Of a DNA stretch of 64,000 bases, positions 1 to 64,000 are shown piece after piece (within the stretch, counting starts at the first letter, position 1; each line of letters opens with the position of its first letter). Both the position numbers and the translations under genes were made by a program. The stretch lies in the NCBI GenBank assembly GCA_043756005.1, contig JAYUTB010000008.1, positions 2,316 through 66,315 on the forward strand, in the 5' to 3' direction. The notes below the pieces were generated by a model that was given only the letters and a program-made list of their open reading frames with translations, did not search any database and was not told the origin of the DNA. The DNA comes from Spiroplasmataceae bacterium (GTDB lineage: Bacteria; Bacillota_I; Bacilli_A; Mycoplasmatales; JAYUTB01).

Positions 1-125
1 ATAGGATTGTAATAACCGACATTTTCAATAAATTTACCATCTCTCTTTTTACGAGCATCAATGGCAATAATTCTATAAAATGGTTGATTTTTAGCACCAA
101 TTCTTGTTAATCTTAATTTAACCAT
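1..125 (-). CDS. rpsP: 30S ribosomal protein S16, N-terminal part (gene runs off the left edge)
   Basis: Reverse translation from ATG (comp. 123-125) gives [41 protein letters not shown], the conserved S16 N-terminus. The frame continues past position 1. Confidence 0.85.
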
Positions 126-176
126 CGTTTTTCCTTAAACATAATTATATTAATATTATATATATTTTTTCAAATT

Positions 177-1838
177 TTACTCAACTTGATCATGGTTATT
201 ATCTCTTAATGCGCCTTCAATTTTCATATTTCTAATCACCGCAATATTAACATTGCCAGGAATATTAATTTCATGATCACTTAAAATTCGATTTTTAACT
301 TCTTTTAAAACATTGTGCATTTGATATTCACTAATTTTATCTGGATCAATCATAATCATAATTTCTCGACCCGCTTGTAAAGAATATGAATTTTTCACGC
401 CGTCAATTGAATTACAAATTGCTTCAATTTTAACCATTCGTTTAATAAAATTTTCAACTGAATCTTTTCGGGCACCAGCTCGAGCAGCTGAAATAGTATC
501 AGCAGCCATTACTAAAATGGCGTAAGGGCTAGTCGGTTCAACGTCACCATGATGGGCTTCAATCGCATTAATCACTATTTCTGATTCAGCATATTTTTTA
601 GCTAAAAATACACCTGATTCAACATGCGAACCAGGATTTTGTAAATCGGTAACAGCTTTTCCGATATCATGTAACAGTCCACATCGCGTTGCTAACAAAC
701 GATCTAAACTTAATTCAGCGGCCATACTACCCGCTACATTAGCCACTTCAATAGAATGATTTAATACATTTTGTCCATAACTGGTTCGATATTTTAATTG
801 GCCAATATGTTTAATTAAATCTTCATGTAAGTTAAATAATTGCAATTCTTCAACAGTTTGTTTGCCAGTTTCCAAGATCATTTCTTCAACTTCAGCATTA
901 ACTTTATTTCAGCATTCTTCAATTTTTACCGGTTGAATACGACCATCTTGAATGAGCGCTTCTAAAGTTTTGACAGCGATTGCTCTTCTTAATGAATTAA
1001 AAGAAGAAATTTTAACTTGTTTAGCAGCTTCATCAATCATTAAATTTGTGCCAGTAATTAATTCAAAACACTTAATATTTCTACCTTCTTTACCAATTAT
1101 TTTCCCTTTAATCTCATCATCGGGCAATTTGACAATCGAAGTAGTAACTTCATTAATAACGCTTGCAGCATATTTATTAACGGCTAAAGTAATTAATTCA
1201 ACCGCCACATCTTTTAATTTTAATTTTAATGCAATGCGTTTGTTTTTGGTTAATTTATTTAAATCTTCCATAAAATCTTGCTCGACTTGTTCAAAAACTT
1301 TTTGTTTAGCTTCTTGAGGAGTTAAATTGGCTAATTTAAAAACTTTATCATTTCAATCCTTTTTTGATTGTTCAGTGGCAAGCAAACTTTTTTCTACTTT
1401 AGCTTCACGAGATTCAACATTCAATTCAAAAGCTTTAATAATTTTTTCTAAACCAAGTAATTCTTCTTTTCGTTCATTATATTCTAATCTAGCTTCATGT
1501 TTTTGAATGTTAATTTGTTGTTTTAATTCACGATTTTGATGTTGAATAGTTTTTTCCATTTGCTGTTGTTGTTCAGCAAATTGATCAATGTTTTGTTTTA
1601 ATTTGTTTTTTTCTAATTCAATGTTTTTTTTTGCTTCATTTAATAAATTTTCAGATAAATGTAAAATATTATGTTTATGTTTATGAATCTTTTTAATTAA
1701 AGTTTTTTCTTTAGTTGATAATCAATATTTTTTTAAAAAACTACCAAGAAAAAAACTTATTATTATACATGATGCTAAGATTGCGACAAAAGTCCAAATT
1801 ACTATTGGCTCAATACTTAATAAAGTGTTTAAAAACAT
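177..1838 (-). CDS. rny: ribonuclease Y
   Basis: Track ORFs 177-881, 909-1271 and 1353-1559 share one frame and are joined by TGA(Trp). The product has an N-terminal TM helix, a coiled-coil, a KH motif (GKIIGKEGRNIK) and an HD motif (LLHDIGKA). ATG at 1838, TAA at 177. Confidence 0.9.
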
Positions 1839-1939
1839 AAAATCTACTAACTAAAATCAGGAAAAAGTTACAAAAATGATTGACAACAAGTAATTTTGAA
1901 AATAACAAGTACAGGTTAATTTTAACACAAAATTACAAA

Positions 1940-2974
1940 TTAAATAATAAATTTATTTTGTAATTTTGTTTTTAAATCGTTGAACATTTTTGGGTCTTCA
2001 ATTAATTTTTGGCGAAGTTTTGCTTTACCTAAGGCAACATTAATATCATCAATAAAATATCAATTACCTTTTTTAATAATGAAATCATTTTCCAAACTTA
2101 AATTAATTATTTCCATAATTTGACAAATGCCCATGTCAAAATATACTAAAATATTAGCAATTTTAAAAGGTGGTGACATTTTATTTTTAACAATTTTAAC
2201 TTTAGCAATATAACCAACAACATTAGCGCTGTCATCTTTAACTTGTTCTATTCTCCGTACATCAAGTCGTAATGAAGCGTAAAAACGTAACGCCCTTCCG
2301 CCTGGGGTAACTTCATTATTTCCAAAAGATACCCCAATTTTTTCGCGCAATTGATTAATAAATAATACTGTGGTTTTTGTTTTAGCAATTACACCACCTA
2401 ATCTTCTTAAACACTTTGACATTAAACGGGCTTGCGCACCAATGGTTTGGTCGGAAACTTCACCATCTAATTCAATTTGTGGCACTAACGCAGCCACCGA
2501 ATCAATCACAATCAAATCAAATTCATTAGATTTTAATAATATTTCAACAATATGTAGCGCTTGTTCGCCTGAATCAGGTTGCGAAAAATACAGTTGATCA
2601 ATATTAATATTTAATTTTTGCGCATAAGCAGGATCTAACGCATGTTCAACATCTATAAAAGCCGCTTTACCACCTTTTTGCTGCGCTTGACTGATAGCAT
2701 GTAATGACAAAGTTGTTTTGCCTGATGATTCTGGACCATAAATTTCAACAATTCTTCCTTTAGGATAACCACCAATCCCAATACATTTATCTAACAGTAA
2801 ACTTCCACTTGGAATAACATTTTTTTTATCAAATTTTAACCCTGGGTTGCTACCAAGGGTCATAATAGTTCCTTTACCAAATTTTTGTTCAATCAGATCT
2901 ATAAAAGCAATATTAGGTACTTTTTGTTGGATTTGCATTTCCGGTTCTTCTAAAATTAAATGCTTATCAATCAT
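1940..2974 (-). CDS. recA: recombinase RecA
   Basis: Track ORF 2060-2974 carries Walker A GPESSGKTT and RecA-type core motifs. The TGA at 2060 is read as Trp and the frame continues to TAA at 1940-1942. Confidence 0.95.
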
Positions 2975-3042
2975 TTTATAAAAATTCTTTCTTAATCAAA
3001 TCTACTAATATATTAGTAATTGATTGAAAAAAAACCTTATTT

Positions 3043-3540
3043 TTAATTAATAATTTTGTAAAGTAATGCTATGCCGGCTCAGGCTAATTGCTTTTGAATC
3101 TCAGTCCGTGAGCCAGTTAAAAAATATTTTTCAGTAGTAACTTGATTTTGATAAACAACACTAATATATGATAAACCAACCACATTAACTTCCATAGTAG
3201 TCGGTCCAGCATTGCCAGTAAATCCAATGCCAATGTCAGTTTTAAATTTACTCAATGCTGAAGTTGCTAAAAATGCTGCGCATTCTGCAGAAATAATGTT
3301 TTCATTAATTACAAACGATTCAGGCAAACCAACGAGATTTGTTTTAATATCAGGTGTGTATGAAATAAAACCCCCCTTATAAAATTGACTAGCCCCAGCT
3401 TGTGATGTAATAAAACTTGCAAATAAGCCACCAGTAACACTTTCACAAGAAGATAAAGTAAGTTTATGTTTCAGACAAAACTGAAAAATATATGAAAGTT
3501 GTTTTTTACGTTGCTTAATAATTGCCAACACTTGTTTCAT
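3043..3540 (-). CDS. cinA: CinA-family C-terminal (PncC-like) domain protein
   Basis: Track ORF 3079-3540 contains SCESVTGGL and GNAGP segments typical of the CinA C-terminal domain. It extends through TGA 3079 to TAA 3043. It is in frame with upstream pgsA (see finding). Confidence 0.75.
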
Positions 3541-3558
3541 ATAAACAACACAACTTCC

Positions 3559-4149
3559 TCAAGTTAAACATAGACTGATTGACAACATCGTAATATTGAT
3601 AATCAGTAAATAAAAATTATAATTCTTGTTTTGATCTAAAAATTGTACCAAAAAAAACACTAATAACACCGTTATCATTTGCGCCACGGTTTTTAATTTT
3701 CCCCAAATGTTTGCTGACACAACTAAATAATGATTTGAAAAAAACACTGCAACACGCATATAATCAACGATAACATCTCTTATAATAAATAAGATAATTA
3801 CCGTAATAACTACATATACAAATCATTCAGGTTTTGATGTAGTTAATTTAAAACACAATGCCGCTAAAGTAGCATTAATTAATATTTTGTCAATTAATGG
3901 ATCTAAAAATTTACCAATAACCGTGATTTGATTTCATTTACGGGCTAAAAAACCATCTAATCAATCACTAGCTGCGGCAATTAAAAATAATGTCATAGCA
4001 ATTCATAAAAGATATGGAGCAGCTGGTTTTCAATGAAATAAAACACAAAACACCACACCGATTGATAAAAATAAACGAATGACACAGATGACATTAGGAA
4101 TATTTCAAAATTTAATTAATGGTGGTTGAATTGTTTTTTTTTGTAACAT
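3559..4149 (-). CDS. pgsA: CDP-diacylglycerol--glycerol-3-phosphate 3-phosphatidyltransferase
   Basis: ATG at 4149. The CDP-alcohol phosphatidyltransferase motif [27 protein letters not shown] is present, with several TM helices and many in-frame TGA. The listed 3' end is a TGA that is probably Trp here. Confidence 0.85.
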
Positions 4150-4477
4150 AATTTAAAAACAATACTAAGTTGTTGTAATAAATAATTTAATCATCTATTT
4201 AAAAATCATCGGCTTCTTTTGAAATTAAACAATGAAACACGCTTTTACAAATGTTTTCATCACATTTGCGACGCCGTTTTAATTCAACTGCATTCATATC
4301 ATCACCCTACCTTTACTTTATATATTACGTTGTTTTGATATGTTATATCAACAAACAACTAATATTATTTAAACTGTTTTTTATAAATTTCCTAAAAATT
4401 TATAAAAAACATCATCATCAGGAAAGTAAAGTGGTGAACAACCTCAATAAGCCACATTTTGTATTTTTAAATTTAAC

Positions 4478-4826
4478 TTTAAAAACGTTGATTATTTATC
4501 TATTAGTATAAATACTAATCCGTATCTTAGTTCAGTTACTAAGAAACGACTCCTCTACCATAAAATTGTTTGAGTTGCTCGCTTGTGGGGTTTACCGCGT
4601 TTCACTTTTTAAATTTCTCTAAAAAATCGTCACTGTGGCACCTTAAAAATCAATCAACCATGGTTAATAAAAACTTTAGGTTAATCAATTTGCCGTTAAG
4701 AGGTGGGTGACCTCCTACTTAAAGTTATTGATTCCTTTAACACAATCATTATAATCATCGCAGATTATACGCGAGGGTGGACTTTCCTCTAATTTTTTTT
4801 AAAAAATCAGCAATCAACTTTCTGGC
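4478..4826 (-). ncRNA. rnpB: RNase P RNA (ends approximate)
   Basis: The reverse strand carries the universal AGAGGAAAGTCC box (comp. 4779-4790) preceded by a P3-like hairpin, plus GTGCCACAGTGACG and AAGATACGG segments. GTTGATT (comp. 4812-4818) can pair with AATCAAC (comp. 4487-4493) as a closing helix. Confidence 0.85.
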
Positions 4827-4862
4827 TGTTCACCAGTAATTAATATTAACATAAAATATGAA

Positions 4863-5651
4863 TTAACAAGCAAATGTTAATAATTTTTGTTTAGTCCTAA
4901 TATAATACAGCAAGATCGAAGTTGCTGCCGCAACATTAAGTGATTGTGTAATACCTAACATGGGAATATGTAAATGAATATCAAGATCAGGTAATAAATT
5001 AGGTGTAATCCCTTTGCCTTCATTACCAACAATTAATACAAGTGGTAATTGATAATCAATCACCTTTTGATAGATTGCATCAATCAGTTGCGAAGCTAAT
5101 GTCGCCCCAACGATTCAATATCCAGCGGCTTTTAATAACTTAATTGTTACTTTTAAATTCACCACTTGACAAATATTTATAAAGTTAACAGCACCAGCTG
5201 ATGTTTTAAAAACTGTAGCATTTACTGGTGATTGACGATGCTGTAACATAATCACCCCATCCACATTCATAATTTCACTAGTTCTAATAATGGCGCCTAA
5301 GTTACCCGGATCTTGAATCTGATCCACCATTAATAATAATGGATGGGTTTGGTGTTTGGAAAAATCAATTAAGGCGGGTAAGTCAAGATAAGTAAATGGT
5401 TTGATGTCAATCACAATCCCTTGATGTTTATCAGTCTTAACCAGCGTAGTTAACTCATCTTTTGTTAAAACAACTACCTTAAGCTGATGGCTTTGACAAA
5501 GCGCTACAATGTGATCATTATGATAATTGCCTTCTGATAAAAATAACTGATTAATTTTATGGGGTGTTTTTGCAACAACTTGCAAAAACACCTGTCGTCC
5601 AAAAATATATTGATTTGGTAAAGTTTGCTGAATATTTAATATTTTCATCAT
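4863..5651 (-). CDS. rlmB: SpoU/TrmH-family RNA 2'-O-methyltransferase (RlmB-like)
   Basis: Track ORFs 4863-5063 and 5115-5651 are one frame joined by TGA. SpoU motifs DQIQDPGNLGAIIRT and LIVGNEGKGI are present. Confidence 0.85.
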
Positions 5652-5704
5652 AAAAATAAATTATAACAGTAAAGATATTGTAAAATGTAGTTAAGCAGGT
5701 AAGG

Positions 5705-6661
5705 ATGTTAATATTAGCAATTGAATCAAGTTGTGATGATTTAAGTATTGCCATAACGCGTCATAAAACTGTGTTAGCATGTGTTACTTATCATTCAGTA
5801 TCATTACATCGTCAATTTGGAGGCATTATTCCAGAAGCTGCGTCACGTGATCATTTACATAAATTACATGATGTGTTAAACAAAACATTATTAAAAGCTA
5901 ACATTAGTATTAATGAACTTGATTATGTAGCTTACACAAGTCAGCCTGGCTTAATTGGTAGTTTATTAATTGGTAAAGTAATGGCGCAAGCGATTGCTAG
6001 TTTAATTAACAAACCTTTAATTGCATGTAATCATCTGGAAGGTCATGTATATAGTGCAATGTTACATCATCAATCATTTACCTTTCCCATGATCGCGTTA
6101 ATAGTTAGTGGCGGCCATACGCAATTATATTATTTAAAAGCTCATGGCGATTTTCAGGTAATTGGTGAATCAGTTGATGATGCCGTGGGCGAATGTTATG
6201 ATAAAGTTGGGCGGGCTTTAAACTTGCCATATCCGGCGGGCAAAGAAATCGATCGTTTAGCAGCTCACTATCAATGACCAGCCAAATATTTATTCAAGCA
6301 CCCACACTTTAAAAATGTTGCTCAAACTGATCATCATTTTAATTTTTCATTCAGCGGCTTTAAAACACAAAGTTATCAAATTATGCAACAACAAATCGCT
6401 GACTTAGATGTTAATAATTTTGCATACAGCTTTCAAACAAGCATGATTAATTATATTATGCACATTGTTACAAAGGCCATTAATAAATATCAACCCACCA
6501 TGCTGGTGATTGGTGGTGGGGTGGCGTTAAATTCTTTATTGCGTAACAAAATTAAAAACTTACCGATAAAAACGTTAATCCCTTACAAAAAATATTGTGC
6601 TGATAATGCAGCTATGATTGGCTTATTAGCTTATATTAAAATCACTCATGGGCAAATTTAG
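5705..6661 (+). CDS. tsaD: tRNA N6-adenosine threonylcarbamoyltransferase TsaD
   Basis: MLILAIESSCDD..., NHLEGH and SGGHT motifs of Kae1/TsaD. Track ORFs 5705-6277 and 6383-6661 share a frame and are joined by TGA codons. Confidence 0.9.
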
Positions 6662-7619
6662 CATGAGTTATTTAAAACAATTATTTAAACATTTAAACAA
6701 AGCGATGATGATTACTAGTTTTTTAATTGGCTGTAAAAATAAAAATTTAATAGATCAAATTGCCGTCACCACCATCCAAGATGCTTTAAATAAATTAAAC
6801 ATTAAAGTAAAAGTTGTTATTGGAGAAGGCGTCCTTGATAAAGCACCAATGCTTTATCAAGGAGAAATATTAGGCAACCACGCCAGTAAAAAAATTGTTG
6901 ATTTAATTGTTGATCCAATTGAAAACACTACGGGGGCAGCTTATGATAATGAAGCAGCAATGAGTTGTTTTGCAATGATCAAACATAATACTATTAAAAT
7001 GTTAATCCCCGAAATGTATATGGAAAAAATATTTGTTGGACCAGCACTTAAAACAGTTATTAATTTAGCTAATGGCTTAGCTTGAAACGTTACCGCAATG
7101 CAGCACGCCTTGCACAAAACAAAGCTAAAATGTGTCATCTTAAATCGACCCCGTCATGAGCAAGCAATTAAAGATTTACATACTTGAGGTGTGGAAACTT
7201 ATTTAATCAATAACGGTGATGTAATTGGGGCGATTGATGTAGCACTTGGTGAATATGATTTTTTATATGGCATTGGATGTACTCCCGAAGGATATTTAAA
7301 GGCCGCTTTAGCAATTAGCTTACATGGTAAATTACAATTTAAATTAACCCCTATTAATCAGATATGATTACCCACTGACGAACACTTTACACAACAAGCG
7401 TCAAATGAAGCTGAGTTTTTTAAACACCATCCACTAACCTTAACTACTTGTTATGAAGATATTGACTTAATTAGTGATAACAATCCAGTATTTTTTGCTT
7501 TTAGTCTTAATAAAAGCAAACTAATCCCACCAATTTTAAAAACCAAATCATGGTTTTATATTACTAGATTTGTTGTTAAAAACAATAAAATAGCTATTAA
7601 AAAAGCTAAAATAAAATAA
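6648..7619 (+). CDS. glpX: class II fructose-1,6-bisphosphatase (GlpX-like)
   Basis: VVIGEGVLDKAPMLYQGE, VDPIENTT and YMEKIFVGP resemble GlpX signatures. The frame continues through several TGA to TAA 7617-7619. It overlaps the tsaD end by 14 nt. Confidence 0.75.
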
Positions 7620-7624
7620 AATGT

Positions 7625-8656
7625 ATGATATTTAAAACGCCAACGGTTTGATTAAGCATCAAATCAATTTTCAAAATCACAAAAGCAAATGTTTTTCGTG
7701 AACCAAAACAAAAAAAACATCGCATTATTAAACAAATCATCGTTATTTTTTTAATTACTTCAATCATCCCAATCAATTATCAGGTTTTTTATATTAATAA
7801 AAATAGTCTTGTAATTGCTTTAGCGCCGGGCATCAGTGGATGTATTCAACTGATTGAAAAATTATGATTAAAAACAAGTATGATTTGGCGTTTTTACTTA
7901 GCATTTTTTGTGATAAATATTCCCATCTTTATATTTAGTTTTATGAAATTAGGAAAATGTTTAGCACTTTATACTTTTTTAATTCCTTTATTTACTTTGT
8001 TTTGAACTTTAATTTGACAATGAATTCCTGGTTTTGATCAATTAGGCAACATAATTAGAATAAAAGGTGATAACAAATGAATACAAGAATTTATTAATTT
8101 AACTATTTATGGAACGATTGTTGGTATAATATATGGTTTGTTATTAAAAGGAGGGGCTACAACAGGTGGTTTTGATACAATTTTTACTTATTTTTCTTTA
8201 AAAAAACAAGTTAATTTTATAAAAACAATTAAAATATTTAATATTTTTACAATCATAATTTTTATAATCATTAAGATGTTATGAGAGAGAGAAAAATTTG
8301 ATGATGAAGTTAAAAGATTATTAATCTGATCAATTTATCTTGTTTTTTTAATCACATTTGTTATGGGAAAAATTTTTGTAAGATTTAATTTAATTAATTT
8401 AAATATTATTTCTAATAATGCCGCCATTATTAAAGAAATGTTATATAAAAATAATTTTATTCATGGTGGTATTATATTTTTTGGTAAAGGTTTATACAAC
8501 AGTGATCAAAATCGAGAAATGATTACCACAGTCATTTCAATGATTGAATACGAGGATGTATATAATATCATTAAAACAACTGATGCTAACGCAATCATCT
8601 ATTGTACAAATATTCACAAAATAAGCACTAACTTTATATCTAAAAAATATGATTAA
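7625..8656 (+). CDS. YitT-family membrane protein with C-terminal DUF2179-like domain
   Basis: ATG at 7625. Multiple TM helices, a GGATTGGFD motif and a C-terminal soluble domain (track ORF 8363-8656), all in one frame with TGA=Trp. Confidence 0.7.
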
Positions 8657-9512
8657 AAAATTACAAACTTTTTGGAATAACAATTTTACTACTATCAAAC
8701 AAATTCTTACGATTGTTGTTTGTTCTTTTATAGCGGCATTAGTTTATCCGTTATTAATGATAGGACAACAAATCGATAAGGGAACAGAACTATATGTTTT
8801 ATCGCCCGGGATGTGGGGGTTTTTTAATTTAATAACAGAAACTTTTTATACAAAAATTTTACATTATACTAAAGAAAAAATTAATTCATTAAATTATGCA
8901 ATATTTACGACCACAGGTTTTGTTATTTTAAACATTCCTATATTAATTTTTATTTTTTTCAAAACCAATAAAAATTTTTTTATTTATACATGTTTTATTA
9001 TTTTTTTAAACACAATATGAAGTTGAATATTTTGATGTGGTGAAGATTTATTTCAAAATTTAAATACAAAGATCAATACAAACGATAAATCACTTATTTT
9101 TATTAAGATTCTTGTAGGAGGTATAATTTGAGGGATTGTATATGGTTTGATGTTAAAAAATGGTGGTACCGCCGGCGATTTAGATACAATTATTATTCAC
9201 AAAACACTAACCCATCGTTATGGTTTTGATTTTTTTTTAAAATGTTATTATATATCTACCGAATTACTTTGATTTTTGATTTATCAATTTTATTTCGAAA
9301 AAACAGGCCAGTTAATGATTATTAATTCTATTGTAGTAAGTTTTATTGCTGGTTCAGTAATGGGACAAATTTTTCGATACTTTAGTAAAAAAAATACTAA
9401 TGATAAGTCAAATAAAATCTACAATTGCAATTTTTTATACAAAAATATAACATTAATTGTATCAATGTTTTTTGTGCTACAGATAATTTTACAATTAGAT
9501 AAAAACTCTTAA
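8649..9512 (+). CDS. YitT-like membrane protein paralogue lacking the C-terminal domain
   Basis: Track ORFs 8649-9020 and 9276-9512 share a frame joined by TGA. It has a GGTAGDLD motif equivalent to GGATTGGFD of the upstream gene. Its start overlaps the upstream stop (ATGATTAA). Confidence 0.6.
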
Positions 9513-9534
9513 AAATGATCAATAATTAATAAAT

Positions 9535-10881
9535 ATGATCAAAAAATATAAAAAAGTCGCAACAATCATGATTTTTCAAAAAAAAATCAAACCGAACACA
9601 ATGATCCATATTGATGGTACCGTGTCAACAAACCGTAACAGCGGTAAAATTGGTTTTATAGCAATCACTGATGGATTAAGTTTAACAACCATTCAAGTTG
9701 TTTATAAAATCGAAACCATAGCTAATTTTAATAACATTAAACATATTTTAACTGGCAGTTCCGTTAGTGTGTTTGGAACATTAATCAACACCAAAACCTG
9801 AGAAATTCAAGCCGATCAAATAATTATCTTAAACGCTACCGATGAGCATTATTTATTACAAAAAAAACACCATTCTTTAGAATTGTTAAGAACACAACCT
9901 CATTTACGATCAAAAACCAAAACTTTTTATTGTATCTTTAAAATTAGAAGTGTGGTTTGTCAATTAATTCATCAATTTTTTATGAAACATCAGTTTGTGT
10001 TAGTTAATAACCCAATTATGACTAAAAATAATTGTGAAAGTGGTGCCGAAACTTTTGCCATGAATGCAAAAAATAATGATCAGTTTTTCAAAAAAATGGA
10101 TCATTATTTTTTAACAGCAAGTGGTCAATTAGAATGTGAAGCGTTTGCACAAGCATTCAATAAAACATATACATTTGGACCAGTGTTTCGAGCTGAAAAA
10201 TCAAACACTTCAGTACATGCTGCTGAATTTTGAATGGTTGAATTTGAAATAATTAATGGCTTAGTAAAAGATTTAATTAAATGAACAGAAAAACTGATTA
10301 AATTTATTATTAAAAATGTATTAAAACATTATAACGCAGAAATGAATTATTTGGCCAGTAAATATGATGTCGATCTCATTAATAATTTAACAAACATTGT
10401 TAAACATAAATTTAAAATTATTTCATATCAACAAGCCATTAATTTACTAAAAAAAGCTCAAAACGTAACATTTCAATATTCTCACCTTGCGTTTGGAGTT
10501 GATTTACAAAAAGAACATGAAAAATATCTCTGTCATTTGTTTAAAAAACCAGTTTTTATCTATAATTTTCCAAGTGGTATTAAATCTTTTTATATGAAAC
10601 ACAATGCCGATCAACAAACTGTGGCTTCGGTAGATTTATTAATACCAATGATTGGTGAATTAATGGGCGGTAGTGAACGAACCAGTGATATTAATCAATT
10701 ATATAAGCAAATGATTGCTAAACATATTGATCCAGCACATTATGAATGATATTTAAATTTAAGAAAATCCGGATATATAAAAACAGCTGGTTTTGGTTTA
10801 GGATTAGATCGACTATTAATGTTACTTACTGGCATGAAAAACATTCGTGATGTGATACCATTTCCAATTACTTATGAATAA
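9535..10881 (+). CDS. asnS: asparagine--tRNA ligase
   Basis: Three track ORFs in one frame. N-terminal OB fold and class II motifs including [23 protein letters not shown] at 10879-10881. Confidence 0.9.
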
Positions 10882-10886
10882 ATGAA

Positions 10887-12374
<1,488 letters not shown>

Positions 12375-12377
12375 ATT

Positions 12378-14147
12378 TTAAGATAAAATAAGATCCGCTA
12401 CATCCATTTTGACATGATTGGTCGTAATTTTATCAATTTTGCCATTTTTTACAAACACAACCGTATCAGCTAACGAAGTGATGTTTGTATTATGAGTTAC
12501 CATCACAATTGTGGTTTTTAATTTTTTATTAATATTAACTAGGATATTTAACATAATCCGTGACGTATTATCATCTAGTGCGCCAGTTGGTTCATCACAA
12601 AACAAGATAATTGGTTTTTTAGCTAACGCTCGAGCAATAGCCACTCGTTGTTGTTGTCCCCCTGATAATTGATGCGGAAATTTATATTTATGTTCAGTTA
12701 AACCAACCATCTCAATAATATCATCAACATTGGTTGATTTATCAGGATTTAAATAAGCACCTAATTGAATATTTTCCATCGCTGATAAATTATTTAAGAG
12801 ATTGTATTGTTGAAACACAAAGCTAATATTTTTTCTTCTAAATAATGTTAAATGAGCATCTTTTAAAAAAGATAAATTGTAATTATTAACAAACACATCA
12901 CCTTGCTGAGCTTTATCAAGTCCAGAAATAATATTTAATAACGTCGTTTTACCAGATCCAGAAGAACCTAAAATAACTACAAACTCGGATTGACGAATTT
13001 TAAGATTAATATCACTTAATATGCGGCGGGGCGTTACACCAGTTAAAAAATATTTATCAACATTATGTAATTCAATAATATTATTGACATCTGGTAACAA
13101 ATCACCACTAGTGCTATAAGATATTGGCTTTGGTGGCGTTTTAGAGAATTGCTTACTAGATTTTGGTTGAGGTAGAGCAGCTTCAAGTTCGTTGTCTGAA
13201 TTAATTTGATCTTCTATTGTTGATGATTCGTTAATTATTGGAGTTTTTTTAGAAAATCATTTGCGAGATGATGGTTTAGGTAGAACAGCTTCAAGTTCGT
13301 TGTCTTGATTAATTTCATGATTTAATGGTAATGATTCTTCAATGGTGGGTTGTTTTTTGGAAAATCATTTGCGCAATTTTGGTTGAGATAGAACAACTTC
13401 AAGTTCGTTGTCTTGATTAATTTCATGATTTGATGATAATGATTCTTCAATGGTGGGTTGTTTTTTGGAAAATCATTTGCGCAATTTTGGTTGAGATAAA
13501 AATGTAGAATCAACTTCATTAACTGGTTCAAATTGATTAACTAACGGTAATGAATGATCAATGATATTATTTTGAAGTTTTGAATATTTAGCAATTCGTT
13601 TATTATATTTAATGATTTTAGAAGAATATTTACGAGTTAATAAGTTATTTATTTTGATTAATTTTTTATAATCTGAAAACAAAATAATGTTTTGTTTTTC
13701 AATAAGATCTAAGTTTTGTGAATCATTTACATTGTAAAGTAAGTTTTTTTGTTTAATAAGTTTGTCGTTAGTGATGGATGATGAAAATTCATCAATGATG
13801 GGTTGTTTTTTAGAAAATCATTTGCGCGATTTTGGTTTAGATAGAGCGGTTTCAAGTTCGTTGTCTTGATTAATTTGAGCTTCTATTGTTGATGATTCGT
13901 TAATTATTGGAGTTTTTTTAGAAAATCATTTGCGAGGTTTTGATTGAGGCAGCGCAGCTTCAAGTTCGTTGTCTTGATTAATTTCATGATTTAATGGCAA
14001 TGATTCTTCAATGATGGGTTGTTTTTTAGAAAATCATTTGCGCGATTTTGGTTTTTGCAAAACAGTCGATTCGAGCTCGTTGTCTTGATTAATGTCATTA
14101 TCAGATGATAATTCATTAATTATTGGAGGGTTTTTAATTTTTTTCAT
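12378..14147 (-). CDS. ABC transporter ATP-binding protein with about 350-aa repeat-built N-terminal extension
   Basis: The C-terminal 240 aa hold Walker [10 protein letters not shown], signature LSGGQQQRV and Walker [10 protein letters not shown] checked codon by codon that the same frame stays open (TGA=Trp) up to ATG comp. 14145-14147. The start overlaps the ftsH stop by 14 nt. Confidence 0.85.
13141..13508 (-). repeat. 108-nt (36-aa) coding tandem repeat, block A, about 3.5 units
   Basis: The unit [35 protein letters not shown] recurs. Its TGA-Trp codons sit at 13257, 13365 and 13473, an exact 108-nt spacing. Confidence 0.9.
13797..14130 (-). repeat. 108-nt (36-aa) coding tandem repeat, block B, about 3 units
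   Basis: Same unit as block A. The TGA-Trp codons are at 13818, 13926 and 14034. Confidence 0.9.
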
Positions 14148-16071
14148 CTATATCACCAACTGGTTCATTAATAATTTCGTTTAGTTTATTTTTTACTTCA
14201 ATGGCTTCAGTAGGTAAAGCAAGGTTTTTAGAAATATATTCAATTTGTTCAGCATTAATAGTTTCTAATAATAGTAATGATTCTGCTAACAATGCTAATA
14301 AATTCATATTTTCATTAATCAGTTTTTTAGCATGTTCATAACAATTATGAAGAATTTTTTTAATTTCAACATCAAGTTTGCTGTAATATTCTTCAGATGA
14401 AGATTTAGTGAAAAAGCCTTGCTGATTATTAAGGTCAGTAGAAGCTAATCCTAATGAATCAGACATTCCAAAGTTAGCAATCATCCGTTTGGCAATGGTA
14501 GTTGCTTTTTCTAAATCATTGTGAGAACCAGTAGTAACTTCACTAGCTCCAAACATAATTTCTTCAGCCGCTCGACCTCCTAATAAACCGGTAATCATTG
14601 ATAATAATTCACTTTTTGGGATATAAAAAGATTCTTCTTTAGGAATGGAAATTGTATAGCCACCAGCATCACCTCTTGGTACAATTGTAATTTTTTGGAC
14701 TTTTGAAGCACTTTCTAATCTTAAACCAATTAAAGCATGACCAGATTCATGAAACGCCACAATTTTTTTTTCTTTCGGAGAAATAATTTTAGAAGTTTTA
14801 GCAGGACCAGCTACTACCCGATCAATCGCTTCGTCTAAATCAATAAGTGTGATGGTTTTATTATTTTTACGCACTGATAAAATAGCCGCTTCATTTAAAA
14901 CATTCTCTAATTGAGCGCCACTAAAGCCAGGCGTTCGTTCAGCTAATCTTGTAAAATTAACCGCTACCGAAACATTTTTATTACGTGCATGGAGTCTTAA
15001 AATTTCTTCACGTTCTTTAACTGTTGGTAAAGAAATTTTAATGATGCGATCAAATCGTCCTGGTCTAGTTAGCGCCGAATCTAATGATTTTTCTAAATTA
15101 GTGGCGGCAATCACCACGATATTTTGATTGCTTGAAAAACCATCCATTTCCGTTAATAACTGATTTAACGTTTGATCACCAACACTACTTCCAAATTGAC
15201 CACGACTGCGTCCAATTGAATCAATTTCATCAATAAAAACAATACACGGTGCTTTTTTTTTAGCATCTTGGAATAACGTTCGTAATCTTTTAGCCCCTAA
15301 ACCTACAAATACTTCTTCAACTTCTGAACCAGAAATCGCTAAAAACGGCACTTTAGCTTCACCAGCGATTGCTTTTGCTAAAAGTGTTTTACCGGTGCCG
15401 GGCGGTCCAGCTAATAGAATACCTTTTGGAGTACGCGCCCCTACCGCTAAATATTTTTTACCATTTTTTAAATAATCAACAATTTCTAAACATTCTTCTT
15501 TTTCTTCAATCATCCCCGCCACATCTTGAAAAGTTAATGTACTTATTGCTTTACCAACCCCTAAATCATCACCCCCTAAACCAAACATCTTACCACCTTG
15601 CACCGTTTTCAGTTGTTTAAACATTGAAGCAGCTGACATAATAATAAATGCTACAAATAATAAATGAAATCAATTTTTACTAAAAAAAGTTGATATTGGT
15701 GTTCATTCTGATATATGACGGGCATTTTCAACAGTTCATGAATAGTTTAGAGAAGTTGTTGCGGTTGTTGAGTTTTTTTCTGTTGAATTTGTTATTGTTG
15801 TTAATTTTTCAAATTTTTTAAGATCATTTTGAGTTATTGTTACATAAAAAGGTGTAAAATCTGATTTGTTTGCGGGTTTTTTAACTAAAAGAATGTCAAT
15901 TCAGTCAGAAGAGTTATGATATCGAGTAACAAAATGGCTTTTGTCTAAAGCTTGTAAAGCTATATTTGATTTGTGTTCTGGAACATTTCACCTTTCCACC
16001 ATTAGATAACCAAAAAAAACACAGACAACACTTAATATAATATATAAATGAATTTTTTTATTTCTTAACAA
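14134..16071 (-). CDS. ftsH: ATP-dependent zinc metalloprotease FtsH
   Basis: Track ORF 14134-15639 has AAA+ Walker [10 protein letters not shown], Walker B IVFIDEID and zinc site HESGHA. The frame continues upstream through TGA to a TM helix. No in-frame ATG precedes the TM helix; the likely start is TTG (comp. 16069-16071), 8 nt after GAGG. Confidence 0.9.
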
Positions 16072-16238
16072 ATCAATGACCTCAATAAAGAAACTAAATT
16101 AATAAATACGTCTAATAAAATAATATTAATTATAACATAAATTAAGCTTCACTTGCAAAGTAACATCAAGTTGATGCTTATTGAACCAAACCAACCATTG
16201 ATATTATAACGTTGCACTTCATGTAAACATAAAAGATA

Positions 16239-17972
16239 TTAAATGTGTTCTAATGGTTCAATACCAAAAATGTTTTGTAAAATAATTTTAACAGTATGCT
16301 TAACAACTAAGATTAAAGCTAATTTTTGTAACATAAGTTTTGGATGAAGTGGATCAATGATTTTAGTAGTTGCATAATAACTATGAAAATATCGACTTAA
16401 TTCATGTAAGTAATTTGATAACAAATGTGGTTTAAAACTTTCAACACTTTTTTTAAACACTTCATTAAAATAAATCAAATGTTTAGCTAATAACGCTTCA
16501 TGTGGTAAGTTTAAATCTTCAAAACTATTAACCGCCATAATTGTGTCAATTGCCAAACCGGATTTTTTAATTAATTGATGACATCGCGCATATACATATT
16601 GCACATAATAAAAATCATTACTCATGTTTTTTTCAGCCAAAGCATCAAGATTTAATTCAAAATGCGTGTCAGCGGGTTGGGCAATTAAAAAGAAACGTAA
16701 TGCATCTTTACCAAGTAAATCTAATACATATCGTAACGTAATGGAAGTTCCCGAACGTTTTGACATTTTAAAATCTTCACCAGCTTTACTAATTCGTACC
16801 ATTTGCATTAAGACAATATCTAAAATATTATGATGACCAACTACCGCTAAAGATTGTTTCATTCTACGTGCATAATCATGATGATCGGCACCCCAGATAT
16901 TAATTAATCGATCAACTGATCGATTAAGTTTATCCACATGATAAACAATATCTGGTAACAAATAAGTATAAGTTCCATCAGACTTAATTAATACTCGGTT
17001 TTTTTCATCACCTAATTGTTTAGTTTTTAATCATCAGGCACCGTCAACAAATTCAATTTGTTCGTTAGCTTTAAAAATAGTAATCATTTGTTCAATTTTG
17101 TGATTACTATAAAAAGAACTTTCATTGGTTCATACATCAAAAAAAACCCCATAATCTACTAAATCTTTTTTAATCCGATCAAGTAAATAACCAACGGCAA
17201 TACTTCTTATTAAATCAGTGATTTTAATATCAGTGGTTCAATCAATTTTAAATAAATACGGATTAAGTTGATTTAACTTTTTATCAGTTAATGATGGTAA
17301 ATCATAACTTAATAATGTATCACCATAAATACCAGTAATAAATTTAGCAACGTCATTGATTTCATCACCTAAATAAGTTTTGTCAATATCGCATGGTTTT
17401 TGAAAAATATCGCAATATGATTTTCACACTGATTCAGTTAAATTTTGAATTTGATTACCAAAATCATTTACATAATATTCTTTGATAACAGTATGACCTG
17501 CTTGCTTTAAAATATTACTCACCACATCACCATACACCGCATTACGGGCATGACCAACATGTAATAAGCCGGTTGGATTAGCACTGACAAATTCAACGTT
17601 ATATGCAAGTGGCTTGGTTACATTAATATTAAATAACCCATCATGATGAAACTGATTAATGACTGAGTACAATACTTGGTTAGTTAATGTTAAATTAATA
17701 AAGCCCTGATCAATGATAATCTGCGCAAATCATAAATTATTTTTAAATAACTCAGTTTTTAAATAAACAGCAACGTTTTCATGATGAACATTAGTTACTA
17801 ATTTATTTAATATTAAAGCAATGTTTGAAAAAAAATGGCCATGGTGATTATTTTTGGAACAAAAAATATTGATTTGTTCAATATTAATAATATTGGGTCA
17901 CTTTTCATTAATAACTTTATAAAAAGCGACTTTTAAATTATCAATAATTGATGTTGATTTATTAATTAACAT
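16239..17972 (-). CDS. argS: arginine--tRNA ligase
   Basis: Track ORFs 16239-16961 and 17424-17672 plus connecting segments form one frame. It has a class I HIGH-type motif (SANPTGLLHVGHARN) and a KMSK-type motif (FKMSKRSG). ATG at 17972. Confidence 0.92.
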
Positions 17973-18057
17973 AATTGCATATATTATAATATAAAGTATA
18001 TATAATAAATCTATATAAATATCTAAAAAAATTTTAAATATAAGGAAAAATTAAAAT

Positions 18058-19131
18058 ATGATTTATAATAAAAAAACATTCTTATTAAGAAAATCTGCAT
18101 TATTGTTTGTTTTAATGCCGGTAGTAGCGATTATTACTACAGCTATTGATGAAAAAATAGATGGAACATTGATTAAAGATATAAAAGAAGAAGAAATGAA
18201 GAAATGAACAAATGCAAAAATTAAAGCATTTACGTCTGAACAGATTCGATGATTAACACCGGAACAAGTTGGATGATTGAAGAAAAAACAATTTTCAAAT
18301 TTAATAGCAAAAAAAACATTTACTGATAATGAAGTTAAAGATTTATCGCCATTTGAAATATTTATTTTATCTAAAACACAAATTGGATGATTTAAGGAAG
18401 CACAAATTGGATGATTTACGAAAGAACAAGTTGGATGATTAACAAAAAAACACTTTTCAACGTTTAATAAAAAAGAATTTAAAACTTTGTCGCCTTTTGA
18501 AATATCTATTTTATCTGAAGAACAAATTGGAGGATTTACAAAAGAACAAATTAGAGAATTGACTAAAGAACAAATTGGATGATTAACACCGGAACAAGTT
18601 AAATGATTGAAGAACAAACAATTTTCAAATTTAATAGAAAAAAAACCATTTACTAATAATGAAGTTAAAGATTTATCGCCATTTGAAATATTTATTTTAT
18701 CTAAAACACAAATTGAATGGTTTAAGGAAAAACAAATTGAATGGTTTAAAAAAGATCAAATTGGATGATTAACGTCTGAACAGATTTGATGATTAACGCC
18801 GGAACAAGTTGGATGATTGAAGAAAAAACAATTTCCAAATTTAATTGAAAACACGTCATTTAATATTAAAAATTTATCACTGTTTGAAATATTTATTTTA
18901 TCTGAAGAACAAATTGGAGGATTTACTGATGTACAAGTTAAATGATTAACATCTGAACAATTAAAAATGTTTAATTTTAAATTAAATCATAACAGTAAAT
19001 GAGATCAAACAACATGAATTGTTATGTATACATTATTATCATTATCTGCAGCGACTATTGCTGGAATTATAATCTTAATGAAATGAGAAAAAATCAAAGC
19101 AAGTTGTACAAAAAGCAAACTAAGTGATTAA
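18058..19131 (+). CDS. repeat-rich membrane-anchored surface protein (xEQ[IV]xW[LF]T octad repeats)
   Basis: AAGGAAAAA lies upstream of ATG 18058. The product has an N-terminal TM/signal helix, about 20 short repeats arranged in 3 larger super-repeats, and a C-terminal TM helix. The frame is open only with TGA=Trp (at least 15 in-frame TGA). Confidence 0.8.
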
Positions 19132-19214
19132 AAATAATTAATTCTTTATTAATTAAATAAAGTTTTAAAAAAAATTGTTAATATAAAAAATTACAAATTG
19201 ATAAAATACATTAT

Positions 19215-19924
19215 ATGTAATGATTATTGCTATTGATTATTCCCGTAATTAGTATTTTAATAACATATATTAAAAATAAAAAACCAACAGCTAATATAAA
19301 AATTGAGACTTTAACTGAGAAAGTAATAGGACAATTACAAAAACAACAAATTGAATGATTGAGAACATATCAAATTAAATGATTACAAGAAAAGCAAGTT
19401 AAAGGATTTAGTAAAGAACAAATGGGATAATTTACGAAAGATCAAGTTGGTGAATTTACCGAAAAACAAATTAAAGGATTAACCTATGAACAAATAATAG
19501 AATTTACTAAAGCTGGTTTTTTATTATTAAAAGAAAAATTTACCGATTTCATTAATAAAACAACATTTACTAATGATGAAGTTAAAAAATGATCACCGTT
19601 TGAAATTACTATTTTATCTGAAGCACAAATTGGATGATTAACCCGAGGCCAAATTCAATTATTAACCCCAGCACAAATTAAGATATTAACTAACAACCAA
19701 ATTAAACAAATGCAAACAAAATTTACCGATTTAATTAATAAAACATCATTTACTGATGCTGAAATTAGAAAATGATCACCATTGAAATTACTATGTTAAC
19801 ATCAACGCAAATTAAAGGATTAACTAACAACCAAATGAGATGATTTACTGAAGAATAAAGTAAAGCATTAACACTACCACAAATTAAGGCATTTACTAAA
19901 ATTACTTGCATGTATGATTTATAG
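19215..19924 (+). pseudogene. decayed paralogue of the 18058-19131 repeat protein
   Basis: Same repeat types (QIKWL, SPFEITILSEAQIGWLT). The start reads ATG-TAA. There are in-frame TAA codons at 19428-19430 and 19856-19858 and a 1-nt deletion near 19781 (CCATTGAAATT versus CCGTTTGAAATT). Confidence 0.7.
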
Positions 19925-19965
19925 AGCTTTTATTACCAACAATAATCATCGTTATGAAATAACAA

Positions 19966-21696
19966 CTACGTTGTTAACATTGATCTTTTTTTATCAAGAT
20001 TAATAATATTAACAAAACTAACATCATAATTAATTAATCAAGCTAAAATACTTTGATGAGGTGATTTATTAAAATTAGCAATCACTAATATTTTCATAGC
20101 TTTTAATTTAGTTAATATTTTAGCAAGGGTAATTCTTTTAAAGGCATTAACTAATAAATCAGCTAACACATCGACGTCTAACATTACCATATCAAGGTTT
20201 TTTATGATACATAAAAAACTAAAGAACTTCTCAATTAAATCATTATTTAATAACAATGCTGATTGACAAGCTAATGATTTAATTGAGCTTAGTAAATGAT
20301 TAAAATTAGCTAATGAACCAGTTTTTAATAACGCACTATTAATTAATAACGCAACGTTTAATTGATCATGTTTAAAAAATAAACTAGCCATTTGGTTGTT
20401 AATAAAATCGGTAACTTCAAGTATATTCGTTATAAAAAACCGATTATGATGATCTAAAAATAAGGGCAATAAAACTAATTGTTCCTTTGAAAATAGATCG
20501 TTAACTTTGAAAAGATGTTTTAAAAAAATTAGATAATTTTTTTTTCAATCATCATCTTTTTGAATAATATAATTTAAAAATTGCTTAACTAATTGTTTAT
20601 CAAACACTTTATTCATGACATTGATGACATGATTAATATTGTTAAGCAAAATGCAAAACATTTTAATATTTAATAAATTAGTAATTGCAAAAATATTATT
20701 TATCACAAAATCAAACTGATTGATGAGTGAGGTTTTTTCATTAAAAAAATTTTTAATGGTTTGGAAATTGATGATATTTTGATGATTAATGGTTGAATTA
20801 TCGAAAACATTAAACAGGCGATTAGTATTATTGAGTAAACGATGATGTTGTGCTAATAAATATTCATATTGAGCTAAAAAACTATTAACATCATGGTGGC
20901 GCGTAACTCAACACGCTTTAAAAATGACATTATTTTTAACATCAATACCTTCTTCAAATAATAATTTTTTTATAAAATGATTGATTTGTAAATTAATAAA
21001 ATATAATTTAACTTGATTTTGACAAATGATTGTGAAATGATTGGTAGTTTTGTTTCAAAAAATTTTATTTTTTTTAAAAAAAAATAAAATTTTTTGATTA
21101 AACTGATCAATTTGTGCGGGTGTTAAAAAAGTATTAATAACATGATTAATATTAAATTGATAAACAATGATTAAAAAATGTTTAAAAAAGGTACGATGGA
21201 ATGTGTTAATAAAATGAAAAATATCACTATTATCATTGATATGAGTAAGCTTTAACATTGAATGATTAATTAATAGTTGATTATGAATATTTCAGTAAGC
21301 CGATATTTTACCAATCACAATATTTTCTTTAGGTAATAGTTTTTGAAATGTAACATTATAATATACATCAGAAGTCGAAAACTTAATAATTGCATGAGTT
21401 TGATCAATCATTTGTTTGGTTAATCAACTAGTAGTAATTTGTTTGAATTTTTCACGTGCATCAATATCTAATAAATCATTAAAAGCAAATCATGGTAATT
21501 CATTAGTATTAAGTTCAAAAAATGAATCATAAAAATAAAATTTTTTATATTTTAAATCAATACTAAAACATGACGATTCGAATGATAAATGATGAGTGAC
21601 ATGTTGTTTGTTACTGTTGCAGACATAAAAACATACTAATCCCGCACTTAATAAAAGCAACAATACTACAATGATATTAATAATTAATATTCACAT
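19966..21696 (-). CDS. hypothetical membrane-anchored protein (576 aa)
   Basis: Track ORFs 20038-20469 and 21055-21258 plus connecting segments share one frame with TGA=Trp. N-terminal hydrophobic helix MWILIINIIVVLLLLLSAGLV. The ATG lies 15 nt downstream of the cls stop, so it is probably co-transcribed. No motif recognised. Confidence 0.55.
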
Positions 21697-21710
21697 AAAA
21701 AATATTTATT

Positions 21711-23249
21711 TTATAAAAGTGCCTCAAACAATAGCAATAACTTTACCATAACTTTATGTGGTAATTTTAAAGTAAAATGCTTTGCTTGCACAATATAAGC
21801 TAATGAAAAATTTTGCATAAAAATATTTGCTAGCGTTTGATTAACCATTAAACCAAATGTCATCATCGACGTTTGATGATCATGAAAAAAACTTCGATAA
21901 TCCATGTTGGAAGTGGTTACTAACGAAAAATCATCATCAAATAAAATAGTTTTAGCATGATTAAAGACATGACTTGATTCATATATTTTAACACCAGCTA
22001 ATAATAAATCATCATAATAAGTGCGTGACAAGTCTAATAAAAGTATTTTATCAGTTACGTTAGGCATTAAAATTCGAACATCTACACCTGATATAGCAGC
22101 ATTTTTTAAAGCAATAACAATATCATTTGGTACAATTAAATAAGGGGTAGAAATTCAAATTCTTTGTTGCGTAGTATTAATAAATTTTAATAATAAATCT
22201 TTATAAATAATTTCAGTAATGTGGGGGCCGGTACCGATCACTTGATTAAAATTAATTGTTGTTAAATCTAAATTAGCTGATAATAGATTATTTTTTAATA
22301 ATATTGGTAAAGGTAAATGTTGTTTAGTTAATTCATATCAATCTTTTAAAAATATTAAGGCTAATGAGGTGACGGCACCACCTGTAATGCGTACTTGCAT
22401 ATCTTGTCAACAACCATATTTAGCCGATAAATTAATATAATTATCACCAATATTATACCCACCAGTATATCCAATAACGCCATCAATAATCACATCTTTA
22501 CGATGACACCGATAATTAGTTTTGTAACTAAAAAATGGTCAAGTAACATAATTGTAAAAACAAATTTCAATACCAATATTTTTCATGTTGCGTAAATTTT
22601 TATTAAACAAACCAAATCATGAACCAAAATGATCAAGGATTAAATAAATTTTAACGCCTTCACGATATTTTCTAATTAATAACGCTTCAAATGCTTTAAA
22701 ATAATAACCGTCATGAATAATAAAATAATTTAAATAAATAAATTTTTGAGCATTTGCAATGTCTTCAAACAATGCAAAAAACTTATCAATCCCATTATCA
22801 ATTAATTTAAATGTTAAATTTTGATAAAAAGGAAATTTTGTATAATTAGTCACAAAATTAATTAATAAGCTTTGCCTAGTTGATAAATCATGATTGTTAA
22901 GTAATCATTGCGTATCAGTTCATTGTTCATGATCAAATCACAATTTTTCTGCTAATAACACTTGGTCATATGTTTTACGACCTTGATATTTTTTATTAAA
23001 AATAATAAATCAAAACAGGCCAAGCATTGAAAAAACATTAATGATTAAAAATCAAGTTATTTTAAAACATGAATCACGTTTTAAATAAAAAATATATCAG
23101 GTACAACCAAAAATTAAGCAATAATTAACTAAAAAATAAATTCATAGATAACGAAGGGGAATAAAATAAAAAATACAAAAATAAAATCCACACGTTAATG
23201 CTAAAAATAAAAAAATGGTAAAAAATACAAAAAATAATTTTTGTTTAAT
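21711..23249 (-). CDS. cls: cardiolipin synthase (phospholipase D family)
   Basis: Two HKD motifs (HRKDVIIDG... and HAKTILFDDDFSLVTTSNMDYRS) and N-terminal TM helices. The pieces are joined by TGA. No in-frame ATG precedes the TM helices; the likely start is ATT (comp. 23247-23249), 8 nt after GAGGAAG. Confidence 0.85.
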
Positions 23250-23297
23250 AGTTTAATCTTCCTCTTGATAAGCTTTTTAAAAAAATATCAATTAATA

Positions 23298-23390
23298 TGG
23301 TGGAGTAAGGGGGATTTGAACCCACGCGTCATTTGCACAACCTACCTCATTAGCAGCGAGGCCTCTTCAACCGAACTTGAGTATTACTCC
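23298..23390 (-). tRNA. tRNA-Ser (anticodon GCU)
   Basis: The reverse strand GGAGTAATACTCAAG...CCTCG-CTGCTAA-TGAGG...GGGTTCAAATCCCCCTTACTCCACCA gives a cloverleaf with a long variable arm, anticodon loop CU-GCU-AA and an encoded CCA. Confidence 0.92.
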
Positions 23391-23665
23391 AATCATTACT
23401 AACGCACTAAAAAATTATAAAACAATCTTAGTTTGTTAAAATAATTATATATACATTATAAAAATAATAACAAACGACATGCACATAGAACACAATATTC
23501 AATTGTAATGTTTTAAAAACGAGTAATTCAAATTAAAAACATAAAAGAAAATTATTAAGATTTGTCTCTTTAACAAATGTTTCACTAAAGTGGGTATATT
23601 CACATGTTAGTGAATTCAAACGATATTGTTCAATTGTTTTTTATTTATCAAAAAATCATAAAAAT

Positions 23666-23697
23666 TTGACTTTATATATATATCATTTAAGTAAGGT
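23666..23697 (+). promoter_or_regulatory. promoter-like TTGACT + (TA)5 tract + SD upstream of the 23698 gene
   Basis: TTGACT at 23666-23671, (TA)5 at 23673-23682, then TAAGG before ATG 23698. This is a short version of the cassette seen at 35876, 47434 and 27493. Confidence 0.5.
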
Positions 23698-25343
23698 ATG
23701 TTTATGAACAAATTACTTAAATTATTCCCGATTGCAATAATTGCGCCTATGTTGGCGTTGACTTTTACTTCAGCAGTTGTTACACCTAAAGCTGAGGGTC
23801 ATTTTAAATATATTAACAACTCCATTACATTTAATGGTAAAACTTATTCAACCGATAATTTCAACTCACACAATCAAAGAATTTTAAAAATCAGTAGTGT
23901 GGAAATTATTATTGATAAACCGACAAAAGATTTTGTTTTTTACACAATTAATGGTGTTGATTATTTATATGTTGAAAAACAAAACACACTAATTAATTTA
24001 TCAACCAGTACAAAAGATTCTTACGTAATATATGGTGGAAAACTAAAAGTTTTTAATATCTTGGGGGGGTAGATTATATATTATATTGATATGGATCGCA
24101 CTGAATTTTTTCAACCATCGATCACCTAAAATATTGATACCCTACTGATGAAGTAAATTCTGTTGAAATTCTTGATGGCACTCACATTCAATTGAAATTG
24201 AATAATTCAAAATATGTTTGTTTAAATTTAAACTTACACAATAAAGTTATATCAAGTGATAATTCATTTTGAAAAGTATTTATTGATAATGAAACTGTAT
24301 TTTTAGGATATATATTTTATAATGCTGATTTAAATGAGCATCCAATTTTTAAAACTCCAATATATATGTCTGTATGAGAATACTCAAATATATACATTAA
24401 AAAAGACTTATCTGGGGGCTTGTTTGATTTCACAACAAGACTTACTTCAAAATCTATACAAAAATGCTCGTCTTATAAACCAATAACAATTGACGGCATT
24501 AAATTATTCATGGTAACTGTTGATAATAAACAAGAATTTTATGATGTTGATTTAAATAAAAAAGATGAATACAGTATTAAAATTCTTCACAATAACAATT
24601 ACATTGAACGAACTGTTGCTGATGTTAAAACGTTATTCAAGTTTGATGATGGCGCAAAAATTACATCAATCCTAGATTACAAAAAACTTGAAGAACGAAC
24701 CGTTGATACCGTTAAATTATTAATGGTAACTGATGCAAGTGATGGTGTAAAATTTTATAAGGATAGCGATCAAGCTTTAAATGGTAACTACACAACAATC
24801 AAACCGCAAGACACAAAGTACATTAAACGAACCGTTGATGGTGTGAAAACTTTATTCAAACTTGATGGCACATCAATTACAGATTACAAAGAACTTGAAC
24901 CACGAACGATTGATACCGTTAAATTATTGATGATAACTGATGCAAGTGACAATGTAGCATTTTATAACGATAACGATCAAGTTTTAAATAAAAACTACAA
25001 GTCAAGCACTCTGCATAACACAACTTACATTGAACAAACCGTTGGTGATGTTAAAACGTTATTCAAATTTGATGATGGCGCAAAAATTACAACAATCTCA
25101 AATTACGAAAGCATTAAACCAATAAAAAGCTTATTTAAAAAGAAATACTTAGAAGTAACTAACATTGAAAAAACAGTTGATTGATATAGTAGTATTAGTG
25201 AAGGCAAAAAAGATGATTTTAAAAAAACCTCTGGTATTATAAAATATCAGACTCCAATTGTAATTGGAGCTTCGGTTGGTTCAGTAAGTGTTGGTGCTTT
25301 AATTACTGCATTAATTTTAATTATTAAAAAACGTAAAAAATAA
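23698..25343 (+). CDS. variable surface protein, split by a frameshift at a G7 tract (apparent OFF state)
   Basis: The signal-peptide ORF 23698-24072 stops just after G7. The frame starting at 24069 is open (TGA=Trp) to TAA 25341-25343 and ends in a TM helix plus KKRKK. One extra G fuses the two parts (about 548 aa). Confidence 0.75.
24063..24069 (+). repeat. poly-G (G7) homopolymer at the frameshift point
   Basis: The sequence CTTGGGGGGGTAG can be read directly. Confidence 0.95.
24601..25110 (+). repeat. coding tandem repeats of about 205-220 nt (YIExTVxDVKTLFKxDG...TVDTVKLLM[VI]TDASD)
   Basis: About 2.4 units are visible in both protein and DNA (24601, 24823 and 25027 all begin TACATT[GA]AAC[GA]AAC). 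Confidence 0.85.
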
Positions 25344-25629
25344 ATAATAATCATTTACCAACATTAGCACAACTTGTCAATATTTGAATTTTATTAAAGT
25401 TATCCACGAGCATTATTTGATTTTAAAATTTTATGAATCAATGTTAGTTAATAAAATCTTTATATTACCAGTTAATGGTGTTATAGCGTATGCTAAACGA
25501 GTAAATAATGTTTAAAATTCTTAACAAATATCAATTGATGATTATGTCATATTAATAATAGCTTAAAAAATAATATAAGTTTTTGTTAAAGCTTGGTTAA
25601 TATAAAATGTAATGATAAAAGTTATTTTC

Positions 25630-25661
25630 ATGTTTGCGTGATAAATTTATCACGCAAACAT
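25630..25661. other. 32-nt perfect palindrome (possible terminator or protein-binding site)
   Basis: ATGTTTGCGTGATAAATTTATCACGCAAACAT is self-complementary with no loop. It lies downstream of the 23698-25343 gene. Confidence 0.7.
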
Positions 25662-25780
25662 TACTAGCAATTGATAGATAAGTTGAGTTTATTATGGTTC
25701 AGCCGTTCCTTGATCAATATTTGATGTTGTTATGATAAAAATATCTTCTTTTACATAAGTTGTTTTTACTTTTTATATAT

Positions 25781-26353
25781 AAAAAGGAAATTTTGTATAA
25801 TTAGTCACAAAATTAATTAATAAGCGTTACCTAGTTGATAAATCAGGATTGTTAAGTAATCATTGCGTATCAGTTCATTGTTCATGATCAAATCACAATT
25901 TTTCTGCTAATAACACTTGATCATATGTTTGACGGCCTTTATAGTTTTTATTAAAAATAATAAATCAAGTTATTTTAAAACATGAATCATGTTTTAAATA
26001 AAAAATATATCAGGTACAACCAAAAATTAAACAATAATTAACTAAAAAATAAATTCATAGATAACGAAGGGGAATAAAATAAAAAAATGGTAAAAAATAC
26101 AAAAAATAATTTTTGTTTAATAGTTTAATCTTCCTCTTGATAAGTTTTTTTAAAAAAATATCAACTAATATTGTTGAATAAGGGGATTTGAGCCCATCCG
26201 TCATTTGCACAACCTACCTCATTAGCAGCGAGGCCTCTTCAATCGAACTTAAGTATTACTCAAATCATTACTAACGTACTAAAAAATTATAAATAATCTT
26301 AGTTTGTTAAAATAATTATATATACATTATAAAAATAATAACAAATGACATTC
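25781..26353. repeat. degenerate second copy of 22826-23483 (cls 5' end + tRNA-Ser + flank)
   Basis: The two regions align by eye along their whole length, with scattered substitutions and two deletions of about 40 bp. The copies are direct repeats bracketing 23484-25780. Confidence 0.9.
26171..26262 (-). pseudogene. tRNA-Ser(GCU) relic inside the duplicated segment
   Basis: The anticodon arm is identical to the 23298-23390 copy. The 3' CCA is changed to ACA, the acceptor stem is altered, and the T-loop reads GCTCAAAT instead of GTTCAAAT. Confidence 0.65.
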
Positions 26354-26516
26354 AATAAAGACAACAACAATAACACCAGATAAAGCTAATTTTTTTAAAA
26401 AATTAATTACTAATAATTCTTTGTTATGCATAAAATGAATAACAATTTAATTAATCTTTGAAATTATAAATAATTAATAAAACTCAAATCGCTTTTATAA
26501 CAATTTGTTTGTATAT

Positions 26517-27423
26517 TTTATTTTTGACGTTTTTTAATAATAAAAACTAATGCTGTAATTAAAGCAATAATACCTAGTGAAACAGGTAATCCAATTGTTA
26601 AAAGTTGGTTATTTGTATCAGTTTTTGACGTTTCTTGAGCTTTTGGTATTGGTTGAGTGTCTGAAGTTTTTGGTTTTTCTTGAACTTTTGGTATTACTTT
26701 AGTTTCTGAAATTTTTGGTATTGGTTGAGTTTCTGAAGTTTTTGGTGTTGCTGGAGTGTCTGAAGTTTTTGGTATTGGTTGAGTTTCTTGAGCTTTTGGT
26801 ATTGGTTGAGTGTCTGAAGTTTTTGGGGTTGTGGGTTTGTTTATTGTTACATTTTTAACAATTGTATTTTGAAATTTTAATTCAATTTGATCATTTGGTA
26901 ATTCGTTTATTGAATCAATATCATTTGCAATTTCATAACTGATTGAATGGTCTATTTTTGAAAATAAAATTTTTTGATCTTTAATATATGTTATTCAATC
27001 ACCTTCAGTTAAAGAAAAAACTTTTGGAAGATTTTTAATCTTATCATCTGCTTTTCCGGTTGTTAAATTTATAAAATAATTAGAAGTGACTTTGGAACCA
27101 AAACTATCTATAAATAAATAATCATTTTTATCAATCGTCAAAAAGAACATTTTGGTTTTGTAGTCTTTTACATCATCAGGAATATAATAAAAATCATCTT
27201 TATTTAAAATAATTGCATAATATAGATTACCTCATCCCCCTCATTTTCTTTTCTCTATTTTATATGTTTTGTCATTATATTCAATTTCTTCTATAATTCT
27301 TTTATTGTCACTAAATGTTTCAAAATCAGTGAATGATTTTTGCTTAATATCTGCTGAAAATAAAGTAATAACTAAAACTGGTACAACAATAATTGGTAAT
27401 ATATTTTTCAATAATTTTTTCAT
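26517..27423 (-). CDS. surface protein with Pro/Thr/Lys-rich repeats; C-terminal membrane anchor out of frame
   Basis: ATG at 27423, signal peptide MKKLLKNILPIIVVPVLVITLFSA. The frame checked codon by codon ends at TAA 26533-26535. The anchor SLGIIALITALVFIIKKRQK* (to 26517) lies in the adjacent frame after the A4/T4 run at 26579-26582. Confidence 0.7.
26590..26830 (-). repeat. imperfect 27-30-nt coding repeats (PIPK[TA][SQ][DE]TQ)
   Basis: GGTATTGGTTGAGT[GT]TCTGAAGTTTTTGG-type units are repeated about 7 times. Confidence 0.8.
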
Positions 27424-27493
<70 letters not shown>

Positions 27494-27584
27494 ATTTGAT
27501 TGATTTAGTTTGATATTTTAGAGGTTGTTATGTTATTTTTAAAATCAAAAAACTAACTAATGTTTAATATGTTAAAATTTATGC

Positions 27585-28778
27585 ATGAGTTATAAAAAAT
27601 TATTTACTAGCGAATCAGTTTCAGAAGGTCATCCTGATAAAATATGTGATCAAATTTCGGACGCAGTATTGGATGCTTGTTTAACACAAGATTCACATAG
27701 TCGAGTATCATGTAATTTGTTTATTACCGCCGATCAAATTTTGATCGGCGGTGAAATAACTACCAATGCCAAAATTAATTTTAATGAAATTATTCAAACA
27801 GTTTTTGATGACATTGGTTATAAGATTACTTTAAATAAAACTCCATCAATCAAAAACGAACGACATAATTTTCAAACCAACATTAGTGTTCATCAACAAT
27901 CGCCAGAAATTCATAAAATGGTTAATAACCTTGATCATCATATGAAATATGGCGATCAAGGGATTGTATTTGGTTATGCAGTTAATGAAACTGATAATTA
28001 CTTACCTATAGCATATACATTAGCCAATGAACTTTTAAAAAGAGCTACTTATTTAAGAAAAAACGATCAATTTCATAAAGCTTTACCTGATATGAAATCA
28101 CAAGTAACAGTTCGATATACTGATAATCCATCTTGTCCGATTCAAGTTGAAAAAGTAGTATTAAGCATTAATCATTATCAACACGATTCTAATGAAACGC
28201 GTGATCAATTTCGTCATTTTATTAATACGGAAATTATTGATCATGTATTGCGTCAATTTAATTTAAACATTGATTGTGAAAAGTATATTAATAATAATGG
28301 TGATTTTGTATTAGGAGGGCCATGAGCTGATAGTGGATTAAGTAATAAAAAAATTGTAGTCGATACTTATGGAGGAGGCGGTAGATGTGGAGGGGGGGGT
28401 TTATCAGGTAAAGATCCAACAAAGCCAGATCGCAGTGGTAATTATTTAGCTAGATATATTGCTAAAAATATTGTCGCTACAGGATTAATTAATAAACTTG
28501 AAATTCAATTAAGTTTTTTAATTGGATCTGAAAGTCCAATTGCAGTAGCAGCTGATACTTTTCATCATGCTAAAGTTACGGAAGCAATGATTTTACAAAT
28601 CATTGCGCAGCATTTTGATTTAACTTTGCAAGGTTTTATTAATGATTTAAAACTTTTAAGACCCATTTATCGACAAACAAGTGTGGGGGGTCATTTTAGT
28701 AACGCTACTTTTCCTTGAGAAGCAACTGATAAAACAAGCGCCATTAAAAAAACACTGTTAACATTAATCGGTTCATAA
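27585..28778 (+). CDS. metK: S-adenosylmethionine synthase
   Basis: FTSESVSEGHPDKICDQISDAVLD at the N-terminus, and GGG...SGKDPTKPDRSG further in. The frame continues past TGA 28323 to TAA 28776-28778. It contains an in-frame G8 run at 28392-28399. Confidence 0.95.
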
Positions 28779-28780
28779 AC

Positions 28781-29263
28781 ATGGTACAAGCGTTTAATAA
28801 TCAACAATTAGAATTAATAATTCATAATCGAACTAAAAATAATATTTTAAATGAATGATTTACTGATATTTGACTGATTTTTAATACTTGTATACAACAT
28901 TTAAAGATTACCAAACTATCAAGTATCAGTTTAGTAATTGTTAAAAAAAGAAGTATGCAAACCTTAAATAATAAATATAATGTTGCAACAAAGCATCAGC
29001 AACATGCTGATGTATTAAGTTTTCCAGCACAAATTGAAACAGCTGATAATATTAACCAACTTGGTGATATTTTTATATCAGTTGATAAAGTGATTACTCA
29101 ATCATTAGCTTATCATCATTCCATTAGAAGAGAATTTTGTTTCTTGTTTTTACATGGTTTGTTGCATTTATTAGGTTATGATCATCAAATTAACGCCGAA
29201 GAAGTCATTATGTTTCAGATCCAAACTAATATTTTAAAACAATTAAATATTAACCGCCATTAA
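28781..29263 (+). CDS. ybeY: rRNA maturation endoribonuclease YbeY
   Basis: The zinc motif HGLLHLLGYDH is present. ATG 28781 follows metK directly. The N-terminal part is joined through TGA codons. Confidence 0.88.
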
Positions 29264-29366
29264 AATTGCATAATTTGTCATATTTTGATATATAAATGTC
29301 ATAATTAATGACGTGCTTTATAAACTACACTTTGTAAAGCACTTTATTTAATAATCATTATCACGA

Positions 29367-29669
29367 TTAAAAATTATTTTTTCATTGCGTTAGCACATTA
29401 ATAAATAATATTACAAACGTTTCCGTTAAAAAGGCAATCATGATGCCTAAACAAAATCATTTTAATGATTTGATTGTTTCTTGTCTTTCTAAGCCTTGCG
29501 TGGCATATATTTTAATACCAATAATAATGCCACGAATTACCGCAAATAAACTAGTAATCACTAATAAAGCAGAAATAATACCATTACAAATGTTTTTAAT
29601 AGTGATTAATAATTCATTATTCGCTAATGTCATATTCATCATGGTCGTCATCATCAGTTCATGCATCAC
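29367..29669 (-). CDS. small two-TM protein, last gene of the T4SS-like cluster (possibly pilin/VirB2-like)
   Basis: Track ORF 29457-29669 extends through TGA to TAA 29367. About 100 aa with two hydrophobic helices. It overlaps the 3' end of the upstream gene. Confidence 0.5.
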
Positions 29670-32001
29670 TTTCTAATTGATCAGCATTAATAATCAATGC
29701 TCTTTTATTTCTGTTACGGATATAAAAACAAATGATAATTAAACCCACAAAAAATATCATCGATCCGGCTACTACGCCAAACAAGATCATCAGATTAGTT
29801 CAGGTGATTTGTTCATCAAGTTGAGCTTGATATTTGTTATAAGCATTAATGATTATTTCCTCATATTTTTTTTGTAAATTTAAATAATTGTCACGGGCTG
29901 CTTTAGATATTGGTCGGGTTCAATTATGGAGTTTTAAGATAATTGCTTCTTTAGTTTGCCAATCTTTAAAGTGGGCGTTTTTAAAACCATCATCGATTTG
30001 TGCTGTTAAAAAAAGCTTGGCTTTAATAATCGTTTTTTCTAAGATGCCTTTGGTTCAATGATTTCAAAAATTACTGAAAGTAATAAAAGAAGATATGGTT
30101 GTGTCGTTGATATCTATTACATCACGCACAATGTTTTGATGTTCATAACCGTTGACATTTAGTAATTGATGTTTTATAAAAGCGGCGGTTAATTGGGGAT
30201 GATAGTTAGTAATATTTGTTAATCAACTGTGCATTTGATGATGATGTTGATTTTTAATAATATTAAGTTGATGAGTTAACATTTGATGATCAAGTTGATT
30301 GATGGTGGCATCATCAATGTTAAAAAACTTGACTCATGTTAATTGACGAGGTGTAATATTGTTGGGTACTTGATCACTACCAAGTTGTAAATAAAAATCT
30401 TGGTGTTGGTGGTTGATTTTAACAACGGTTAATTTTAATAAAGTAGTATTTAAACCTGGTTGATTATATAAATTTTTATTGACAACCTGATCACTGAGTG
30501 GTAATGGTTTTCAAATATCTTTTTCTTTGATCGATAATTGGGTTGATTTTATAAAATGAGGAAATTTATTTTGCAGCTGGATTTGTTGATGGGGGGTGTA
30601 ATAAATTTTGACCGTTTGCTGATCAATGGTTCTTCATACATAATCTTTAATTAAATTATTTTTGGCTCAAAAAAAATTTTGAGCTAAGGCTTTATTAAAT
30701 AATGTAAAATTGATAATTTTAGTATTACCATATTGATCGTTAACAACGATTTTATAATCATTAGGTTGCGTAAAGGTAAACATGATTTGATTATTTTTTA
30801 AGGTAATTTGATATGGTAGTTTGGGTGATGAATTTTTAATCACAATTTTGTTAGCAATTGTGATAGCTGGTTCACCATTAATGATGATGTTTTTAAGAGT
30901 ATTATCAAGTAAAATATGTCAATTAATTTGATCGTCAAAGTAATATGCAGTTTTTTTAACATTTTGTTGATCAGTAAAATAAGTAATTAACTGATCGGTA
31001 GTGTTGTGATAATGATATAAATATTGATAAATATTATTGTGTAAGGTAATTTTTGTTTTATCAAAGCTGTTAATATAAAATGGTTTTTGAAGAGGCGGAA
31101 TTAATTGATTATTGATGGTTACAAAGAAATAATAATGTTTATCAACGTGTTGACTGTTGATTTGATCAACTAACATGGTCGTTTGAAATTGATTTTGTTT
31201 GGTGAAAGTGAGTTTTTGTTTTTTTCATGGTGATTTATTACCAGCACGAAAATTTAATTCAAAAAATAAATGTTTGAGAACTTGATTAGTAAAATGTTTG
31301 CTATGATGAGTTAGTTTAAAGGTTAGTTTAAATGGTTTATTTTTGAAAATTGGTTGAGGTTGCTGGTTAAGACTAGTAACATTTGTTTGATGAACATTAT
31401 CATCAACAGCAGTAATATTTAGTTGCAGATCATTGAAATCGACCAATAAAGCATAATCTTTTTTTAACAACGATGTGTTATCGCTCGGATATCAAGTGAC
31501 TTCTTTGCCATCTTCTGATAAAGGTTGATCTTTAGGATATCGATATCAATACCACACACCACCACTGGGTAGTCATAAATTAACTCGTAAATTACTTAAA
31601 TACATATTTTTTTTATCAAATCTGATGTCGGGGGCGTGAAAATTAGCTCAGGATACTTTTTGAGCAGGCTTGTCTAAATCAGTAATTGATTTACGATATC
31701 AAGCTTTACAATGTTGTGTTCTTTCGCCACGCAATCATCCATAAGCGACATGACATTTATTAATGGATCAATCAACTCAATCATCTTTACGAAAATAAAG
31801 ATAATTATCATTAATACGCACTTCTTGTCAATGAGCTGAATCTTTAAGCAGTTGTTTTTTCTTAAAAGCACCACTCACTAAATACCAAGCGTTATTTTCT
31901 CAGATGACAGCAACATCAGTATGAATTAATAATGATTGGTTTTTTATAGGTGGGGAGAGATGTTGCGATGATAAAAAAAAATTATTATTAATAATCACCA
32001 A
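29617..32001 (-). CDS. large Trp-rich protein with C-terminal TM anchor and acidic tail (about 794 aa)
   Basis: A single frame traced codon by codon from TTG/GVG near 31996-32001 to TAA 29617, with many TGA. It includes track ORFs 30919-31176 and 31225-31470. C-terminus: MILFGVVAGSMIFFVGLIIICFYIRNRNKR...DDDDHDEYDISE. No family recognised. Confidence 0.6.
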
Positions 32002-32029
32002 AGTTGTTTAATAAATTTAATAGTACGAA

Positions 32030-33091
32030 TTATTTTTTAAACACCCCTCTTTTTAATTTTTTAATGATGCTACTCATTTGTTGTGTTTCGTAACTTAAAT
32101 TTCCTTTTATTTTGAAAACTTGATCATAAACATGTTGCGCTCTTACTAAAAAAATGCCGGAGGCAATCAATAATAATAATTTTAAAATGACATTTGCAAA
32201 AAAATCATCTTTGTTAAAAATCATGAAATGATTGATGGTATATAATTTACTAATGACTGATATAAAAATAAATAAATTCAGATTTAAACCAAAAATTAAT
32301 AAGGTTTTTGACACAAGGGTGGTTTGTCAATTTTTAAAATGCTTACCACCATCATAAGCAATTCACGCAATTGCCAGTGGTCCTAATAAAAACAACAGTA
32401 ATATTTCAAACATTCTTTGAATTAAACAAAGACACATTGATGTTAATGTTCAAATAATAACACCTGCTCCAATCATCACTATGATGTTGTGAAATTGATG
32501 TTTTTGATCATAACTTCATTGGTAGTTTAAAGTAATATTAGTGATCTCAGCTTCGGTCATTAATTGATGAGGTGTAAAACCGGATTGATAAATTTTATCA
32601 GCAATAATATTAGTATCTAAACTGTTATGATGTTGAAAAATAGCCCCCATTAACAAAAAAATATAATTATTAATGGTGATAAACAACATTGGAAAGGTAA
32701 TGATAAAAATAATAGCCACAAAAACATGTTTAATAATATTGTTTATTTTTCATGATTCTTGATTAGTAAATAAAAGATTAATTACTTTTAATATTGCCGC
32801 TAACATAATGACACCACCTGCTAGGATGGAAATAATCATATAAAAGAGATTGTGCTCGTTCATGTTTAATTCATGTAACATTCATTTAAAAAATTGTTCG
32901 CCTAATAAATAGTTAAAAACTATACCAATTTTTTGCACGATTTTTAATAGAAACATGGTAATTTGAAAAATCAAATTATAAAACCATGTATTTCATCATG
33001 CTGCATTTGGTCCAATATTTAATGAAGTACATATGATCAGCAACACGATTATCAAAAACATTTTTAAACAATAACGACCGCGTCGTGACAT
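32030..33091 (-). CDS. polytopic membrane protein (VirB6/TrbL-like position)
   Basis: ATG at 33091. Track ORFs 32030-32314 and 32516-32719 share a frame joined by TGA. At least 6 hydrophobic helices. It lies directly downstream of the VirB4-like gene. Confidence 0.6.
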
Positions 33092-33101
33092 ATTATTAAA
33101 T

Positions 33102-35597
33102 TTAAAACAGATCTTTTTCATATTGATCAACTGTAATTTTTACTTTATTCATGATATTGTCTGAAGCAATTAATAAACACTCACCACGGTGTAATTGATT
33201 AATTTGTGAAATCACCAGTTGGTTTTTAATTGATTTTTTTAAAAGAGTATCAAAATTATTAACATCACCATCATTTAAATTAAAAACCAACATGGTTTGC
33301 GCGTTGTTTAAAATACTTTCGGTTTTAAAACTATGGCTAATATTGACGAAATCTTTAATGTTTTGACTAATAATAATTGTGCCACCTTGATATTTTCTAA
33401 TGCGTTTTGTTAAATTAAAAATAAAATTAAGGGGTTGATAGTGATAATTATCGGCAAATTGATTGATTAAAACATGAGCTTCATCAATCACAATGTATAT
33501 ATAATGAGATTGTTGATTGAGTTGATTAGCTAAGCGATTTTTTAAAACTTCTTTTTCAACATAATAAAAAATTAAAAACAACAATGCTTTACTAAATGAA
33601 TTGTTATAACTAGTTTGTAAAGAACTAATATCAAATAATGTAATACTTTTTTGTAAATTTAAATTAGTATGACAATTAAAATAACTGGTTTTGGTAAGTA
33701 AGGGTTTGAATAATTCAGCTAATTCAAGATTAATTTTGGTTGCTTCACAAACTAAGCAATTATATAAATCTTGCAAAACTGGAAAATCAGCGCTGGTTAA
33801 ATAAGCAAGCTCACTAAAATTATCAATTTCTTTATCTTTATACATTTGATATAAAAAAGTCGTTAATACATCAAGTTTGGTTTTATTTAAAAAAGGAAAT
33901 AAAATATTAAATCAGATTTGTAAAAAAGCAATATGATTGTCCAACTTTAAATGATTGTCAAAATATATTTCAAAAGGATTAATATAAATATTTTTATTTT
34001 GAAAATCAATAATATCACCTTTTAATGAAGTGACAATGTTGCGATATTCTTGTTCTGGATCAATAATGATGATTTTGTTTTGATTTAAAACAGCTTGTTT
34101 AATAATTTTTTTAGCCGCAATTGTTTTTCCTGAACCACTTTTACCAAGAATAACGATATTATGATTAATCCGTTGTTGATTTAAAAGATCAGGATTAAAG
34201 ATAATATGACTTTGATTTTGTTGATTAATACCTAATATTAAACCTTGTTTATCTTGATATTTTTCATATGCAAAAGGTCAAAACGCAAATCAAGTAGTTG
34301 ATAATATTTCTTGATGATGATAATTATAAAATAATGGGCGAGGTTGATTTCATTGCAGGCATTGTTTTAAAGCAGTGGATTGTTCAAAAAATAATTCGTT
34401 AATCATGAAGTTTTGTAGTTGTAATTGATTAGTAATTTGAGTAAATGTTTGTTTTAATTGTTTTTTGTTATCGGCTTTGATAACAAAAAACAAATTAGTT
34501 GCATAAATTTCTTGATTAGTGGTAGCAACTTCATTAATAATTTTTTCAAAATTTGTTTGCAAAGAATGATGTTGATTAATCAATTTGTCGGTAGTGTCAG
34601 TTGCTAAATTATTGATGGCTTTGGTAACTTGTTTTTGAAAATTAAGTTTATTAATGGTGTGTCATGACATGTAATAGTTTAAATTAGCTAATGATTCATA
34701 TTTTGATAATCATTGTGGCGAAATATGAACTGGGTAATCTTCAATAGTAAAAAATTTATAATAAGTAGTATTAATTTTTAAGCAATTAAATTTACTAGTA
34801 ATTTTAACGTTCAAATCGGTAACGTTATAAAAATTTAATAATATTTTGATAGTTTCAGGAGCGGCCAATATTTTTGGAAACAACGGCAAATCATGATTAT
34901 TTAACAAAGCTTTATGTTCTTCAAAAGCAATTTTTAAATTTTTTTGATCAGGACTAGTTAAAATAATACTTATTAAAGGTTCAGTTAAAGTGGTTGTTAA
35001 GTTTTGGTATTTTGCTAATTCCAACATTAACAAATGTTTATAATCTTGATTGGTAACTATTAATTGTTGAATGTAATCAATTTGATCTTGTCAATTTAAT
35101 GGTTGGGTTAATTTAACAATATTAATGTTAATGTTATGTTTTTCGATTAATTTGAATGAATTAGTGATGATTTGAATTAATTGGTTTTTTTGCTGATCGT
35201 TAAAATTATGGAGATTATAATGATTGATAGTTAAAAACATTACGTAGTTGTGATTGATTTTAATAGTTTCATGGTTATTAAGTGGTTCTTGAAAAATTGA
35301 TCAGATTTTATTAAAAGTTAGGGTTTTTATTTTTTTAATTAAAAATAAAAACATGAGAATTAATAATTTATAACCTTTGATGTTGAAGGTGGGAATATTA
35401 ATTACCAACATGAAACATAAACTAAATCAAAAACACATGATCATGATTTTGATTCAAAATAACACATGAAATTTAAAAATTAAAAAAGCTAGTAAAATAA
35501 AGATAAAAATTAAACAACCATCGGGCAATGTAAAATTTTTAAAAATCTTTAATTTAATTTTGTTAATTTTTTTACATATTAAATATTCATGATTCAT
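33102..35597 (-). CDS. VirB4/TraE-like type IV secretion ATPase with N-terminal TM (VirB3-like) segment
   Basis: Four track ORFs in one frame (831 aa). Walker A ILGKSGSGKT, IIIDPEQEY and Walker B YIVIDEAHVL are typical of the VirB4/TrsE/TraE family. Two to three N-terminal TM helices. Confidence 0.85.
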
Positions 35598-35875
35598 ATA
35601 ACAACCACATATTATATATCTCTTAAAATGCAAACTTTTCCTTAAATATTTTTTTTATTTAAAAAAAATATTTATATAACGCAATGAAAATAATCTATGT
35701 TGGGAGATAATTATAGGTAAACAAAAACTAATTAATGTTTATTTTGATAAAAAACAATGCAAGATGTGTAATAAAAATTATTTATTGTTGGCCTTTTTAA
35801 TATGTTGATAAATAGATTGTTTAACGATGGAATGGTAATTATTGGTGATGTTTTAATCAAAATCAACATAAAAAC

Positions 35876-35935
35876 TTGACTTTATATATATATATATATA
35901 AAATAAAAATAACTTATGTAAAGGAAGTTATTTTT
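35876..35935 (+). promoter_or_regulatory. promoter/leader cassette with (TA)9 and SD-overlapping hairpin
   Basis: TTGACT 35876-35881, (TA)9 35883-35900 (17-nt spacer to TAAAAT), AAATAAAAA, hairpin AATAACTT/AAGTTATT 35908-35932 overlapping AAGGAAG, ATG 35936. Confidence 0.7.
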
Positions 35936-36178
35936 ATGAAAAAATTATTGAAATTTACAAACCTAAATAAAGTAGTTTTATTTAGTTTGGTGACAATTCC
36001 GGTAGCTGCTATTTTAATGACGGCAAATGCTTGTCAAGGACCAACAGGACCAGCAGGATCTAAAGGTGAAACAGGAGCAGTAGGACCTAAAGGTGAAACA
36101 GGAGCAGTAGGATCTAAAGGTGAAACAGGAGCAGTAGGACCTAAAGGTGAAACAGGAGCAGTAGGACCTAAAGCGTAA
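35936..36178 (+). CDS. small collagen-like (Gly-X-Y)n putative lipoprotein
   Basis: [33 protein letters not shown] (signal peptide ending in Cys) is followed by 15 uninterrupted G-X-Y triplets ([18 protein letters not shown]...). SD AAGGAAG lies upstream and a strong terminator follows. Confidence 0.75.
36065..36172 (+). repeat. 27-nt tandem repeat x4 (GETGAVG[PS]K)
   Basis: GGTGAAACAGGAGCAGTAGGA[CT]CTAAA starts at 36065, 36092, 36119 and 36146. Confidence 0.95.
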
Positions 36179-36210
36179 AGTAAGTTAAATTTAACTAATA
36201 ACTAAACCTA

Positions 36211-36248
36211 ATGTTAGAGTTAAAATTTATAAATTTTAACTCTAACAT
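36211..36248. terminator. 18-bp perfect stem hairpin
   Basis: ATGTTAGAGTTAAAATTT-AT-AAATTTTAACTCTAACAT, located 33 nt after the collagen-like gene stop. Confidence 0.8.
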
Positions 36249-36660
36249 GAAATTAAGCTGTTAATTAATATTATTTAATTTTAGAAATCTTTTTTAAAAT
36301 TTTAAAAAAGATTTCAATTTTATTTGTGTTTTAATAATCTTTGTATATTTATATTATCACTGATTTTTTTAATATCATAAATCAATATTATATAACAATC
36401 GCCGTTATTTGAAATCTATAACTATTATAAAATAACAATCTTTTTTTGTATATTTATAATTTTTTTTAAGGACATCTTTTGTAATAATTTTGCCAATTAT
36501 ATGTCCACCTTTTAATGATTAATAACCTGTGCTAGTGATTTTAATTTGTATTCTTAAAAATACCCGTCTACAATAACATCATATTTAATGTTTGTTACAT
36601 CTACTCTACAATATTAGTTTTATAATAAAAAAAATTGATATCAACATTTGCTTCTAACAT

Positions 36661-36899
36661 TTATTGTATAGAAGATATACATTGTTTTTCATTTTTCAAT
36701 CCTACAATATAAAGTCTTTCTCTGTTTTGAGGCATATTTGAATAATTAGTTGTATTTATAATTTTGAATTTGATGTATATCTTAAATCTATTAATTTGTT
36801 TAAAATAGTAGCAAACGTTTCTTCGTTTTTATGAGGTTTTAAATTTTTCACATTTTCTAAAAAATTTTGGTTGTAATTTTTGAACAATTTTAAATACAT
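36661..36899 (-). pseudogene. relic of a C5 cytosine DNA methyltransferase (motifs VI-VIII only, frameshifted)
   Basis: Reverse frames give ...NFLENVKNLKPHKNEETFATILNKLIDLRY then, after a frameshift, IKFKIINTTNYSNMPQNRERLYIVG. These are the ENV and PQxRxR motifs of Dcm-type enzymes. The N-terminal AdoMet/PCQ motifs are absent. Confidence 0.6.
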
Positions 36900-36914
36900 C
36901 AAAAATTAAATCAC

Positions 36915-38333
36915 TTATTGATGATGTTTTAATCAAAAATCATCATCAAAACTTGCTTCGTAGTCTTTAAAAACACCAGTTTCTTGATTGAAATATAAAT
37001 CAACATTACCGACGGTGCCGTTACGATTTTTTGCTAAAATTAATTCAGTAAAGTTCGGATCGAAATTTTCTTGTTTAGTTTGATCATCTTGATAGTTGTC
37101 GTCGGCTTGGGTATCTTTATGATAATAACCGGGTCGATATAAAAACATAATTAAATCAGCATCTTGTTCAATAGCACCACTATCTCGTAAATCAGACATA
37201 ATTGGTTTTTTATTTTCACGACGCTCTACATATCGCGATAATTGTGATAAACAAATAATCGGAATAGCTAAACTACGTGATAATTGTTTTAATTTACGTG
37301 ACATAAAACTAATTTCACGATTACGATCCATATAATCAGTTTTATCAATACTTAAGAGTTGTAAATAATCAATTACAACTAATGAAATATCATGTTTGGT
37401 GGCTAATTGTTTTAAAAAAATATTAATTTTGCTTAACGTAATCGTTGGATCATCAACAATAATAATTTTGGTTTGTTTTAAATTTTCTGAGGTAATAGTA
37501 ATTTGATTTCATTGTCCGGTGGTTAATTTTTTACCATATTTAACACTTGATATATTAATTTTTGACGTAATTTGGAGAATTTTTTCTAAGATTTGATCAT
37601 AAGAAGTTTCTAAAGAAAAGAACACCACGACATTATCTAAATCTAGTTGCACCGCATTAATGACAAAATTTAATGATAAAGTAGTTTTACCCATACTTGG
37701 GCGAGCAGCTAAAATGATTAAGTTGCCTTTTTGAAAACCAGCCGTTAATCGATCTAATTTAGCAATGCCACTACCTAATCCGATAAATTCATAACTGGAG
37801 GCTTCTCACAATTTTAATTGTTCTTGTAACGTTTCGATTTTATCACTAATAAAATCATAAGATTCAATTTTAGTATCTTCAATGAGTTTTTGAAAATAAT
37901 CATGAACATTAGTTAATACTTCACTAATTGGCATAGTTGAATTGACTTGCGTTTCAATGAATTTGATACCTAGTTTTAATTTTCGTTTAATCGACCGATC
38001 CATTAAAATGTCTACATATTCTTTTAATAACACATCAGAATCAATAAAATTTTCAATTAAATAATTTAAATAATGAAAAACATCAGCACTTTCTTTTCAA
38101 AAAGTTTGTTTGATTAAATAATCTTGTAAAATAGTAACATCAACTGTAGTTGAGTCTTCATATAAGGTTTGTAACGCTTTAAAAATTGATTGGTGCTTTT
38201 CACTGTAAAAATCATGAACCGTAAGTTTAGTAAATACTTGATGACAATTATAAGGATTATAAATTAAAGAACCTAAGACACACGCTTCGGCTTCTTCAAA
38301 ATATAAATTTGCAGGAGGATTATTAATTATCAA
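36915..38333 (-). CDS. dnaB: replicative DNA helicase DnaB
   Basis: Four track ORFs in one frame. Walker A ARPSMGKTT and the RecA-like C-terminal domain are present. The TGA at 36933 is Trp and the true TAA is at 36915. The likely start is TTG at 38333, right after the rplI stop. Confidence 0.92.
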
Positions 38334-38339
38334 CCACCA

Positions 38340-38792
38340 TTAAATAATTTCCTGAGCATGAATAATGACTGTAAGTTCAGCAGTGATTTGTTTATTAAGT
38401 TTAATTGGTACTTTAGTTATACCTAACTTATGTAAATTACCGTGATGATGTAGTTGATGTTTATTAATGACAATACCATGTTTGTCAGCTAACTCTTTTA
38501 ATAAATGTTTATGAGAAATGGCTCCAAAAATATGATGATCTTTAGTTTTTAATACAAATTCCAAATTAATTGCTTCAATTTGAACTTTAAAAGCTTGTAA
38601 TGTGACGATGGTTTCATCAACCATCGCTTGTTCAACAATATTGCTCGCTTGTAATTGATGTTTGTTGACAAGTGTTGCTAGCTTGGCAAGCCGATTAGGA
38701 ATTAAACAATTATGAGCATAACCTGTTGATACAACAACAATATCACCAGCTTTACCATAATTAGCCAAATCTTTTAATAAAATAACTTTCAT
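38340..38792 (-). CDS. rplI: 50S ribosomal protein L9
   Basis: MKVILLKDLANYGKAGDIVVVSTGYAHNCLIPNRLA matches the L9 N-terminal domain. Confidence 0.9.
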   Translation of the reverse strand: MKVILLKDLANYGKAGDIVVVSTGYAHNCLIPNRLAKLATLVNKHQLQASNIVEQAMVDETIVTLQAFKVQIEAINLEFVLKTKDHHIFGAISHKHLLKELADKHGIVINKHQLHHHGNLHKLGITKVPIKLNKQITAELTVIIHAQEII

Positions 38793-40819
38793 TAAGCACC
38801 CACTACTTTAGATAATATCGTAATTAACTGCCGTTTTACTTTTTTAATATCGGGTTCATTCATAATTTTAACCGCTCCAGCGTTATAATGACCACCACCT
38901 ACATTGTCAAATTGTTCTAATATAACTTGAATATTAAAGGCGGTTTCGTGTTTGCTGCGCCCCGAAATAATAATATGTTGATTAGCATCATAAGCTAATG
39001 CAAAAACGGCTTCAATTGATTGGGTAGCAATAAATTGATTAGCAATCTTGGCGATAAATACTTTTGAATATTGTTTAGTAGCGCGCGCATCCATTAAAAT
39101 TAAAATATTATTATTAATAATTTGATGATTACTTAAAATAAAATCAGCCATCGATAACATTTCATCTAGATCATTGGTAAGTCATTGATTGACAACATCA
39201 ATATCAGCCCCTCATGATTGTAATAACGCCGATGCTTTTAAAGTATCATGACTGGTATTTTGTTGATAGCGATTCGTATCAATCAAAATACCCGCTAAGG
39301 CAAAATTTCAAATCGCTTTGTTCATTTTTTTCTCTCAGTTTTGATATTCAATTAAACTAACTAACAATTCACTTGTTGAAGAAACAAGCGGATTAATATA
39401 TTCAAATGTACTTTTGATGGAATTAATTGATTTATAATGATGATCAATCACAATAATTTTATCAGTTTTTAAAATAGAATTGATGATTCTAATCAAATCT
39501 TTTTGATTAACATCAACTACAATTGACAACGTATTAACCGTAACTTGTTTAGGGACAAGTTCAGGATGAATCACCCGTTTTGCTAAAAGTGGATGTTGGG
39601 CTAATAAATCAGCAAAGGCTTTTTTAGTAGCATCATCTAATTCACTTTGATCAATGACAATTGATGAAGGCTTACCAATCAATTCACAAATGTTATCAAT
39701 GATTAAACAAGCGGCTAATGAATCAAAGTCGGCATTAATATGACCAGTTACAATAATATTTTTAGCCATACCAATTTCTTGTTGTAATGTTTTAATTAAA
39801 ATACTTAAATTTTCATGAAAAAAATCGACTTTAACTTGTTGTTTTCCCGTAAAATAAGTCATAAAATTTTGTTCACTTTGAATGACAACTTGGTTACCAC
39901 CGCGTAATTTAACAGTTTTTAAATTATTTTGCGCAATTTTAAAATTATCAAATAAAGTTGTTGATTCAAAACCATAAACAATACTAATTGATAAAAATAA
40001 ATATAATTGAAATTTAGTATTAATGTAATGAGGAAATTCTTCTAAAAAATTAAAATTATTAGCGTGCATTAATTCATATTGTGATTTATTAAAAATAAAT
40101 AAATAAGATAAATGTGAATTAGCAATTAATAACGCTTCATATTTTTCTGATAATTTTGTAAAAAACCCTTTAATATCGGCTTCTAAGGCAATGATATTTA
40201 AATTAGTTAACTGGCGATGCAACGTATTATTGTAATTATCAATATCAATCAACATGATAATTTTATTAATATCTTGTAATTGTTTTTGTAATAGTTGGGG
40301 TTTTGAAATATCAACCATTACTAAAGATCGGGTTTGTTTGAAAAATTTAACTATAAAATGTTTATCTTTAATGTTAATTTCTTGGACTTGTTCGTTACTA
40401 ATCGCCACACTTAATTGAGGTGATAATGTATTAATTTTTAAACCTTCAATATCATAGCCTAAAATATGACACGCTTGATTAGTTCATAAAATACGATCAT
40501 GATCATCTAATAAAATTAACAAATTATCAATTTGATGATCTAATATTTCATGAACATTTTTATTTTTAGATGATAATTGTTGTTTATTCATTAATAAGAC
40601 ATGTTTAAACACATAATAATAAACTGATAACACAATTAAATTAGTGATTAGTAATGATAGATTAATAATAATTCAATGTTTATAGTTAAAATTAACAGTT
40701 GTAAAAATTTGCAGTGAAAAAAGAATTGCAAAAACTAAACAGTTAATAAAACAACTTAATGAATAAAAAATTCAAGGTTGTTTGGTAATTTTGATTAAAT
40801 AATGATTATTTCAACGCAA
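38792..40819 (-). CDS. gdpP: GdpP-like DHH/DHHA1 phosphoesterase with N-terminal TM helices
   Basis: Track ORFs 38792-39160 and 39335-40408 plus upstream TM segments share one frame. DHH motifs (GHINADFDS, VIDHH) and DHHA1 (GGGHYNAGA) are present. The position between rpsR and rplI is conserved. The likely start is TTG at 40819. Confidence 0.8.
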
Positions 40820-40824
40820 ATTAA

Positions 40825-41151
40825 TTAATTCACATAAGGCAACAAGGCCATGGTTCTAGCTCGTTTAATAGCACAAGCAACTCTTTTTTGATACTTTAAT
40901 TTTAAACGCGTTTTAAACCTTGGTAAAATAAACAAGCCGGGCGAAATAAATTTTTTTAATAAATAAATATCTTTATAATCAACATAAAATAAATTATTTT
41001 CTTTAAAGTGACATATTTTAGGCGGACGTTTTGGTTTAAAAAAACGTGATTGTGGAAATTCAGGATCAAATGATGGTTTAGTACGCTTATCGTCATAACT
41101 ATTACTGTTTTTTTTGAGATGATGCTTATTAAAAGTTCTTTTTTTTATCAT
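40825..41151 (-). CDS. rpsR: 30S ribosomal protein S18
   Basis: The C-terminal region ...YVDYKDIYLLKKFISPGLFILPRFKTRLKLKYQKRVACAIKRARTMALLPY is S18-like. Confidence 0.9.
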   Translation of the reverse strand: MIKKRTFNKHHLKKNSNSYDDKRTKPSFDPEFPQSRFFKPKRPPKICHFKENNLFYVDYKDIYLLKKFISPGLFILPRFKTRLKLKYQKRVACAIKRARTMALLPYVN

Positions 41152-41160
41152 AATATTTAA

Positions 41161-41709
41161 TTACTCATCAGTTTTTTCAAATGGAGTTTCAAAAAAACCA
41201 TCGTCTTCATCGGCCGGCGTTGGCGTTGGGGGATTATCTACGGGAGGTGTATAAGCGTTTCATGAGCTGTTAGCAGGTTGAGTATAATTAATGTGTTGAT
41301 AATTATTGGGAGTTTGGTTTTGATTGGGTTGGTAATTATAATTATGATTGTGTTGTTGTAATAAATCTTCTTCTAATTGAATACTTGACACAACTACTTC
41401 AGTAATAAAATTAAGTTGGCCATTATCAGTTAAATTATTGTTGTTAGTTGATGATGATGGATCATCATTCACCACACGATTAGATTTTAAACGACCATCA
41501 ATTAAAGCTTTTTTACCACGCCGGTTAACATTTTGACAAACTTTTTGCGCTAATTCTCCTCAAGCCACACATCTTACTAAATCATAAAATTCACGACCTT
41601 GATTAACTCGTTTAACATCTAAATTAAACCGACAATACAAAATCCCATTATTAGTTTGTTTTATAACAACATCATCTTTAAAAGCGCCAAATAATATCAC
41701 TCGATTCAT
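41161..41709 (-). CDS. ssb: single-stranded DNA-binding protein
   Basis: MNRVILFGAFKDDVVIKQTNNGILYCRFNLDV... forms an OB fold, followed by a Q/N-rich linker and an acidic tail DEDDGFFETPF. It extends through TGA to TAA 41161. Confidence 0.88.
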
Positions 41710-41710
41710 A

Positions 41711-42154
41711 TTAAACATCCTCAGTTTCAGCATTTATTTTTAATTCCAATGGTACATCAAAAATATTTTCAAACATATCAACGGCTTGATCATCATCCAA
41801 TTTAGGTTTCTTAAGATTTAATAATTTCTTTCGTTCATCAATGATGTGTTTTTGAGTTTCTCGTTTTAAACCTTGTTCATTATCTAAATTAATAACCATC
41901 ATGCGTAAGAAATCTTGATCAAAAGCCAACACTCGTTTCATTTCTTTAATTTCTTCAAACGTTGCTTTAAGGGTAATCACTAAATAATAACCTTCTAAAA
42001 AGTTTTTTATTTTATAAGCAAGTGGTTTAACTTGTCAATCGTCTCATTTGATGATGTCACTTTTGATAAAAAAATTTTTAATTTTATCAAAAGTGACATC
42101 AACATCAATGGTCGGCTTCATTAAATACATAATTTCGTAATTTACTGTTTTCAT
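41711..42154 (-). CDS. rpsF: 30S ribosomal protein S6
   Basis: MKTVNYEIMYLMKP... at the N-terminus, and the rpsF-ssb-rpsR gene order. Pieces are joined by TGA. Confidence 0.88.
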
Positions 42155-42241
42155 ATTATTATTTTATTGCAAAAAAACTTATTTCCTTATTTTTTTAATA
42201 AGCTTCATAACATATTATATCATTTTTAAAAATGATTAAAT

Positions 42242-43243
42242 TTATTGATCAACATCATTAATTGATGGAAATTTAATCATTTTTAAAAAGGTAATCAATG
42301 CATCTAAATCAATAAAATTAAGACTATATTTATTTTTATTTTTAGTTACTCACAATCCGTCTGGATCAGCTTCTCCTAAAAAATCACTAAATAATTGCAG
42401 ATGATGATTAAGTCGATCTAACTTTCGTTGTTCTAGTTTTTGTTCACTTTCTTTTAAAATTTGTTTGACGGATACATTAGCTGATTTAATTAATTGTTTG
42501 GTTTGTATGATATCTAATTGCGTCAGTGATAATTTATTTAATAATTGATCTAAAAATAACTTGTTATCATGATAAGGTAAAATTAAGCGAGCACATTCAA
42601 TACTTAATTCTCCTTTAAAAATAATTTGTTGTAAGATAAATGGTAATTTTAAAAAATTAAACGATTCTTCAATATCATCACGGGGCAATCATCGCGCAAT
42701 ATCAGCTTCACTTATCCCAAATACATCTTGTAATTTTTGATAAAAGATACCAAGTTCTAAAATATTTAAACAATCAATTACAATTTGTTTTTGAATAATG
42801 TTTCAAACCGCACTGGTTTGTAGCTTTGCTGATTCACCAATTTTTAAAACTAAACACCGGATTGTTGCTTGATTAATGTTACGAATGATTTTATAATATT
42901 TAACACCAATTAATAATTCGTATTTGTGACCATCATCAAACACAATAATTGGATAATAATTATTGTTTTTAATCGAATTCATAAATAAATTATTCTCATT
43001 CAGATTGCTGGTTTTTTTTAATTGATGTGAAACTAAATTAATATGAGCAATTGGTAAATCTTTGATTAAATTTAATAAATAATTGGGTTGATCAGTAGTT
43101 AATGATGATTGATAGGGTGGGGTTGATGCATCAGGTCGAAGATGAGTCGTGTAATTCAAATAATCAAGTTGGTCTTGTAATTTTTGATTAAAAAGTGCAT
43201 CGATTGAATTAATAATGTTTTTTTGATTCTTTTTATTTGCCAT
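42242..43243 (-). CDS. parB: ParB/Spo0J-like partition protein (divergent)
   Basis: Track ORFs 42350-42688 and 42803-43243 share one frame. Its start overlaps the parA stop. Size and position fit ParB, but sequence similarity judged by eye is weak. Confidence 0.65.
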
Positions 43244-44024
43244 GGTTGATTTCTTTCGCTAAACTTAAATAAGCTACGGCGCCGGCAGCTTTTTTATCAT
43301 ATTGAAAAATATCTTGATAATTGGCTGAAGCGTCACTTAAAGCAATGTTACGAGGAATATATGCTTTAAAAACTTTAGTAGTAAAAAGTTTTTTGACTTC
43401 TAAGACAATTTTACTAGCGGTAATTGAACGATCAACCACCATCGTTAATAGTACCCCTAAAATATCTAATTGATTATTAACGGTATTTTTAATTGAAAAA
43501 AACAGATCAATTAATTGTGTTAATCCTTCTAATGAATAAAATTCAGTTTGTACCGGAATAATAATTTTATCCACTGATGCTAAAATAACTTTATTTAAAG
43601 ACACTAATGATGGTGAACAATCAATAAAAATATAATCATAGGCAACTTTTAGTAACGTTAATTGATATTTAAAATGGTCAATTGATCCATGAAAGTTATT
43701 AGCAGTAATTTGTTCCATATGAGCTAAGCGATTGGTAACGGGTATTAAATCAACATTAGTCGTGATATTTGGTATAACAGCTGTAAAAGGATCAATGTCA
43801 GCACATAATACATTATAAATCGAACAATCAATGGTATTTTTTTGAACTCCAAAACCAGTTGTACAATTACCTTGCGGATCCATATCAATTAATAATACTT
43901 TTTGTTTTAAAATGCCTAAGGCGGCTGATAAATTGACTGCCGTAGTTGTTTTACCAACCCCACCTTTTTGATTAATAACCGCAATAATTTTATTAATAAT
44001 AAAAATACCTAATCATCTATTCAT
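43233..44024 (-). CDS. parA: ParA/Soj-family ATPase
   Basis: Deviant Walker A NQKGGVGKTTTAVNL and the LLIDMDPQGN motif. ATG at 44024. Confidence 0.88.
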
Positions 44025-44059
44025 TAATTATTTTAACATAAAAAAATGTTTTATAATGA

Positions 44060-44088
44060 TTGACAAATTACACATGATAGTGTATCAT
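44060..44088 (+). promoter_or_regulatory. near-consensus sigma-70-type promoter
   Basis: TTGACA (44060-44065), a 17-nt spacer, then TATCAT (44083-88) preceded by TG. It lies 43 nt upstream of the Cys-rich ORF. Confidence 0.6.
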
Positions 44089-44130
44089 AGTATTGATCTT
44101 ATATAAATAAGATTAAGGAGTTATAAATAT

Positions 44131-44235
44131 ATGAATTGTTTGAGAAAAAAAAAATGTTGTGAAAAATGCTTGTGTAATTGTGATTGTACAATAAAAGAAG
44201 AATCATCAGATTGTACAAACGGTACTTGCGAATAA
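44131..44235 (+). CDS. 34-aa cysteine-rich peptide (9 Cys)
   Basis: AAGGAG (44115-44120) sits 10 nt before the ATG. The product is MNCLRKKKCCEKCLCNCDCTIKEESSDCTNGTCE*. The ORF is below the 60-aa cutoff of the track. It abuts the convergent purB stop. Confidence 0.5.
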   Translation: MNCLRKKKCCEKCLCNCDCTIKEESSDCTNGTCE

Positions 44236-45528
44236 TTATTTAAATATTTTTTGATAAAAATGATCAAGATTATTTAAAAAATATGCTTGATCAAACAACT
44301 CATTAAGTGTTGTTTGATCAAGCATATCGTTAATATGATGCTCTTCAAGCACTAATCGGTAATCTTGTTGTTGATCAATCGCTTGAAAAGAAGTAGTTTG
44401 AATAAAATCATAAATTTTTTCACGGGTTACGTTAGTTTTAGCTATTAAAGCTAATAAGATTCTTTGTGAAAAAAAACTTCGATGGGCACGAGCAATGTTT
44501 TTATTAATATTGGGTACATTAATCTGTAAACCATCAATGACATGGTTCATTCTGATTAACGCAAAATGAATTAAATGAAACGTATCTGGAAAAATAATCC
44601 GTTCATTAGCGGAATTAGAAATATCACGTTCATTTCATAATAAATTGTTTTCAAATGTTACGCTACAGTTGCTTCTAATTAAGCGAGCTAAACTACAAAT
44701 ATTTTCACAAAAAATCGGATTTTTTTTATGAGGTAATGAACTAGAACCGGTTTGCGTCGTTAAAAATGGTTCTTGGGCTTCATTAATTTCGCTGCGTTGT
44801 CATAATCTTATTTCAATCGCAATTTTTTCTAAACTAGTGGCTAAATTAGCTATTAATGATCAAAAAAATGCCAAACGATCCCGTGATATAATTTGATTAT
44901 TAACATTCGCCACTGATAAAGCAAGTTCATCAGCAACAAATTGTTCAATGACTGGTTGCACATGGATAAAATTACCTAACGTTCCCGCAATTTTAGCAAT
45001 TGTTACGTCAGGCATCGCCCACTGCAAACGACCAAGATGACGGTTAATTTCATCATATCAATAAGCAAATTTTAAGCCTAATGAAATTGGTTCTGCAAAA
45101 ATACCATGCGTACGACCCATGATTAATTGTCATTTATATTGATCCGCTTTACTTTTTAAGCTGGTTAATAAGTTATGCATTGCTTCAAAGACAACCATTA
45201 ATGATTGTTTAATTTGTAAACTATACGTGGTTTCAACAAGATCACCAGATGTTAATCCAAAATGAATTCATTTATGAGAAGGCAATTGATGCTGATTTAA
45301 CATTTTTAAAAAAGCAACCACATCATGTTGCGTGATTGTTTCTCAATGATTCATGATCGCTACATCAACGGTTGTTGATGTAGCGATCGCTTGATAATCT
45401 TGCTCACTGATTAAACCAAACTTAGTTCAGGCTTGACAAACTAATAGTTCAATTTTTAATCAAATCGCTAAAGTGGCTGATTCTGATCAAATCTTACCGA
45501 TCGCTGGGGTTTGATATCTTTTAATCAT
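44236..45528 (-). CDS. purB: adenylosuccinate lyase
   Basis: MIKRYQTPAIGKIWSE..., GSSSLPHKKNP (the fumarate-lyase signature SSxMPxKxN) and the C-terminal ORF 44236-44550, all in one frame with TGA=Trp. Confidence 0.88.
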
Positions 45529-45530
45529 CA

Positions 45531-46139
45531 TTAATTGTTAAGTTTAACAAATTCAGTTTGTAAGGCTGCTTTTAAATCACGGCGCAAAGATGTTGTATCA
45601 ATACCATGCAGTGTATCATGTTGTAATTGAGCTAATAAAGGTTGATATTTAACAAATAACGATTGACAATGAACTAATACTGTATTAGCTTGTGCAAGGT
45701 TTAAAAAATTACCTACTTCAACATGATTGCTATTAACTTGCAAATTTTTATAATTTTCAAAAAAATCTTTAATTTCTAATTTAGTATGATTTGATAAATC
45801 AGTAATATCGTTAAGCTGATCAAATCTCGGATCATTCGCTACCACACCAATTAATTTAGTATCACCTTCACCATTATCGATCATGTCTAGTGCGCCAACT
45901 ATCTTAACAGCCACATGACAACCTGGAAAAGTAGGATAAGTTGAAACAACAATAATATCTAATGGATCACCATCAAAATCTAACGTTTGCTGAACAAATC
46001 CATATTCACCTGGATAAAAATTAGCTCCATATAAAACACGATCTAAATGCATCTGACCAGTCATCGCATTAAATTCATACTTATTACTTGAAAACTTTGG
46101 TATTTCAATAACCACATCGATGATTAATTTATGAGACAT
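45531..46139 (-). CDS. ppa: inorganic pyrophosphatase (family I)
   Basis: VIEIPKFSSNKYEF, DGDPLD and the GEGDTKL segment are typical of family I enzymes. Confidence 0.92.
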   Translation of the reverse strand: MSHKLIIDVVIEIPKFSSNKYEFNAMTGQMHLDRVLYGANFYPGEYGFVQQTLDFDGDPLDIIVVSTYPTFPGCHVAVKIVGALDMIDNGEGDTKLIGVVANDPRFDQLNDITDLSNHTKLEIKDFFENYKNLQVNSNHVEVGNFLNLAQANTVLVHCQSLFVKYQPLLAQLQHDTLHGIDTTSLRRDLKAALQTEFVKLNN

Positions 46140-46365
46140 TTATAAAACCTTGTAATAAAAATTAAACAAATATTGATTGTGTTGTTAATTAACAAAAATC
46201 AATATATTAATTTTATACTAATAAATCTTGATAATCATGAATTAATGTTTTTTAATAATGAGATAAAATCATTAAACATCATTTGATATGATTTTGTAAT
46301 GAATGATTTACTGCATATCAGATTAAAACATTCATAAAATACAAAAATCGCCATTCAATTTTTGA

Positions 46366-46391
46366 TAGCTGTTATCAATTGATAACAGCTA
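46366..46391. terminator. 26-nt perfect palindrome downstream of the 46425 gene
   Basis: TAGCTGTTATCAATTGATAACAGCTA. Confidence 0.65.
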
Positions 46392-46424
46392 AATTGTAAT
46401 GTTTAAATATGATGTTATTTAAAT

Positions 46425-47382
46425 TTAGTTGTTGTTTTGAGCTGCTTTTAATTTTGCATCGGCTTCATCTAATGTTTGTTGAGCTGTTTTTAATTTTGCA
46501 TCAGCATCGTCTAATTTATTTTTACTTTCTAATCAACTTGATGAGTTGTTGAAATTTAAATTTGCAAAATCAATTGTTTGGTTAAATTTACTTAAAATAG
46601 GTTTGATATATGATGGAGAATATATATTATTCAATACTTGTAAAACATAAATTGATGATCAATTTTGATTTTTGATTGCATTAATTACATTAAATTCATT
46701 TTTTACAAACATAATATTAAAATTATTATCACTCGATTTTGGAATGAATAATGCAAGTAATTCTTTTAGTGCTGTTGTTTTTGTTTTTTCATCGGTTGCG
46801 TTAATTCATTTATCTAATAATGTTTTTTTAGCAGTATCTGTTGCAGGCATTAATGCTGTAAGTAATGTTTTTAGTGCGTTTATTTTTTCTGTTTCATCGG
46901 TTGCGTTAATTCATTTATCTAATAATGCTTTGTGATCTTTTGCTAATGCTTTAAGTAATTGTAGTAAAGAATTTTCGGTTGTTGCGATATTTGATGCTGG
47001 ATTTATAAATAATTGAAAATATGTTCTGCTTTTATCTCCACTTTTTGATAAAATTTTATTTAAATTTGTTGTTAAATTAGATTGTTCGGTTTGTAAATAA
47101 AATTTATAATTAAATATTGATTTAAGTAAATCTAAATCTAAAATTTTAGAATTTAAGAAATTTGAATTTATAATATTAAAATTTTGTTGAGCATGTTGTT
47201 GGTTTGTTTTTGCATGTTGTTGGTTTGTTTTTGCATGTTGTTGGTTTTTTATTGCATCATCTAATTCTTTATCAACACCTCAACAATTTTTTGCTGATGT
47301 TGAAATAACAACTGCCGGTATTGTTATCAAACTAAATAAAACAACTTTATTTAAGTTTGTAAATTTCAATAATTTTTTCATA
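46425..47382 (-). pseudogene. putative surface lipoprotein, frame broken inside the signal peptide at a T5 run
   Basis: ATG 47382 gives [16 protein letters not shown]. After removing one T at comp. 47338-47342 the frame reads LFSLITIPAVVISTSAKNC... and stays open to TAA 46425. It contains NQQHAKT x3 and LLDKWINATDE x2 repeats. Confidence 0.7.
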
Positions 47383-47434
47383 AAAACAACTTCCTTTTCA
47401 TAAGTTGTTTTTATTTTATATATATAAAGTCAAG
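47383..47434 (-). promoter_or_regulatory. promoter/leader cassette with (TA)5 and SD-overlapping hairpin
   Basis: On the reverse strand: TTGACT (47429-47434), T, (TA)5 (47418-47427), AAATAAAAA, hairpin AACAACTT/AAGTTGTT (47386-47410) overlapping AAGGAAG, ATG 47382. Confidence 0.65.
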
Positions 47435-47820
47435 TTTTAAAATATGTAACTGGATTTAGGTTTAATTTCTCTTGTAATAATATTTTACTGATGATAATGC
47501 TAGTAAATAGGTGATTAATTTAAATGAATTAAAATGACTTTTAATGAATGTTAAATATTAACTTACGTTAATTGTTTTCATTAATTTAATAATAATATAT
47601 TAACTGGTAGTTTTGTTTAAGTTTTTATATTTTTTAATATATATTTTTCTAAAACAATAATTAACTAAACGATCTGAAAATAAAACTTGATATGTTTGTC
47701 ATATTTACCATTATTTATTACTAAATAAAATAATACTTTTTATGAATTTGATTCAATACAAACAATTGAATGGATAAAATATAATAATTGTTAACATTTA
47801 TATAAATGTTAAATTTTATA

Positions 47821-48356
47821 TTATTTTTTACGTTTTTTGATGATTAAAATTAATGCAGTAATTAAAGCGATAACTAATATTAAGCCGCCCCCGCAATAAT
47901 TGGTATCTTATATTTTGTTCAAATTAATTTTATTTTATCAGCTTTGTTTGTTGTTAATTTTAAATCAGTTGTATATAAAGTTTTAATATTATCAACTGTT
48001 TTTTCAATGTAATTTGTGTTGTTGTGATTTACGATTGTATATATTTTACTTTCAATACCATTAACATCATAAATTTTATCAGCTGTTATGAACAATTTAT
48101 CATTATCAATTTTAATTAAATTATTTTTAATGTATTTTTTAGTTTTATCTTTGTTAGTTACTTCAATGGCTTGGTTTGTTATTGTTCACCCATCTTTTAT
48201 ATACATTAGTGTTTTGTTGTCTATAGTTGCTAAAATTATTCGCAAATCAAGCAGAGTTAATGTTGAAATACTCGTGTAATTTTCTATTAGATAAAACAAG
48301 TTCTTTGCATAGTATAAAGTTTTAGTTTTATCTTTATTAGTTACTTCTAAACAATG
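47821..48356 (-). pseudogene. C-terminal remainder of the 48357-49775 surface-protein gene (cut off by TAG and by a frameshift)
   Basis: The frame stays open after TAG 48357-48359 down to TAA 47880 and keeps the same repeat type (YIEKTVDNIKTLYTTD). The TM anchor LILVIALITALILIIKKRKK* (to 47821) is in the adjacent frame beyond the C5/G5 run at 47888-47892. Confidence 0.6.
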
Positions 48357-49775
48357 CTAAAACAATTTTGTTTGTTGAGTAATTTCGCCAATGTAGCTTT
48401 TTGTTTTGACTTTTAAGTCTGCTGTATATAAAGTTTTATTTTCATCCTTGTCAGTTGTTTCTAAGTAATTGATTGTTAAATCCGATTCCAAGATAGAATT
48501 TTGTTGTTTAAATTCAAATATGCGTTTTTTAATTGAAGTGTAATTTGTAATTGAATTTGTACCATCCATTGTATATAAAGTTTTAACATTATCAATTGTT
48601 TTTTCAATGTAATCTGTGTTGGGTGGTTTGGTTGTTTTGTATAATGTGCTTTGTTTTAAATCAACATTATACAATTTTATTTCTGTATCAAAAGTTACTA
48701 TTAATAATTTGTCAGTATCAAGTGTTTTTTCTTCGATGGTTTTGTAGTTTTCTATTTTTTTAGTTGAATCACTTAAAAGATATAAATTATTAGTTTTATT
48801 ATCGTTATTTTTTGATATGTATTTGATGTCAAAATATTTTTCAAGTTGATAAATGTTTTTTAACACTAAATCAGTATCAAAAAATTTATTTTCTTCACCA
48901 ATCGTTGTCATAAATAATTTTGTGTTATCAACAGTTATTTTTTTAATATCGTCAGTGTAGTTTTCAATTTTGTTTTTTAAGTCTGTTGTATATAAAGTTT
49001 TCGTACCATCTACGTTAGTTGATTCTAAGTAGTCTTTACCATCAACTTTTTTTTGTGAAATTGTTTTGTATTCGTTTGTTCAATTGTCGAAATTATACAA
49101 TAATATTGTTTTTCCAGAAATTGTTATTTCAATATATTTAATATTATTTATTTGTATAAATTTTTTAGATGCGTCTACTTTTTTAAAAGTAGTCATGTTG
49201 TAAACACATTCAGCATCATTAATATTTAATATTAAATAATTGTTTGGAAAAATTGTGAATTGTTTAGTAATGTTACTAATTTTCATGATTTTTTTTGTTG
49301 GATCGGTGAAAAGATATAAATCAAATGTGGGAGATGTATGAAATTGATATTTGATATAATATATATTAAAGTAATCTATTAATACATAATCTGGTGTTGA
49401 AATCTCTAATGTATGGAATAAAAAATTTTTATTTTTAACAGTTGTTGTTTGAATGTCACCTGAATATTGGGTTTTTTGATTTGCATTTTTTGTATATAAA
49501 GTTTTTGTCTTGTCAAGGTTATCTTTGATTATGTAATCTATACCAAAATGTTTTTTGTTGGATAGGTTTTTGTTGATGATGGTGGTTTGTTGGTTGGTAA
49601 AAATTCAATTGTCGGAGGTTCCAGTAATGTTATATAATATGCCGTCTATAGTAACAGATTTTATTGAAGGCTGAGATGTATTTTGTTGAACATCAGCACT
49701 CATTAATAAAGCTGATACTAATATCATTGGAGTGGTAATTAATAATGGCGATAGTTTGTAAAATATTTTTTTCAT
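48357..49775 (-). CDS. surface protein of the KTLY-repeat family (truncated form, 472 aa)
   Basis: ATG at 49775, signal peptide MKKIFYKLSPLLITTPMILVSALLMSA. Track ORFs 49080-49286 and 48357-48911 share a frame joined by TGA. It has repeats Y[IL]ExT.D..KTLYT like the 23698 gene. Confidence 0.7.
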
Positions 49776-49780
49776 ATACT

Positions 49781-50659
49781 TTATTTACCATAACCAATAA
49801 AAACAATACACCCTGGTCCGACATGAGCGGTAATTGTGTTAGCAAGTCGGAGGTATGAAATATTTTTAATACCTTTGCGCATAGCAAGTTCATGCGCAAA
49901 TATTTTTGATGATTCAATGTCTTGAGCTTGTGAATAAGCAATGACTAAATTATCAATTTGATTAACATCACCATGAAATGTAATTAATGCGTTTAAAGCT
50001 TTGTCACAAGCAAATTTAAATGTTCGTGACATTTGATATTTATGAATACCTTTTAATGAATATTCTAAAATAACTTTAAATTGGATGAGGTCAAGAATTT
50101 CAGTGGCTGATTTAATGAAACGACCACCTTCTTGAATAAAGCTAATATTAAATGGTATAAAATAAGCAGAAGTTAGACTTCGTAGCGTTACTACATACTT
50201 ACAAATTTTGATAAAGCTAAAGTTAGGTAAATTAATTAAGGCATTTACTTTTAAAACAATATTTTTTAAGATTGGACCAGCAGCATTAGCATCAATTAAT
50301 AAAACTTTATTTTTATACTTTTTTTGAGTTTCTAAGTATTTTTTAACGACACCATATTGTGAAGATAATAATGAGTCAATCGGTATATAAATAATTTGAT
50401 CATAATCGATTAATAGTTCATCAAAGGTTGCAATTAATGTATTAATTGGTACAAAACTAGTACTAATTTTACTATTAATGTTATTAGCTAATAATTCATC
50501 AAACGGATTAGCACTTTCTAAATCACCTTCATCATCAAAACTAATATGTTGCGCATGATTATCAAACATTATCGTTAATGGCAGTACTTTAATATTATAA
50601 AAAGCTGGTTCATTATTTAATAAATTAGCTGATGAATCGGTAACAATAATTCTTTTCAT
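49781..50659 (-). CDS. DegV-family fatty-acid-binding protein
   Basis: MKRIIVTDSSANL... at the N-terminus, with length and pattern typical of DegV. Confidence 0.85.
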   Translation of the reverse strand: MKRIIVTDSSANLLNNEPAFYNIKVLPLTIMFDNHAQHISFDDEGDLESANPFDELLANNINSKISTSFVPINTLIATFDELLIDYDQIIYIPIDSLLSSQYGVVKKYLETQKKYKNKVLLIDANAAGPILKNIVLKVNALINLPNFSFIKICKYVVTLRSLTSAYFIPFNISFIQEGGRFIKSATEILDLIQFKVILEYSLKGIHKYQMSRTFKFACDKALNALITFHGDVNQIDNLVIAYSQAQDIESSKIFAHELAMRKGIKNISYLRLANTITAHVGPGCIVFIGYGK

Positions 50660-50692
50660 AAATAATATTTATCTAATTATAACATTATATTT

Positions 50693-51652
50693 ATGATTAT
50701 TTTTCGGTATTATATTAAACATAACAATGGTATTTTTAACAATCATCTAAAGGATATTGACAAAATTAAAACATTAACAAATAAATTATTACGTGGCGAA
50801 GTGGTTGTTAAAAACATTAAACAGCAATGTTTAGCATTTCAAAAGTTATATTTAGCAGATATAAAGCTAAATATGACGATTATTAAGTTTAATAACTGCA
50901 ATGATTCAATTAACTCTTATATTGATAATATTGTTAAAACATGCACGGCAATGGATATTAATTATCATATTAACACTCTTGATGCACTAACCATAACCGA
51001 AACGCAATTCATTGATATGATTAAATCATTAAATGAGCAATCAGCAATACATGGTTATATCATTCCCTTACCATTACCATTCACTATCAATATGAATAAC
51101 ATTTATCAATCTATCGCACCGCTGAAAGATGTTGATGGATGTTCCCTAATTAATTTAGGTCAATTAATTAAACAACAACCACCATTAATTGTACCCGCTA
51201 CCGCGGCAGCAGTCTTAAGGCTCATAAACCATTATCAAATTAAGCTGATCAACACTTACGTAGTAATTGTGGGAGCTAGTATGCAAGTTGGCAAACCATT
51301 AGCTAATTTATTATGACAACATCATGCAATCGTAACCATTTGTAATATCTTAACAAAGAATTTAAAAACATATACGCAACAAGCCGACATATTAATTGTG
51401 GCAGTTGGAAAAATTAATTTAATTACCCGTGATATGGTTAAAGTAGGATCAATAGTAATTGATATTGGTTGTAATTATAATGATCAAGCAACATTAGTCG
51501 GTGATGTTGATTTTGCAGCAATTAAAGATCACGTAGCGGGCATCACGCCGGTACCCGGCGGCATTGGCCCAATTACAAGTATCATGTTGATGATGAATTT
51601 ATTAAAACTTTATGCTCATCAACATCAATTACCAACTGATTTATTAGATTAA
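50693..51652 (+). CDS. folD: bifunctional methylenetetrahydrofolate dehydrogenase/cyclohydrolase
   Basis: [30 protein letters not shown] and [11 protein letters not shown] motifs. Two track ORFs are joined by TGA. The N-terminal about 25 aa look like an extension, so the start is uncertain. Confidence 0.85.
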
Positions 51653-51777
51653 TAAAAATTATAGGTGTAACGTTTTAAAAAAGAGTAATTTAAAGTAAAC
51701 ACAATCATTATATTTTCCTTTTATAAAGGTAGTTTTATTAGATTTTTTGTATCTTTTAAATAATAAAAAATCTAATA

Positions 51778-51854
51778 CTAAAGCGTATGCTAAACGAGTA
51801 ATCGAAATTTGTCTCTTTAACAAATTTCGATTACTCGTTTAGCATACGCTTTAG
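51778..51854. repeat. 77-nt palindromic element (35-bp perfect stem, 7-nt loop)
   Basis: CTAAAGCGTATGCTAAACGAGTAATCGAAATTTGT-CTCTTTA-ACAAATTTCGATTACTCGTTTAGCATACGCTTTAG. Partial copies lie at 23517-23578 and 25485-25529. It sits between convergent genes, so it may also act as a terminator. Confidence 0.9.
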
Positions 51855-52226
51855 GGGTGGTTTTTTACCAAATCATTTTGCTAATAAAGTTGGTGCTTTA
51901 GTGGTAACAATGTTAACGGCTCGTTCTAACAACACTTTATTTTCTTCTTCTAAGTCTAATTTACGTTGTGTAGCTTTTTTAATAAAACTTAAGTAAGTAG
52001 CTTGACAAAAACTGTTAAAGGTTAACGAAAGAAAAATTGAAAATAAGGCTTGATAAGCAAAGATACGATAATTAATTACTGGAGATGATGGATTTGTTTT
52101 CATGATTTGGTTAATTAATACGATTCAGATTATTAAAAAAATGATTGATAACAAAAATGAACATCCAAATACCACCAACACATATTTAACGTTATGTTTA
52201 TGAAAATGATTTAAAATATTATGCAT
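51831..52226 (-). CDS. small hypothetical membrane protein (131 aa)
   Basis: ATG at 52226. Two hydrophobic helices. Track ORF 51873-52103 extends through TGA; its last 8 codons lie in the right arm of the palindrome. Confidence 0.45.
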
Positions 52227-52255
52227 TTAATGGCTGTATAAAAATGTATTTAATA

Positions 52256-52331
52256 TGGTACCCACGATAAGACTTGAACTTATGGCCACATACTTAGAAG
52301 GCATGTGCTCTATCCACTGAGCTACGTGGGC
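52256..52331 (-). tRNA. tRNA-Arg (anticodon UCU)
   Basis: The reverse strand GCCCACGTAGCTCAGTGGATAGAGCACATGCCTTCTAAGTATGTGGCCATAAGTTCAAGTCTTATCGTGGGTACCA gives a clean cloverleaf with anticodon loop CU-UCU-AA. Confidence 0.92.
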
Positions 52332-52377
52332 ATGTAGACATGCTTTGGATAAACTAATTGTAAATTATTTTTAATAT

Positions 52378-53697
52378 TTATGAATTATTTTGTCACAAAA
52401 ATTCAAAAACTAAATTTTCTTTCATTTTTTCAGTTACAATTTTTCGAAATTGTTCCACATTATTTGGATCTAAAGAACCTTCAATGTTTTTTAAATCTTC
52501 ACTGTTAAAATGATTTGGCATATCCATTTTTTCTAATTTAAAAATTTCAGCAACCATTAATTTGATCACAAATTTTCGTTCAGCATCAACAATTAATTCT
52601 TGATCAATCGCTTCTTCAGATAATTTTGTAAATAATCGATATTCATTATAAGTAATTTGTTTTGTCTTTAATTTGCCAATAAATTCCTCTTTAAGAGCGG
52701 GTAATTCTTGCATAATCACCGCTTCAGCAATATTTACTTTACTTTTATCAAAAATTAATTCAATAATTTTTTCATGAAAGGCATCTTTGACTAATAAAGT
52801 TGCTTCTTTTTCGATTTGTTGTTTGATTCAATCAACACATGCTTGTTCGGTAATATGTTTGGTTTTATAGAAAGTATTAAATTTATTTAAAAAAACTTCA
52901 TTGATGGCAAGAGGTGGCAATACACAAATCTTTTGGATTTCGACAATTAATTCAATTTTTTTAGCAGTTTGTTCTTCAAACTGAGGTATGTCAAATACAA
53001 TTTTGTTTATTGACCCAACTTTTTGATTGAGAGTGGTTTTTAAAAAATGATTAACAAATAATTGTTCATATTCGTTAGTTTTATGCAAAATTGCTGTATC
53101 AAGAATAATCATTTTTTGTTCATTCATAAAATCTTGAATTAAAAACTTTAAAAATACATTAGTAACTGCTGATGCTTCAACAATTCTAAAAAAAACTACA
53201 TCACCATGGGCAATAGTTGCTTTTTCAAGTGTAGGAGTTGGTAGATATTTATGCAATAAAACATTGATTTCGGTAGCAACGGCTTCATCACTGATGGGCG
53301 GAATTTCTTTAGAAATCCCCGTTTTTAAACCTTTATATTTACCAATCTTAATGGTAGGTGTTAATGCAAAATTAAAATGTAATTCACATTCTTTATCATC
53401 AGCTTTGATAATATCAATTGATGGTCTATTATAAGGAACAATGATGGCATTTTCAAGGATTGCTTGCTCATAAGCTTTATGAGCAAAGAGATTGATGGCT
53501 TTATTAACAAGTTGCGTTGTGGTTAAATACCCACTTGCTAAATCTAATGGGGCCTTTCCTGGACGAAAGCCAGGCACAGTTACTGATTCAACTAATTTTG
53601 CTTTAGCTTCATCCATGACCGCTTGTCATGTTGCACCATCAATATTAGCAATATATTGACCGGTGGTATTTTCAATATTTTTAGCCGTAATTTTCAT
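52378..53697 (-). CDS. tig: trigger factor
   Basis: The N-terminal ribosome-binding motif GFRPGKAP is present. Track ORFs 52393-52719 and 52828-53616 share one frame. It extends through TGA to TAA 52378. Confidence 0.88.
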
Positions 53698-53730
53698 ATG
53701 TTACTCCATTTGGGTTTTTATTAATTATAA

Positions 53731-54465
53731 CTAAAAATTTAATTTTTTTAAAGCCAACATTACTGCTTGATGATTAATTATTATTTGATCATCAATATCA
53801 AGTAATGTTGGTTCATTTAATATATGTAAAGTATGTTTGATTAATGCTATCGCTCAAACATCAGCACTGATTGCGGTTGTTATAAAAGGATAATGATGGT
53901 GATAATAATATTTAAAAGTTTCTAACGCCATATAATAAATAGCCGGATTGGTTTGATAACATTGTTGTTTAATAAGTGGTTTTAATAATAAATATAAGGC
54001 TGATTGATCAACATCAACAAATTCAGCAATATTTATCTTCACTAATTGATGGTGCAAATAAACATTGATCCAGCCATGTTGACCATGGTTTTTCAATAAC
54101 TTTACAATTGCAAATTTATGATAATTAAAAAACAACTGATTAATTAAATAAAGTTTTAAAGTTGCTATAAATGGTTGTAAATCATGACGATGTTTGTTTG
54201 ATAAATAATGAAAAACAATCGGATGTATTTCTTGATCTAATGGGTTGTGTAATATATCAATGATGGTGGCATTATTTTCTCAATCAATCAACCGATTTTT
54301 AATCATATTAATATTAAAAATAATGGTTTGATAATATTGATGATAGGTTTTAATATCTAAATCATGATCATCAGCATCAATGGTAATTAATCATTGATAC
54401 GCTTGTTGAAAAGAGGCTGATTTAATCAGTAAAGAGATGTTTTGTAAAATAATTGTATTAAGCAT
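53731..54465 (-). CDS. hypothetical protein (244 aa)
   Basis: ATG at 54465. One frame with TGA=Trp that includes track ORF 53854-54135. No motif recognised. Confidence 0.45.
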
Positions 54466-54563
54466 GTTGATGAAATTTCCAATTGATTATGATGTTAATA
54501 AATTAAAAAAATATAAAGTGTTAATTAAAAAGTATAATTTAGTTCAATATCAATTATAACATT

Positions 54564-54959
54564 ATGAAAAACAAATCAATGGCACTAATGAGAGAAGCGA
54601 TGATGCATTTTTTATATACTCATTTTTTATTAAACACTTCTGTAGCAGATAGTCAATTGCAATTAAATCAGGATCCAAATTTTAATGATTATCAATTACA
54701 AAAAGTAACATTAATTTTAACAAAATTACATCATATTTTAAATATGATTAGCCAGCACATGAAAATTGATTGATCATTTGCAAGATTAGCTTGTATTGAT
54801 AAAGCCATCTTAGTGATTGCCACTTATGAAATAATTTATGAAAAACTTGATTACAAAATTGCCATCAATGAAGCAATAAAAATGAGTAAAAAATATGGCA
54901 ATAGTACTGATTATAAATATATTAACGGGGTGTTAGAAGCTATTAAGACTCATCAATAA
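54564..54959 (+). CDS. nusB: transcription antitermination factor NusB
   Basis: REAMMHFLY..., DKAILVIATYEIIY and INEAIKMSKKYG...YINGVLE match the NusB pattern. The frame continues past TGA 54771 to TAA 54957-54959. Confidence 0.8.
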
Positions 54960-54979
54960 ACAAGCGTTTATTGATGAGT
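54948..54979. terminator. bidirectional hairpin terminator (14-bp stem)
   Basis: ACTCATCAATAAAC-AAGC-GTTTATTGATGAGT followed by TTTT. It lies between convergent nusB and the 54992 gene. Confidence 0.8.
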
Positions 54980-54991
54980 TTTACAATGATC

Positions 54992-56233
54992 TTAATTAGG
55001 AACAATGATTTTTTCGTGTTTTAATTTTTTAATAATTAAATCGGCTTGCAAATTATTCAATTTAAAGTAAGTTTTTAACATCATTATGGTAATTAAAGAT
55101 CACCGTTTTTCAATGATTAAAGCTTTTATTTTCTCATAAGTATCACTAGTGACGTGTTGAGCAAATGTTGCTTCAAAATCAGCATCTTGTTCTAACATTT
55201 TGTGTTCTTCAAAAACAGTTTTATATTCTTGATTAATAAATGAAGTTGGTTTCACTAATTGTTTTGGTTCAAGGTAATTTAAAAAGTTTTCTTTATCAAT
55301 ATCGCCAGTTGGCCCAATATAACGATCTTCAAATTTTGCTTTAACATTTTTTTCAGCTTGATTTAATTTGACTTCGACTGGATATTCAAAGTTGTTTTTA
55401 ATAGTATCCGGTTTATTAATAAATGATGGTGGTTTTAAATCAACAGCATATTTATTTTCTAATTCACGATTTGATTTGATTTGAGCTAAAAATTTTTGTT
55501 GATCGCTATTTAATGCGCTTTTTGAATTTAGCGCAGGTTTTTTAAAAAATTTTGGTTTAGATCTAAATTTCATTAAACATATACAAATAAACATCACGAT
55601 AAATGTCGTTACATATGGAATTACCATAGCCGCAACAAAATTTGTTTTTATAGCTAATGTACCAGCTACAAAATAACCAACAAAGCCTGTTCAGTTGGTA
55701 GCTATTTTTAGTTGTTCCATTAATGGTTCATTAGAGGCTTTAATTTGACCAATTAAGGATTTTGCATGGTTAAGTATTGATTTTACGTCAAAAGTATTAT
55801 AATTTTGTAACATTGCATGATTATCAAATTTGATTAATTGTTTTGTATTTGAATGAAGTAAAATTTGACCTAACGTTTCATTAGGTTTTGAAGCTTGTTC
55901 AGCAATCGTGATCATTGTACTATTTAAACAAATTTGTAATAATACAACACTACACAACATGATACTTAAACTTAATAACAGCGTACTAATACGAATTTTG
56001 GTAATTAAATATATAAAAAATATCGTTATGACGCTGATATATAAAAATCATTTAAAATATCCTAATAAGATATGAAAAGCTCAATCAGAAGCTTGACCAA
56101 GCAATGTTAATCTGAAAAAAATCATGCAAAATGTTGTAATAACAAAAAAACATGTTAAAATTTTACAAATGCGTGCAAAACTAAACCATGATTTTTTAGG
56201 CGCTTTTGTCAAATTATTAGTATTATATTTCAT
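54992..56233 (-). CDS. membrane protein with possible FtsK-gamma-like C-terminal winged helix
   Basis: ATG at 56233. Track ORFs 55100-55627 and 55691-55960 share a frame. About 5 TM helices, a linker, and the C-terminus DTYEKIKALIIEKRWSLITIMMLKTYFKLNNLQADLIIKKLKHEKIIVPN. Confidence 0.5.
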
Positions 56234-56316
56234 AAATTAATTCCTTTATTTTTAACAATTATACATTATTATTTACATATTTTTAAAAACTAATGCAACC
56301 CATAAAATATAATTAA

Positions 56317-58053
56317 TTAATAAAAACCAACTTCTAATATAACAATTGGGGTTTTTTTAGCAACCCGAAACATATAATCTAAAATTGGTTTAGTTAACAT
56401 TTCTTTGATAAAAGTTGCGTCAGCTGATGGAGGATCAATTTGAAATCTAGGTAATAATACGGTTTCAGTTAATTTATCAATGATTTTTTTTATTTCAGCA
56501 TTTACTTTATGTTTAATGACAAAACCATTATCAACTACACCTTGAATTTGAATATCAACATTGGTAACCACCTCAAAAGTTTTTTTAGCTAACATAAAAT
56601 TAATACTTATAAAACCATCACTTAATAAGTTTTGACGATCTTGAATGATGCGATCTTGTTCAAAATATCATTGATACGGTTGATGCATTAATAATCAATC
56701 AGGTTGATTAATGAATGTAGGTTTAGTAACTGGCAGTTGGTCATGGCTTAATGGTAAGTGTAAGCTGGTTTGATTATCCATTAATAATAAGTGGTTTGGT
56801 AAAATAGTGGTGTTGGGCATGATACTTTTCATTAATAAAAAATCACCATAAAAACCAGTAATCGGAATAACATATTGGGGATTAATTAAATTTAAAATAA
56901 TTTTAATGTCTTGTAAAGAAGGTAAAAAACTAAATGGTTTGTCAGTATCACAAGTGGTTAATGAGAAGTCAAGCTTCATCGCCTCTTCAAGAAATAGTTC
57001 ATAACACCATTCTTGACCAAATAATAATTTACTGGCCAAGACAACTTCATCGGTTGGTAAAAATGTAAATGCTGATGAATTTGTACAACAATCATGTAAA
57101 AAATTAAAAATGGTTTCCGGTTGATCAGATAAAATAATAATTTCCGGTTGCGCGGTCTGATTAATGATGTAATTGGGTGGTTTGTTATGTCAGTTTGCAA
57201 ACATGAGATGTTTAAAATCAAATGATTGCATACTTTTAAAAAAATCAATCATAGCTCAAAGCTGATGATTATAAATTCAAACTTTGATTGATTTTTTTAA
57301 TTTATTATAATAATTGAAAATTTCAAATAAATACCACAATTGATTATGAAACACAATAAAAATATAACGCATATCAATATTAAAATTGGATTGTAATCAT
57401 GGCGTAATTGAATAATGATGCAGAGAAGTTAATGAATTATTAACTCCTCCCGCGGGTAAAAATAAATGAGTAATTGATTGTTGTGATAATTTAAATAAAG
57501 TATGATAATTACCCGTAAATAATGGATAATCAACCACCACATCTAACATAAATTCACTTAACAAAACAATTTTAAAAGCATCTTTTTCAATCAAAAACCC
57601 CATCGTTTGTGGAGTCATAGAAAATACTGCTAAACTAGTGATTTTAATCTGCCCCGATGATTGCTGAATAATGATTTCCGAACCGTGAGTAAGTTCATAA
57701 AACGTTGGCGTAAGATTAATATGTAATGTCGCTAATTGCTGTTTAATAATAAAGGTTACAAATGGACTGGCATAAATTGGTATGTTATGAGTCATTTGTT
57801 GTAAAAAGACAAATAACCCACCGATTTTGGTATGAGCACTACTACTCACAAAAATGCCTTTAATACGGTGTTGATTAGCTAATAAATAAGATTGATCGGC
57901 AATGATTGCATCAATGCCGATCAATGTTTCATAATAATCACTTAATTTAAAGCCGATGTCGAAAACAATAATGTCTTCGTCGATTTGAAAGAAATAAAGA
58001 TGTTTATCTCGTTCATCGATCCCCCCGAGGGCAAAAAATTGAATATTAGCCAC
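56317..58053 (-). CDS. RNase J-like metallo-beta-lactamase-fold protein with degenerate catalytic motif
   Basis: GTG start at 58053. IQFFALGGIDE...IKGIFVSSSAHTKIGG aligns with RNase J ...FALGG...GLFITHGHEDHIGG. Three track ORFs in one frame. It lies immediately downstream of pnp. Confidence 0.75.
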
Positions 58054-58060
58054 GCGACAA

Positions 58061-60205
58061 TTATGTTATTTTTTCAAGAAATTTAAAAGAAATGCGTTCT
58101 CTTTCGTCAATATGACCAACTTCAACCAATACTTCATCATCAACATCTAACATGCTATCAATTTTAGTATTTTCGGCAGCATTTTTTTTATCAAAAAAGA
58201 TTAAACCACCGACACCATTTGGTAAGTGCACAATAATGCCAAAGTTATTTTTTTTCACAACTTTACCTTGCGCTTGCATACCAACTTTCATAATGACACT
58301 GCATTCTTCAATTTTGGCAATGGCCATATCAATGTATGTTTCGTCTTGATGATACACATATACTTTTCCGTCATCATTAACATTAATTCTAACATTATTA
58401 CAATCTTTAATAATTCGATTAATATTTTTTCCGCCCGAACCAATAATATTTTTGATTCGCGTTGTTGGTACAGTAATGCATTTTACTTTATCAACGTCCT
58501 TAGATACGCCTGGTCTAGGCTTTGAAATGATTTTATTCATATTCTCGAGTATTTCCGTTCTCCCTTGTTTCGCTAACAATAGCGATGCTTTAATTATATC
58601 ATATTCTATACCATCGATTTTTAAATCTAATTGAATCGCACAAATCCCGACTTCTGTACCAGCGATTTTAAAGTCCATATCTCCAAAAAAATCTTCTTTG
58701 CCTTCAATATCAAGTAATAATTGATAATCATCACCAACTTTAATTAAACCAACGGAAATACCAGCAATATGTTTAGTAATTGGTGCGCCAGCTAACATTA
58801 ACGCTAATGAAGACGCACAAATAGCGGCTTGTGAAGTAGAACCATCGGATGATAATACTTCAGAAACAATGCGAATTGTATATGGAAATAATTCATTATC
58901 AGGTAATACCGCTGATAATGCCTTTTCCACTAATAAACCATGCCCAGTTTCACGTCGATTAATCGCACGATTTTTAGTAATTTCGCCCACTGAAAAGCCA
59001 GCAAAATTATAATGATGAATAAATGTTTTTTCAGTGGTATCACTTAAATCATCAATCGTTTGTCTGTCAGTTAATGAAACAATCGTGGCCGCTGATAAAA
59101 CTTTGGTATCACCTCGAGCAAATAAAGCGCTCCCATGGACTGATGGTAATACATCACCAACACTAGTAAGGGGTCGTAATTGATCGAGTTGACGACCATT
59201 AAGTCGAGTTTTAGTCGTCATGATTTTACTTCGTAATGCGGTTTGAAAAGATTGATCAAATAGTTGTTTCACAACATCAATGACCACTTTTGTTTCTTGC
59301 AGATTGGTACATACTATTTGGGATAGGATGTTTTTGGTAATAGTGGCTTTTAATGTATTTAAGGTTGCTTTATGAAGGTCAGTTTGGTTAAAGATAACAT
59401 CATGGATAGTTTGTTGGACATCAGCGGTAAACAACTTGGTAACTTGATTAATAATGGATTGGTGATATTGATAATCATTAATTTGCGCATCAATATTAAT
59501 CATTGTTAATTGTTGAATAATATCCATTTGATGATTAATGTATTTTTTAATAGCTTGTTGAGCTAATGTAATTGCATCAAGATACACAGCTTCGCTGATT
59601 TCTTTCGAACCAGCTTCAATCATGACTACTTTATCAACGCTACCCACCACAAATAATTCTAAAGTAGATGATAACATTTGCGTTTGATCAGGATTAACAA
59701 TTAATTGACCATCCACTTGACCAATTTTAACAGCTCCTAATAACGCTTTAAATGGTAAATTAGTCGTTGCAATGACTAAAAATGACGCCATAAAAGCTAA
59801 TAATCTAATATCATATTGTTTATCAACTGATAAGACACTATTAATGATTTGCACTTCTTTACGACACCGCTCATCAAACATTGGTCGCATTGCGCGATCA
59901 ATTAATCGTGCACTTAATACGGCATGATCACCTGGTTTACCTTCTCGTTTAAAAAAACCACCCGGCACGCGTCCGACCGCATAAAATTTTTCATCAAAAT
60001 TCACACTTAATGGAAAATAATCTTTGGTTTCAGTTGGCGTAGCACAAACTAACGTAGTTAAGATAACGCTATTACCGCAGGTAATTAAAATACTATTATC
60101 AGCATTAACAGCCAGACTATTTTGTTCAATGATAAATGTTAGTCCATTAAAGACTATTTCAATTTTTTTAGCTTGTTTGTTTAATAAAGATTGGTGATCG
60201 GTCAT
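58061..60205 (-). CDS. pnp: polyribonucleotide nucleotidyltransferase (PNPase)
   Basis: An uninterrupted 714-aa ORF with two RNase PH domains, a KH domain (IGSGGKNI) and a C-terminal S1 domain. Confidence 0.95.
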   Translation of the reverse strand: MTDHQSLLNKQAKKIEIVFNGLTFIIEQNSLAVNADNSILITCGNSVILTTLVCATPTETKDYFPLSVNFDEKFYAVGRVPGGFFKREGKPGDHAVLSARLIDRAMRPMFDERCRKEVQIINSVLSVDKQYDIRLLAFMASFLVIATTNLPFKALLGAVKIGQVDGQLIVNPDQTQMLSSTLELFVVGSVDKVVMIEAGSKEISEAVYLDAITLAQQAIKKYINHQMDIIQQLTMINIDAQINDYQYHQSIINQVTKLFTADVQQTIHDVIFNQTDLHKATLNTLKATITKNILSQIVCTNLQETKVVIDVVKQLFDQSFQTALRSKIMTTKTRLNGRQLDQLRPLTSVGDVLPSVHGSALFARGDTKVLSAATIVSLTDRQTIDDLSDTTEKTFIHHYNFAGFSVGEITKNRAINRRETGHGLLVEKALSAVLPDNELFPYTIRIVSEVLSSDGSTSQAAICASSLALMLAGAPITKHIAGISVGLIKVGDDYQLLLDIEGKEDFFGDMDFKIAGTEVGICAIQLDLKIDGIEYDIIKASLLLAKQGRTEILENMNKIISKPRPGVSKDVDKVKCITVPTTRIKNIIGSGGKNINRIIKDCNNVRINVNDDGKVYVYHQDETYIDMAIAKIEECSVIMKVGMQAQGKVVKKNNFGIIVHLPNGVGGLIFFDKKNAAENTKIDSMLDVDDEVLVEVGHIDERERISFKFLEKIT

Positions 60206-60433
60206 CTAATGTTTAAAACCTTGTTAGTAATACAAAAATAAATTATGAAGTAAATATCAAAAATTTAAATCGCTAATTAAGAGTTTATCATATAAATTAG
60301 TAATTAGTTAAAATAATTAATCTGATAAATATTTTAATGATTGATATTTATTTAAAAATAATAATTTTCAAATGTTGATTTAATCAAGCTAATATTGATA
60401 TATTAAATCAAAAAAAGTTATAATTTTTTTGTA

Positions 60434-61774
60434 ATGAACAACAAAATTATCAAACCAGAATATATATTTGATGCTTTTTATAAAAATATTTATATTGAAG
60501 ATCAAGTTATCAAAGAATTATTAAATACTAAAGAAATGTTGAGATTACATCATATTAAACAATTAGGGTTAATTTATCCTTTTTTCCCTTCAGCAGTTCA
60601 TACTCGTTTTTCTCATTCGTTAGGTGTTTATTATATTGTTGATCGCATATTTAAAGAGGCATATTTTCAAGATCCATTCAATAAAAAAGATAAATTAATA
60701 ATCAAAATTGCTTCATTGTTACATGATGTTGGCCATGGACCTTTTTCTCATTCATTTGAATCCCTTATTAAAAATTGTCAAGATACACAATTTAACCATC
60801 ATGAAGGTTATAGTGTTAAAATTATTCAAGATGTCAATAGTGATATTAATAAAATTCTTACTAAATATAAAATCAACATTAATAAAGTCGTTGAATATAT
60901 TAAACCTTCAAATGAATCGTATCAATTAAATTTGATTTCATCAATTATTGATGCTGATCGGTTAGATTATTTAAATCGTGATAATTTGTCTTTAGGATTA
61001 GATATTGGTAAAATCGGCATTGATTATATAATTCAATCAATGTATTTTAAGCGTGATAATAAAAAATTAATGCAAATATATTTTACATCTAAAAGTAAGT
61101 CCAGCATTGAAAGTTTTTTGTTTAATCGCCGCCAAATGTATCAAGCTTTATATTTTTACCCAAGCAGTATGTTAATGGATGTTATATTACAAAACATCTT
61201 TCAAAGATTAACTGAATTATATAATCAAGATCAAACAAAATTTTTAACGAGCACCAATTTAAATCAATATTTTTTACCATTTATTAAACCAATTTTAGAA
61301 AAAAAACCAATCCCAATGAATGTTTATCAATATTTAGAAGACAACTTTATGGACACTTTGTTAAATTCATTACTAGCAAGTACTGATCAAATTATTAGTT
61401 TTTTAAGTTTTGTTTGAAAAAACATTGTTGTTTTTAATAAAAATAACCTTATTACTAATAAACAAAATTCTAAAAACGATTTAGATATAGCAAATATTGA
61501 AAGAATACTTTTAAAGCAAAACCATCATCACATAAACAAAACACTTCCTTGAGATGAATATTTATTAGGTGTTAAGTCTATTGCAGATAAGCAAGTTAAC
61601 GATGTTTCACAAAAAATCATGTTAATTAATGATGATTATGATGTTGATCAAGCGGTAAATTTTTATGAGATTAATAATGATATTGATTGAATAAAAATCC
61701 AAACTATTCCAACGAAAACAATCTTTTTTAACTTATCTAATTTTAAGTTGACCAGTGATATCGAACCTGATTAA
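60434..61774 (+). CDS. HD-domain phosphohydrolase (dNTP triphosphohydrolase-like)
   Basis: RFSHSLGV...LLHDVGHGPFSH...DADRLDY are HD-superfamily motifs. The frame continues past TGA 61415 to TAA 61772-61774. Confidence 0.8.
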
Positions 61775-62532
61775 AGATGTTTAACCACTAAATTGAATCG
61801 TTGTTGATGGTTTTGTAAAACCAGCTGGTTTGTTTTAATTGTTTCAATGCCATCGACAAAAAAATAAGTATCTTTAACAAAATGATGTTCATCAATTACA
61901 ATCGTTAATATTTGTGATTGATCTAAAATAAAATTTTTATAAGTAATGGGGGTTAATCCATCACACGGAGCAATAATTTTCACATTTAATAAAGGGGTCT
62001 TGGCTAGAATGGTTGCCCCATCAATTGCTTTGATATATCCTGATGAACCAAGGTTAGTTGAAATAACAATGCCTGAAGCTTGATAATTTGCTAATCATTG
62101 ATCATTAATAAATAAATTAAAGGTAATGGTATTTTTTAAGTTAATAATTCTTAATTCGTTAACACTCAATTGTTGCTTAATGATTTTATTATTTTGCATA
62201 AAATTAATTTGCAACAATTGACATTGATCAATGACAATTTTATGATTAATAATTTGCTCGATAATTTGATCAATGTCATCAATTAACCACCTACAAAAAA
62301 AACCAACACTTTTGTCATTAGTTTTAATAGTAATAAATTTACTATTATTTAATAAATGATTGTATTTGTTAATGGCTCATAAAAAATTACCATCACCACC
62401 TAATACAAAAATTCAATTTGGATTTACTTGATCATTAATAAAGTTATAAGTGTGTAATTTATCAATTAATATTGTTTGAATATCAAGGGATTGTGATTTA
62501 TGTTCATTAATAGCAATGGCGTATGTAAACAT
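61771..62532 (-). CDS. nadK: NAD kinase
   Basis: FVLGGDGNFL, NxGxxGY-like STNLGSSGYI and a C-terminal beta domain. Track ORF 61771-61983 plus upstream segments share one frame. ATG at 62532. Confidence 0.85.
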
Positions 62533-62600
62533 TTTTTTATCATAATCCTCAAATTTTTTTAATAAATTTCATTTTTTTTTAGCTATTGTTTTAATTTGTT
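62531..62600. repeat. about 70-bp direct repeat, copy A (copy of the trpS 3' end, now the nadK 5' leader)
   Basis: ATTTTTTTATCATAATCCTCAAATTTTTTTAATAAATTTCATTTTTTTTTAGCTATTGTTTTAATTTGTT matches 62975-63044 with a few mismatches. Confidence 0.9.
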
Positions 62601-62818
62601 ACAGCAATAATTAATATTTTTTTGATTCAGAAGTTAATTGTATTATATTTTTTAATATTTTTTTTCTAAACTAATGTTAAAAAAAATAAATTAAAAAAGT
62701 ATATAAATATCTGAAATTTTATATAAATGATAATTACTGATAATTAAATTGTGATTTAAATTTATTATCTATTATATAAACTATAATAATTATGAATACA
62801 TAAATATATTTACAGTTC

Positions 62819-62974
62819 TGTTAAAATAGGTAGTTGTTATTAACAAGCATAAAAATTAAATCTGGATTCACGTGATTATTAATAAAGTTCGGAGGTTATC
62901 AATGGGTGACTAAAGCAGTTTTAAGAATTGGCTTTTGTTTTTATGCTTGTTAATAACAACTACCTATTTTAACA
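62819..62974. repeat. 156-nt element: 37-bp perfect inverted repeat around an 82-nt loop
   Basis: The left arm 62819-62855 (TGTTAAAATAGGTAGTTGTTATTAACAAGCATAAAAA) is the exact reverse complement of the right arm 62938-62974. Confidence 0.95.
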
Positions 62975-63044
62975 TATTTTTTATCATAATCCTCAAATTT
63001 TTTTAATAAATTTCATTTTTTGTTTAGCGATGGTTTTAATTTGT
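62975..63044. repeat. about 70-bp direct repeat, copy B (authentic trpS 3' end)
   Basis: See copy A. It overlaps the last roughly 21 codons and the stop of trpS. Confidence 0.9.
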
Positions 63045-63991
63045 TTTTCATTAGTAATGATTGTTTTTAATACTTCATTATTAGCTTGATAAAGTTTGGT
63101 TCGATCTTGAATATTTTTGAATGCATCGTTAATAATATCAATTAATGTATTTTTTAAATCGTGATAATTTTTATGTTGAAATATATCTTCGGCATCTTTG
63201 ATTGTTGTTTCTGAAAATAAACAAAAAATTTTAAGCAAATTGCTGACCCCTGGTTTATTAATCGGATCAAAATAAATTTTATTTTCTGTGTCAGTAATGG
63301 CTTTCATAATTTTTTGTTTAATGATGTCAGGTTTGTCAGCTAAGTTAAGTTTGGAAAATTCATTATCATCTGATTTTGACATTTTTTTTAATGGATTTTG
63401 TAAACTCATAATTTTATCACTTAATTGGTTATCAAATGCTTGCAAGCGGGTTGGTAAAGTAAAGACGGTGGTATTAAATTTATGATTGATTTTTTCAGCT
63501 AAGTTTCTTATAAATTCAATGTGTTGGGTTTGATCAATGCCGGTTAAGACAACATCACTATCAAACAATAAAATATCAGCACTCATTAAGATTGGATAAA
63601 TTAATATACCAGTTGGAATAGCAATACTTTGATTGGCATGTTTGATTTTTTTATCTTTATATTGGGTCATATTATTAAGTTGTCCCACCGTGGTGTGACA
63701 ACTTAATAAATAATGCAATTCACTGATTTCGGGGATATGTGATTGGATAAAAATCTTTACTTTTGTACTGTCAATGCCACAAGCTAAATAATAATTAATA
63801 ATGGTTTGGGTTTGGTGTTGTAATATTGATTGATGCACATTATCAGTTGTTAAAGCATGTAAATTAGCAACAAATAATATAATTTCATAATCATTTTGTA
63901 ATTTAATAATTGGTTTAATAACACTAAAATAGTGACCAATATGCATTTCTCCAGTACTAGTAATGGCACTAATTAATTTAAGTTTTTTCAT
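62981..63991 (-). CDS. trpS: tryptophan--tRNA ligase
   Basis: Class I HIGH-type motif (GEMHIGHY) and KMSKS (KKMSKSD). The TGA at 62993 is Trp and the frame ends at TAA 62981-62983. Confidence 0.92.
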
Positions 63992-64000
63992 ATATTTTAA

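What the first reader, a model, noticed from the sequence alone, without database searches (positions are those of the whole stretch)
24063..24069. G7 tract splits a 548-aa surface-protein gene; one extra G restores it
ORF 23698-24072 (signal peptide plus N-terminal domain) hits TAG immediately after GGGGGGG. The overlapping frame from 24069 is open (TGA=Trp) to 25343. It encodes the matching remainder: three YIExTVxDVKTLF repeats, then a TM helix plus KKRKK. G8 (or G5) would give a single protein.

The G8 run inside the essential metK gene (28392-28399) is in frame. That argues against indiscriminate homopolymer sequencing error and for a contingency (phase-variable) tract. Guanine runs are very rare in this AT-rich sequence.
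Basis: partly seen in the sequence, partly recalled or inferred. Interest (0 to 1): 0.7.

Follow-up and report, generated by a model that had tools for sequence, protein, structure and literature searches.

The report
Poly-G frameshift splits surface-protein gene
A run of seven G's puts a surface-protein gene of a mycoplasma-like bacterium out of frame; one more G would restore it, so it is either a reversible on/off switch of a well-known kind or a gene that has just begun to decay, and the data at hand cannot tell which.

Summary
G7 (24063-24069) is followed directly by TAG. The frame entered by adding one G stays open to 25343. The restored protein aligns end to end with an intact paralogue from another contig (E 7e-29) and with two more paralogues across the junction, so this was one gene. 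Paralogue leaders put the start at 23704, giving 546 aa rather than 548.

The G7 is not an assembler artefact. An independent Logan contig, seen in two sequencing runs, carries the same G7. About 400 A/T runs of 6 or more and the G6-G8 runs in housekeeping genes do not disrupt ORFs.

The gene belongs to a tiny lineage-restricted family: 9 hits in 1.84 billion representatives, with no Pfam or NCBIfam match. Members are predicted to be all-beta, and the tract lies where the modelled intact paralogue has a beta-turn.

Phase variation remains unproven:
- No tract-length variation was seen.
- G7 is short for a poly-G contingency tract.
- Several paralogues are clearly dead. Two broke at G runs, and two carry in-frame stops.

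In favour, this gene has a single lesion, and neighbouring family genes carry (TA)n promoter repeats of very different length.

Verdict: a real slipped-strand frameshift. It is plausibly a known-type switch currently OFF (about 0.5) and otherwise an incipient pseudogene (about 0.35). Interest is modest.

The parts
23666..23683 (+). Remnant of the family's promoter/leader cassette: TTGACT followed by (TA)5. The TAAAAT box and leader hairpin present in the paralogues are missing here.
   Evidence: Alignment of four upstream regions.
23704..24072 (+). Upstream ORF of 122 aa: hydrophobic N-terminal signal/anchor plus the first two thirds of the N-terminal beta domain. It ends at TAG.
   Evidence: The exact product is present in the NCBI and Logan gene calls.
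24063..24069 (+). G7 tract, read as (TT)G GGG GGG. This is the site of the frameshift. G8 or G5 restores a single ORF.
24069..25343 (+). Downstream frame of 424 codons with no further lesion: rest of the N-domain, beta repeats, TM helix and KKRKK tail.
24600..25064 (+). Three YI(E/K)xTVxxVKTLF repeat units within roughly 207-nt tandem repeats.
   Evidence: (D3, D6).
25257..25340 (+). C-terminal transmembrane helix plus KKRKK stop-transfer tail, shared with the paralogues.
   Evidence: The modelled paralogue has a helix at 585-602.
22824..23483 (.). Left copy of a 660-bp direct duplication: the 5' end of the cardiolipin-synthase-like gene plus a functional tRNA-Ser(GCT) at 23298-23390.
25779..26354 (.). 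Right copy of the duplication (91-98% identical), carrying a degenerate tRNA-Ser copy at 26173-26263. Together with the left copy it brackets the gene.
26518..27423 (-). Intact paralogue of 301 aa. Its N-domain aligns across the junction. It carries a sense-strand G5 at 27236-27240 (W-G-G-W) and a (TA)13 promoter cassette at 27458-27500.
47821..49775 (-). Second family gene, broken twice: an in-frame TAG at 48357-59 and a frameshift at a sense-strand G5 (47888-92). G6 would restore the TM-KKRKK tail.

Best explanation
This is one gene for a surface-anchored protein of about 546 aa. The architecture is an N-terminal signal/anchor, an all-beta ectodomain made of blade-like repeats, and a C-terminal TM helix with a KKRKK tail. 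In the sequenced population the gene is out of frame because a G tract at codons 120-122 has seven G's.

Shown: the frameshift is real and sits exactly in the tract. It is the only lesion in the gene. It falls where the modelled intact paralogue has a beta-hairpin turn, so the in-frame lengths (G5, G8, G11) would change only the number of glycines there.

Inferred: the lesion arose by slipped-strand mispairing during replication and can revert the same way. On that reading the gene behaves as a mutational ON/OFF switch, that is, translational phase variation of the kind known from mycoplasma vaa and p78. G7 and G6 would be OFF states, giving a 122-aa or about 166-aa truncated N-fragment with no TM tail. 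G8 and G5 would be ON. It is part of a small family of contingency-style surface-protein genes, some of which have gone on to decay permanently.
For: - Single gene: the restored protein aligns 1-546 to the intact paralogue P0011 (1-603) in one HSP, E 7e-29. P0012 (E 1e-21) and the in-window paralogue P0002 (E 1e-9) also cross the junction.
- Single lesion: the 424 downstream codons are intact, although 149 of them are one substitution from a stop. None of the 21 A/T runs of 5 or more in the gene disrupts the frame.
- Real tract length: Logan contig L083 (two runs) is 100% identical over 1011 bp, including the G7.
- Rare sequence: GGG makes up 10% of Gly codons, and G7 is expected 0.27 times per window.
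- Structural context: in the AF2 model of P0011 (pLDDT 76) the equivalent residues, EG 126-127, form the turn between strands 116-125 and 128-135.
- Family context, G runs: two further family genes are out of frame at G runs. One is at 47888-92 (G5). The other is P0013, whose C-terminus matches the frame reached by a 1-nt deletion (equivalently a 2-nt insertion) in the G5 run of the intact paralogue 26518-27423.
- Family context, promoters: four surface-protein genes share a TTGACT-(TA)n-TAAAAT cassette, with n = 5, 9 or 13 and spacers of 9, 17 or 27 nt.
- Precedent: 7-8 nt homopolymers suffice in Mollicutes. M. hominis vaa switches between A8 and A7 at 1e-3 to 1e-4, and M. fermentans p78 between A7 and A6 (PMC2831843).
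- Own knowledge: Mollicutes lack MutS/MutL mismatch repair.
Against: - No tract-length polymorphism was seen. G8, G6 and G5 products are absent from the 15-billion-protein collection. The Logan contig runs through the tract without a break. This is weak evidence, because bubble popping hides minor alleles and the runs may be the same data as the NCBI assembly.
- G7 is short. C. jejuni contingency tracts have a mode of G9-10, and strain NCTC11168 has no G7 locus at all (PMC3401435). The window shows a monotonic tail (many G5, five G6/C6, one G7, one G8) rather than a class of long tracts.
- The family is full of dead copies. One has a nonsense codon plus a frameshift. Another has a frameshift away from any G run plus in-frame stops.
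- The paralogues fit the G5 length best. G7 may therefore be two steps from the ancestral ON state.
- The promoter cassette is truncated compared with the paralogues. That could be a second, regulatory lesion.
Confidence: 0.5

Rival explanations
1. Plain incipient pseudogene. The G run is only a mutational hot spot. The frameshift is a one-way loss in a redundant, decaying paralogue family, with no selected switching.
For: - Several family members are broken by more than one lesion. Gene 47821-49775 has an in-frame TAG plus a G5 frameshift.
- P0009/L085 has a frameshift not at a G run plus in-frame stops and no TM tail.
- P0013, P0010 and P0012 look truncated.
- The same G7 appears in every assembly available.
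- The tract is short compared with established poly-G switches.
- The promoter cassette is partly deleted.
Against: - There is only one lesion in 546 codons, despite many stop-prone codons and A/T runs, so any loss is very recent.
- The lesion lies in the most revertible site of the gene.
- Without mismatch repair (own knowledge of Mollicutes), reversion at a G7 should be frequent whether or not it is selected.
Confidence: 0.35
2. Sequencing or assembly error: the true tract is G8 or G5 and the gene is intact.
For: Homopolymers are classic indel-error sites. The Logan runs may be the same reads as the NCBI assembly, so the two assemblies are independent only at the level of the assembler.
Against: - An independent de Bruijn assembly in two runs gives the same G7.
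- Logan contigs are 100% identical to the window over 1.0, 4.1 and 8.4 kb.
- The G8 in metK, the other G6/C6 runs, and about 400 A/T runs of 6 or more do not disrupt ORFs.
- Coding density is 87%, and frameshifts are confined to this surface-protein family.
Confidence: 0.05
3. Recoding: the full-length protein is made from the G7 template. This would occur by -1 ribosomal slippage on G_GGG_GGG next to the TAG stop, or by RNA-polymerase slippage on the G run.
For: G GGG GGG is a formally perfect X XXY YYZ heptamer. A -1 shift gives exactly the G8 protein (...ILGGVDY...). The 0-frame stop directly after the site could promote pausing. These points are read from the sequence plus inference.
Against: - There is no stimulatory structure downstream. 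The MFE of 24055-24175 is no better than shuffles (z = +0.91).
- Paralogues encode this region in one frame without a G run, so the site is not a conserved recoding signal.
- Known transcriptional slippage mostly uses longer A/T runs (own knowledge).
Confidence: 0.05

Closest known systems
Mycoplasma hominis vaa and M. fermentans p78: homopolymer frameshift phase variation in Mollicute surface-protein genes (Zhang & Wise 1997; Theiss & Wise 1997, as summarised in PMC2831843)
   Same: A 7-8 nt mononucleotide tract lies in the 5' part of the coding region of a Mollicute surface protein. A change of one nucleotude shifts the frame and truncates the product. The host lineage lacks mismatch repair.
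   Different: Those tracts are poly-A, and switching was shown by colony blots and sequencing. They are lipoproteins or adhesins with no sequence relation to this protein. Here the tract is poly-G, and switching has not been observed.
Campylobacter jejuni poly-G/C contingency genes (PMC3401435)
   Same: Poly-G tracts inside ORFs of surface-structure genes, in an AT-rich genome (about 30% GC) where G runs are otherwise scarce.
   Different: Those tracts have a mode of G9-10 with measured rates of 1e-4 to 1e-3, and dozens of loci form a distinct length class. Here there is one G7, and no separate class of long tracts within 64 kb.
Vmm (M. mycoides) and Vmc (M. capricolum) surface lipoproteins switched by (TA)n in the promoter spacer (Persson 2002 via PMC2628566; Wise 2006 from my own knowledge)
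   Same: Neighbouring family genes here carry TTGACT-(TA)n-TAAAAT cassettes with n = 5, 9 or 13, so the spacer is 9, 17 or 27 nt. The 5' cassette is shared across unrelated mature proteins.
   Different: The gene under study has lost the TAAAAT part of the cassette, and its visible lesion is inside the ORF. There is no protein similarity to Vmm or Vmc, and no experimental data.
M. tuberculosis glpK homopolymer frameshift (bioRxiv 10.1101/717272; PMC6667613; the 7C length is from my own knowledge)
   Same: A G/C homopolymer of seven is long enough for reversible frameshifts that are seen in natural populations.
   Different: That case concerns a metabolic gene in a GC-rich genome, with clinical isolates showing both states.

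Membership tests
SSR-mediated translational phase variation (contingency locus) | A simple repeat inside the ORF whose length changes move the gene in and out of frame | tested here: met
   G7 gives a stop at 24070. G8 or G5 gives a single ORF of 546 or 545 aa.
SSR-mediated translational phase variation (contingency locus) | The gene is otherwise intact, with no second disabling mutation | tested here: met
   The 424 downstream codons are open, and the restored protein aligns end to end with intact paralogue P0011. Caveat: the promoter cassette is truncated.
SSR-mediated translational phase variation (contingency locus) | Tract length differs within or between populations | tested here: inconclusive
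   Only G7 was seen, in the NCBI contig and in a Logan contig present in 2 runs. The third run (SRR22198334) did not yield the locus.
SSR-mediated translational phase variation (contingency locus) | The tract is long enough to be hypermutable (typically 7-8 or more for mononucleotides), in a mismatch-repair-poor background | tested here: inconclusive
   G7 equals the vaa and p78 tract lengths but is below the C. jejuni mode of 9-10. mutS/mutL status cannot be read from a 64-kb window.
SSR-mediated translational phase variation (contingency locus) | The product is surface-exposed or interacts with the host | tested here: met
   Hydrophobic N-terminus, C-terminal TM helix plus KKRKK, and an all-beta repeat ectodomain in the paralogue model. 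This rests on sequence and model only.
SSR-mediated translational phase variation (contingency locus) | Reversible ON/OFF phenotype at high frequency | not testable with these tools
   Needs colony or immunoblot assays, or deep amplicon sequencing.
Programmed -1 ribosomal frameshift | Slippery heptamer X XXY YYZ | tested here: met
   G GGG GGG at 24063-69, in the correct register.
Programmed -1 ribosomal frameshift | Downstream stimulatory RNA structure | tested here: not met
   The fold of 24055-24175 has z = +0.91 against shuffles.
Programmed -1 ribosomal frameshift | Two-frame arrangement conserved in homologues | tested here: not met
   P0011, P0012 and P0002 are single-frame through this region.
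Vmm/Vmc-type (TA)n promoter switch | (TA)n tract forming the spacer between the -35 and -10 boxes | tested here: not met
   The target keeps TTGACT-(TA)5 but lacks the TAAAAT box. The feature is met for the neighbours at 27458-27500, 35876-35905 and about 47400-47440.
Pseudogene (irreversible decay) | Two or more independent disabling mutations, or loss of essential parts | tested here: not met
   There is one lesion only in this gene. The feature is met for paralogue 47821-49775 and for P0009.

The most novel reading that the evidence does not exclude
This divergent Mollicute runs a two-tier contingency system on an orphan family of beta-repeat surface proteins. The first tier is (TA)n spacer length in a shared promoter cassette. 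The second tier is poly-G tracts, placed at different tolerant positions (beta-turns, the edge of the TM helix) in different paralogues. On this reading the G7 here, the inferred out-of-frame G run in P0013 and the G5 at 47888 are states of selected switches rather than accidents. Poly-G, rather than poly-A, would be a new flavour for Mollicutes.
Probability: 0.2. Interest if true: 0.5.

Novelty: new member of a known kind. Interest (0 to 1): 0.3.

Why it matters
If the tract does switch, it would give an uncultured, very divergent Mollicute an antigenic ON/OFF surface protein. It would also extend homopolymer phase variation in Mollicutes from poly-A to poly-G. The mechanism itself is textbook.

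The practical value is for annotation. The two ORFs (122 aa and the 383-aa public call P0001) should be joined as one frameshifted gene. The family, which has no Pfam or NCBIfam model, is a candidate host-interaction repertoire.

The more interesting lead is the set of (TA)n promoter cassettes on neighbouring genes. Together with recurrent G-run frameshifts, they suggest a contingency-gene repertoire that could be tested directly from existing reads.

Tried and rejected
1. The search for homologous proteins, run three times, returned only P0001. It also missed P0002, P0003 and P0008, which are in its own collection. Its silence is therefore not evidence that homologues or G8 alleles are absent.
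2. Both genome-contig scans failed to recover the source genome or close relatives. The family profile found nothing. The organism therefore remains unnamed, and no syntenic orthologue was obtained.
3. A metagenome-contig scan for the tract with flexible G length found nothing.
4. Looking up NCBI-only proteins (P0001, P0011, P0012, P0013) gave no DNA. The G run inferred for P0013 could therefore not be read directly.
5. The restored (edited) protein is not accepted by the structure and representative-search tools. I used the intact paralogue P0011 and a profile of window proteins instead.
6. Searching papers for the SRA run numbers found nothing.
7. The Foldseek hits to WD40-like and BT4663 propellers have good E-values but TM of 0.2 or less. 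I take them only as evidence of blade-like beta repeats, not as a fold assignment.
8. TAG as a sense codon is rejected, because TAG ends three other ORFs in the list.
9. Internal re-initiation is rejected as a functional product. The first start in the downstream frame is the TTG at 24192, which gives a protein without a signal sequence.

Full report
**Observation.** The window is 27.1% G+C and uses TGA for Trp: there are 208 TGA against 20 TGG codons in ORFs. At 24061-24072 the sequence reads TTG GGG GGG TAG, so the G run is 24063-24069 and is followed immediately by a stop. The frame beginning at 24069 is open for 424 codons to the TAA at 25341-43. It encodes three YI(E/K)xTVxxVKTLF units, a hydrophobic helix and KKRKK. 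Inserting one G or removing two gives a single ORF. TAG is a normal stop in this organism: 5 of the 49 ORFs in my list end in TAG, including this ORF and the paralogue's premature stop.

G/C runs are rare. There are 7 runs of 6 or more, against 409 A/T runs of 6 or more. GGGGGGG is expected 0.27 times in dinucleotide-preserving shuffles. Every factual element of the finding is therefore right. The one correction concerns the start codon. The ATG at 23704, not 23698, aligns with the ATG of three paralogous leader cassettes and is the start used by the public gene calls. This makes the restored protein 546 aa.

**One gene, really broken.**
- An intact paralogue inside the window (26518-27423, minus strand, 301 aa) aligns with residues 1-175 of the restored protein, straight across the junction.
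- An exhaustive HMMER search of 1.84 billion cluster representatives, using a profile of the window's family members, found only nine proteins. These are the window's own members plus six others, five on other NCBI contigs (25.6, 64.8 and 9.8 kb) and one Logan-only fragment identical to the start of the window gene 48357-49775.
- One of those, P0011 (603 aa), is full length. The restored protein aligns 1-546 to its 1-603 in a single HSP with E 7e-29. P0012 also spans the junction, E 1e-21.
- There is no Pfam or NCBIfam model for the family.
- An AlphaFold model of P0011 has mean pLDDT 76, above 90 in the repeats. It is all-beta with a C-terminal helix. Foldseek finds only local, blade-like similarity to beta-propellers, with TM of 0.2 or less.
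- The residues equivalent to the G-tract glycines (EG 126-127) form the turn between two strands of the N-terminal domain. The G7 stop therefore truncates that domain mid-sheet. In-frame tract lengths would alter only the number of glycines in that turn.

**Not an artefact of the assembler.** The organism's PNPase gene led to Logan assemblies of SRR23617200 and SRR23617201 that are 100% identical to the window. The 122-aa upstream ORF is on record in Logan. Its contig (L083, 1011 bp, seen in two runs) equals window 23549-24559 exactly, G7 included, and does not break at the tract. An 8.4-kb Logan contig is likewise identical.

Housekeeping genes that contain G6-G8 or C6 runs, and hundreds of long A/T runs, show no disruption. 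MetK is full length with its G8 encoding part of GGGG. Frameshifts are confined to this surface-protein family. The runs may be the very reads behind the NCBI assembly, so this excludes assembler error but not a systematic read error. I rate that possibility as unlikely.

**Is it a switch?** Points in favour:
- It is the only lesion in the gene. This holds although 149 of the 424 downstream codons are one substitution from a stop, and none of the 21 A/T runs of 5 or more in the gene disrupts the frame. The shift is therefore recent or repeatedly reversed.
- The tract is built from GGG codons, which make up 10% of Gly codons.
- It lies in the first quarter of the gene, at a position where the modelled paralogue has a turn (inferred to tolerate extra glycines).
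- Two other family members are out of frame at G runs. The gene at 47821-49775 needs one more G in GCGGGGGCGG to regain its TM-KKRKK tail. P0013 ends in ...WGGDEVVHIMQLF, which matches the frame reached by a 1-nt deletion (equivalently a 2-nt insertion) in the G5 run of the intact paralogue at 26518-27423.
- Tracts of 7-8 nt are sufficient for phase variation in Mollicutes: vaa switches between A8 and A7 at 1e-3 to 1e-4, and p78 between A7 and A6 (PMC2831843).
- Four surface-protein genes in the window share a promoter/leader cassette, TTGACT-(TA)n-TAAAAT. Here n = 5, 9 or 13, giving spacers of 9, 17 or 27 nt. This resembles the dinucleotide promoter switch of Vmm (PMC2628566).

Points against:
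- No other tract length was found. G8, G6 and G5 products are absent from the protein collection. This is weak evidence, because the word-indexed search demonstrably misses members of this family and because contig building hides minor alleles.
- A near-identical strain in a third run (SRR22198334, 3 differences in 4068 bp) could be recovered only up to the repeat boundary next to the gene.
- G7 is short for poly-G contingency loci. C. jejuni tracts have a mode of 9-10, and G7 loci are absent in strain NCTC11168 (PMC3401435). The window shows a monotonic tail of run lengths.
- The family is visibly decaying. The gene at 47821-49775 also has an in-frame TAG. P0009/L085 has a frameshift away from any G run plus in-frame stops.
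- The target's promoter cassette has lost the TAAAAT box.
- Paralogues fit the G5 length best, so G7 may be two steps from the last ON state.

**Recoding.** G GGG GGG is a formal -1 slippery heptamer, and a -1 shift would yield exactly the G8 protein. However, the downstream RNA folds no better than shuffles (z = +0.91), and the paralogues are single-frame here. I give this 0.05.

**Conclusion.** Shown: a genuine slipped-strand-type frameshift at a G7 tract splits one gene of a tiny, lineage-restricted family of beta-repeat surface proteins. Inferred: it is reversible by gain or loss of one G, so the gene behaves as a homopolymer ON/OFF switch of the vaa/p78 kind, currently OFF (0.5). The main rival is that it is the newest pseudogene of a decaying family (0.35). 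The two readings differ only in whether reversion occurs and is selected, and read pile-ups from the three named runs would settle that. The mechanism is well known. At best this is a new member of a known kind, with poly-G being unusual for Mollicutes.

Noticed in passing
window 23666-23683, 27458-27500 (-), 35876-35905, about 47400-47440 (-): Four surface-protein genes share a promoter/leader cassette: TTGACT-TT-(TA)n-TAAAAT-AAAAA-hairpin-ATGAAAAAATTATTG. The (TA) count is 5, 13, 9 and 5. The -35/-10 spacers are 27, 17 and 9 nt, and the target lacks the -10 box. By spacing, only the collagen-like gene at 35936 looks ON. The pattern resembles Vmm/Vmc-type promoter phase variation.
   Followed up: partly
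window 22824-23483 and 25779-26354: A 660-bp direct duplication (91-98% identical) brackets the studied gene. It covers the 5' end of the cardiolipin-synthase-like gene and tRNA-Ser(GCT). The second copy carries a degenerate tRNA (T-loop GTTCAAATC changed to GCTCAAATC) that ARAGORN calls but Rfam does not. This suggests the gene arrived or was rearranged by recombination.
   Followed up: partly
window 47821-49775 (-): A second family gene is split into three pieces by an in-frame TAG (48357-59) and a frameshift at a sense-strand G5 (47888-92). One extra G restores ...IIAGGGLILVIALITALILIIKKRKK.
   Followed up: yes
protein P0013 (other NCBI contig, 9.8 kb) compared with window 27236-27240: This 74-aa truncated paralogue has a C-terminus (WGGDEVVHIMQLF) that matches the frame reached by a 1-nt deletion (or 2-nt insertion) in the G5 run of the intact gene at 26518-27423. 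By inference its own G run is expanded and out of frame.
   Followed up: partly
window 35936-36178: A short lipoprotein-like ORF has a collagen-like repeat, (GETGAVG[PS]K)x4, after a signal peptide ending ...TANAC. The region downstream of it (36178-36915) is non-coding.
   Followed up: no
window 29617-35633 (-): A mycoplasma-type ICE module sits next to metK/ybeY. It includes an Mbov_0396-family TM protein (32030-33130, E 1e-30) and an Mbov_0397-family VirB4-like ATPase (33102-35633, E 5e-129, below the curated cut-off), plus a 794-aa membrane protein.
   Followed up: no
window 18058-19966: A 357-aa protein is built of EQ(I/V)GWLT / SPFEIFILS repeats. It is followed by about 800 bp of non-coding DNA that repeats the same units at 70-83% identity.
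   Followed up: no
window 28392-28399: The longest G run in the window (G8) sits in the essential metK gene, encoding part of YGGGGRCGGGGLSGKD.
   Followed up: partly
locus L085 (Logan SRR23617200, 3377 bp): Family member P0009 has a frameshift just upstream of its called start (between ...KVWTLPQQQYITN and KWIFSTD...) that is not at a G run. It also has in-frame stops near its end and no TM tail. It lies upstream of gpsA and is a clear pseudogene.
   Followed up: yes
window 4445-4825 (-): RNase P RNA of class B (236 bits), consistent with a Bacillota/Mollicutes origin.
   Followed up: no

What the first reader, a model, noticed from the sequence alone, without database searches (positions are those of the whole stretch)
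25781..26353. About 600-bp direct duplication of the cls 5' end plus tRNA-Ser brackets a variable-surface-gene insert
Region 22826-23483 (the first about 140 codons of cls, its upstream region, tRNA-Ser(GCU) and about 90 bp beyond) is repeated at 25781-26353. The second copy has scattered substitutions, two deletions of about 40 bp and a damaged tRNA (CCA to ACA, T-loop GCTCAAAT). The 2.3 kb between the copies carries the G7-switch surface gene.

A long direct duplication of the target around inserted DNA is what a single-crossover (Campbell-type) integration of a circular molecule carrying homology would leave. It is not what a tRNA-targeting integrase (short att core) or a transposase (short TSD) would leave. 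The same architecture recurs at 35839/36915 and 62531/62975.
Basis: partly seen in the sequence, partly recalled or inferred. Interest (0 to 1): 0.65.

Follow-up and report, generated by a model that had tools for sequence, protein, structure and literature searches.

The report
Decaying cls/tRNA-Ser duplicate flanking surface gene
A 660-bp piece of chromosome (the start of the cardiolipin synthase gene plus a serine tRNA) has been copied 3 kb downstream in a Spiroplasma-like bacterium; the extra copy is rotting into pseudogenes and marks a transposase-free rearrangement at a switchable surface-gene promoter. It is a real and tidy rearrangement scar, not a new kind of element.

Summary
Window 22824-23483 (cls 5' ~141 codons, its upstream region, tRNA-Ser(GCU) and 93 bp beyond) recurs in direct orientation at 25779-26354. 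The copies differ by 25 substitutions in 575 aligned bases (4.3%) and by 42-bp and 41-bp deletions in copy B.

Copy B is dead. Its cls fragment has a stop codon and a frameshift. Its tRNA scores 24.6 bits in Rfam, against 48.8 for copy A and a threshold of 29.

The 2.3 kb between the copies holds one orphan surface gene (G7 = off, G8 would be in frame). It contains no integrase, transposase, phage or plasmid similarity.

Copy B's cls-side boundary is fused exactly at the -35 position of a truncated (TA)n surface-gene promoter, with up to 8 nt of microhomology. The same repeat-insert-repeat layout recurs at the dnaB 3' end (41 nt, again fused at a -35/(TA)n boundary with 8-nt microhomology) and at nadK/trpS (~217 nt). 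The inserts are not decayed copies of neighbouring DNA, so simple tandem duplication is rejected.

I favour a RecA-independent, microhomology-mediated duplication-insertion. Campbell-type integration gives the same layout but needs a circular donor for which nothing was found. The nearest relatives share only 40-48% cls identity, so no empty site could be examined.

The parts
21711..23250 (-). cls (cardiolipin synthase), the functional copy. The start near 23250 is inferred (non-ATG start after an RBS-like GAGGAAG); the first ATG is at 23027.
   Evidence: Table-4 ORF. Homologues are 506-512 aa cardiolipin synthases with PLDc domains.
22824..23483 (.). Copy A of the duplicated segment (H_A): cls codons ~1-141, the cls upstream region, tRNA-Ser and 93 bp upstream of the tRNA including its promoter-like TTGTTA-18-TATAAT.
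23298..23390 (-). tRNA-Ser(GCU), functional.
   Evidence: ARAGORN; Rfam 48.8 bits. The tRNA sits directly upstream of cls, as a single copy, in three distant Spiroplasma relatives.
23484..25778 (.). Sequence between the copies (I, 2295 bp): spacer, promoter P_X, surface gene X, a hairpin, and a remnant of a second promoter cassette.
   Evidence: No significant similarity to the cls body or to the DNA right of copy B. No plasmid or phage match.
23666..23683 (+). P_X: -35 TTGACT followed by a (TA)5 tract.
23698..25343 (+). Surface gene X (548 aa if the G tract is G8): signal peptide, ~70-aa repeats, C-terminal membrane anchor. G7 at 24063-24069 puts it out of frame.
   Evidence: Frame analysis. 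No Pfam family. Its only database hit is itself.
25632..25659 (.). Perfect hairpin GTTTGCGTGATAAA/TTTATCACGCAAAC downstream of X; terminator-like (inferred).
   Evidence: Read from the sequence.
25725..25781 (-). Remnant of a (TA)n promoter cassette: (TA)4, the -10 region, 5'UTR, RBS, and ATC where the ATG should be. It has no -35.
   Evidence: 85-86% identical to the promoter/5'UTR at 47375-47428 and 35893-35942.
25771..25786 (.). Junction J1 (25778|25779): TATATATAAAAAG|GAAATTTTG. Cls-internal sequence is fused where the promoter's -35 should be. The microhomology is ATAAAAAG (8 nt against the P_Y-type promoter, 5-6 nt against the other type).
   Evidence: chance estimate
25779..26354 (.). 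Copy B (H_B), the decaying duplicate.
25779..26122 (-). cls' pseudogene fragment: Gln-to-stop change, a 42-bp in-frame deletion and a 41-bp frameshifting deletion. Both deletions are flanked by short direct repeats (AAATCAA; AAAATAAAAAA).
26173..26263 (-). Pseudo-tRNA-Ser(GCU): 9 substitutions and 1 deletion, mostly GC-to-AT.
26518..27423 (-). Surface gene Y (301 aa): signal peptide, 9-aa Pro/Thr-rich repeats, C-terminal anchor.
27459..27494 (-). P_Y: (TA)13 tract and -35 TTGACT (AGTCAA on the + strand).
27585..28778 (+). metK, the right-hand housekeeping flank.
   Evidence: Table-4 ORF. The identity is assigned from the sequence (my own knowledge), not tested against a family library.
35839..35878 (.). 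Second site, left copy: a 41-nt copy of the dnaB 3' end including its stop codon, fused to the -35/(TA)9 of promoter P_35.9k. The microhomology is AAAACTTG.
36915..36955 (-). Second site, right copy: the genuine 3' end of dnaB.
62407..62623 (.). Third site, left copy: the functional 5' end of a NAD-kinase-like gene plus a pseudo 3' end of the Trp/Tyr-type tRNA synthetase gene.
62851..63067 (.). Third site, right copy: a pseudo NAD-kinase 5' end plus the functional synthetase 3' end.

Best explanation
Copy B is a young, non-functional segmental duplicate of the cls-5'/tRNA-Ser segment. It was made by RecA-independent illegitimate recombination (replication template switching, or break repair that copies nearby DNA) seeded at a (TA)n phase-variable promoter.

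One end of the copied 660 bp was joined, through up to 8 nt of microhomology, to the (TA)n tract of a surface-gene promoter. That destroyed the promoter's -35 box. The other end was joined upstream of the tRNA promoter. The result is repeat-insert-repeat, with the complete cls and tRNA kept in copy A.

Freed from selection, copy B then accumulated GC-to-AT substitutions, a stop codon and two slippage deletions.

Shown here: the duplication, the decay of copy B, the junction anatomy, the absence of mobility genes, and the recurrence at two other sites. Inferred: the enzymology (template switching versus break repair), and whether copy B or the surface-gene block was the piece that moved.
For: 1. 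Junction J1 reads cls-internal | (TA)4, -10, 5'UTR, RBS. The promoter remnant is 85-86% identical to two intact promoter cassettes in the window. It shares ATAAAAAG with the cls site.

2. At the dnaB site, the copied 41 nt is again fused exactly at the -35/(TA)n boundary, with AAAACTTG shared. An identity run of 8 nt or more at a random junction register has probability about 7e-4 in this window.

3. Repeat length varies between sites (41, ~217, 660 nt). The inserts show no residual homology to adjacent DNA.

4. The insert carries no integrase or transposase. Its only long ORF is X. None of the 20 window ORFs put through Pfam matched an integrase or transposase family; the only mobility-related match was the VirB4/TraG-type ATPase at 33102-35633. 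The insert has no plasmid or phage similarity.

5. Both deletions in copy B lie between short direct repeats of 7 and 11 nt. This shows that slippage-type illegitimate events happen in this genome.

6. The third site contains a 42-nt, 95% inverted copy of part of its own duplicated segment. That is typical of template-switch rearrangements (a comparison from my own knowledge of MMBIR/FoSTeS-type events, PMC2621351).

7. A single tRNA-Ser(GCU) directly upstream of cls is the state in three distant Spiroplasma relatives, so the second copy is derived.
Against: The parental promoter at J1 is not available. Microhomology is 8 nt only against the P_Y-type promoter and 5-6 nt against the type the remnant most resembles.

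The second junction (23483|23484 or 26354|26355) shows no readable microhomology, because neither parent sequence is known.

Three of five (TA)n promoters in the window have no flanking duplication, and the third repeat-insert-repeat site has no (TA)n tract. The link to (TA)n therefore rests on two junctions.

No donor copy and no empty site were found. No close relative exists in the searched collections.
Confidence: 0.5

Rival explanations
1. Campbell-type insertion-duplication. A circular DNA carrying gene X plus a 660-bp cls/tRNA-Ser homology arm integrated by one RecA-dependent crossover. For example, a 2955-bp circle could have looped out of a chromosome haplotype in which X lay next to tRNA-Ser and closed at the ATAAAAAG microhomology. 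It would then integrate into a chromosome whose tRNA-Ser was followed by gene Y.
For: The layout is exactly that of insertion-duplication, and every interrupted gene keeps one intact copy. recA is intact at 384.9 bits. J1 could be the closing junction of the circle. VirB4/TraG-type transfer genes at 33102-35633 show that conjugative DNA has entered this chromosome.
Against: No circle, plasmid or phage relative of the insert was found, and X is an orphan. The model still needs an illegitimate event to make J1, plus two different haplotypes in the population. At the dnaB site the homology arm would be only 41 nt, which is poor substrate for RecA (my own knowledge).
Confidence: 0.2
2. An ordinary tandem duplication of a ~3-kb unit (22824-25778), formed by unequal exchange at the ATAAAAAG microhomology, followed by deletion or replacement of the second copy of the surface-gene block. 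In this model the right-hand end of the repeat is simply a later deletion endpoint.
For: J1 is the single novel junction that a tandem duplication predicts. Deletions between short repeats are documented in copy B.
Against: Nothing to the right of copy B resembles the insert. The promoter remnant at J1 is only about 60-70% like the promoter of Y, which would be its twin, whereas the repeat copies are 95% alike. All three sites would each have had to lose exactly one insert copy.
Confidence: 0.2
3. A genomic island or prophage remnant integrated at tRNA-Ser by a site-specific integrase, or an IS/transposon insertion with a target-site duplication.
For: A tRNA gene lies at the border, and the insert has a different gene content from the surrounding housekeeping genes.
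Against: The repeat is about 660 bp and extends far beyond the tRNA on both sides. There is no integrase or transposase ORF. No terminal inverted repeats of an element are present. Repeat length varies between sites.
Confidence: 0.03
4. An assembly artefact, or an ancient functional paralogue pair.
For: The two short-read Logan contigs of the same species both break in or next to the repeat region.
Against: Copy B has private substitutions, a stop codon, two deletions and its own unique flanks. Logan contig L001 ends exactly one base before a site that distinguishes copies A and B, and it carries B-type bases. This indicates that both variants exist in an independent read set. Divergence of 4.3%, together with a stop codon, a frameshift and a sub-threshold tRNA, rules out a conserved paralogue.
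Confidence: 0.03

Closest known systems
Insertion-duplication by single-crossover (Campbell) integration, as used for gene disruption with suicide or oriC plasmids in Spiroplasma citri and many other bacteria (my own knowledge)
   Same: Direct repeats of a chromosomal segment flank the inserted DNA. Genes cut by the repeat ends survive in one intact and one truncated copy. The repeat length equals the homology length, so it can vary between sites.
   Different: No vector-like or circular donor is detectable. One border is an illegitimate microhomology fusion to a promoter. One of the three repeats is only 41 nt long.
[quoted passage not shown]
   Same: Short, closely linked direct duplications are placed 0.2-2.3 kb from their source. 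Junctions show microhomology. An associated inverted fragment occurs at one site. No mobility genes are involved.
   Different: Those models were worked out in eukaryotes and E. coli, and nothing is known about them in mollicutes. Here only one junction per site can be read.
Vmm/Vmc-type phase-variable lipoprotein promoters of the Mycoplasma mycoides cluster, with a (TA)n tract between -35 and -10 (PMC3053259, citing Persson et al. 2002)
   Same: TTGACT, then (TA)n, then TAAAAT, upstream of signal-peptide surface genes. The tract length differs between copies (4, 5, 5, 9 and 13 TA units). Only the (TA)9 copy gives a 17-nt spacer.
   Different: That comparison concerns the neighbouring genes, not the duplication itself. 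The proteins are unrelated orphans, and some carry a C-terminal membrane anchor instead of a lipobox. Switching has not been observed.
Islands and prophages that carry a long replacement copy of the target gene end (for example phage 21/e14 in icd; my own knowledge)
   Same: After insertion there is one functional and one pseudo copy of a gene end, over about 100 bp or more.
   Different: Those elements encode an integrase and recombine at a short core site. No integrase is present here.

Membership tests
tRNA-targeting integrase island / prophage | Tyrosine or serine integrase gene inside the insert | tested here: not met
   The only long ORF in 23484-25778 is surface gene X, which has no Pfam family.
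tRNA-targeting integrase island / prophage | Short att direct repeat confined to the 3' part of the tRNA | tested here: not met
   The repeat spans the whole tRNA, about 475 bp beyond its 3' end and 93 bp beyond its 5' end.
IS / transposon insertion | Transposase gene, terminal inverted repeats, and a short target duplication of fixed length | tested here: not met
   There is no transposase. Repeat lengths are 41, ~217 and 660 nt. The only inverted repeats are shared gene ends and promoters.
Campbell-type insertion-duplication | Direct repeats of the target flank the insert, with one intact copy of each interrupted gene | tested here: met
Campbell-type insertion-duplication | Host homologous recombination machinery | tested here: met
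   Full-length RecA at 1940-2974, 384.9 bits.
Campbell-type insertion-duplication | A circular donor molecule carrying the insert plus the homology arm | tested here: inconclusive
   No plasmid or phage match and no other copy of X in 5.8 billion protein clusters. The rest of this genome and read-level data could not be examined.
Simple tandem duplication | Two adjacent units homologous over their whole length, with a single novel junction | tested here: not met
   The inserts show no residual similarity to the flanking DNA at any of the three sites.
Microhomology-mediated illegitimate recombination / template switching | Microhomology of a few nt at the novel junctions | tested here: met
   J1 at cls has ATAAAAAG (5-8 nt, depending on which promoter is used as proxy). 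J1 at dnaB has AAAACTTG (8 nt). The chance of 8 nt or more is 7e-4. The second junctions are unreadable.
Microhomology-mediated illegitimate recombination / template switching | Independence from RecA and from site-specific enzymes | not testable with these tools
   This needs genetics or strain comparisons.
Functional tRNA-Ser gene (copy B) | Score above the Rfam tRNA gathering threshold and conserved D-loop and T-loop residues | tested here: not met
   24.6 bits against a threshold of 29. G19 is changed to A, U54 to C, there is a 1-nt deletion in the T stem, and CCA is changed to CAA.
Vmm-type (TA)n phase-variable promoter (neighbouring genes) | A (TA)n tract forming the spacer between -35 and -10 of a surface-protein gene, with tract length variable | tested here: met
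   Five instances with 4-13 TA units. Actual switching is not testable here.

The most novel reading that the evidence does not exclude
In this mollicute, (TA)n-promoter surface-gene cassettes are spread or remodelled by a transposase-free, microhomology-primed copying process that starts at the fragile (TA)n tract. The process leaves target duplications of arbitrary length (41-660 bp). Contingency loci would then seed their own dispersal next to housekeeping genes, and would occasionally create pseudo-tRNAs and truncated gene copies.
Probability: 0.2. Interest if true: 0.6.

Novelty: new member of a known kind. Interest (0 to 1): 0.36.

Why it matters
The locus is a clean, datable example (about 4% divergence) of how a small, AT-rich, transposon-poor genome rearranges without mobile-element enzymes. 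A housekeeping segment was duplicated, and the spare cls fragment and tRNA can be seen decaying under AT-biased mutation.

Two independent junctions sit at the -35/(TA)n boundary of phase-variable promoters. This hints that the repeats used for phase switching also act as breakpoints that reshape surface-gene loci. If confirmed in more genomes, that would connect contingency-locus hypermutability with structural evolution.

There are also practical points. The 125-aa ORF annotated in copy B and the second tRNA-Ser call are pseudogenes and should be annotated as such. The 576-660-bp direct repeats (about 96% identical where they align) predict RecA-dependent loss of gene X.

Tried and rejected
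1. Empty site in relatives. The genome-contig scan with cls found no relative. The best non-self cls homologues are 40-48% identical. Three of them (L002, L004, L005) only show that a single tRNA-Ser directly upstream of cls is the ancestral state; their upstream neighbour is coaE, not metK.

2. Independent assemblies of the same species. Only two Logan contigs exist (L001, L003), and both stop in or beside the repeat. L001 joins B-type bases (including the stop codon) to the cls body. This could be a chimeric de Bruijn path or gene conversion; it is unresolved. L003 starts with an odd inverted piece of 19-29 nt, which I treat as a probable library or assembly chimera.

3. Simple tandem duplication. 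Rejected, because the inserts have no residual similarity to the flanks.

4. Tandem-inversion duplication, with X as an inverted twin of Y. X and Y share only the promoter, signal peptide and anchor ends (84-87% over 31-73 nt), while the repeat copies are 95% alike. Rejected for the same time frame.

5. Flanking duplications at the other (TA)n promoters (47.4k, P_Y, P_X). None found.

6. Footprints of earlier locations. A metK-5'-like stretch at 35723-35784 and a similarity of spacer 23504-23541 to 51666-51703 were not significant against shuffles.

7. Excess substitutions in the pseudo-tRNA (9 in 93 nt, against 16 in 482 nt elsewhere). This is explained by its high G+C content under GC-to-AT bias, not by selection (my reading).

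8. Rfam search for a structured RNA in the 62.5-63.0 kb hairpin region. Nothing found.

9. The sigma-70 promoter scan is uninformative in this AT-rich DNA (49 sites found, 43 expected).

Full report
**What the window is.** The sequence is about 27% G+C and reads TGA as tryptophan; long ORFs appear only with translation table 4. The cardiolipin synthase encoded at 21711-23250 (minus strand) finds its best named relatives among Spiroplasma species and insect endosymbionts. These share only 40-48% identity. A scan of one genome per species found no relative. The organism is therefore a divergent Spiroplasma-like mollicute without sequenced close relatives. The same protein occurs on an NCBI contig of 66,997 nt and on two short Logan contigs.

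**Checking the observation.**
- The repeat finder, MAFFT and a self-BLAST all show a direct repeat: 22824-23483 (copy A) and 25779-26354 (copy B).
- Across the aligned part there are 550 matches and 25 substitutions (4.3%). Copy B lacks 42 bp and 41 bp. In 10 shuffled windows the best direct-repeat score was 41 bits; the blocks here score 229-419 bits.
- Copy A contains the first ~141 codons of cls, its upstream region, tRNA-Ser(GCU) at 23298-23390, and 93 bp upstream of the tRNA.
- Copy B is a wreck. Its cls reading frame has a Gln-to-stop change, an in-frame 42-bp deletion and a frameshifting 41-bp deletion.
- Its tRNA has nine substitutions and one deletion. These hit G19, U54, the T stem and the CCA end. 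It scores 24.6 bits in Rfam, against 48.8 for copy A and a threshold of 29.
- Most tRNA changes are GC-to-AT. That, together with the tRNA's high G+C content, explains its higher divergence.
- Both deletions lie between short direct repeats, AAATCAA and AAAATAAAAAA. They are slippage deletions.
- Because copy B carries private mutations and unique flanks, it is not an assembly duplicate.
- Logan contig L001, from an independent run, ends one base before a site that distinguishes copies A and B, and it carries B-type bases over its first 141 nt. This suggests that both variants are present in that read set. It could also be a chimeric path or a gene-conversion tract.

**What lies between and around the copies.**
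- The 2295 bp between the copies hold one gene, X (23698-25343, plus strand). With the present G7 tract (24063-24069) it stops after 124 codons. With G8 it reads through to a 548-aa protein with a signal peptide, ~70-aa repeats and a C-terminal membrane anchor.
- X has no Pfam family and no homologue except itself. Neither X nor the insert DNA matches any plasmid or phage record.
- X is preceded by TTGACT followed by (TA)5.
- To the right of copy B lies a second anchored surface gene, Y (26518-27423, minus strand). It has TTGACT followed by (TA)13. metK follows.
- None of the 20 window ORFs put through Pfam matched an integrase or transposase family. The only mobility-related match was a VirB4/TraG-type ATPase at 33102-35633. 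recA is intact.

**The informative junction.**
- Immediately left of copy B (25725-25781, minus strand) sits the remnant of a third promoter cassette. It has (TA)4, a -10 region, 5'UTR and RBS, with ATC where the start codon should be. It is 85-86% identical to the intact cassettes at 47.4 kb and 35.9 kb.
- Its -35 box is missing. In its place cls-internal sequence begins: TATATATAAAAAG|GAAATTTTG.
- The cls site (GATAAAAAGGAAATTTTG) and a P_Y-type promoter (TATAAAAAGTCAAATTTG) share ATAAAAAG. The overlap is 5-6 nt against the other promoter type.
- This border of the duplication is therefore an illegitimate, microhomology-type fusion. It is neither an att core nor a transposon end.
- The other border (23483/26354) cannot be interpreted, because neither parental sequence is known. 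The flanks beyond it are unrelated.

**Recurrence.**
- At 35839-35878 a 41-nt copy of the dnaB 3' end, stop codon included, lies about 1 kb from the real dnaB end (36915-36955). The match is 90% and 50.7 bits; 0 of 300 shuffles reach it.
- That copy is again fused exactly at the -35/(TA)9 of a cassette promoter, with AAAACTTG shared between dnaB and the promoter type.
- An identity run of 8 nt or more at a random junction register occurs with probability about 7e-4 in this window.
- At 62407-62623 and 62851-63067, a ~217-nt segment is duplicated around 227 bp of AT-rich DNA. The segment spans the start of a NAD-kinase-like gene and the end of a Trp/Tyr-type tRNA synthetase gene. In each copy one half is functional and the other is decaying.
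- That insert ends in a 42-nt, 95% inverted copy of part of the duplicated segment.
- At none of the three sites does the insert retain similarity to neighbouring genes, so simple tandem duplication is excluded.
- The pattern is not universal. The promoters at 47.4 kb, P_X and P_Y have no flanking duplication.

**Polarity.** In three distant relatives (L002, L004 from an endosymbiont of Clivina fossor, L005 from Spiroplasma platyhelix), a single tRNA-Ser(GCU) lies directly upstream of cls. The second copy is therefore derived and lineage-specific. No genome close enough to show an empty site exists in the collections searched.

**Mechanism.**
- All viable models share one step that the sequence shows directly: an illegitimate microhomology joint between cls and a (TA)n promoter.
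- I favour a one-step, RecA-independent duplication-insertion. This would be replication template switching, or break repair that copies nearby DNA, as described for MMBIR/FoSTeS (PMC2621351) and for repair-mediated duplications of up to 619 bp (PMC2671141).
- The reasons are:
  - two independent junctions sit at (TA)n tracts with microhomology;
  - repeat lengths are arbitrary;
  - one site has an inverted fragment;
  - slippage deletions are evident nearby;
  - no mobility gene or extrachromosomal relative is found.
- Whether copy B was pasted in at the promoter, or the X block was pasted in between duplicated target ends, cannot be decided.
It needs an unobserved circle, a second haplotype and, at dnaB, recombination over 41 nt.
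- A tandem duplication followed by loss of one insert copy is also possible (0.2). It fits poorly, because the promoter remnant is only ~60-70% like the promoter of Y, which would be its twin.
- Integrase or transposase insertion, an assembly artefact and a functional paralogue pair are each contradicted by the tests above.

**Consequences (inferred).** Copy B keeps the tRNA promoter-like TTGTTA-18-TATAAT. It may therefore still drive transcription towards the dead cassette, antisense to X. The 576-660-bp direct repeats (about 96% identical where they align) in a recA-positive cell should occasionally delete X.

**Verdict.** It is a rearrangement scar of a known general kind, not a new element. 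The link between phase-variable (TA)n promoters and breakpoints is the part worth following up.

Noticed in passing
window 23666-23683, 25774-25781, 27459-27494, 35876-35906, 47417-47434: There are five Vmm-like promoters (TTGACT, (TA)n, TAAAAT) with 5, 4, 13, 9 and 5 TA units. Only the (TA)9 copy at 35.9 kb gives a 17-nt spacer, so only that short collagen-like (GETGAVGPK repeat) lipoprotein gene looks switched on.
   Followed up: partly
window 23698-25343 (G7 at 24063-24069): Surface gene X is a single 548-aa ORF if the G tract is G8. It therefore carries two independent switches, the promoter (TA)n tract and the coding poly-G tract. It is an orphan with no homologue in 5.8 billion protein clusters.
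   Followed up: yes
window 62819-62860 / 62933-62974: A 42-nt, 95% complementary inverted repeat with a 72-nt loop lies just downstream of the Trp/Tyr-type tRNA synthetase gene. The right arm is derived from the pseudo NAD-kinase 5' copy. There is no Rfam match. It could serve as a terminator or be a template-switch product.
   Followed up: partly
window 29617-35633: Three minus-strand genes lie between ybeY and the 35.9-kb cassette: a 794-aa anchored protein, a 366-aa polytopic membrane protein, and an 843-aa VirB4/TraG-P-loop ATPase. They look like a remnant of a conjugative element or an integrated plasmid.
   Followed up: partly
L001 positions 1-141 (= window 22964-22824): The Logan contig from SRR22198334 joins copy-B-type bases, including the TAA stop, to the unique cls body. 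This is either a chimeric graph path or gene conversion from the pseudogene into the working cls in that population.
   Followed up: partly
L003 positions 1-29: The Logan contig from SRR23617201 begins with copy-A sequence 22873-22901 in inverted orientation, joined to cls at about 22800. It may be a fold-back chimera or a rare inversion junction.
   Followed up: no
window 47821-49775 (minus strand): An X-like gene (the same ~70-aa repeat family, about 62% DNA identity) is split into ORFs of 472 and 139 aa plus a detached anchor remnant that is 96% identical to the X anchor (47821-47868). It appears to be a decaying paralogue.
   Followed up: no
window 18058-19900: A surface protein with ALTTAQ repeats (Pfam PF20080, 63 bits) is followed by about 800 bp of degenerate copies of the same repeats.
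   Followed up: no
window 25277-25349 / 26512-26584 and 23653-23683 / 27476-27506: Genes X and Y form a convergent pair. Their anchor-coding ends (73 nt, 84%) and promoters (31 nt, 87%) are inverted repeats bracketing copy B. Recombination between them could invert the segment.
   Followed up: no
window 25827-26210 (minus strand): The public annotation of the source contig carries a 125-aa protein (P0124). It is just the reading frame through the pseudo-tRNA and the cls' fragment, so it is an annotation artefact.
   Followed up: yes

What the first reader, a model, noticed from the sequence alone, without database searches (positions are those of the whole stretch)
29367..35597. Minimal type IV secretion-like gene module without mobility genes, in a wall-less bacterium
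Four co-oriented, tightly packed genes:
- An 831-aa VirB4/TraE-type ATPase (GKSGSGKT, DPEQEY, DEAH) with fused N-terminal TM helices (VirB3-like arrangement).
- A 353-aa polytopic membrane protein.
- A roughly 794-aa Trp-rich tail-anchored protein.
- A roughly 100-aa two-TM protein.

Mycoplasma ICEs are known to encode TraE(VirB4) and TraG(VirD4) homologues plus a DDE recombinase. I could recognise no coupling protein, relaxase, recombinase or inverted/direct ICE ends between ybeY (29263) and the collagen-like gene (35936). The module is wedged among essential genes. It may be a domesticated or stripped-down secretion or DNA-transfer apparatus, or an ICE remnant. All four frames are intact despite many TGA codons, which argues for function.
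Basis: partly seen in the sequence, partly recalled or inferred. Interest (0 to 1): 0.75.

Follow-up and report, generated by a model that had tools for sequence, protein, structure and literature searches.

The report
Stripped-down chromosomal type IV secretion core
A wall-less bacterium with no sequenced close relatives carries four intact genes from the membrane-channel part of a mycoplasma-type DNA-transfer machine, but none of the genes that would make the unit mobile, so it is either a repurposed transport device or an unusually well-preserved relic.

Summary
Read with code 4 (TGA=Trp), window 29367-35597 (minus strand) holds four tightly packed intact genes.

- g1 is a VirB3-like two-helix anchor fused to a VirB4 ATPase (NCBIfam Mollicute family NF045975, E 5e-129).
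- g2 is a polytopic protein of the mycoplasma-ICE CDS16 family, distantly VirB6/TrbL-like.
- g3 is a 793-aa orphan with one C-terminal helix.
- g4 is a 2-TM pilin-like protein.

I found no coupling protein (VirD4), relaxase or recombinase anywhere in the 64 kb. The only flanking repeat comes from paralogous surface-protein genes, not element ends.

The module has host-like composition. Its VirB4 is the most divergent member of the family but keeps 44 of 45 near-invariant positions. A decayed cytosine-methyltransferase fragment lies next to it, which suggests a larger element eroded around an intact core.

Similar small modules sit among housekeeping genes, often beside dnaA or rpmH, in other code-4 genomes. 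All of those keep VirD4.

Verdict: a new variant of a known kind, namely a chromosomally fixed Mollicute T4SS core with no coupling protein in the window. It is probably still functional and repurposed (about 0.45). An inert remnant (0.3) or a system split across the genome (0.2) cannot be excluded.

The parts
33102..35597 (-). g1: VirB3-like two-helix membrane anchor fused to a VirB4-type ATPase (831 aa)
   Evidence: NCBIfam NF045975 VirB4_plasma scores E 5e-129 and 431 bits (cut-off 590) over residues 6-831. CD1110-type VirB4 scores 2.8e-47 and TraC 5.9e-26. Pfam hits are P-loop_TraG, DUF87 and TrwB_AAD_bind. The best PDB match is 4AG5 VirB4, 7.6e-21. TM helices lie at ORF residues 41-78. 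The protein keeps 44 of 45 columns that are at least 90% conserved in 47 relatives.
32030..33091 (-). g2: polytopic membrane protein of the mycoplasma-ICE CDS16 (Mbov_0396) family, distantly VirB6/TrbL-like (353 aa)
   Evidence: NF045889 scores 9.7e-31 and 107 bits, above its cut-off of 70. NF045848 scores 5e-27, above its cut-off of 90. There are about 7-8 TM segments. Homologues lie next to VirB4 in Spiroplasma, L003, L089, L087 and many Firmicute loci. One of those homologues hits Pfam TrbL/VirB6 at 1.4e-6.
29617..31998 (-). g3: orphan 793-aa Trp-rich protein with no N-terminal signal peptide, one C-terminal TM helix followed by a basic cluster and an acidic tail
   Evidence: It has no family hit in Pfam, NCBIfam, PHROGs or PDB sequences. 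Only itself was found among 5.8 billion protein clusters. It has no paralogue in the window and no internal repeat. The single-sequence AlphaFold model is unusable (pLDDT 35). It occupies the slot held by large C-terminally anchored surface proteins in L003, L089 and L091, but is not detectably homologous to them.
29367..29633 (-). g4: small two-TM pilin-like protein (88 aa; up to 99 aa with the start at 29666), overlapping the end of g3
   Evidence: NF045849 (Mbov_0395 pilin-like) scores 5.8e-6 and 25.9 bits, below its cut-off of 40. Pfam T4SS_pilin scores 1.3e-3. phmmer gives 2e-6 to 4e-3 against the small two-TM proteins next to VirB4 in L091, L090, L089, L003 and L087. In the six-sequence pilin alignment that includes g4, 5 of the 6 hit Pfam T4SS_pilin at E <= 0.01, the best at 3e-9.
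35598..35935 (.). AT-rich intergenic region upstream of g1, the presumed promoter region of the four-gene operon; it is shared with the divergent collagen-like gene and contains a (TA)n tract
   Evidence: This is read directly from the sequence. Sigma-70-like hits exist, but they are no more frequent than in shuffled sequence (70 found against 72 expected), so the promoter is inferred, not shown.
29313..29342 (.). Hairpin between the convergent ybeY and g4 genes, a likely bidirectional terminator at the end of the operon
   Evidence: The terminator-like scan reports a 12-bp stem with a T-run. It is one of 6 hits in the region against 1.9 expected from shuffles.
36664..36909 (-). Pseudogene fragment of a C5-cytosine DNA methyltransferase (in-frame stop, only motifs around QxRxR left), a relic of accessory DNA next to the module
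   Evidence: Pfam PF00145 scores 6e-8 and 32.9 bits (cut-off 22), covering profile positions 90-166 of 324. tblastn with the methyltransferase next to the L003 T4SS cluster gives 1.7e-5.

Best explanation
The module is the membrane-channel core of a Mollicute-type (monoderm, MPF-FATA-related) conjugative type IV secretion system. It has become a fixed chromosomal operon and no longer has any machinery nearby that would make it mobile or couple it to DNA.

Proposed working, which is inferred rather than shown:
- g1 forms the hexameric VirB4 motor, held in the membrane by its own VirB3-like hairpin.
- g2 forms the polytopic VirB6-like channel.
- g4 supplies small pilin-like subunits that line or extend the conduit.
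- g3 is a lineage-specific, C-terminally anchored partner. If exported, it would act as the contact or adhesion component. If it stays inside, it would be a membrane-tethered cytoplasmic receptor standing in for the missing coupling protein.

No VirD4, relaxase or recombinase is present in 64 kb, yet all four genes are intact. I therefore think the translocon is retained for a function other than self-transfer, such as contact-dependent export or import of protein or nucleic acid. Relaxase-less chromosomal T4SSs have been proposed to work this way in Patescibacteria.

What is shown: homology of g1, g2 and (weakly) g4; operon-like packing; absence of mobility genes in the window; host-like composition; a conserved ATPase core.

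What is inferred: assembly, activity, substrate and the role of g3.
For: The window VirB4 retains Walker A, DPExEY, Walker B (DEAH), RKY and QN. It keeps 44 of 45 columns conserved at 90% or more in 47 relatives, ranking 32nd of 48, so it is no worse than VirB4s in complete conjugative clusters.

The four ORFs total 6.2 kb, are intact and are translationally coupled. The adjacent methyltransferase gene, by contrast, has decayed to a 246-bp fragment.

GC content, GC3 and codon usage of g1-g4 fall within the range of 42 other window genes, which points to long residence.

No VirD4 homologue was found: phmmer with two Mollicute VirD4s against all window ORFs of 40 aa or more gave nothing at E <= 10. 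No relaxase or recombinase family appeared in Pfam or NCBIfam scans of the sizeable ORFs.

There is precedent for chromosomal retention. Two Spiroplasma ixodetis-clade genomes carry a syntenic T4SS core between ffh and pgsA with dN/dS of 0.12-0.29, the same as the flanking housekeeping genes. Other code-4 genomes carry it beside dnaA or rpmH.

Literature precedent also exists. Patescibacteria have chromosomal relaxase-less T4SSs in which the T4CP homologue is dispensable (PMC12102498). T4SS genes are expressed in host tissues by S. ixodetis (PMC8025503).
Against: Selection cannot be measured. No relative of g1 closer than about 31-34% identity exists among 1.84 billion representative proteins, and g3 has no relative at all.

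Every comparable chromosomal module found in other Mollicute-like genomes keeps VirD4 within about 4 kb. The window's lack of it could simply be an early step of decay.

g3 has no signal peptide although its C-terminal topology suggests an exported protein. That may mean it is N-terminally damaged.

g1 scores below the curated family cut-off (431 against 590) and g4 below its own cut-off.

There is no expression evidence, and promoter-like matches are at chance level.

Only about 64 kb of a 67-kb contig was seen. The rest of the genome is unknown.
Confidence: 0.45

Rival explanations
1. Inert remnant. The four genes are what is left of an integrated conjugative element or plasmid whose coupling protein, relaxase, recombinase and restriction-modification genes have already been lost. 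The survivors are not yet disrupted but do nothing.
For: A methyltransferase pseudogene fragment and 736 bp of non-coding DNA lie next to the module. VirD4 is missing, although it is adjacent in every related module examined. g3 lacks a signal peptide. The VirB4 is the most divergent family member, 431 bits against 521-793 for the others. Vestigial ICEs are well documented in mycoplasmas (PMC12205969; PMC6030558).
Against: In a 27% GC genome, TAA and TAG arise easily, yet 2,065 codons across four genes carry no disruption. The catalytic core of VirB4 is as conserved as in active relatives. Composition is fully host-like, so the genes have been resident long enough for decay to have occurred, as it did for the neighbouring methyltransferase.
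Confidence: 0.3
2. Split conjugation system. The module is the mating channel of a still-functional DNA-transfer system whose coupling protein, relaxase and recombinase are encoded elsewhere in the genome or on a plasmid.
For: In L091 the VirD4 gene is already separated from VirB4 by two permease genes. In Patescibacteria and many conjugative systems the T4CP gene is often far from virB4 (PMC12102498). In the mycoplasma ICE, the homologues of g4, g2 and g1 (CDS15, CDS16, CDS17) are each required for conjugation (PMC6030558).
Against: Nothing of the kind lies in 64 kb of surrounding sequence. The gene order (VirB4, VirB6-like, orphan, pilin) differs from the pilin, VirB6-like, VirB4 order seen in L003, L087, L089 and L091. 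The CDS14-type lipoprotein essential for mycoplasma conjugation has no homologue here.
Confidence: 0.2
3. Recent horizontal acquisition. The module is part of a currently mobile element whose ends lie at the 94-nt inverted repeat (27383-27476 and 35883-35976).
For: An inverted repeat 77% complementary brackets metK, ybeY and the module. The Logan contig breaks exactly at both arms.
Against: The arms are the (TA)n-containing promoters and signal-peptide 5' ends of two paralogous surface-protein genes. The bracketed segment includes the housekeeping genes metK and ybeY. Module composition equals that of the host. No recombinase is present.
Confidence: 0.03

Closest known systems
Conjugative-channel module of mycoplasma integrative conjugative elements (ICEA of M. 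agalactiae, ICEB of M. bovis): CDS15 (Mbov_0395, pilin-like), CDS16 (Mbov_0396, membrane protein), CDS17 (TraE/VirB4, Mbov_0397)
   Same: g4, g2 and g1 hit exactly these three NCBIfam families. The VirB4 carries the same N-terminal membrane hairpin, with the profile aligned from position 2. In ICEA all three are needed for transfer (PMC6030558).
   Different: The window has no TraG/VirD4 (CDS5), no DDE recombinase (CDS22), no CDS14 lipoprotein, no CDS1/CDS19/CDS30 and no element ends. The gene order is VirB4, VirB6-like, orphan, pilin. The related loci examined here (L003, L087, L089, L091) instead run pilin, VirB6-like, VirB4, and the consecutive Mbov_0395-0397 locus tags suggest the same order in ICEB. 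g1 scores 431 bits, below the 590-bit cut-off, and g4 is also below its cut-off.
Small chromosomal T4SS modules in other code-4 Mollicute-like genomes found here: Spiroplasma ixodetis NZ_AP028955 and Spiroplasma endosymbiont of Harpalus anxius OZ187007 (L006, L004); uncultured lineages L087, L089, L091
   Same: Each has a VirB3/4 fusion, a VirB6-like protein and a pilin-like protein in one short operon among housekeeping genes. L089 and L091 add a large C-terminally anchored protein. No relaxase or integrase family is on record (precomputed Pfam hits) in the flanks of L087 and L089, although L091 carries a helicase-like gene downstream of VirD4. The flanks of L004 and L006 were judged only from ORF identities.
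   Different: All of them keep a VirD4 coupling protein within about 4 kb. Their large surface proteins are homologous to each other (1e-17 to 1e-21) but not to g3. Several lie directly beside dnaA or rpmH, whereas the window module lies beside dnaB and ybeY.
Chromosomal, relaxase-less T4SS of Patescibacteria (PMC12102498)
   Same: It derives from the monoderm MPF-FATA class, is chromosomal, usually has no relaxase and has pilin-like partners. The T4CP homologue is often remote, and in one studied strain it was not essential while other T4SS genes were. A function other than conjugation has been proposed.
   Different: It belongs to a different phylum and a different VirB4 clade (about 24% identity). 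The Patescibacterial system is widespread across its phylum and has genetic evidence of function. The window module is known from a single genome.
T4SSs that work without a coupling protein: Helicobacter pylori ComB (DNA uptake), Bordetella Ptl, Brucella VirB
   Same: These are VirB4-powered systems with no VirD4 (Ptl and Brucella VirB are cited in PMC12102498; ComB is from general knowledge).
   Different: They are diderm MPF-T systems with VirB7-10 outer-membrane complexes. They show no specific sequence relationship to this module.
Firmicute MPF-FATA conjugation modules (Tn916/CD1110-type, ICEBs1, pCF10)
   Same: VirB4 is followed by a VirB6-like polytopic protein in the same order as here. 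g1 hits the CD1110 VirB4 family at 2.8e-47. g2 homologues flank VirB4 in many Firmicute loci.
   Different: No cell-wall hydrolase and no VirB8-like protein were detected here. The system also lacks the FtsK/VirD4 coupling protein and the relaxase.

Membership tests
VirB4-based type IV secretion system (monoderm/Mollicute type) | VirB4-family ATPase with intact nucleotide-binding motifs | tested here: met
   NF045975 scores 5e-129. Pfam hits are P-loop_TraG and DUF87. PDB 4AG5 scores 7.6e-21. Walker A and B motifs are present, and 44 of 45 near-invariant columns are kept.
VirB4-based type IV secretion system (monoderm/Mollicute type) | VirB3-like membrane anchor for VirB4 | tested here: met
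   There are two N-terminal TM helices. The family profile aligns from position 2, so the fusion is a family trait.
VirB4-based type IV secretion system (monoderm/Mollicute type) | VirB6/TrbL-like polytopic channel protein next to VirB4 | tested here: met
   g2 scores above the cut-offs of NF045889 and NF045848. Its homologues are adjacent to VirB4 in many loci. The link to Pfam TrbL is only transitive, with 1 of 6 homologues hitting at 1.4e-6.
VirB4-based type IV secretion system (monoderm/Mollicute type) | Pilin-like small two-TM protein | tested here: inconclusive
   g4 is below the curated cut-offs (NF045849 25.9 bits against 40; PF18895 19 bits against 26.6). It does match the pilin-like proteins of five related loci at 2e-6 to 4e-3.
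VirB4-based type IV secretion system (monoderm/Mollicute type) | Type IV coupling protein (VirD4/TraG/TcpA) | tested here: not met
   There is no hit at E <= 10 with two Mollicute VirD4 queries against all window ORFs of 40 aa or more. None appears in the family scans. The rest of the genome was not available.
Mycoplasma integrative conjugative element (MICE) | VirB4 (CDS17) reaching the curated family score | tested here: not met
   The score is 431 bits against a 590-bit cut-off. L003, L089 and L087 are also below it, while Spiroplasma L004 and L090 are above it.
Mycoplasma integrative conjugative element (MICE) | DDE (Mutator-like) recombinase CDS22, TraG-like CDS5 and CDS14 surface lipoprotein | tested here: not met
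   No such family appears in NCBIfam or Pfam scans of g1-g4 and of the other sizeable window ORFs. g3 has no lipobox and no detectable homology to anything.
Mycoplasma integrative conjugative element (MICE) | Terminal inverted repeats and target-site duplication bounding the element | tested here: not met
   The only long inverted repeat is the 5' region of paralogous surface-protein genes, and it encloses metK and ybeY.
Conjugative system (any) | Relaxase and origin of transfer | tested here: not met
   No relaxase family was found in any ORF scanned within the 64 kb. An oriT cannot be recognised without the relaxase family.
Co-opted chromosomal T4SS (as proposed for Patescibacteria) | Chromosomal location without relaxase | tested here: met
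   Housekeeping genes run for at least 27 kb on each side, and composition is host-like.
Co-opted chromosomal T4SS (as proposed for Patescibacteria) | Vertical conservation under purifying selection, expression, and a phenotype | not testable with these tools
   No relative of this organism is available: housekeeping proteins are singletons at 90% identity and RecA relatives reach at most 57%. The only second copy is identical. The analogous Spiroplasma module does show dN/dS of 0.12-0.29.

The most novel reading that the evidence does not exclude
Host-dependent Mollicutes have repeatedly fixed the channel core of their conjugative T4SS in the chromosome, frequently right beside the replication origin (dnaA or rpmH), and use it for something other than conjugation, in parallel with Patescibacteria. 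The window module has no coupling protein within the 64 kb and carries a lineage-specific 793-aa partner with no detectable relatives. It would be the most derived example: a VirB4/VirB6/pilin translocon working without any T4CP in a single-membrane cell.
Probability: 0.25. Interest if true: 0.75.

Novelty: new variant of a known kind. Interest (0 to 1): 0.5.

Why it matters
Mycoplasma-type T4SS genes have so far been discussed mainly as parts of ICEs and plasmids that drive conjugation and chromosomal transfer. A stand-alone core with no coupling protein nearby, kept intact in a reduced genome, would show two things. First, the three-protein translocon (VirB3/4, VirB6-like, pilin-like) can be retained without its DNA-processing partners. 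Second, wall-less bacteria may use it for contact-dependent exchange with a host or neighbour.

Together with the origin-proximal modules seen in other uncultured Mollicutes, this yields a testable comparative hypothesis and a very small candidate system for studying T4SS function across a single membrane. If it turns out to be only a remnant, it is an ordinary example of ICE erosion.

Tried and rejected
It returned neither the window's own genome nor any Mycoplasma ICE. Only the two Spiroplasma loci were useful.

2. I tried to place the organism. Housekeeping proteins are singletons at 90% identity. The RecA search gave generic hits at 57% identity or below, to Erysipelotrichaceae-like sequences. 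The NCBI record name could not be retrieved. The lineage remains unnamed.

3. Structure prediction of g3 without an alignment gave pLDDT 35, so I ran no fold search.

4. I tested homology of g3 to the large anchored proteins of L003, L089 and L091. Profile and HH comparisons were negative except for a chance-level match over the TM region.

5. I considered the 94-nt inverted repeat as possible element ends and rejected it, because it is the shared 5' region of paralogous genes.

6. I suspected that the 413-aa membrane protein at 54992-56233 might be an FtsK-like coupling protein. Pfam and NCBIfam give no support, and it has no P-loop.

7. Promoter scans are uninformative in this AT-rich DNA: 70 hits against 72 expected.

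8. The neighbour-joining tree of VirB4 places the window on a long lone branch next to the L003/L089/L086 clade. The tree is too crude to rely on.

Full report
**The window and the observation**

The window is AT-rich (27% GC) and reads through only with translation table 4. On the minus strand between 29367 and 35633 there are four consecutive intact ORFs.

- g1 spans 33102-35597 and encodes 831 aa.
- g2 spans 32030-33091 and encodes 353 aa. Its ORF is open up to 33130.
- g3 spans 29617-31998 and encodes 793 aa.
- g4 spans 29367-29633 and encodes 88 aa, or up to 99 aa with an earlier start.

The four genes contain 10, 8, 22 and 2 in-frame TGA codons respectively. Spacing is tight: 10 nt between g1 and g2, 31 nt between g2 and g3, and an overlap of at least 17 nt between g3 and g4. 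This is operon-like packing.

A hydropathy scan gives the following membrane segments.

- g1 has two N-terminal helices.
- g2 has about 7-8 helices.
- g3 has a single helix at residues 739-757, followed by RNRNKR and an acidic tail.
- g4 has two helices.

A hairpin with a T-run lies between the convergent ybeY and g4 genes (29313-29342). An identical 8449-bp contig (window 27457-35905) exists in a Logan assembly of run SRR23617201. It may derive from the same data and offers no sequence variation.

**What the genes are**

g1 matches the NCBIfam Mollicute VirB4 family NF045975 ('Mbov_0397 family ICE element conjugal transfer ATPase') over its whole length, including the N-terminal membrane hairpin. 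The match is E 5e-129 at 431 bits, below the curated cut-off of 590.

- It matches the CD1110-type VirB4 at 2.8e-47 and F-type TraC at 5.9e-26.
- Its Pfam hits are P-loop_TraG, DUF87 and TrwB_AAD_bind.
- Its C-terminal domain matches the solved VirB4 of Thermoanaerobacter (4AG5) at 7.6e-21.

g2 scores above the cut-offs of NF045889 ('Mbov_0396 family ICE element transmembrane protein') and NF045848. Its homologues lie next to VirB4 in Spiroplasma and in many Firmicute loci. One of them hits Pfam TrbL/VirB6.

g4 gives sub-threshold hits to NF045849 ('Mbov_0395 family pilin-like conjugal transfer protein', 5.8e-6) and to Pfam T4SS_pilin (1.3e-3). It also matches the small two-TM proteins adjacent to VirB4 in five related loci at 2e-6 to 4e-3. 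In the six-sequence pilin alignment that includes g4, five of the six hit T4SS_pilin.

g3 has no hit in Pfam, NCBIfam, PHROGs or PDB sequences.

- It has no relative among 5.8 billion protein clusters other than itself.
- It has no paralogue in the window and no internal repeat.
- Its single-sequence AlphaFold model is unusable (pLDDT 35).

**What is absent**

I scanned all sizeable ORFs of the window against NCBIfam and/or Pfam. They are housekeeping genes or lineage-specific surface proteins.

The housekeeping genes include rny, recA, pgsA-cinA, spoU, glpX, an ABC ATPase, argS, cls, metK, ybeY, gdpP, parA/parB, nusB and an HD-domain protein. Others were recognised by eye, such as ftsH, dnaB, rplI, rpsR, ssb and rpsF.

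No relaxase, recombinase, transposase or further ICE family appeared. phmmer with two Mollicute VirD4 proteins against every window ORF of 40 aa or more found nothing at E <= 10.

The only long repeat bracketing the module is a 94-nt inverted repeat, 77% complementary, at 27383-27476 and 35883-35976. It is the (TA)n-containing promoter plus signal-peptide 5' end of two paralogous surface-protein genes, and it encloses metK and ybeY as well. It is not an element end.

**Signs of history**

GC, GC3 and codon usage of g1-g4 fall inside the range of 42 other window genes. The module is therefore not a recent arrival from a compositionally different donor.

Between g1 and dnaB lie an 80-aa collagen-like ORF (Pfam Collagen 1.7e-8) and 736 bp without an ORF. 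Inside that stretch, directly after the dnaB stop, is a fragment of a C5-cytosine DNA methyltransferase with an in-frame stop. It lies at 36664-36909 on the minus strand. Pfam PF00145 scores 6e-8, above its cut-off, covering profile positions 90-166 of 324. tblastn with the methyltransferase next to the L003 T4SS cluster gives 1.7e-5.

Related T4SS clusters (L003, L089) carry methyltransferase or restriction genes beside the T4SS. The simplest reading is that a larger accessory element once sat here. Its non-T4SS genes eroded while the four T4SS genes stayed intact.

**Relatives**

An exhaustive HMMER search of 1.84 billion representative proteins found 2745 VirB4 relatives. None is closer than about 31-34% identity. 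The organism itself has no close sequenced relatives: six housekeeping proteins are singletons at 90% identity, and RecA relatives reach at most 57%, apart from one unnamed short-contig hit (P0167, 445 bits) whose identity was not reported.

All Mollicute-like VirB4s I compared fall in NF045975. Their scores are:

| Locus | Score (bits) |
|---|---|
| Spiroplasma L004 | 793 |
| L090 | 786 |
| L087 | 582 |
| L089 | 523 |
| L003 | 521 |
| window | 431 |

The window protein is thus the most divergent. Even so, it keeps 44 of 45 alignment columns that are at least 90% conserved in 47 relatives, and 81% of the columns conserved at 80% or more. That is within the range of VirB4s from complete conjugative clusters.

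**Genomic contexts of the relatives**

- L003 holds the nearest VirB4. It looks like a mobile element: ParA, a 1100-aa protein with a signal peptide and a C-terminal anchor, a pilin-like protein, a TrbL-like protein, VirB4, VirD4, and restriction-modification genes.
- L089 and L091 have the same core (a large anchored protein, pilin, VirB6-like, VirB4) immediately beside dnaA.
- L087 has pilin, VirB6-like, VirB4 and a short VirD4 between nusG and rpmH-rnpA-yidC.
- Two genomes, Spiroplasma ixodetis and the Spiroplasma endosymbiont of Harpalus anxius (L006, L004), carry VirB4, pilin, VirB6-like and VirD4 between recA-rny-ffh and pgsA. The module is syntenic in both. Its dN/dS is 0.12-0.29 and dS is 0.29-0.69, indistinguishable from the flanking housekeeping genes.

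Small T4SS cores embedded in housekeeping DNA are therefore recurrent in code-4 genomes, and in Spiroplasma they are under purifying selection.

Every one of these modules keeps VirD4 within about 4 kb. In L091 it is displaced by two permease genes. The window module is the only one without VirD4. It also has a different gene order and an unrelated large partner: the large proteins of L003, L089 and L091 are homologous to each other at 1e-17 to 1e-21 but not to g3.

**Interpretation**

Homology places the module firmly in the Mollicute branch of monoderm conjugative T4SSs. In the M. agalactiae ICE, the homologues of g4, g2 and g1 (CDS15, CDS16, CDS17) are each required for transfer and are thought to form the mating channel (PMC6030558).

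The module fails the defining tests for an ICE or a conjugative system. The window holds no coupling protein, relaxase, recombinase or element ends.

I judge it most likely (about 0.45) that it is a chromosomally fixed core, with no coupling protein in the window, that still assembles a membrane translocon and serves a non-conjugative function. Four findings support this:

- the ORFs are intact;
- the ATPase core is conserved;
- the composition is host-like;
- the neighbouring gene has decayed while these have not.

Published and newly found parallels exist.

- Patescibacteria have chromosomal, relaxase-less, often origin-proximal T4SSs of the same monoderm class. In the one strain studied, the T4CP homologue was dispensable while other T4SS genes were essential (PMC12102498).
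- S. ixodetis expresses T4SS genes in host tissues (PMC8025503).

The main rivals are an inert, not-yet-disrupted remnant (0.3) and a split conjugation system whose other parts lie elsewhere (0.2). The remnant reading is supported by three points:

- VirD4 is lost here;
- g3 has no signal peptide;
- vestigial ICEs are frequent in mycoplasmas.

**The role and topology of g3 are unresolved**

Its C-terminal helix followed by a basic cluster resembles the anchors of the exported large proteins of L003, L089 and L091. However, it has no N-terminal hydrophobic segment, and the ORF cannot be extended upstream because the g2 stop codon is 31 nt away. It is therefore one of three things:

- a tail-anchored cytoplasmic protein;
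- a protein exported by an unknown route;
- an N-terminally damaged gene.

**Limits**

- Selection on the window genes cannot be measured.
- No expression evidence is available.
- Promoter scans are at chance level.
- Only about 64 kb of a 67-kb contig, and none of the rest of the genome, could be examined.
- The VirB4 tree is a crude neighbour-joining tree with long branches.

**Verdict**

This is a new variant of a known kind and is of moderate interest. The interest would rise considerably if the whole genome lacks a coupling protein and the operon is expressed.

Noticed in passing
window 36664-36909 (minus strand): There is a pseudogene fragment of a C5-cytosine DNA methyltransferase with an in-frame stop, directly after the dnaB stop codon. 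It is followed by about 490 bp of ORF-free DNA. Pfam PF00145 scores 6e-8.
   Followed up: yes
window 22824-23483 and 25779-26354: A direct duplication of about 660 bp (91-98% identity) contains the 5' end of the cardiolipin synthase gene, its upstream region and a tRNA-Ser(GCT). This gives two tRNA-Ser genes, at 23298-23390 and 26173-26263. The copies bracket two surface-protein genes (23698-24072 and 24192-25343), which looks like an insertion or duplication event at the tRNA.
   Followed up: partly
window 27383-27497 and 35872-35976: Inverted copies of a (TA)n-containing promoter plus signal-peptide coding region belong to paralogous surface-protein genes (MKKLLK...). They point outward from the metK-ybeY-T4SS block. 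A third paralogue lies at 46425-47381. The short-read assembly breaks at both copies. The (TA)n tracts could make expression phase-variable.
   Followed up: partly
window 35936-36178 (plus strand): An 80-aa ORF has a signal peptide, a possible lipobox Cys and GXY collagen-like repeats encoded by a 27-nt tandem repeat (4.9 copies, 95% identical). It ends right after the repeats, so it may be truncated or length-variable.
   Followed up: partly
window 18058-19131 and 19214-19796: A Trp-rich repeat protein (Pfam ALTTAQ repeat 1.7e-17; 16 of its 18 Trp codons are TGA) has 24/48/144-nt tandem repeats. Similar repeat-coding sequence, broken into short ORFs, follows in the next 834-bp 'gap' and is probably a decayed paralogue.
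   Followed up: no
L089 5134-14179; L091 5374-18008; L087 8382-13890: In three unrelated uncultured code-4 genomes, a short T4SS core with VirD4 sits immediately beside dnaA (L089, L091) or rpmH-rnpA-yidC (L087), that is, at the replication origin. L089 and L091 have a large anchored protein, pilin, VirB6-like and VirB4. L087 lacks the large protein. The same placement was reported for Patescibacteria.
   Followed up: partly
L004 9424-16510 and L006 9415-16516: Spiroplasma ixodetis and the Spiroplasma endosymbiont of Harpalus anxius share a syntenic chromosomal module of VirB4, pilin, VirB6-like and VirD4 between ffh and pgsA. Its dN/dS is 0.12-0.29, the same as the neighbouring housekeeping genes. 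In L006 recA just upstream is interrupted by transposase genes, while the T4SS module is intact.
   Followed up: yes
L091 (NCBI GCA_040777225.1, contig JBEVUZ010145577.1): This locus has 18% GC and uses code 4. It carries dnaA, a ThsB-TIR gene and the T4SS core, and it lies in what looks like a very large, probably eukaryotic-host, assembly. It is presumably an undescribed Mollicute symbiont.
   Followed up: no
window 3043-4149 and 12378-14147: Two unusual gene architectures appear. One is a fused pgsA-cinA gene (CDP-alcohol phosphatidyltransferase plus CinA domains in one 368-aa ORF). The other is an ABC ATPase with a 350-aa N-terminal extension made of repeated 'NQDNELE...PKSRKWFSKK' units.
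   Followed up: no

Follow-up and report, generated by a model that had tools for sequence, protein, structure and literature searches.

In Mycoplasma capricolum and M. mycoides, phase-variable genes for membrane proteins are said to be 'governed by modular contingency loci', each gene having a (TA) tract on its 5' side (PMC2996958, citing Wise et al. 2006). One M. mycoides genome carries six poly-TA tracts (N = 10-16), each located in front of a lipoprotein gene (PMC3053259). For Vmm of M. mycoides, two sources report reversible ON/OFF switching of transcription through insertion or deletion of TA dinucleotides in the promoter spacer (PMC2628566, PMC10502178). In Vlp of M. hyorhinis, a promoter poly(A) tract in the same position governs the ON/OFF state of each lipoprotein gene independently (PMC10502178). 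An earlier note on the DNA analysed here had called a gene family defined by its regulatory cassette unusual; this view did not hold, as there are precedents in mycoplasmas (PMC2996958, PMC3053259, PMC2628566, PMC10502178). Given Vmm, Vmc and the poly-TA genes, a family with a shared cassette is not unusual in this bacterial group.

Here we describe a cassette of this kind in a stretch of 64,000 nucleotides, referred to as the window, which means the whole stretch at its full length. We explain it best as a modular contingency cassette that is switched ON and OFF by slipped-strand mispairing in the promoter spacer, and assign to this explanation a probability of roughly two in three. The window has a G+C content of 24-31% and encodes a class B RNase P RNA. 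Its adenylosuccinate lyase gene contains ten in-frame TGA codons and the gene encoding MetK contains two. Since the genes of the window have unbroken frames only when TGA is translated as Trp, and since the RNase P RNA belongs to class B, the source is a Mollicute using genetic code 4. The nearest MetK apart from the host's own is 49% identical and the nearest RecA 54-57% identical, which places the host outside the M. mycoides cluster. As judged from such sequence comparisons, the host is a deeply divergent Mollicute without a close sequenced relative. Proteins of the host itself were encountered only in a single NCBI assembly, on contigs of 66,997, 66,147 and 25,557 bp, and in the Logan assemblies of three sequencing runs.

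Recurrence of the cassette and the genes behind it

The module consists, in this order, of TTGACT, one to three T, (TA)n, a -10 hexamer, a leader hairpin, and an ATG followed by a signal peptide. Five copies occur in a stretch of 24 kb, four of them intact (A-D) and one a truncated relic (E); their features are listed in Table 1. Copies A, B and C have the hairpin with both arms, and copy D is a short form without AAATAAAAA. Using the strict pattern TTGACTT-N(0-4)-TATATATA-N(0-24)-AAATAAAAA, three matches were obtained in the window as opposed to none in 100 dinucleotide-preserving shuffles. The recurrence of a TTGACT-(TA)n-hairpin-ATG cassette in front of several genes, as put forward in the earlier note, was thereby borne out. 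Tandem Repeats Finder and a regular-expression search located only four tracts of (TA)n with n of at least 5 in the 64 kb (n = 9, 5, 13 and 5). A first-order Markov simulation of the window gives an expectation of 0.58 tracts with n of at least 5 and of none with n of at least 9. All four tracts are directly preceded by TTGACTT (5 matches in the scan, 0.64 expected), and long TA tracts are confined to cassette sites. The positions given earlier for the tracts of A, C and D were recovered exactly; the tract of B does exist, but its position had been given as 47418-47427, which is one base off.

Table 1. Positions of the cassette features and associated genes in the window
Feature	Position	Strand	Remarks
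Cassette A, strict-pattern match	35876-35909	+	n = 9
Cassette A, A-rich upstream region	35856-35875	+	..AAATCA..AAAA before -35; common to C and D (alignment)
Cassette A, -35 TTGACT	35876-35881	+	
Cassette A, (TA)9	35883-35900	+	with single T at 35882, 17-nt spacer; n = 9 needed for 17 nt; predicted ON length
Cassette A, -10 TAAAAT	35899-35904	+	last TA + AAAT
Cassette A, hairpin	35903-35937	+	35903-35915 paired with 35925-35937 (folding)
Gene A	35936-36178	+	80-aa putative pre-lipoprotein, leader ending ANAC
Cassette B, strict-pattern match	47408-47433	-	n = 5
Cassette B, -35 TTGACT	47428-47433	-	
Cassette B, (TA)5	47417-47426	-	9-nt spacer; n = 9 needed for 17 nt; predicted OFF geometry
Cassette B, hairpin	47380-47414	-	ribosome-binding site in loop (folding)
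Gene B	46425-47381	-	intact, 318-aa putative lipoprotein, leader peptide as in A
Cassette C, strict-pattern match	27450-27493	-	n = 13
Cassette C, -35 TTGACT	27488-27493	-	followed by TTT
Cassette C, (TA)13	27459-27484	-	27-nt spacer to TAAAAT; n = 8 needed for 17 nt; predicted OFF geometry
Cassette C, hairpin	27422-27456	-	stem kept via compensatory changes (folding)
Gene C	26518-27423	-	301 aa; signal peptide, Pro/Thr-rich 27-nt repeats, C-terminal membrane anchor ending KKRQK
Cassette D	23666-23686	+	TTGACT, T, (TA)5 at 23673-23682, -10 candidate TATCAT at 23681-23686; n = 5, 9-nt spacer; n = 9 needed for 17 nt
Gene D	23704-25343	+	signal peptide, repeats, C-terminal anchor; frameshifted
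Relic E	25730-25785	-	leader and (TA)4 only

Homology between the copies begins about 20 nt upstream of the -35 hexamer and extends into the coding region. Between A and B it covers 149 nt (86%), spans the whole signal peptide and stops just past the lipobox Cys. The homology of A to C comprises 94 nt (77%) and stops after codon 6 (MKKLLK); that of A to E comprises 52 nt (87%), and that of D to B 40 nt (78%). The mature parts of the proteins differ between the genes while the 5' module is common to the copies, which are dispersed over 24 kb between housekeeping genes.

Genes A and B share a leader peptide of 14 residues, as already recognized in the earlier note. In both, a Cys follows the hydrophobic core (..TANAC|Q in A and ..SAKNC|W in B), and both lipoboxes are atypical. 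The mature part of A is collagen-like and consists of 15 Gly-X-Y triplets (Pfam Collagen, E = 1.7e-8), which at the DNA level correspond to a 27-nt repeat present in 4.9 copies. Protein B is an orphan: it stands alone in its own cluster among about 15 billion proteins, and no relatives were found among 5.8 billion sequences. Intact gene B contains five TGA-Trp codons and intact gene C three. Proteins C and D possess no Cys and have a C-terminal membrane anchor instead.

The frame of gene D is broken at a run of seven G (G7, 24063-24069), and addition of one G yields a frame of 545 aa. The paralog P0243 is uninterrupted across the site corresponding to the G7 of D, and the alignment of C with D also crosses it. 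The start of gene D had been set at 23698; the ATG that aligns with those of the other copies is located at 23704. With its frame restored, D aligns with protein C at 31% identity across some 200 aa (E = 1e-10), and the two have the C-terminal anchor in common. The genes behind the cassette had been regarded as mutually unrelated, which does not hold for all of them, C and D being distant paralogs. Owing to this paralogy there are two structural classes and not four unrelated genes: on the evidence of their sequences, the cassette fronts A and B with a lipoprotein-type leader on the one hand and C and D with a signal peptide and a C-terminal anchor on the other. Two further family members, P0243 and P0244, are located on other contigs that are probably part of the same assembly. 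A neighbouring gene of the family (49775-47821) contains an in-frame stop and a frameshift.

The fifth copy had been described as decayed. It is indeed a relic, with ATC in place of the start codon and the hairpin lost, but it did not arise by simple decay: a duplicated segment has taken the place of its -35 side, with the breakpoint inside (TA)4. Beyond the tract, the sequence matches part of the cls gene region as a duplicate with 96% identity, and we therefore rejected the reading that relic E merely carries mutations in its -35 hexamer. Together with the paralogs on other contigs, this truncated copy documents birth and death of cassette copies.

Spacer geometry and tract length

The tract had been proposed to sit exactly in the spacer between the -35 and -10 hexamers, and it does: the near-consensus TTGACT flanks it on one side, and the -10 hexamer starts in its last TA on the other. 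This hexamer is composed of the last TA of the tract and four fixed bases, resulting in TAAAAT in A, B and C and in TATCAT in D. Because the -10 hexamer takes its first two bases from the end of the tract, every TA gained or lost shifts the spacer by 2 nt, and the spacer measures 2(n-1) nt plus 1 nt for each extra T. The spacer arithmetic put forward earlier was reproduced (17 nt to TAAAAT with n = 9, 9 nt with n = 5 and, in C, 17 nt to a TATATA hexamer). Only copy A, among the four intact copies, has the canonical spacer of 17 nt, and one TA more or fewer changes it to 19 or 15 nt. The -35 hexamer TTGACT is perfect in all four intact copies. In the window, canonical -35/-10 pairs are no commoner than expected by chance, and the pattern TTGACW-N16-18-TAWAAT matched twice in the 64 kb, cassette A being one of the two matches. 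Since such pairs are rare in the window, the perfect TTGACT in four of four copies is notable. At 65 unrelated genome sites matching TTGACTT...TAAAATAAAAA, located by a pattern that admitted spacers of approximately 7-40 nt, the spacer measured 16-18 nt in 30 cases. The mode was 17 nt (19 sites), with which the spacer of copy A coincides.

We propose that the module comprises a sigma-70-type promoter, a short leader in which a hairpin and a ribosome-binding site are located, and the beginning of a signal-peptide coding sequence, and that copies of it have come to precede four or more genes for surface proteins. Slipped-strand mispairing at replication would add or remove one TA per event and thereby change the distance between the -35 and -10 hexamers by 2 nt. 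Efficient transcription would occur only with a 17-nt spacer, which requires n = 8 in C and n = 9 in the other three copies, and the promoter would otherwise be silent or weak. In the sequenced state, A would accordingly be at its ON length and B, C and D at OFF lengths. As the loci would slip independently of each other, a clonal population would contain cells with different combinations of expressed surface proteins. Gene D may be subject to a second layer of control by the G7 run in its coding region, where the frame is currently broken. A useful rate of slippage, the position of the transcription start and the dependence of expression on n are parts of this proposal that we infer. Short tracts slip rarely, and since copies B and D (n = 5) would have to gain four units to become ON, both may in effect be locked in the OFF state.

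The same geometry could serve a gradual control of expression. Transcription would then be driven mainly by the -10 region. The part of the TA run would be that of an AT-rich upstream element, flexible and easy to melt, or that of a source of alternative TATATA hexamers resembling a -10, so that the length of the run tunes the volume of expression. Many Mollicute promoters, as known from transcription-start mapping, work with little or no -35 hexamer, which would make the dependence on spacer length weaker. In line with this, TATATA is found 17 nt from the -35 hexamer in C, B has a weak TTTAAA at a distance of 17 nt on the upstream side of TAAAAT, and canonical promoter pairs are as infrequent in the window as stated above. 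However, TATATA does not end in the T that is conserved in -10 hexamers. The near-consensus TTGACT is conserved in all intact copies at a fixed distance of 1-3 nt from the tract, which would be difficult to account for with an irrelevant -35 hexamer. In addition, the closest published system is reported as ON/OFF (PMC2628566). We therefore regard control of this type as improbable.

Tract lengths were also compared with Logan contigs of the runs SRR23617201 and SRR23617200, which may be the genome's own source. In these, A had n = 9, C had n = 13 and D had n = 5, all unchanged. One contig (L072) contained D with (TA)5 and G7 as in the window, and the (TA)5 of D was assembled straight through. 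A second contig of 8.4 kb (L069) contained (TA)13 and (TA)9 at unchanged length; it starts 2 nt outside the (TA)13 of C and stops 5 nt beyond the (TA)9 of A. On inspection, no 31-mer common to the copies was found that would account for these breaks. The breaks at the long tracts lend weak and ambiguous support to switching, being equally compatible with length heterogeneity and with poor coverage of TA runs. We rejected the contig ends as proof of length heterogeneity, as the break positions are unlike a simple branch of the assembly graph and poor coverage fits equally well. For practical purposes, assemblies should be regarded with caution at the tracts of the cassette, where they are liable to break or collapse.

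The identical n in every available assembly is what would be expected if the variation were a fossil, that is, if an ordinary promoter and leader module had been spread by gene duplication, had acquired its different tract lengths by old slippage, and were now stable. Gene A would then be constitutive, and B, C and D would be silent or decaying and not switchable. The short tracts of B and D (n = 5), far from the ON length, would agree with such a scenario, as would the frameshift in D, the clear relic E, and the disrupted neighbouring gene with its in-frame stop and frameshift. Against this, B and C have kept intact frames of 318 and 301 aa with their five and three TGA-Trp codons, and the -35 hexamer is perfect in all four copies. 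Moreover, perfect tracts of 9 and 13 units, of which none are expected, are intrinsically unstable and unlikely to be kept without selection. Weighing both sides, we consider a fossil state unlikely, though it deserves more weight than a gradual control of expression.

The leader hairpin

In copies A, B and C, the segment that leads from the -10 hexamer to the ATG folds into a hairpin with a stem of 13 bp and a loop of 9 nt. The folding energy is -9.2 kcal/mol in A (z = -4.3), -11.1 kcal/mol in B (z = -4.5) and -7.3 kcal/mol in C (z = -2.4). The first two bases of the start codon (AU) are included in the 3' arm of the hairpin. The ribosome-binding motif AAAGG is present in the loop of A and B; the loop of C is without an AGG ribosome-binding motif. 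Two stem pairs are compensatory among the three copies (U-A versus C-G and A-U versus U-A). This covariation, based on three sequences, is suggestive and not significant, with 44 of 500 shuffles reaching the observed value. Copy D is without the 5' arm of the hairpin, and relic E does not fold. A reading of the hairpin as an intrinsic terminator was rejected, as the U-run belongs to the 3' arm and the stem is followed by GAAAAAA.

The 5' arm overlaps the expected transcription start, so that the full stem would form only in DNA or in read-through RNA. Candidate roles of the hairpin are stabilization of the 5' end, the setting of translation and the silencing of read-through transcripts. The last of these roles leads to an extended form of the proposed switch, in which the independent origin of a Vmc-like cassette in a deep-branching Mollicute with TGA as a Trp codon would be combined with two additions, a hairpin insulating against read-through and a poly-G switch in the coding region. 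With its 5' arm between the -10 hexamer and the expected start, the full hairpin would form only on transcripts that read through from upstream. OFF copies would thereby stay untranslated, while transcripts from the cassette promoter itself would be devoid of the 5' arm and thus translatable. The poly-G run would provide a further, independent switch on some members of the family. We offer this combination tentatively and think it doubtful as a whole.

The palindromic leader could also be the target of a site-specific recombinase, so that promoters or coding regions would be swapped by inversion or gene conversion and the TA tract would be incidental. The motif AACTT-N9-AAGTT within the 13-bp inverted repeat, with its two compensatory changes, would suit such a site, and the copies occur in both orientations (A and D on the plus strand, B and C on the minus strand). 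Relic E, in addition, was rearranged at a point within its TA tract. The covariation, however, is weak for the reasons given above, and every gene has a complete promoter of its own; there is no single expression site. Inversions between the copies would flip 8-24 kb including the housekeeping genes metK and dnaB, and a scan of the neighbouring genes for recombinase domains found none. The arrangement differs in the same respects from the site-specific inversion systems Vsa, Vsp and Vpma, where a cluster of promoterless genes shares one expression site next to a recombinase, in that each gene has its own promoter and the genes extend over 24 kb. Recombination at the leader is, in our view, the least probable of the explanations considered, and very improbable in itself.

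Relation to known promoter-spacer switches

The preferred reading, ON/OFF switching by slippage in the promoter spacer, would assign the cassette to the class of promoter-spacer repeat switches that includes Vmm, Vmc and hif. A perfect repeat lies between the -35 and -10 hexamers in four copies, and a single attainable n results in a spacing of 16-18 nt, with adjacent values of n falling outside this range. By homology, the genes are not members of the Vmc or Vmm families: proteins A-D had no match to the NCBIfam models of mycoplasma variable lipoproteins or signal peptides, and the cassette is absent from the species-representative genomes of GTDB release 232. The scan of these genomes returned 65 matches, all of them ordinary TTGACT-N-TAAAAT promoters and none with (TA)n, and no genome of the Mycoplasma mycoides cluster was among those returned; the collection contains neither the source species nor any relative that has the cassette. 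A scan of JGI metagenomes with a stricter pattern gave one chance match without a TA tract.

No new class of mechanism is opened by the cassette. What it would add is the extension of a textbook mechanism of mycoplasma antigenic variation to an isolated lineage and to protein families without known homologs. The occurrence there of a design with a slippery promoter spacer and a leader points to convergent evolution or to great age. The cassette also flags surface proteins that are likely to vary between clones, including the collagen-like putative mini-lipoprotein A, and TTGACTT(TA)n provides a simple key for genome-wide searches.

A slippery spacer is also known outside the Mollicutes. In Haemophilus influenzae, as van Ham et al. 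reportedly found in 1993, a (TA)n spacer lies between the -35 and -10 hexamers of hifA and hifB, and the number of units sets promoter strength. That case concerns a single divergent promoter pair and one operon of a Gram-negative bacterium, whereas the cassette described here has copies in front of several genes.

Vlp of Mycoplasma (Mesomycoplasma) hyorhinis resembles the present genes as a family of surface lipoprotein genes with a hypermutable promoter tract at each gene (PMC10502178). The Vlp tract, however, is a poly(A) homopolymer that changes in steps of 1 nt, as opposed to the TA dinucleotide with its steps of 2 nt, and the genes described here are therefore not of the Vlp type.

Vmm is a very small lipoprotein, like the putative lipoprotein encoded by gene A. 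Vmm and the poly-TA genes of M. mycoides PG1 and 95010 also share with the present genes the occurrence of several tracts of differing n in front of genes (PMC3053259). The organism, the protein families and the sequence of the cassette are different, and switching has been established experimentally for Vmm, whereas we infer it here.

A close likeness exists to the Vmc genes (vmcA-F) of M. capricolum subsp. capricolum, which are likewise dispersed and each equipped with its own 5' (TA)n module (PMC2996958). As Wise et al. reportedly described in J Bacteriol in 2006, a common region for expression and membrane translocation is fused to different mature parts, some of which contain in-frame tandem repeats, and the loci switch independently and give rise to combinatorial expression, as we propose for the cassette described here. 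The tracts in the window, with 5-13 units, are shorter than those of Vmc, there is no sequence homology, and the host lies far outside the M. mycoides cluster. In contrast to Vmc, the module also stands in front of C and D, which are not lipoproteins and are anchored C-terminally. The mechanism class is thus already known; what is new is its divergent Mollicute host and proteins without homology to Vmc or Vmm.

Shared 3' module and interrupted reading frames

In addition to the promoter/leader cassette, members of the surface-protein family have a 3' module in common, which encodes a C-terminal membrane helix. The three copies in the window were 84–96% identical at the DNA level and terminate, in coordinate order, gene D, gene C, and a large broken gene with KTLYT motifs. 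The module is also present in P0244, a family paralog on another contig. As the 3' module recurs across members, the family is modular at both ends.

Coordinates of the shared 3' modules, the direct repeats and the broken family member
Feature	Position	Strand	Property
3' module	25277-25349		C-terminal membrane helix with KKRKK or KKRQK end
3' module	26512-26584		as above
3' module	47821-47868		as above
Direct repeat, first copy	22824-23480		about 600 nt, 94-98% identical to second copy
Direct repeat, second copy	25779-26350		as first copy
Large, broken member of the repeat family	47821-49775	-	KTLYT motifs

The large broken gene lacks a TA cassette and bears two lesions. An in-frame TAG is located near 48358, and a frameshift occurs at a G5 run at 47888-47892 (C5 on the plus strand), through which the C-terminal membrane anchor is lost. 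Gene D is likewise divided into two reading frames (23704-24072 and 24366-25343), here by a G7 run at 24063-24069; addition of a single G restored a product of 545 amino acids. The corresponding site is read without interruption in paralog P0243, and the alignment of gene D to gene C crosses it without a break. The Logan contig L072, which carries part of the window, has the same G7 run. The run is a candidate for a switch within the coding region, but may equally be a simple frameshift.

Repeats and contig ends at TA tracts

Gene D and relic E, the truncated cassette, are flanked by the direct repeats. A tRNA-Ser(gct) gene lies in each repeat (23298-23390 and 26173-26263), as does the 5' region of the cardiolipin-synthase gene. 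The left edge of the second copy is positioned within the (TA)4 of relic E, therefore placing a rearrangement breakpoint in a TA tract. The independent Logan contig L069 (run SRR23617201) corresponds to positions 27457-35905, starting 2 nt outside the (TA)13 of cassette C and ending 5 nt past the (TA)9 of cassette A. By inspection, we found no 31-mer common to the cassette copies that could account for both breaks. L072 is continuous across the (TA)5 of cassette D.

Gene A harbors 4.9 copies of a 27-nt repeat (36043-36173; 95% identity) coding for Gly-X-Y triplets, and the mature collagen-like lipoprotein comprises only about 47 amino acids. Its stop codon is followed by a 55-nt palindrome (36176-36283), at which another Logan contig, L066, stops.

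Neighboring repeat-rich genes and a possible conjugative-element remnant

Directly upstream of cassette A, in divergent orientation, are genes for large membrane proteins and a VirB4/TraE-like ATPase (29617-35597; ATPase at 33102-35597, Pfam TraG P-loop and DUF87). A DNA-methylase fragment of 47 amino acids is located beyond gene A (36756-36899). Taken together, these genes may be what is left of a conjugative element. At 18058-19950, a long stretch with internal repeats (periods of 24, 48, and 144 nt) encodes a membrane protein of ..EQIGWLT.. units with many TGA-Trp codons; its Pfam match is ALTTAQ_rpt (PF20080; E = 1.7e-17). Tandem repeats of 108 nt form two arrays (13160-14136; 71–86% identical) in an ABC-type ATPase gene (12378-14147, minus strand), where they lie in the N-terminal half and code for ..RKWFSKKQP..NQDNELE.. 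units.

Host isolation and an rpmH promoter

The host is phylogenetically isolated: among 5.8 billion proteins, the closest MetK was 49% and the closest RecA 54–57% identical, the named matches at these levels belonging to Catenibacterium, Lysinibacillus, and Spiroplasma. Host sequences were confined to three sequencing runs (SRR23617200, SRR23617201, and SRR22198335) and a single NCBI draft assembly. An identical TTGACTTCTATATAAAAATATACTAAAATAAAAA promoter precedes rpmH (MKRTFQPNNRK...) in several metagenome-assembled genomes of uncultured Bacilli/Tenericutes that matched in the genome scan for the cassette (L002, L010, L018, L030, L060); this is an ordinary conserved promoter with no relation to the cassette.

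Follow-up and report, generated by a model that had tools for sequence, protein, structure and literature searches.

The cassette at positions 35876 to 35938 of the window (the whole 64,000-nt stretch of DNA analyzed here) carries a perfect 13-bp inverted repeat that runs from the last two bases of its -10 box up to the AT of the start codon (35903 to 35937). The stable 13-bp helix specified by this repeat exists only in DNA or in RNA that started upstream. In our preferred reading, to which we give a probability of roughly 40%, the palindrome is an insulator against read-through transcripts, and its complementarity is perhaps owed in part to templated correction at the DNA level.

Cassette anatomy and copies in the genome

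The host genome comprises 501,793 bases in 15 contigs, has about 28% G+C, and reads TGA as Trp; the reference genomes searched included no other from its family. Eight intact cassettes (window, three; contig C7, two; contig C9, three) and a single decayed copy were found when all contigs were searched with a regular expression and an nhmmer profile. The nhmmer profile, run over the whole genome, yielded nothing beyond these eight intact copies and the one decayed copy. The features of the cassette at 35876 to 36178 and of the other copies in the window are as follows.

35876-35881, + strand: -35 hexamer TTGACT of the cassette promoter (promoter scan, TTGACT-17-TAAAAT, 10/12)
35882-35898, + strand: 17-nt spacer, TT followed by a TA repeat
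35899-35904, + strand: -10 hexamer TAAAAT (promoter scan), the final two bases of which are the outermost bases of the 5′ arm
35903-35915, + strand: 5′ arm ATAAAAATAACTT of the perfect 13-bp inverted repeat
35908-35915, + strand: 8-bp arm of the first-pass annotation, within the 13-bp 5′ arm
35916-35924, + strand: 9-nt loop ATGTAAAGG, containing the 5′ portion of the Shine-Dalgarno sequence (AAAGG)
35925-35937, + strand: 3′ arm AAGTTATTTTTAT, comprising the 3′ portion of the Shine-Dalgarno sequence, the spacer, and the AT of the ATG
35936-36178, + strand: 80-aa lipoprotein gene with collagen-like repeats, predicted to be cassette driven
47380-47414, - strand: second copy, 13-bp inverted repeat ATAAAAACAACTT/ATGAAAAGG/AAGTTGTTTTTAT, with C-G at covarying pair 3
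47433-47381, - strand: second copy promoter, with the -35 box at 47433-47428, a 9-nt spacer, the -10 box at 47418-47413, and the ATG from 47381
27422-27456, - strand: third copy, with the core AACATCTT/CTTATAAAT/AAGATGTT at 27427-27451 and compensation at both variant pairs
25731-25786, - strand: decayed cassette remnant, with the -35 box lost and the ATG changed to ATC

After the -10 box, the order of elements in the cassette at 35876 to 35938 is AAAAATAACTT ATGTAAAGG AAGTTATTTTT ATG, and the inverted repeat has the form ATAAAAATAACTT N8-9 AAGTTATTTTTAT. Alignment of the copies showed that the loop region, ATGTAAAGG, is the most variable segment of the cassette. The first-pass annotation had described an 8-bp stem in each intact cassette. 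This stem is real, but the repeat extends to as many as 13 bp and is perfect over that length in six of the eight copies. Two of the hairpins described in the window, AATAACTT/ATGTAAAGG/AAGTTATT at 35908-35932 and AACATCTT/CTTATAAAT/AAGATGTT at complement 27427-27451, were found exactly as given, whereas the other, AACAACTT/ATGAAAAGG/AAGTTGTT, is present one base away from the 47386-47410 assigned to it, at complement 47385-47409. The overlap of the 3′ arm with the Shine-Dalgarno sequence AAAGGAAG, also pointed out in that annotation, holds in seven of the eight copies.

Some copies depart from the perfect repeat. The C7_526 copy has 12 pairs, and its closing pair is T.T; the same change alters the Shine-Dalgarno sequence. 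The 27451 copy (the third copy listed above) has the 8-bp core, then one A.G mismatch in the outer stem, and then 4 further pairs; it has no Shine-Dalgarno sequence, its promoter spacer is 27 nt long, and its loop looks inverted relative to the loops of the other copies. In the decayed copy, a remnant of the hairpin is found at 25740-25764, where the arms AACAACTT and AAGATATT leave two positions unpaired, in agreement with the earlier observation that this copy has lost the pairing. The homology of the decayed copy stops exactly where the 3′ arm ends; in most copies, it continues beyond the hairpin into the signal peptide. Paralogs that have the same signal peptide and ordinary promoters keep TATTTTTATG and are without the 5′ arm.

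The distances between TTGACT and TAAAAT over the eight copies were 20, 11, 17, 9, 27, 19, 17, and 17 nt. The two hexamers were identified as a promoter because these spacers range from 9 to 27 nt and are exactly 17 nt in three copies. Judged by its sequence, the cassette appears to be a (TA)n phase-variable promoter of the Vmm type. One cassette type precedes unrelated coding bodies. Five of the eight products begin with MKKL(L/F)KFTNLNK, and a lipobox Cys follows SAK(D/N) or ANA, as read from the sequence; the other three have different N termini and a different kind of signal or C-terminal anchor. Two (TA)n promoters elsewhere in this genome lack a comparable hairpin.

The cassette pattern was present only in the host genome and absent from 40 relatives and from 400 genomes of the order. 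Wider scans of genomes and metagenome contigs with a loose pattern gave only chance AT-rich matches among the matches listed, and a search of the cassette's 318-aa lipoprotein against 5.8 billion protein clusters matched only the protein itself. At the gathering score of Rfam 15, the hairpin was unmatched, and the matches in the window were confined to RNase P RNA and two tRNAs.

Pairing conservation and computed folding

In the alignment of the eight copies, 98.1% of the 104 pair cells held standard pairs, compared to 49 to 70% in a control in which the 3′ partners were slid by 1 to 3 columns, and only 1 of 500 column shuffles reached the observed pairing or covariation score. Pair 3 was U-A in six copies and C-G in two, and pair 5 was A-U in six copies and U-A in two. 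The claim of the first-pass annotation that stem positions 3 and 5 are always compensated was borne out, since all four haplotypes formed by T or C at position 3 and A or T at position 5 are present among the eight copies and all are paired. Changes on both sides of the stem amounted to two pairs, or 4 cells, and no G.U intermediates were seen at stem positions in the eight copies. The C7_7510 and 47409 copies each have three differences from the consensus in the 35-nt region, two of which form a compensated pair; three random changes in this region would give one compensated pair with a P value of 0.022 to 0.027 per copy. The five outer pairs were perfect in seven of the eight copies.

Only two cells were uncompensated, namely, the T.T that closes the 8-bp stem in C7_526 and the A.G in the outer stem of the 27451 copy. 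It had been proposed earlier that uncompensated stem changes in further copies, in clearly expressed genes, would speak against a selected structure, and the closing pair of C7_526, found in an intact gene, goes part of the way in that direction. The evidence for conserved pairing is real though thin, as the sample consists of eight paralogs from one genome with only two covarying pairs and at least two independent events.

Folded as RNA, the 8-bp stem reached -3.1 kcal/mol (z = -0.27), no better than shuffled sequences. Seven intact leaders were folded with the full 13-bp stem, and five of them reached -8.8 to -10.7 kcal/mol (z values of about -4.3). For individual copies, the full stem gave -10.7 kcal/mol in the 47409 copy (47380-47414), -8.4 kcal/mol in the C7_526 leader, and -6.9 kcal/mol (z = -2.2) in the 27451 leader.

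How much of this stem enters the gene's own mRNA depends on the transcription start. Starts in Mesoplasma florum were mapped 6 to 7 nt past the -10 box (PMC7745072). Because mollicute starts lie at this distance, the +1 of the cassette is predicted at 35910-35911, within the 5′ arm and at stem position 3 or 4 of the 8-bp arm. With +1 placed at 35911, position 35910, which belongs to covarying pair 3 and is a pyrimidine (T or C), would be at -1, outside the gene's own mRNA. RNA folded from the predicted start retained about 5 A-U-rich pairs at -0.8 kcal/mol (z = +0.92) and was unfolded. As the RNA from the gene's own predicted start is without a folded helix, the helix can matter only in DNA or in RNA entering from upstream. 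The earlier proposal that a helix in the leader masks the ribosome site or stabilizes the 5′ end did not hold up in that form against these values for the 8-bp stem and for the RNA from the predicted start.

The accessibility of the ribosome site was computed as the energy needed to open positions -15 to +3 around the AUG. In upstream-started RNA, the opening energy was 9.2 to 11.6 kcal/mol, compared to 2.1 to 5.4 kcal/mol in RNA from the predicted start in seven of the eight copies. The exception was C7_526, at 9.2 kcal/mol when started upstream versus 8.4 kcal/mol when started from the promoter. Moving the start from the 4th to the 8th nt past the -10 box shifted the opening energy by about 2 kcal/mol or less in seven of the eight copies and by 3.6 kcal/mol in the 27451 copy.

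Proposed insulator and alternative explanations

Mollicutes are known for poor transcription termination and promiscuous initiation. If the palindrome acts as an insulator, RNA from the cassette's own promoter would carry only about 5 nt of the 5′ arm, leaving the leader open and the gene translated. The RNA that we infer to enter from upstream, either by read-through from a co-directional gene or from a cryptic start in the AT-rich spacer, would carry both arms. Such RNA would fold into a helix of -9 to -11 kcal/mol in which the 3′ part of the Shine-Dalgarno sequence, the spacer, and the AU of the AUG would be buried. With its A5 and U5 flanks, the helix would also resemble the weak A-T-rich terminators of mollicutes. 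The ON/OFF state of a gene insulated in this way would be set by the TA-repeat promoter alone. That the helix is invisible to the promoter's own mRNA and silences every outside transcript, to give leak-proof stochastic ON/OFF switching, is a further claim which we regard as rather unlikely.

Several observations favor the insulator. First, the geometry is that of a fold-back element, the 5′ arm lying at or upstream of the predicted start and the 3′ arm lying on the Shine-Dalgarno sequence and the start codon. Second, the outer five pairs, which are useless to the gene's own mRNA, are the ones that stayed perfect in all but one copy. Third, the paralogs that share the signal peptide and are driven by ordinary promoters do without the 5′ arm. 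As to the genes from which read-through could come, a co-directional ORF lies upstream of five of the eight cassettes, and in C7_526 the stop codon of this ORF lies 5 nt short of the -35 box. Four of the five have an intergenic gap, and in these no perfect repeat between the upstream stop codon and the ATG is stronger than the helix.

However, other observations weigh against the insulator. The upstream genes are divergent at three of the eight cassettes. The helix, with a loop of 8 to 9 nt, one or two G-C pairs, and a short U run after the core stem, would make a poor terminator. The hairpin was not called in a scan with the terminator consensus, and it has neither the G+C-rich stem and short loop of a terminator nor a U tract after the stem, the U5 run lying within the stem. 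The two opening energies of C7_526 are nearly equal, and the 27451 copy retains the stem despite its 27-nt spacer and the lack of a Shine-Dalgarno sequence. The covariation consists of two pairs in paralogs of a single genome, for which a nonselective route to compensation is available. Finally, the two (TA)n promoters mentioned above are without such a hairpin. Some of the (TA)n cassettes in the Mycoplasma mycoides group, those in which the 7 nt immediately past the -10 box could pair with the Shine-Dalgarno sequence, may have a similar layout. When the leaders of mycoides-like genomes were tested for such anti-Shine-Dalgarno complementarity, about two families reached a nominal P value of <0.05 and 5 of the 14 distinct leaders showed nothing, so that the result was not significant overall.

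The alternative that survives best is that the palindrome is a by-product, created by one template switch in an ancestral leader and spread with the cassette, with its arms kept perfect by quasi-palindrome correction and with no selected role in expression. We consider this possible, if on balance doubtful. A change in one arm would be copied to the other, and the covariation would be a mutational signature. The composition of the genome lends weight to such a process. The genome has 194 perfect palindromes with arms of at least 10 bp, compared to 32 to 40 in Markov shuffles. When arms of 12 bp or longer are counted, 107 repeats are perfect and 23 have one mismatch (about 10 of the 23 are expected by chance); in two relatives from the same order with similar G+C content, the corresponding numbers per 200 kb are 8 perfect versus 9 one-mismatch repeats and 10 versus 17. 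The excess lies in coding DNA, where the density of perfect repeats is 17.5 per 100 kb of ORFs compared to 0.6 in both relatives, a difference of about 30-fold. These intragenic repeats are spaced evenly along the ORFs and occur in the genes for transketolase, MetRS, the M17 aminopeptidase, MnmG, and others. Selection for RNA structure cannot explain the intragenic excess, whereas quasi-palindrome template switching can; template switching is known to convert imperfect repeats to perfect ones (PMC7202029).

The cassette itself has features that fit a by-product. Inverting the loop of the 27451 copy improves its match to the other loops from 4/9 to 7/9 (P = 0.016), which suggests a hairpin event at the DNA level; this suggestion is our own, PMC7202029 being silent on loop inversion. 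The arms reach exactly to the bases that cannot be changed without destroying the -10 box or the ATG. The flip from A-T to T-A at pair 5 has no wobble intermediate, and the TATTTTTATG already held by the hairpin-less paralogs is a possible template for the 5′ arm. Templated correction would copy changes from arm to arm and could mimic compensation without selection. This bears on the first-pass annotation, in which the compensating changes were taken as the signature of a selected RNA structure. Complementarity has indeed been kept through changes in both arms, but it is not a clean sign of selection, because the ~30-fold excess of palindromes in coding DNA points to templated correction.

A by-product nevertheless fits other observations less well. 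Outside genes, the density of perfect repeats is 49 per 100 kb, near the 33 to 41 of the relatives, and a noncoding palindrome is in itself unremarkable. The decayed copy has two mismatches that went uncorrected, compared to 102 of 104 cells paired in the intact copies, and the repeat was retained in all eight intact copies despite strong divergence of the loop. That it happens to span the start site as well as the ribosome site would have to be put down to coincidence; with 107 such repeats in 502 kb, the chance for any given 100 bp is about 2%. Other families of paralogous palindromes with compensated differences were sought in the genome, and none was informative.

The model of the first-pass annotation, in which a stem-loop in the gene's own 5′ untranslated region (UTR) masks the Shine-Dalgarno sequence or protects the 5′ end from 5′ exonucleases, is in our view improbable. 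It accounts for the conserved pairing and the compensated changes, as well as for the overlap of the 3′ arm with AAAGGAAG. A stem-loop at the 5′ terminus is plausible for this class of genes because, in the mycoides-like genus, several (TA)n leaders have a hairpin that begins at the predicted +1, e.g., AGCUAUAUA/UAUGUAGCU, with energies of -8.8 to -10.8 kcal/mol; these hairpins have U.G pairs, which are functional in the sense RNA only. In the cassette, by contrast, both the 8-bp stem (-3.1 kcal/mol) and the RNA from its own start (-0.8 kcal/mol) are weak, the five outer pairs that stabilize the stem lie upstream of any likely start, and the opening energy changes little when the start is moved between the 4th and the 8th nt past the -10 box. 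In the 27451 copy, the stem is present but there is no Shine-Dalgarno sequence for it to mask. A hairpin in the gene's own mRNA is possible if the start lies further upstream. Stem-loops that stabilize the 5′ terminus are found in the ermC, aprE, and ompA leaders of Gram-positive and Escherichia coli mRNAs. The cassette is like these in having a hairpin that precedes the ribosome site and is close to the 5′ end of the mRNA; however, their helices are stable and wholly transcribed, whereas the part predicted to be transcribed here is 5 A-U-rich pairs.

Far less probable is a DNA operator of the CIRCE type. The geometry of the repeat is like that of CIRCE, TTAGCACTC-N9-GAGTGCTAA (PMC4245973), and it overlaps the predicted start site. 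However, CIRCE/HrcA half-sites are invariant (PMC4245973), whereas the arms of the cassette covary at two positions, with every half-site change complemented in the other arm, which contact by a homodimer would not need. The spacer is also not constant, being 8, 9, or 11 nt long (8 nt in two copies and 11 nt in one copy, which has a broken closing pair).

An element for recombination or attenuation, either a single-stranded DNA recombination site that would bring the cassette to new genes or the terminator of a leader-peptide attenuator whose small ORF would contain the TA repeat, is very hard to sustain: the homology of the decayed copy does end exactly with the 3′ arm and one cassette does front unrelated coding bodies, but in most copies the homology passes the hairpin into the signal peptide, no flanking inverted pair, recombinase, or target duplication was seen, and there is no Shine-Dalgarno sequence or credible leader-ORF start upstream of the repeat. 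A leader-peptide attenuator was rejected on the last ground, as the leader ORF is without a ribosome site and the 17-nt spacing of consensus -35 and -10 boxes explains the TA repeat better. An invertible promoter was likewise rejected for want of flanking inverted pairs.

Known systems and significance

The original studies of Vmm and Vmc are reportedly those of Persson in 2002 and Wise in 2006. The cassette resembles these systems in three ways: the -35 and -10 boxes are separated by a run of TA dinucleotides; dispersed copies differ in repeat number around the 17-nt optimum; and a leader and lipoprotein signal peptide are conserved ahead of divergent, repetitive bodies. As summarized in PMC3053259, Vmm of Mycoplasma mycoides and Vmc of M. 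capricolum are lipoproteins with phase-variable promoters that have a (TA)n spacer. In genomes of the M. mycoides-like genus, the corresponding arrangement is TTGACATTA(TA)nTATAAT, often with a small hairpin right after the -10 box. In contrast to Vmm and Vmc, with which it has no sequence homology, the cassette has a -10 box of TAAAAT and a palindrome that spans the region from the -10 box to the ATG, including the ribosome site; the leaders of the mycoides-like genus are also unrelated to it in sequence.

For the insulator, the nearest parallel comes from mobile elements. Tn10 shields itself from external promoters (Davis et al. 1985, as cited in PMC13181058). Like the fold-back structures of IS10, IS50, and IS200, the palindrome has one arm that covers the translation start, and its full helix would be formed by transcripts from outside, so that the gene would be expressed only upon firing of its own promoter, be it weak or switchable. 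Unlike in these elements, the gene here is a contingency gene for a surface protein, the 5′ arm overlaps the predicted start site of the promoter itself, and a single helix would be both terminator-like and directed against the ribosome site. The case here is known from sequence and computed energies. The terminators of Mycoplasma gallisepticum, an organism without Rho, are built of about five A-T and two G-C pairs (PMC4245973), and the helix of the cassette resembles this A-T-rich type. On our best reading, what is new is a fold-back, terminator-like insulator within a contingency promoter, the principle itself being already known from mobile elements.

The other parallel is with a mutational process and not with a function. 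Quasi-palindrome mutagenesis by template switching is said to have been described by Ripley in 1982 and by the Lovett laboratory. If one arm is copied from the other, double changes of precisely the compensating kind found in the cassette are expected. Unlike in the known cases, we infer the process here from genome statistics, and the decayed copy has remained uncorrected.

Two implications follow for this organism. First, compensating changes in a hairpin are no proof of a selected RNA structure in this genome, because large numbers of perfect palindromes are created or kept up by processes acting on the DNA itself; the excess of palindromes inside housekeeping genes may be the more surprising observation. 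Second, phase-variable surface genes aid immune evasion only when OFF is truly off. If the insulator reading is true, the tightness of the switching would be explained by a helix that lets the gene's own mRNA pass and stops transcripts from elsewhere.

TA-repeat promoters and paralogs lacking the palindrome

Within the window, Rfam matches were limited to two tRNA genes and the class B RNase P RNA:

4445-4825, minus strand, RNase P RNA class B
52259-52331, minus strand, tRNA gene
23301-23390, minus strand, tRNA gene

Besides the cassettes, two promoters in the source genome, one of them in the window, combine TTGACT with a (TA)n spacer, and each carries another -10 box and leader and no palindrome:

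window 23666-23697, plus strand, TTGACT + (TA)n promoter
contig C10 ~13531, minus strand, TTGACT + (TA)n promoter

Because these two promoters have no palindrome, the hairpin is dispensable for the predicted TA-repeat switch itself. Paralogs with the signal peptides of the cassette genes (MKKLLKNILP..., MKKLLKYTNLNK...) were found on contigs C12 (7399), C11 (2861), C10 (11349), and C1 (159940), where they have ordinary promoters with neither the long TA-repeat spacer nor the 5′ arm of the palindrome; the C10 paralog promoter has just a short (TA)4 run. The sequence TATTTTTATGAAAAAATTATT is common to these four paralogs and the cassettes.

TA-repeat cassettes in related genomes

A similar layout was seen in genome G193 and its kin, a Mycoplasma mycoides-like genus (loci L235, L243, L265, L266, and L261). 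As in the cassette studied here, the Shine-Dalgarno region (AGGACAT, AGGAAAC) of some of the (TA)n-TATAAT cassettes is complementary to the initial 6 to 7 nt past the -10 box (GTGTCTT, GTTTCT). The nominal P value was 0.03 to 0.06 per leader, and the complementarity is not significant overall because it is missing from 5 of the 14 distinct leaders examined. In another genome of the same order (G247), 222 matches of TTGAT[AC]TTTGT(TA)n were counted; on contig C8 (locus L232 and its neighbors), the motif recurs every 0.3 to 2 kb, followed each time by a conserved stretch of ~70 nt, so that the TA-repeat units form a very large array.

Loop and arm changes within the cassettes

In the third cassette copy, the loop CTTATAAAT (window 27435-27443, minus strand) matched the other cassette loops at 7/9, 6/9, and 5/9 positions when reverse-complemented, compared to 4/9, 3/9, and 4/9 when read directly (P = 0.016). 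Judged from sequence, it resembles the product of a hairpin-mediated loop inversion, which appears to have cost a 301-aa gene, intact in other respects, its Shine-Dalgarno sequence. In the decayed cassette (25731-25786), homology stops precisely where the 3′ arm does, at its final base (...TTTTTAT|C), and the arms look like an uncompensated intermediate between the two neighboring arm types.

Perfect palindromes across the genome

Long perfect palindromes inside coding sequence are in ~30-fold excess across the whole source genome, with 17.5 per 100 kb of open reading frame compared to 0.6 in two relatives of the same order. Genome-wide, 107 repeats were perfect versus 23 with one mismatch. 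The palindrome sequences all differ from one another and are evenly distributed along genes, among them those for transketolase, MetRS, M17 aminopeptidase, and MnmG. Two examples lie in the window:

51778-51854, palindrome with 35-bp arms
25630-25661, palindrome

The excess suggests either rampant template-switch mutation or the absence of a hairpin-processing function in this organism.
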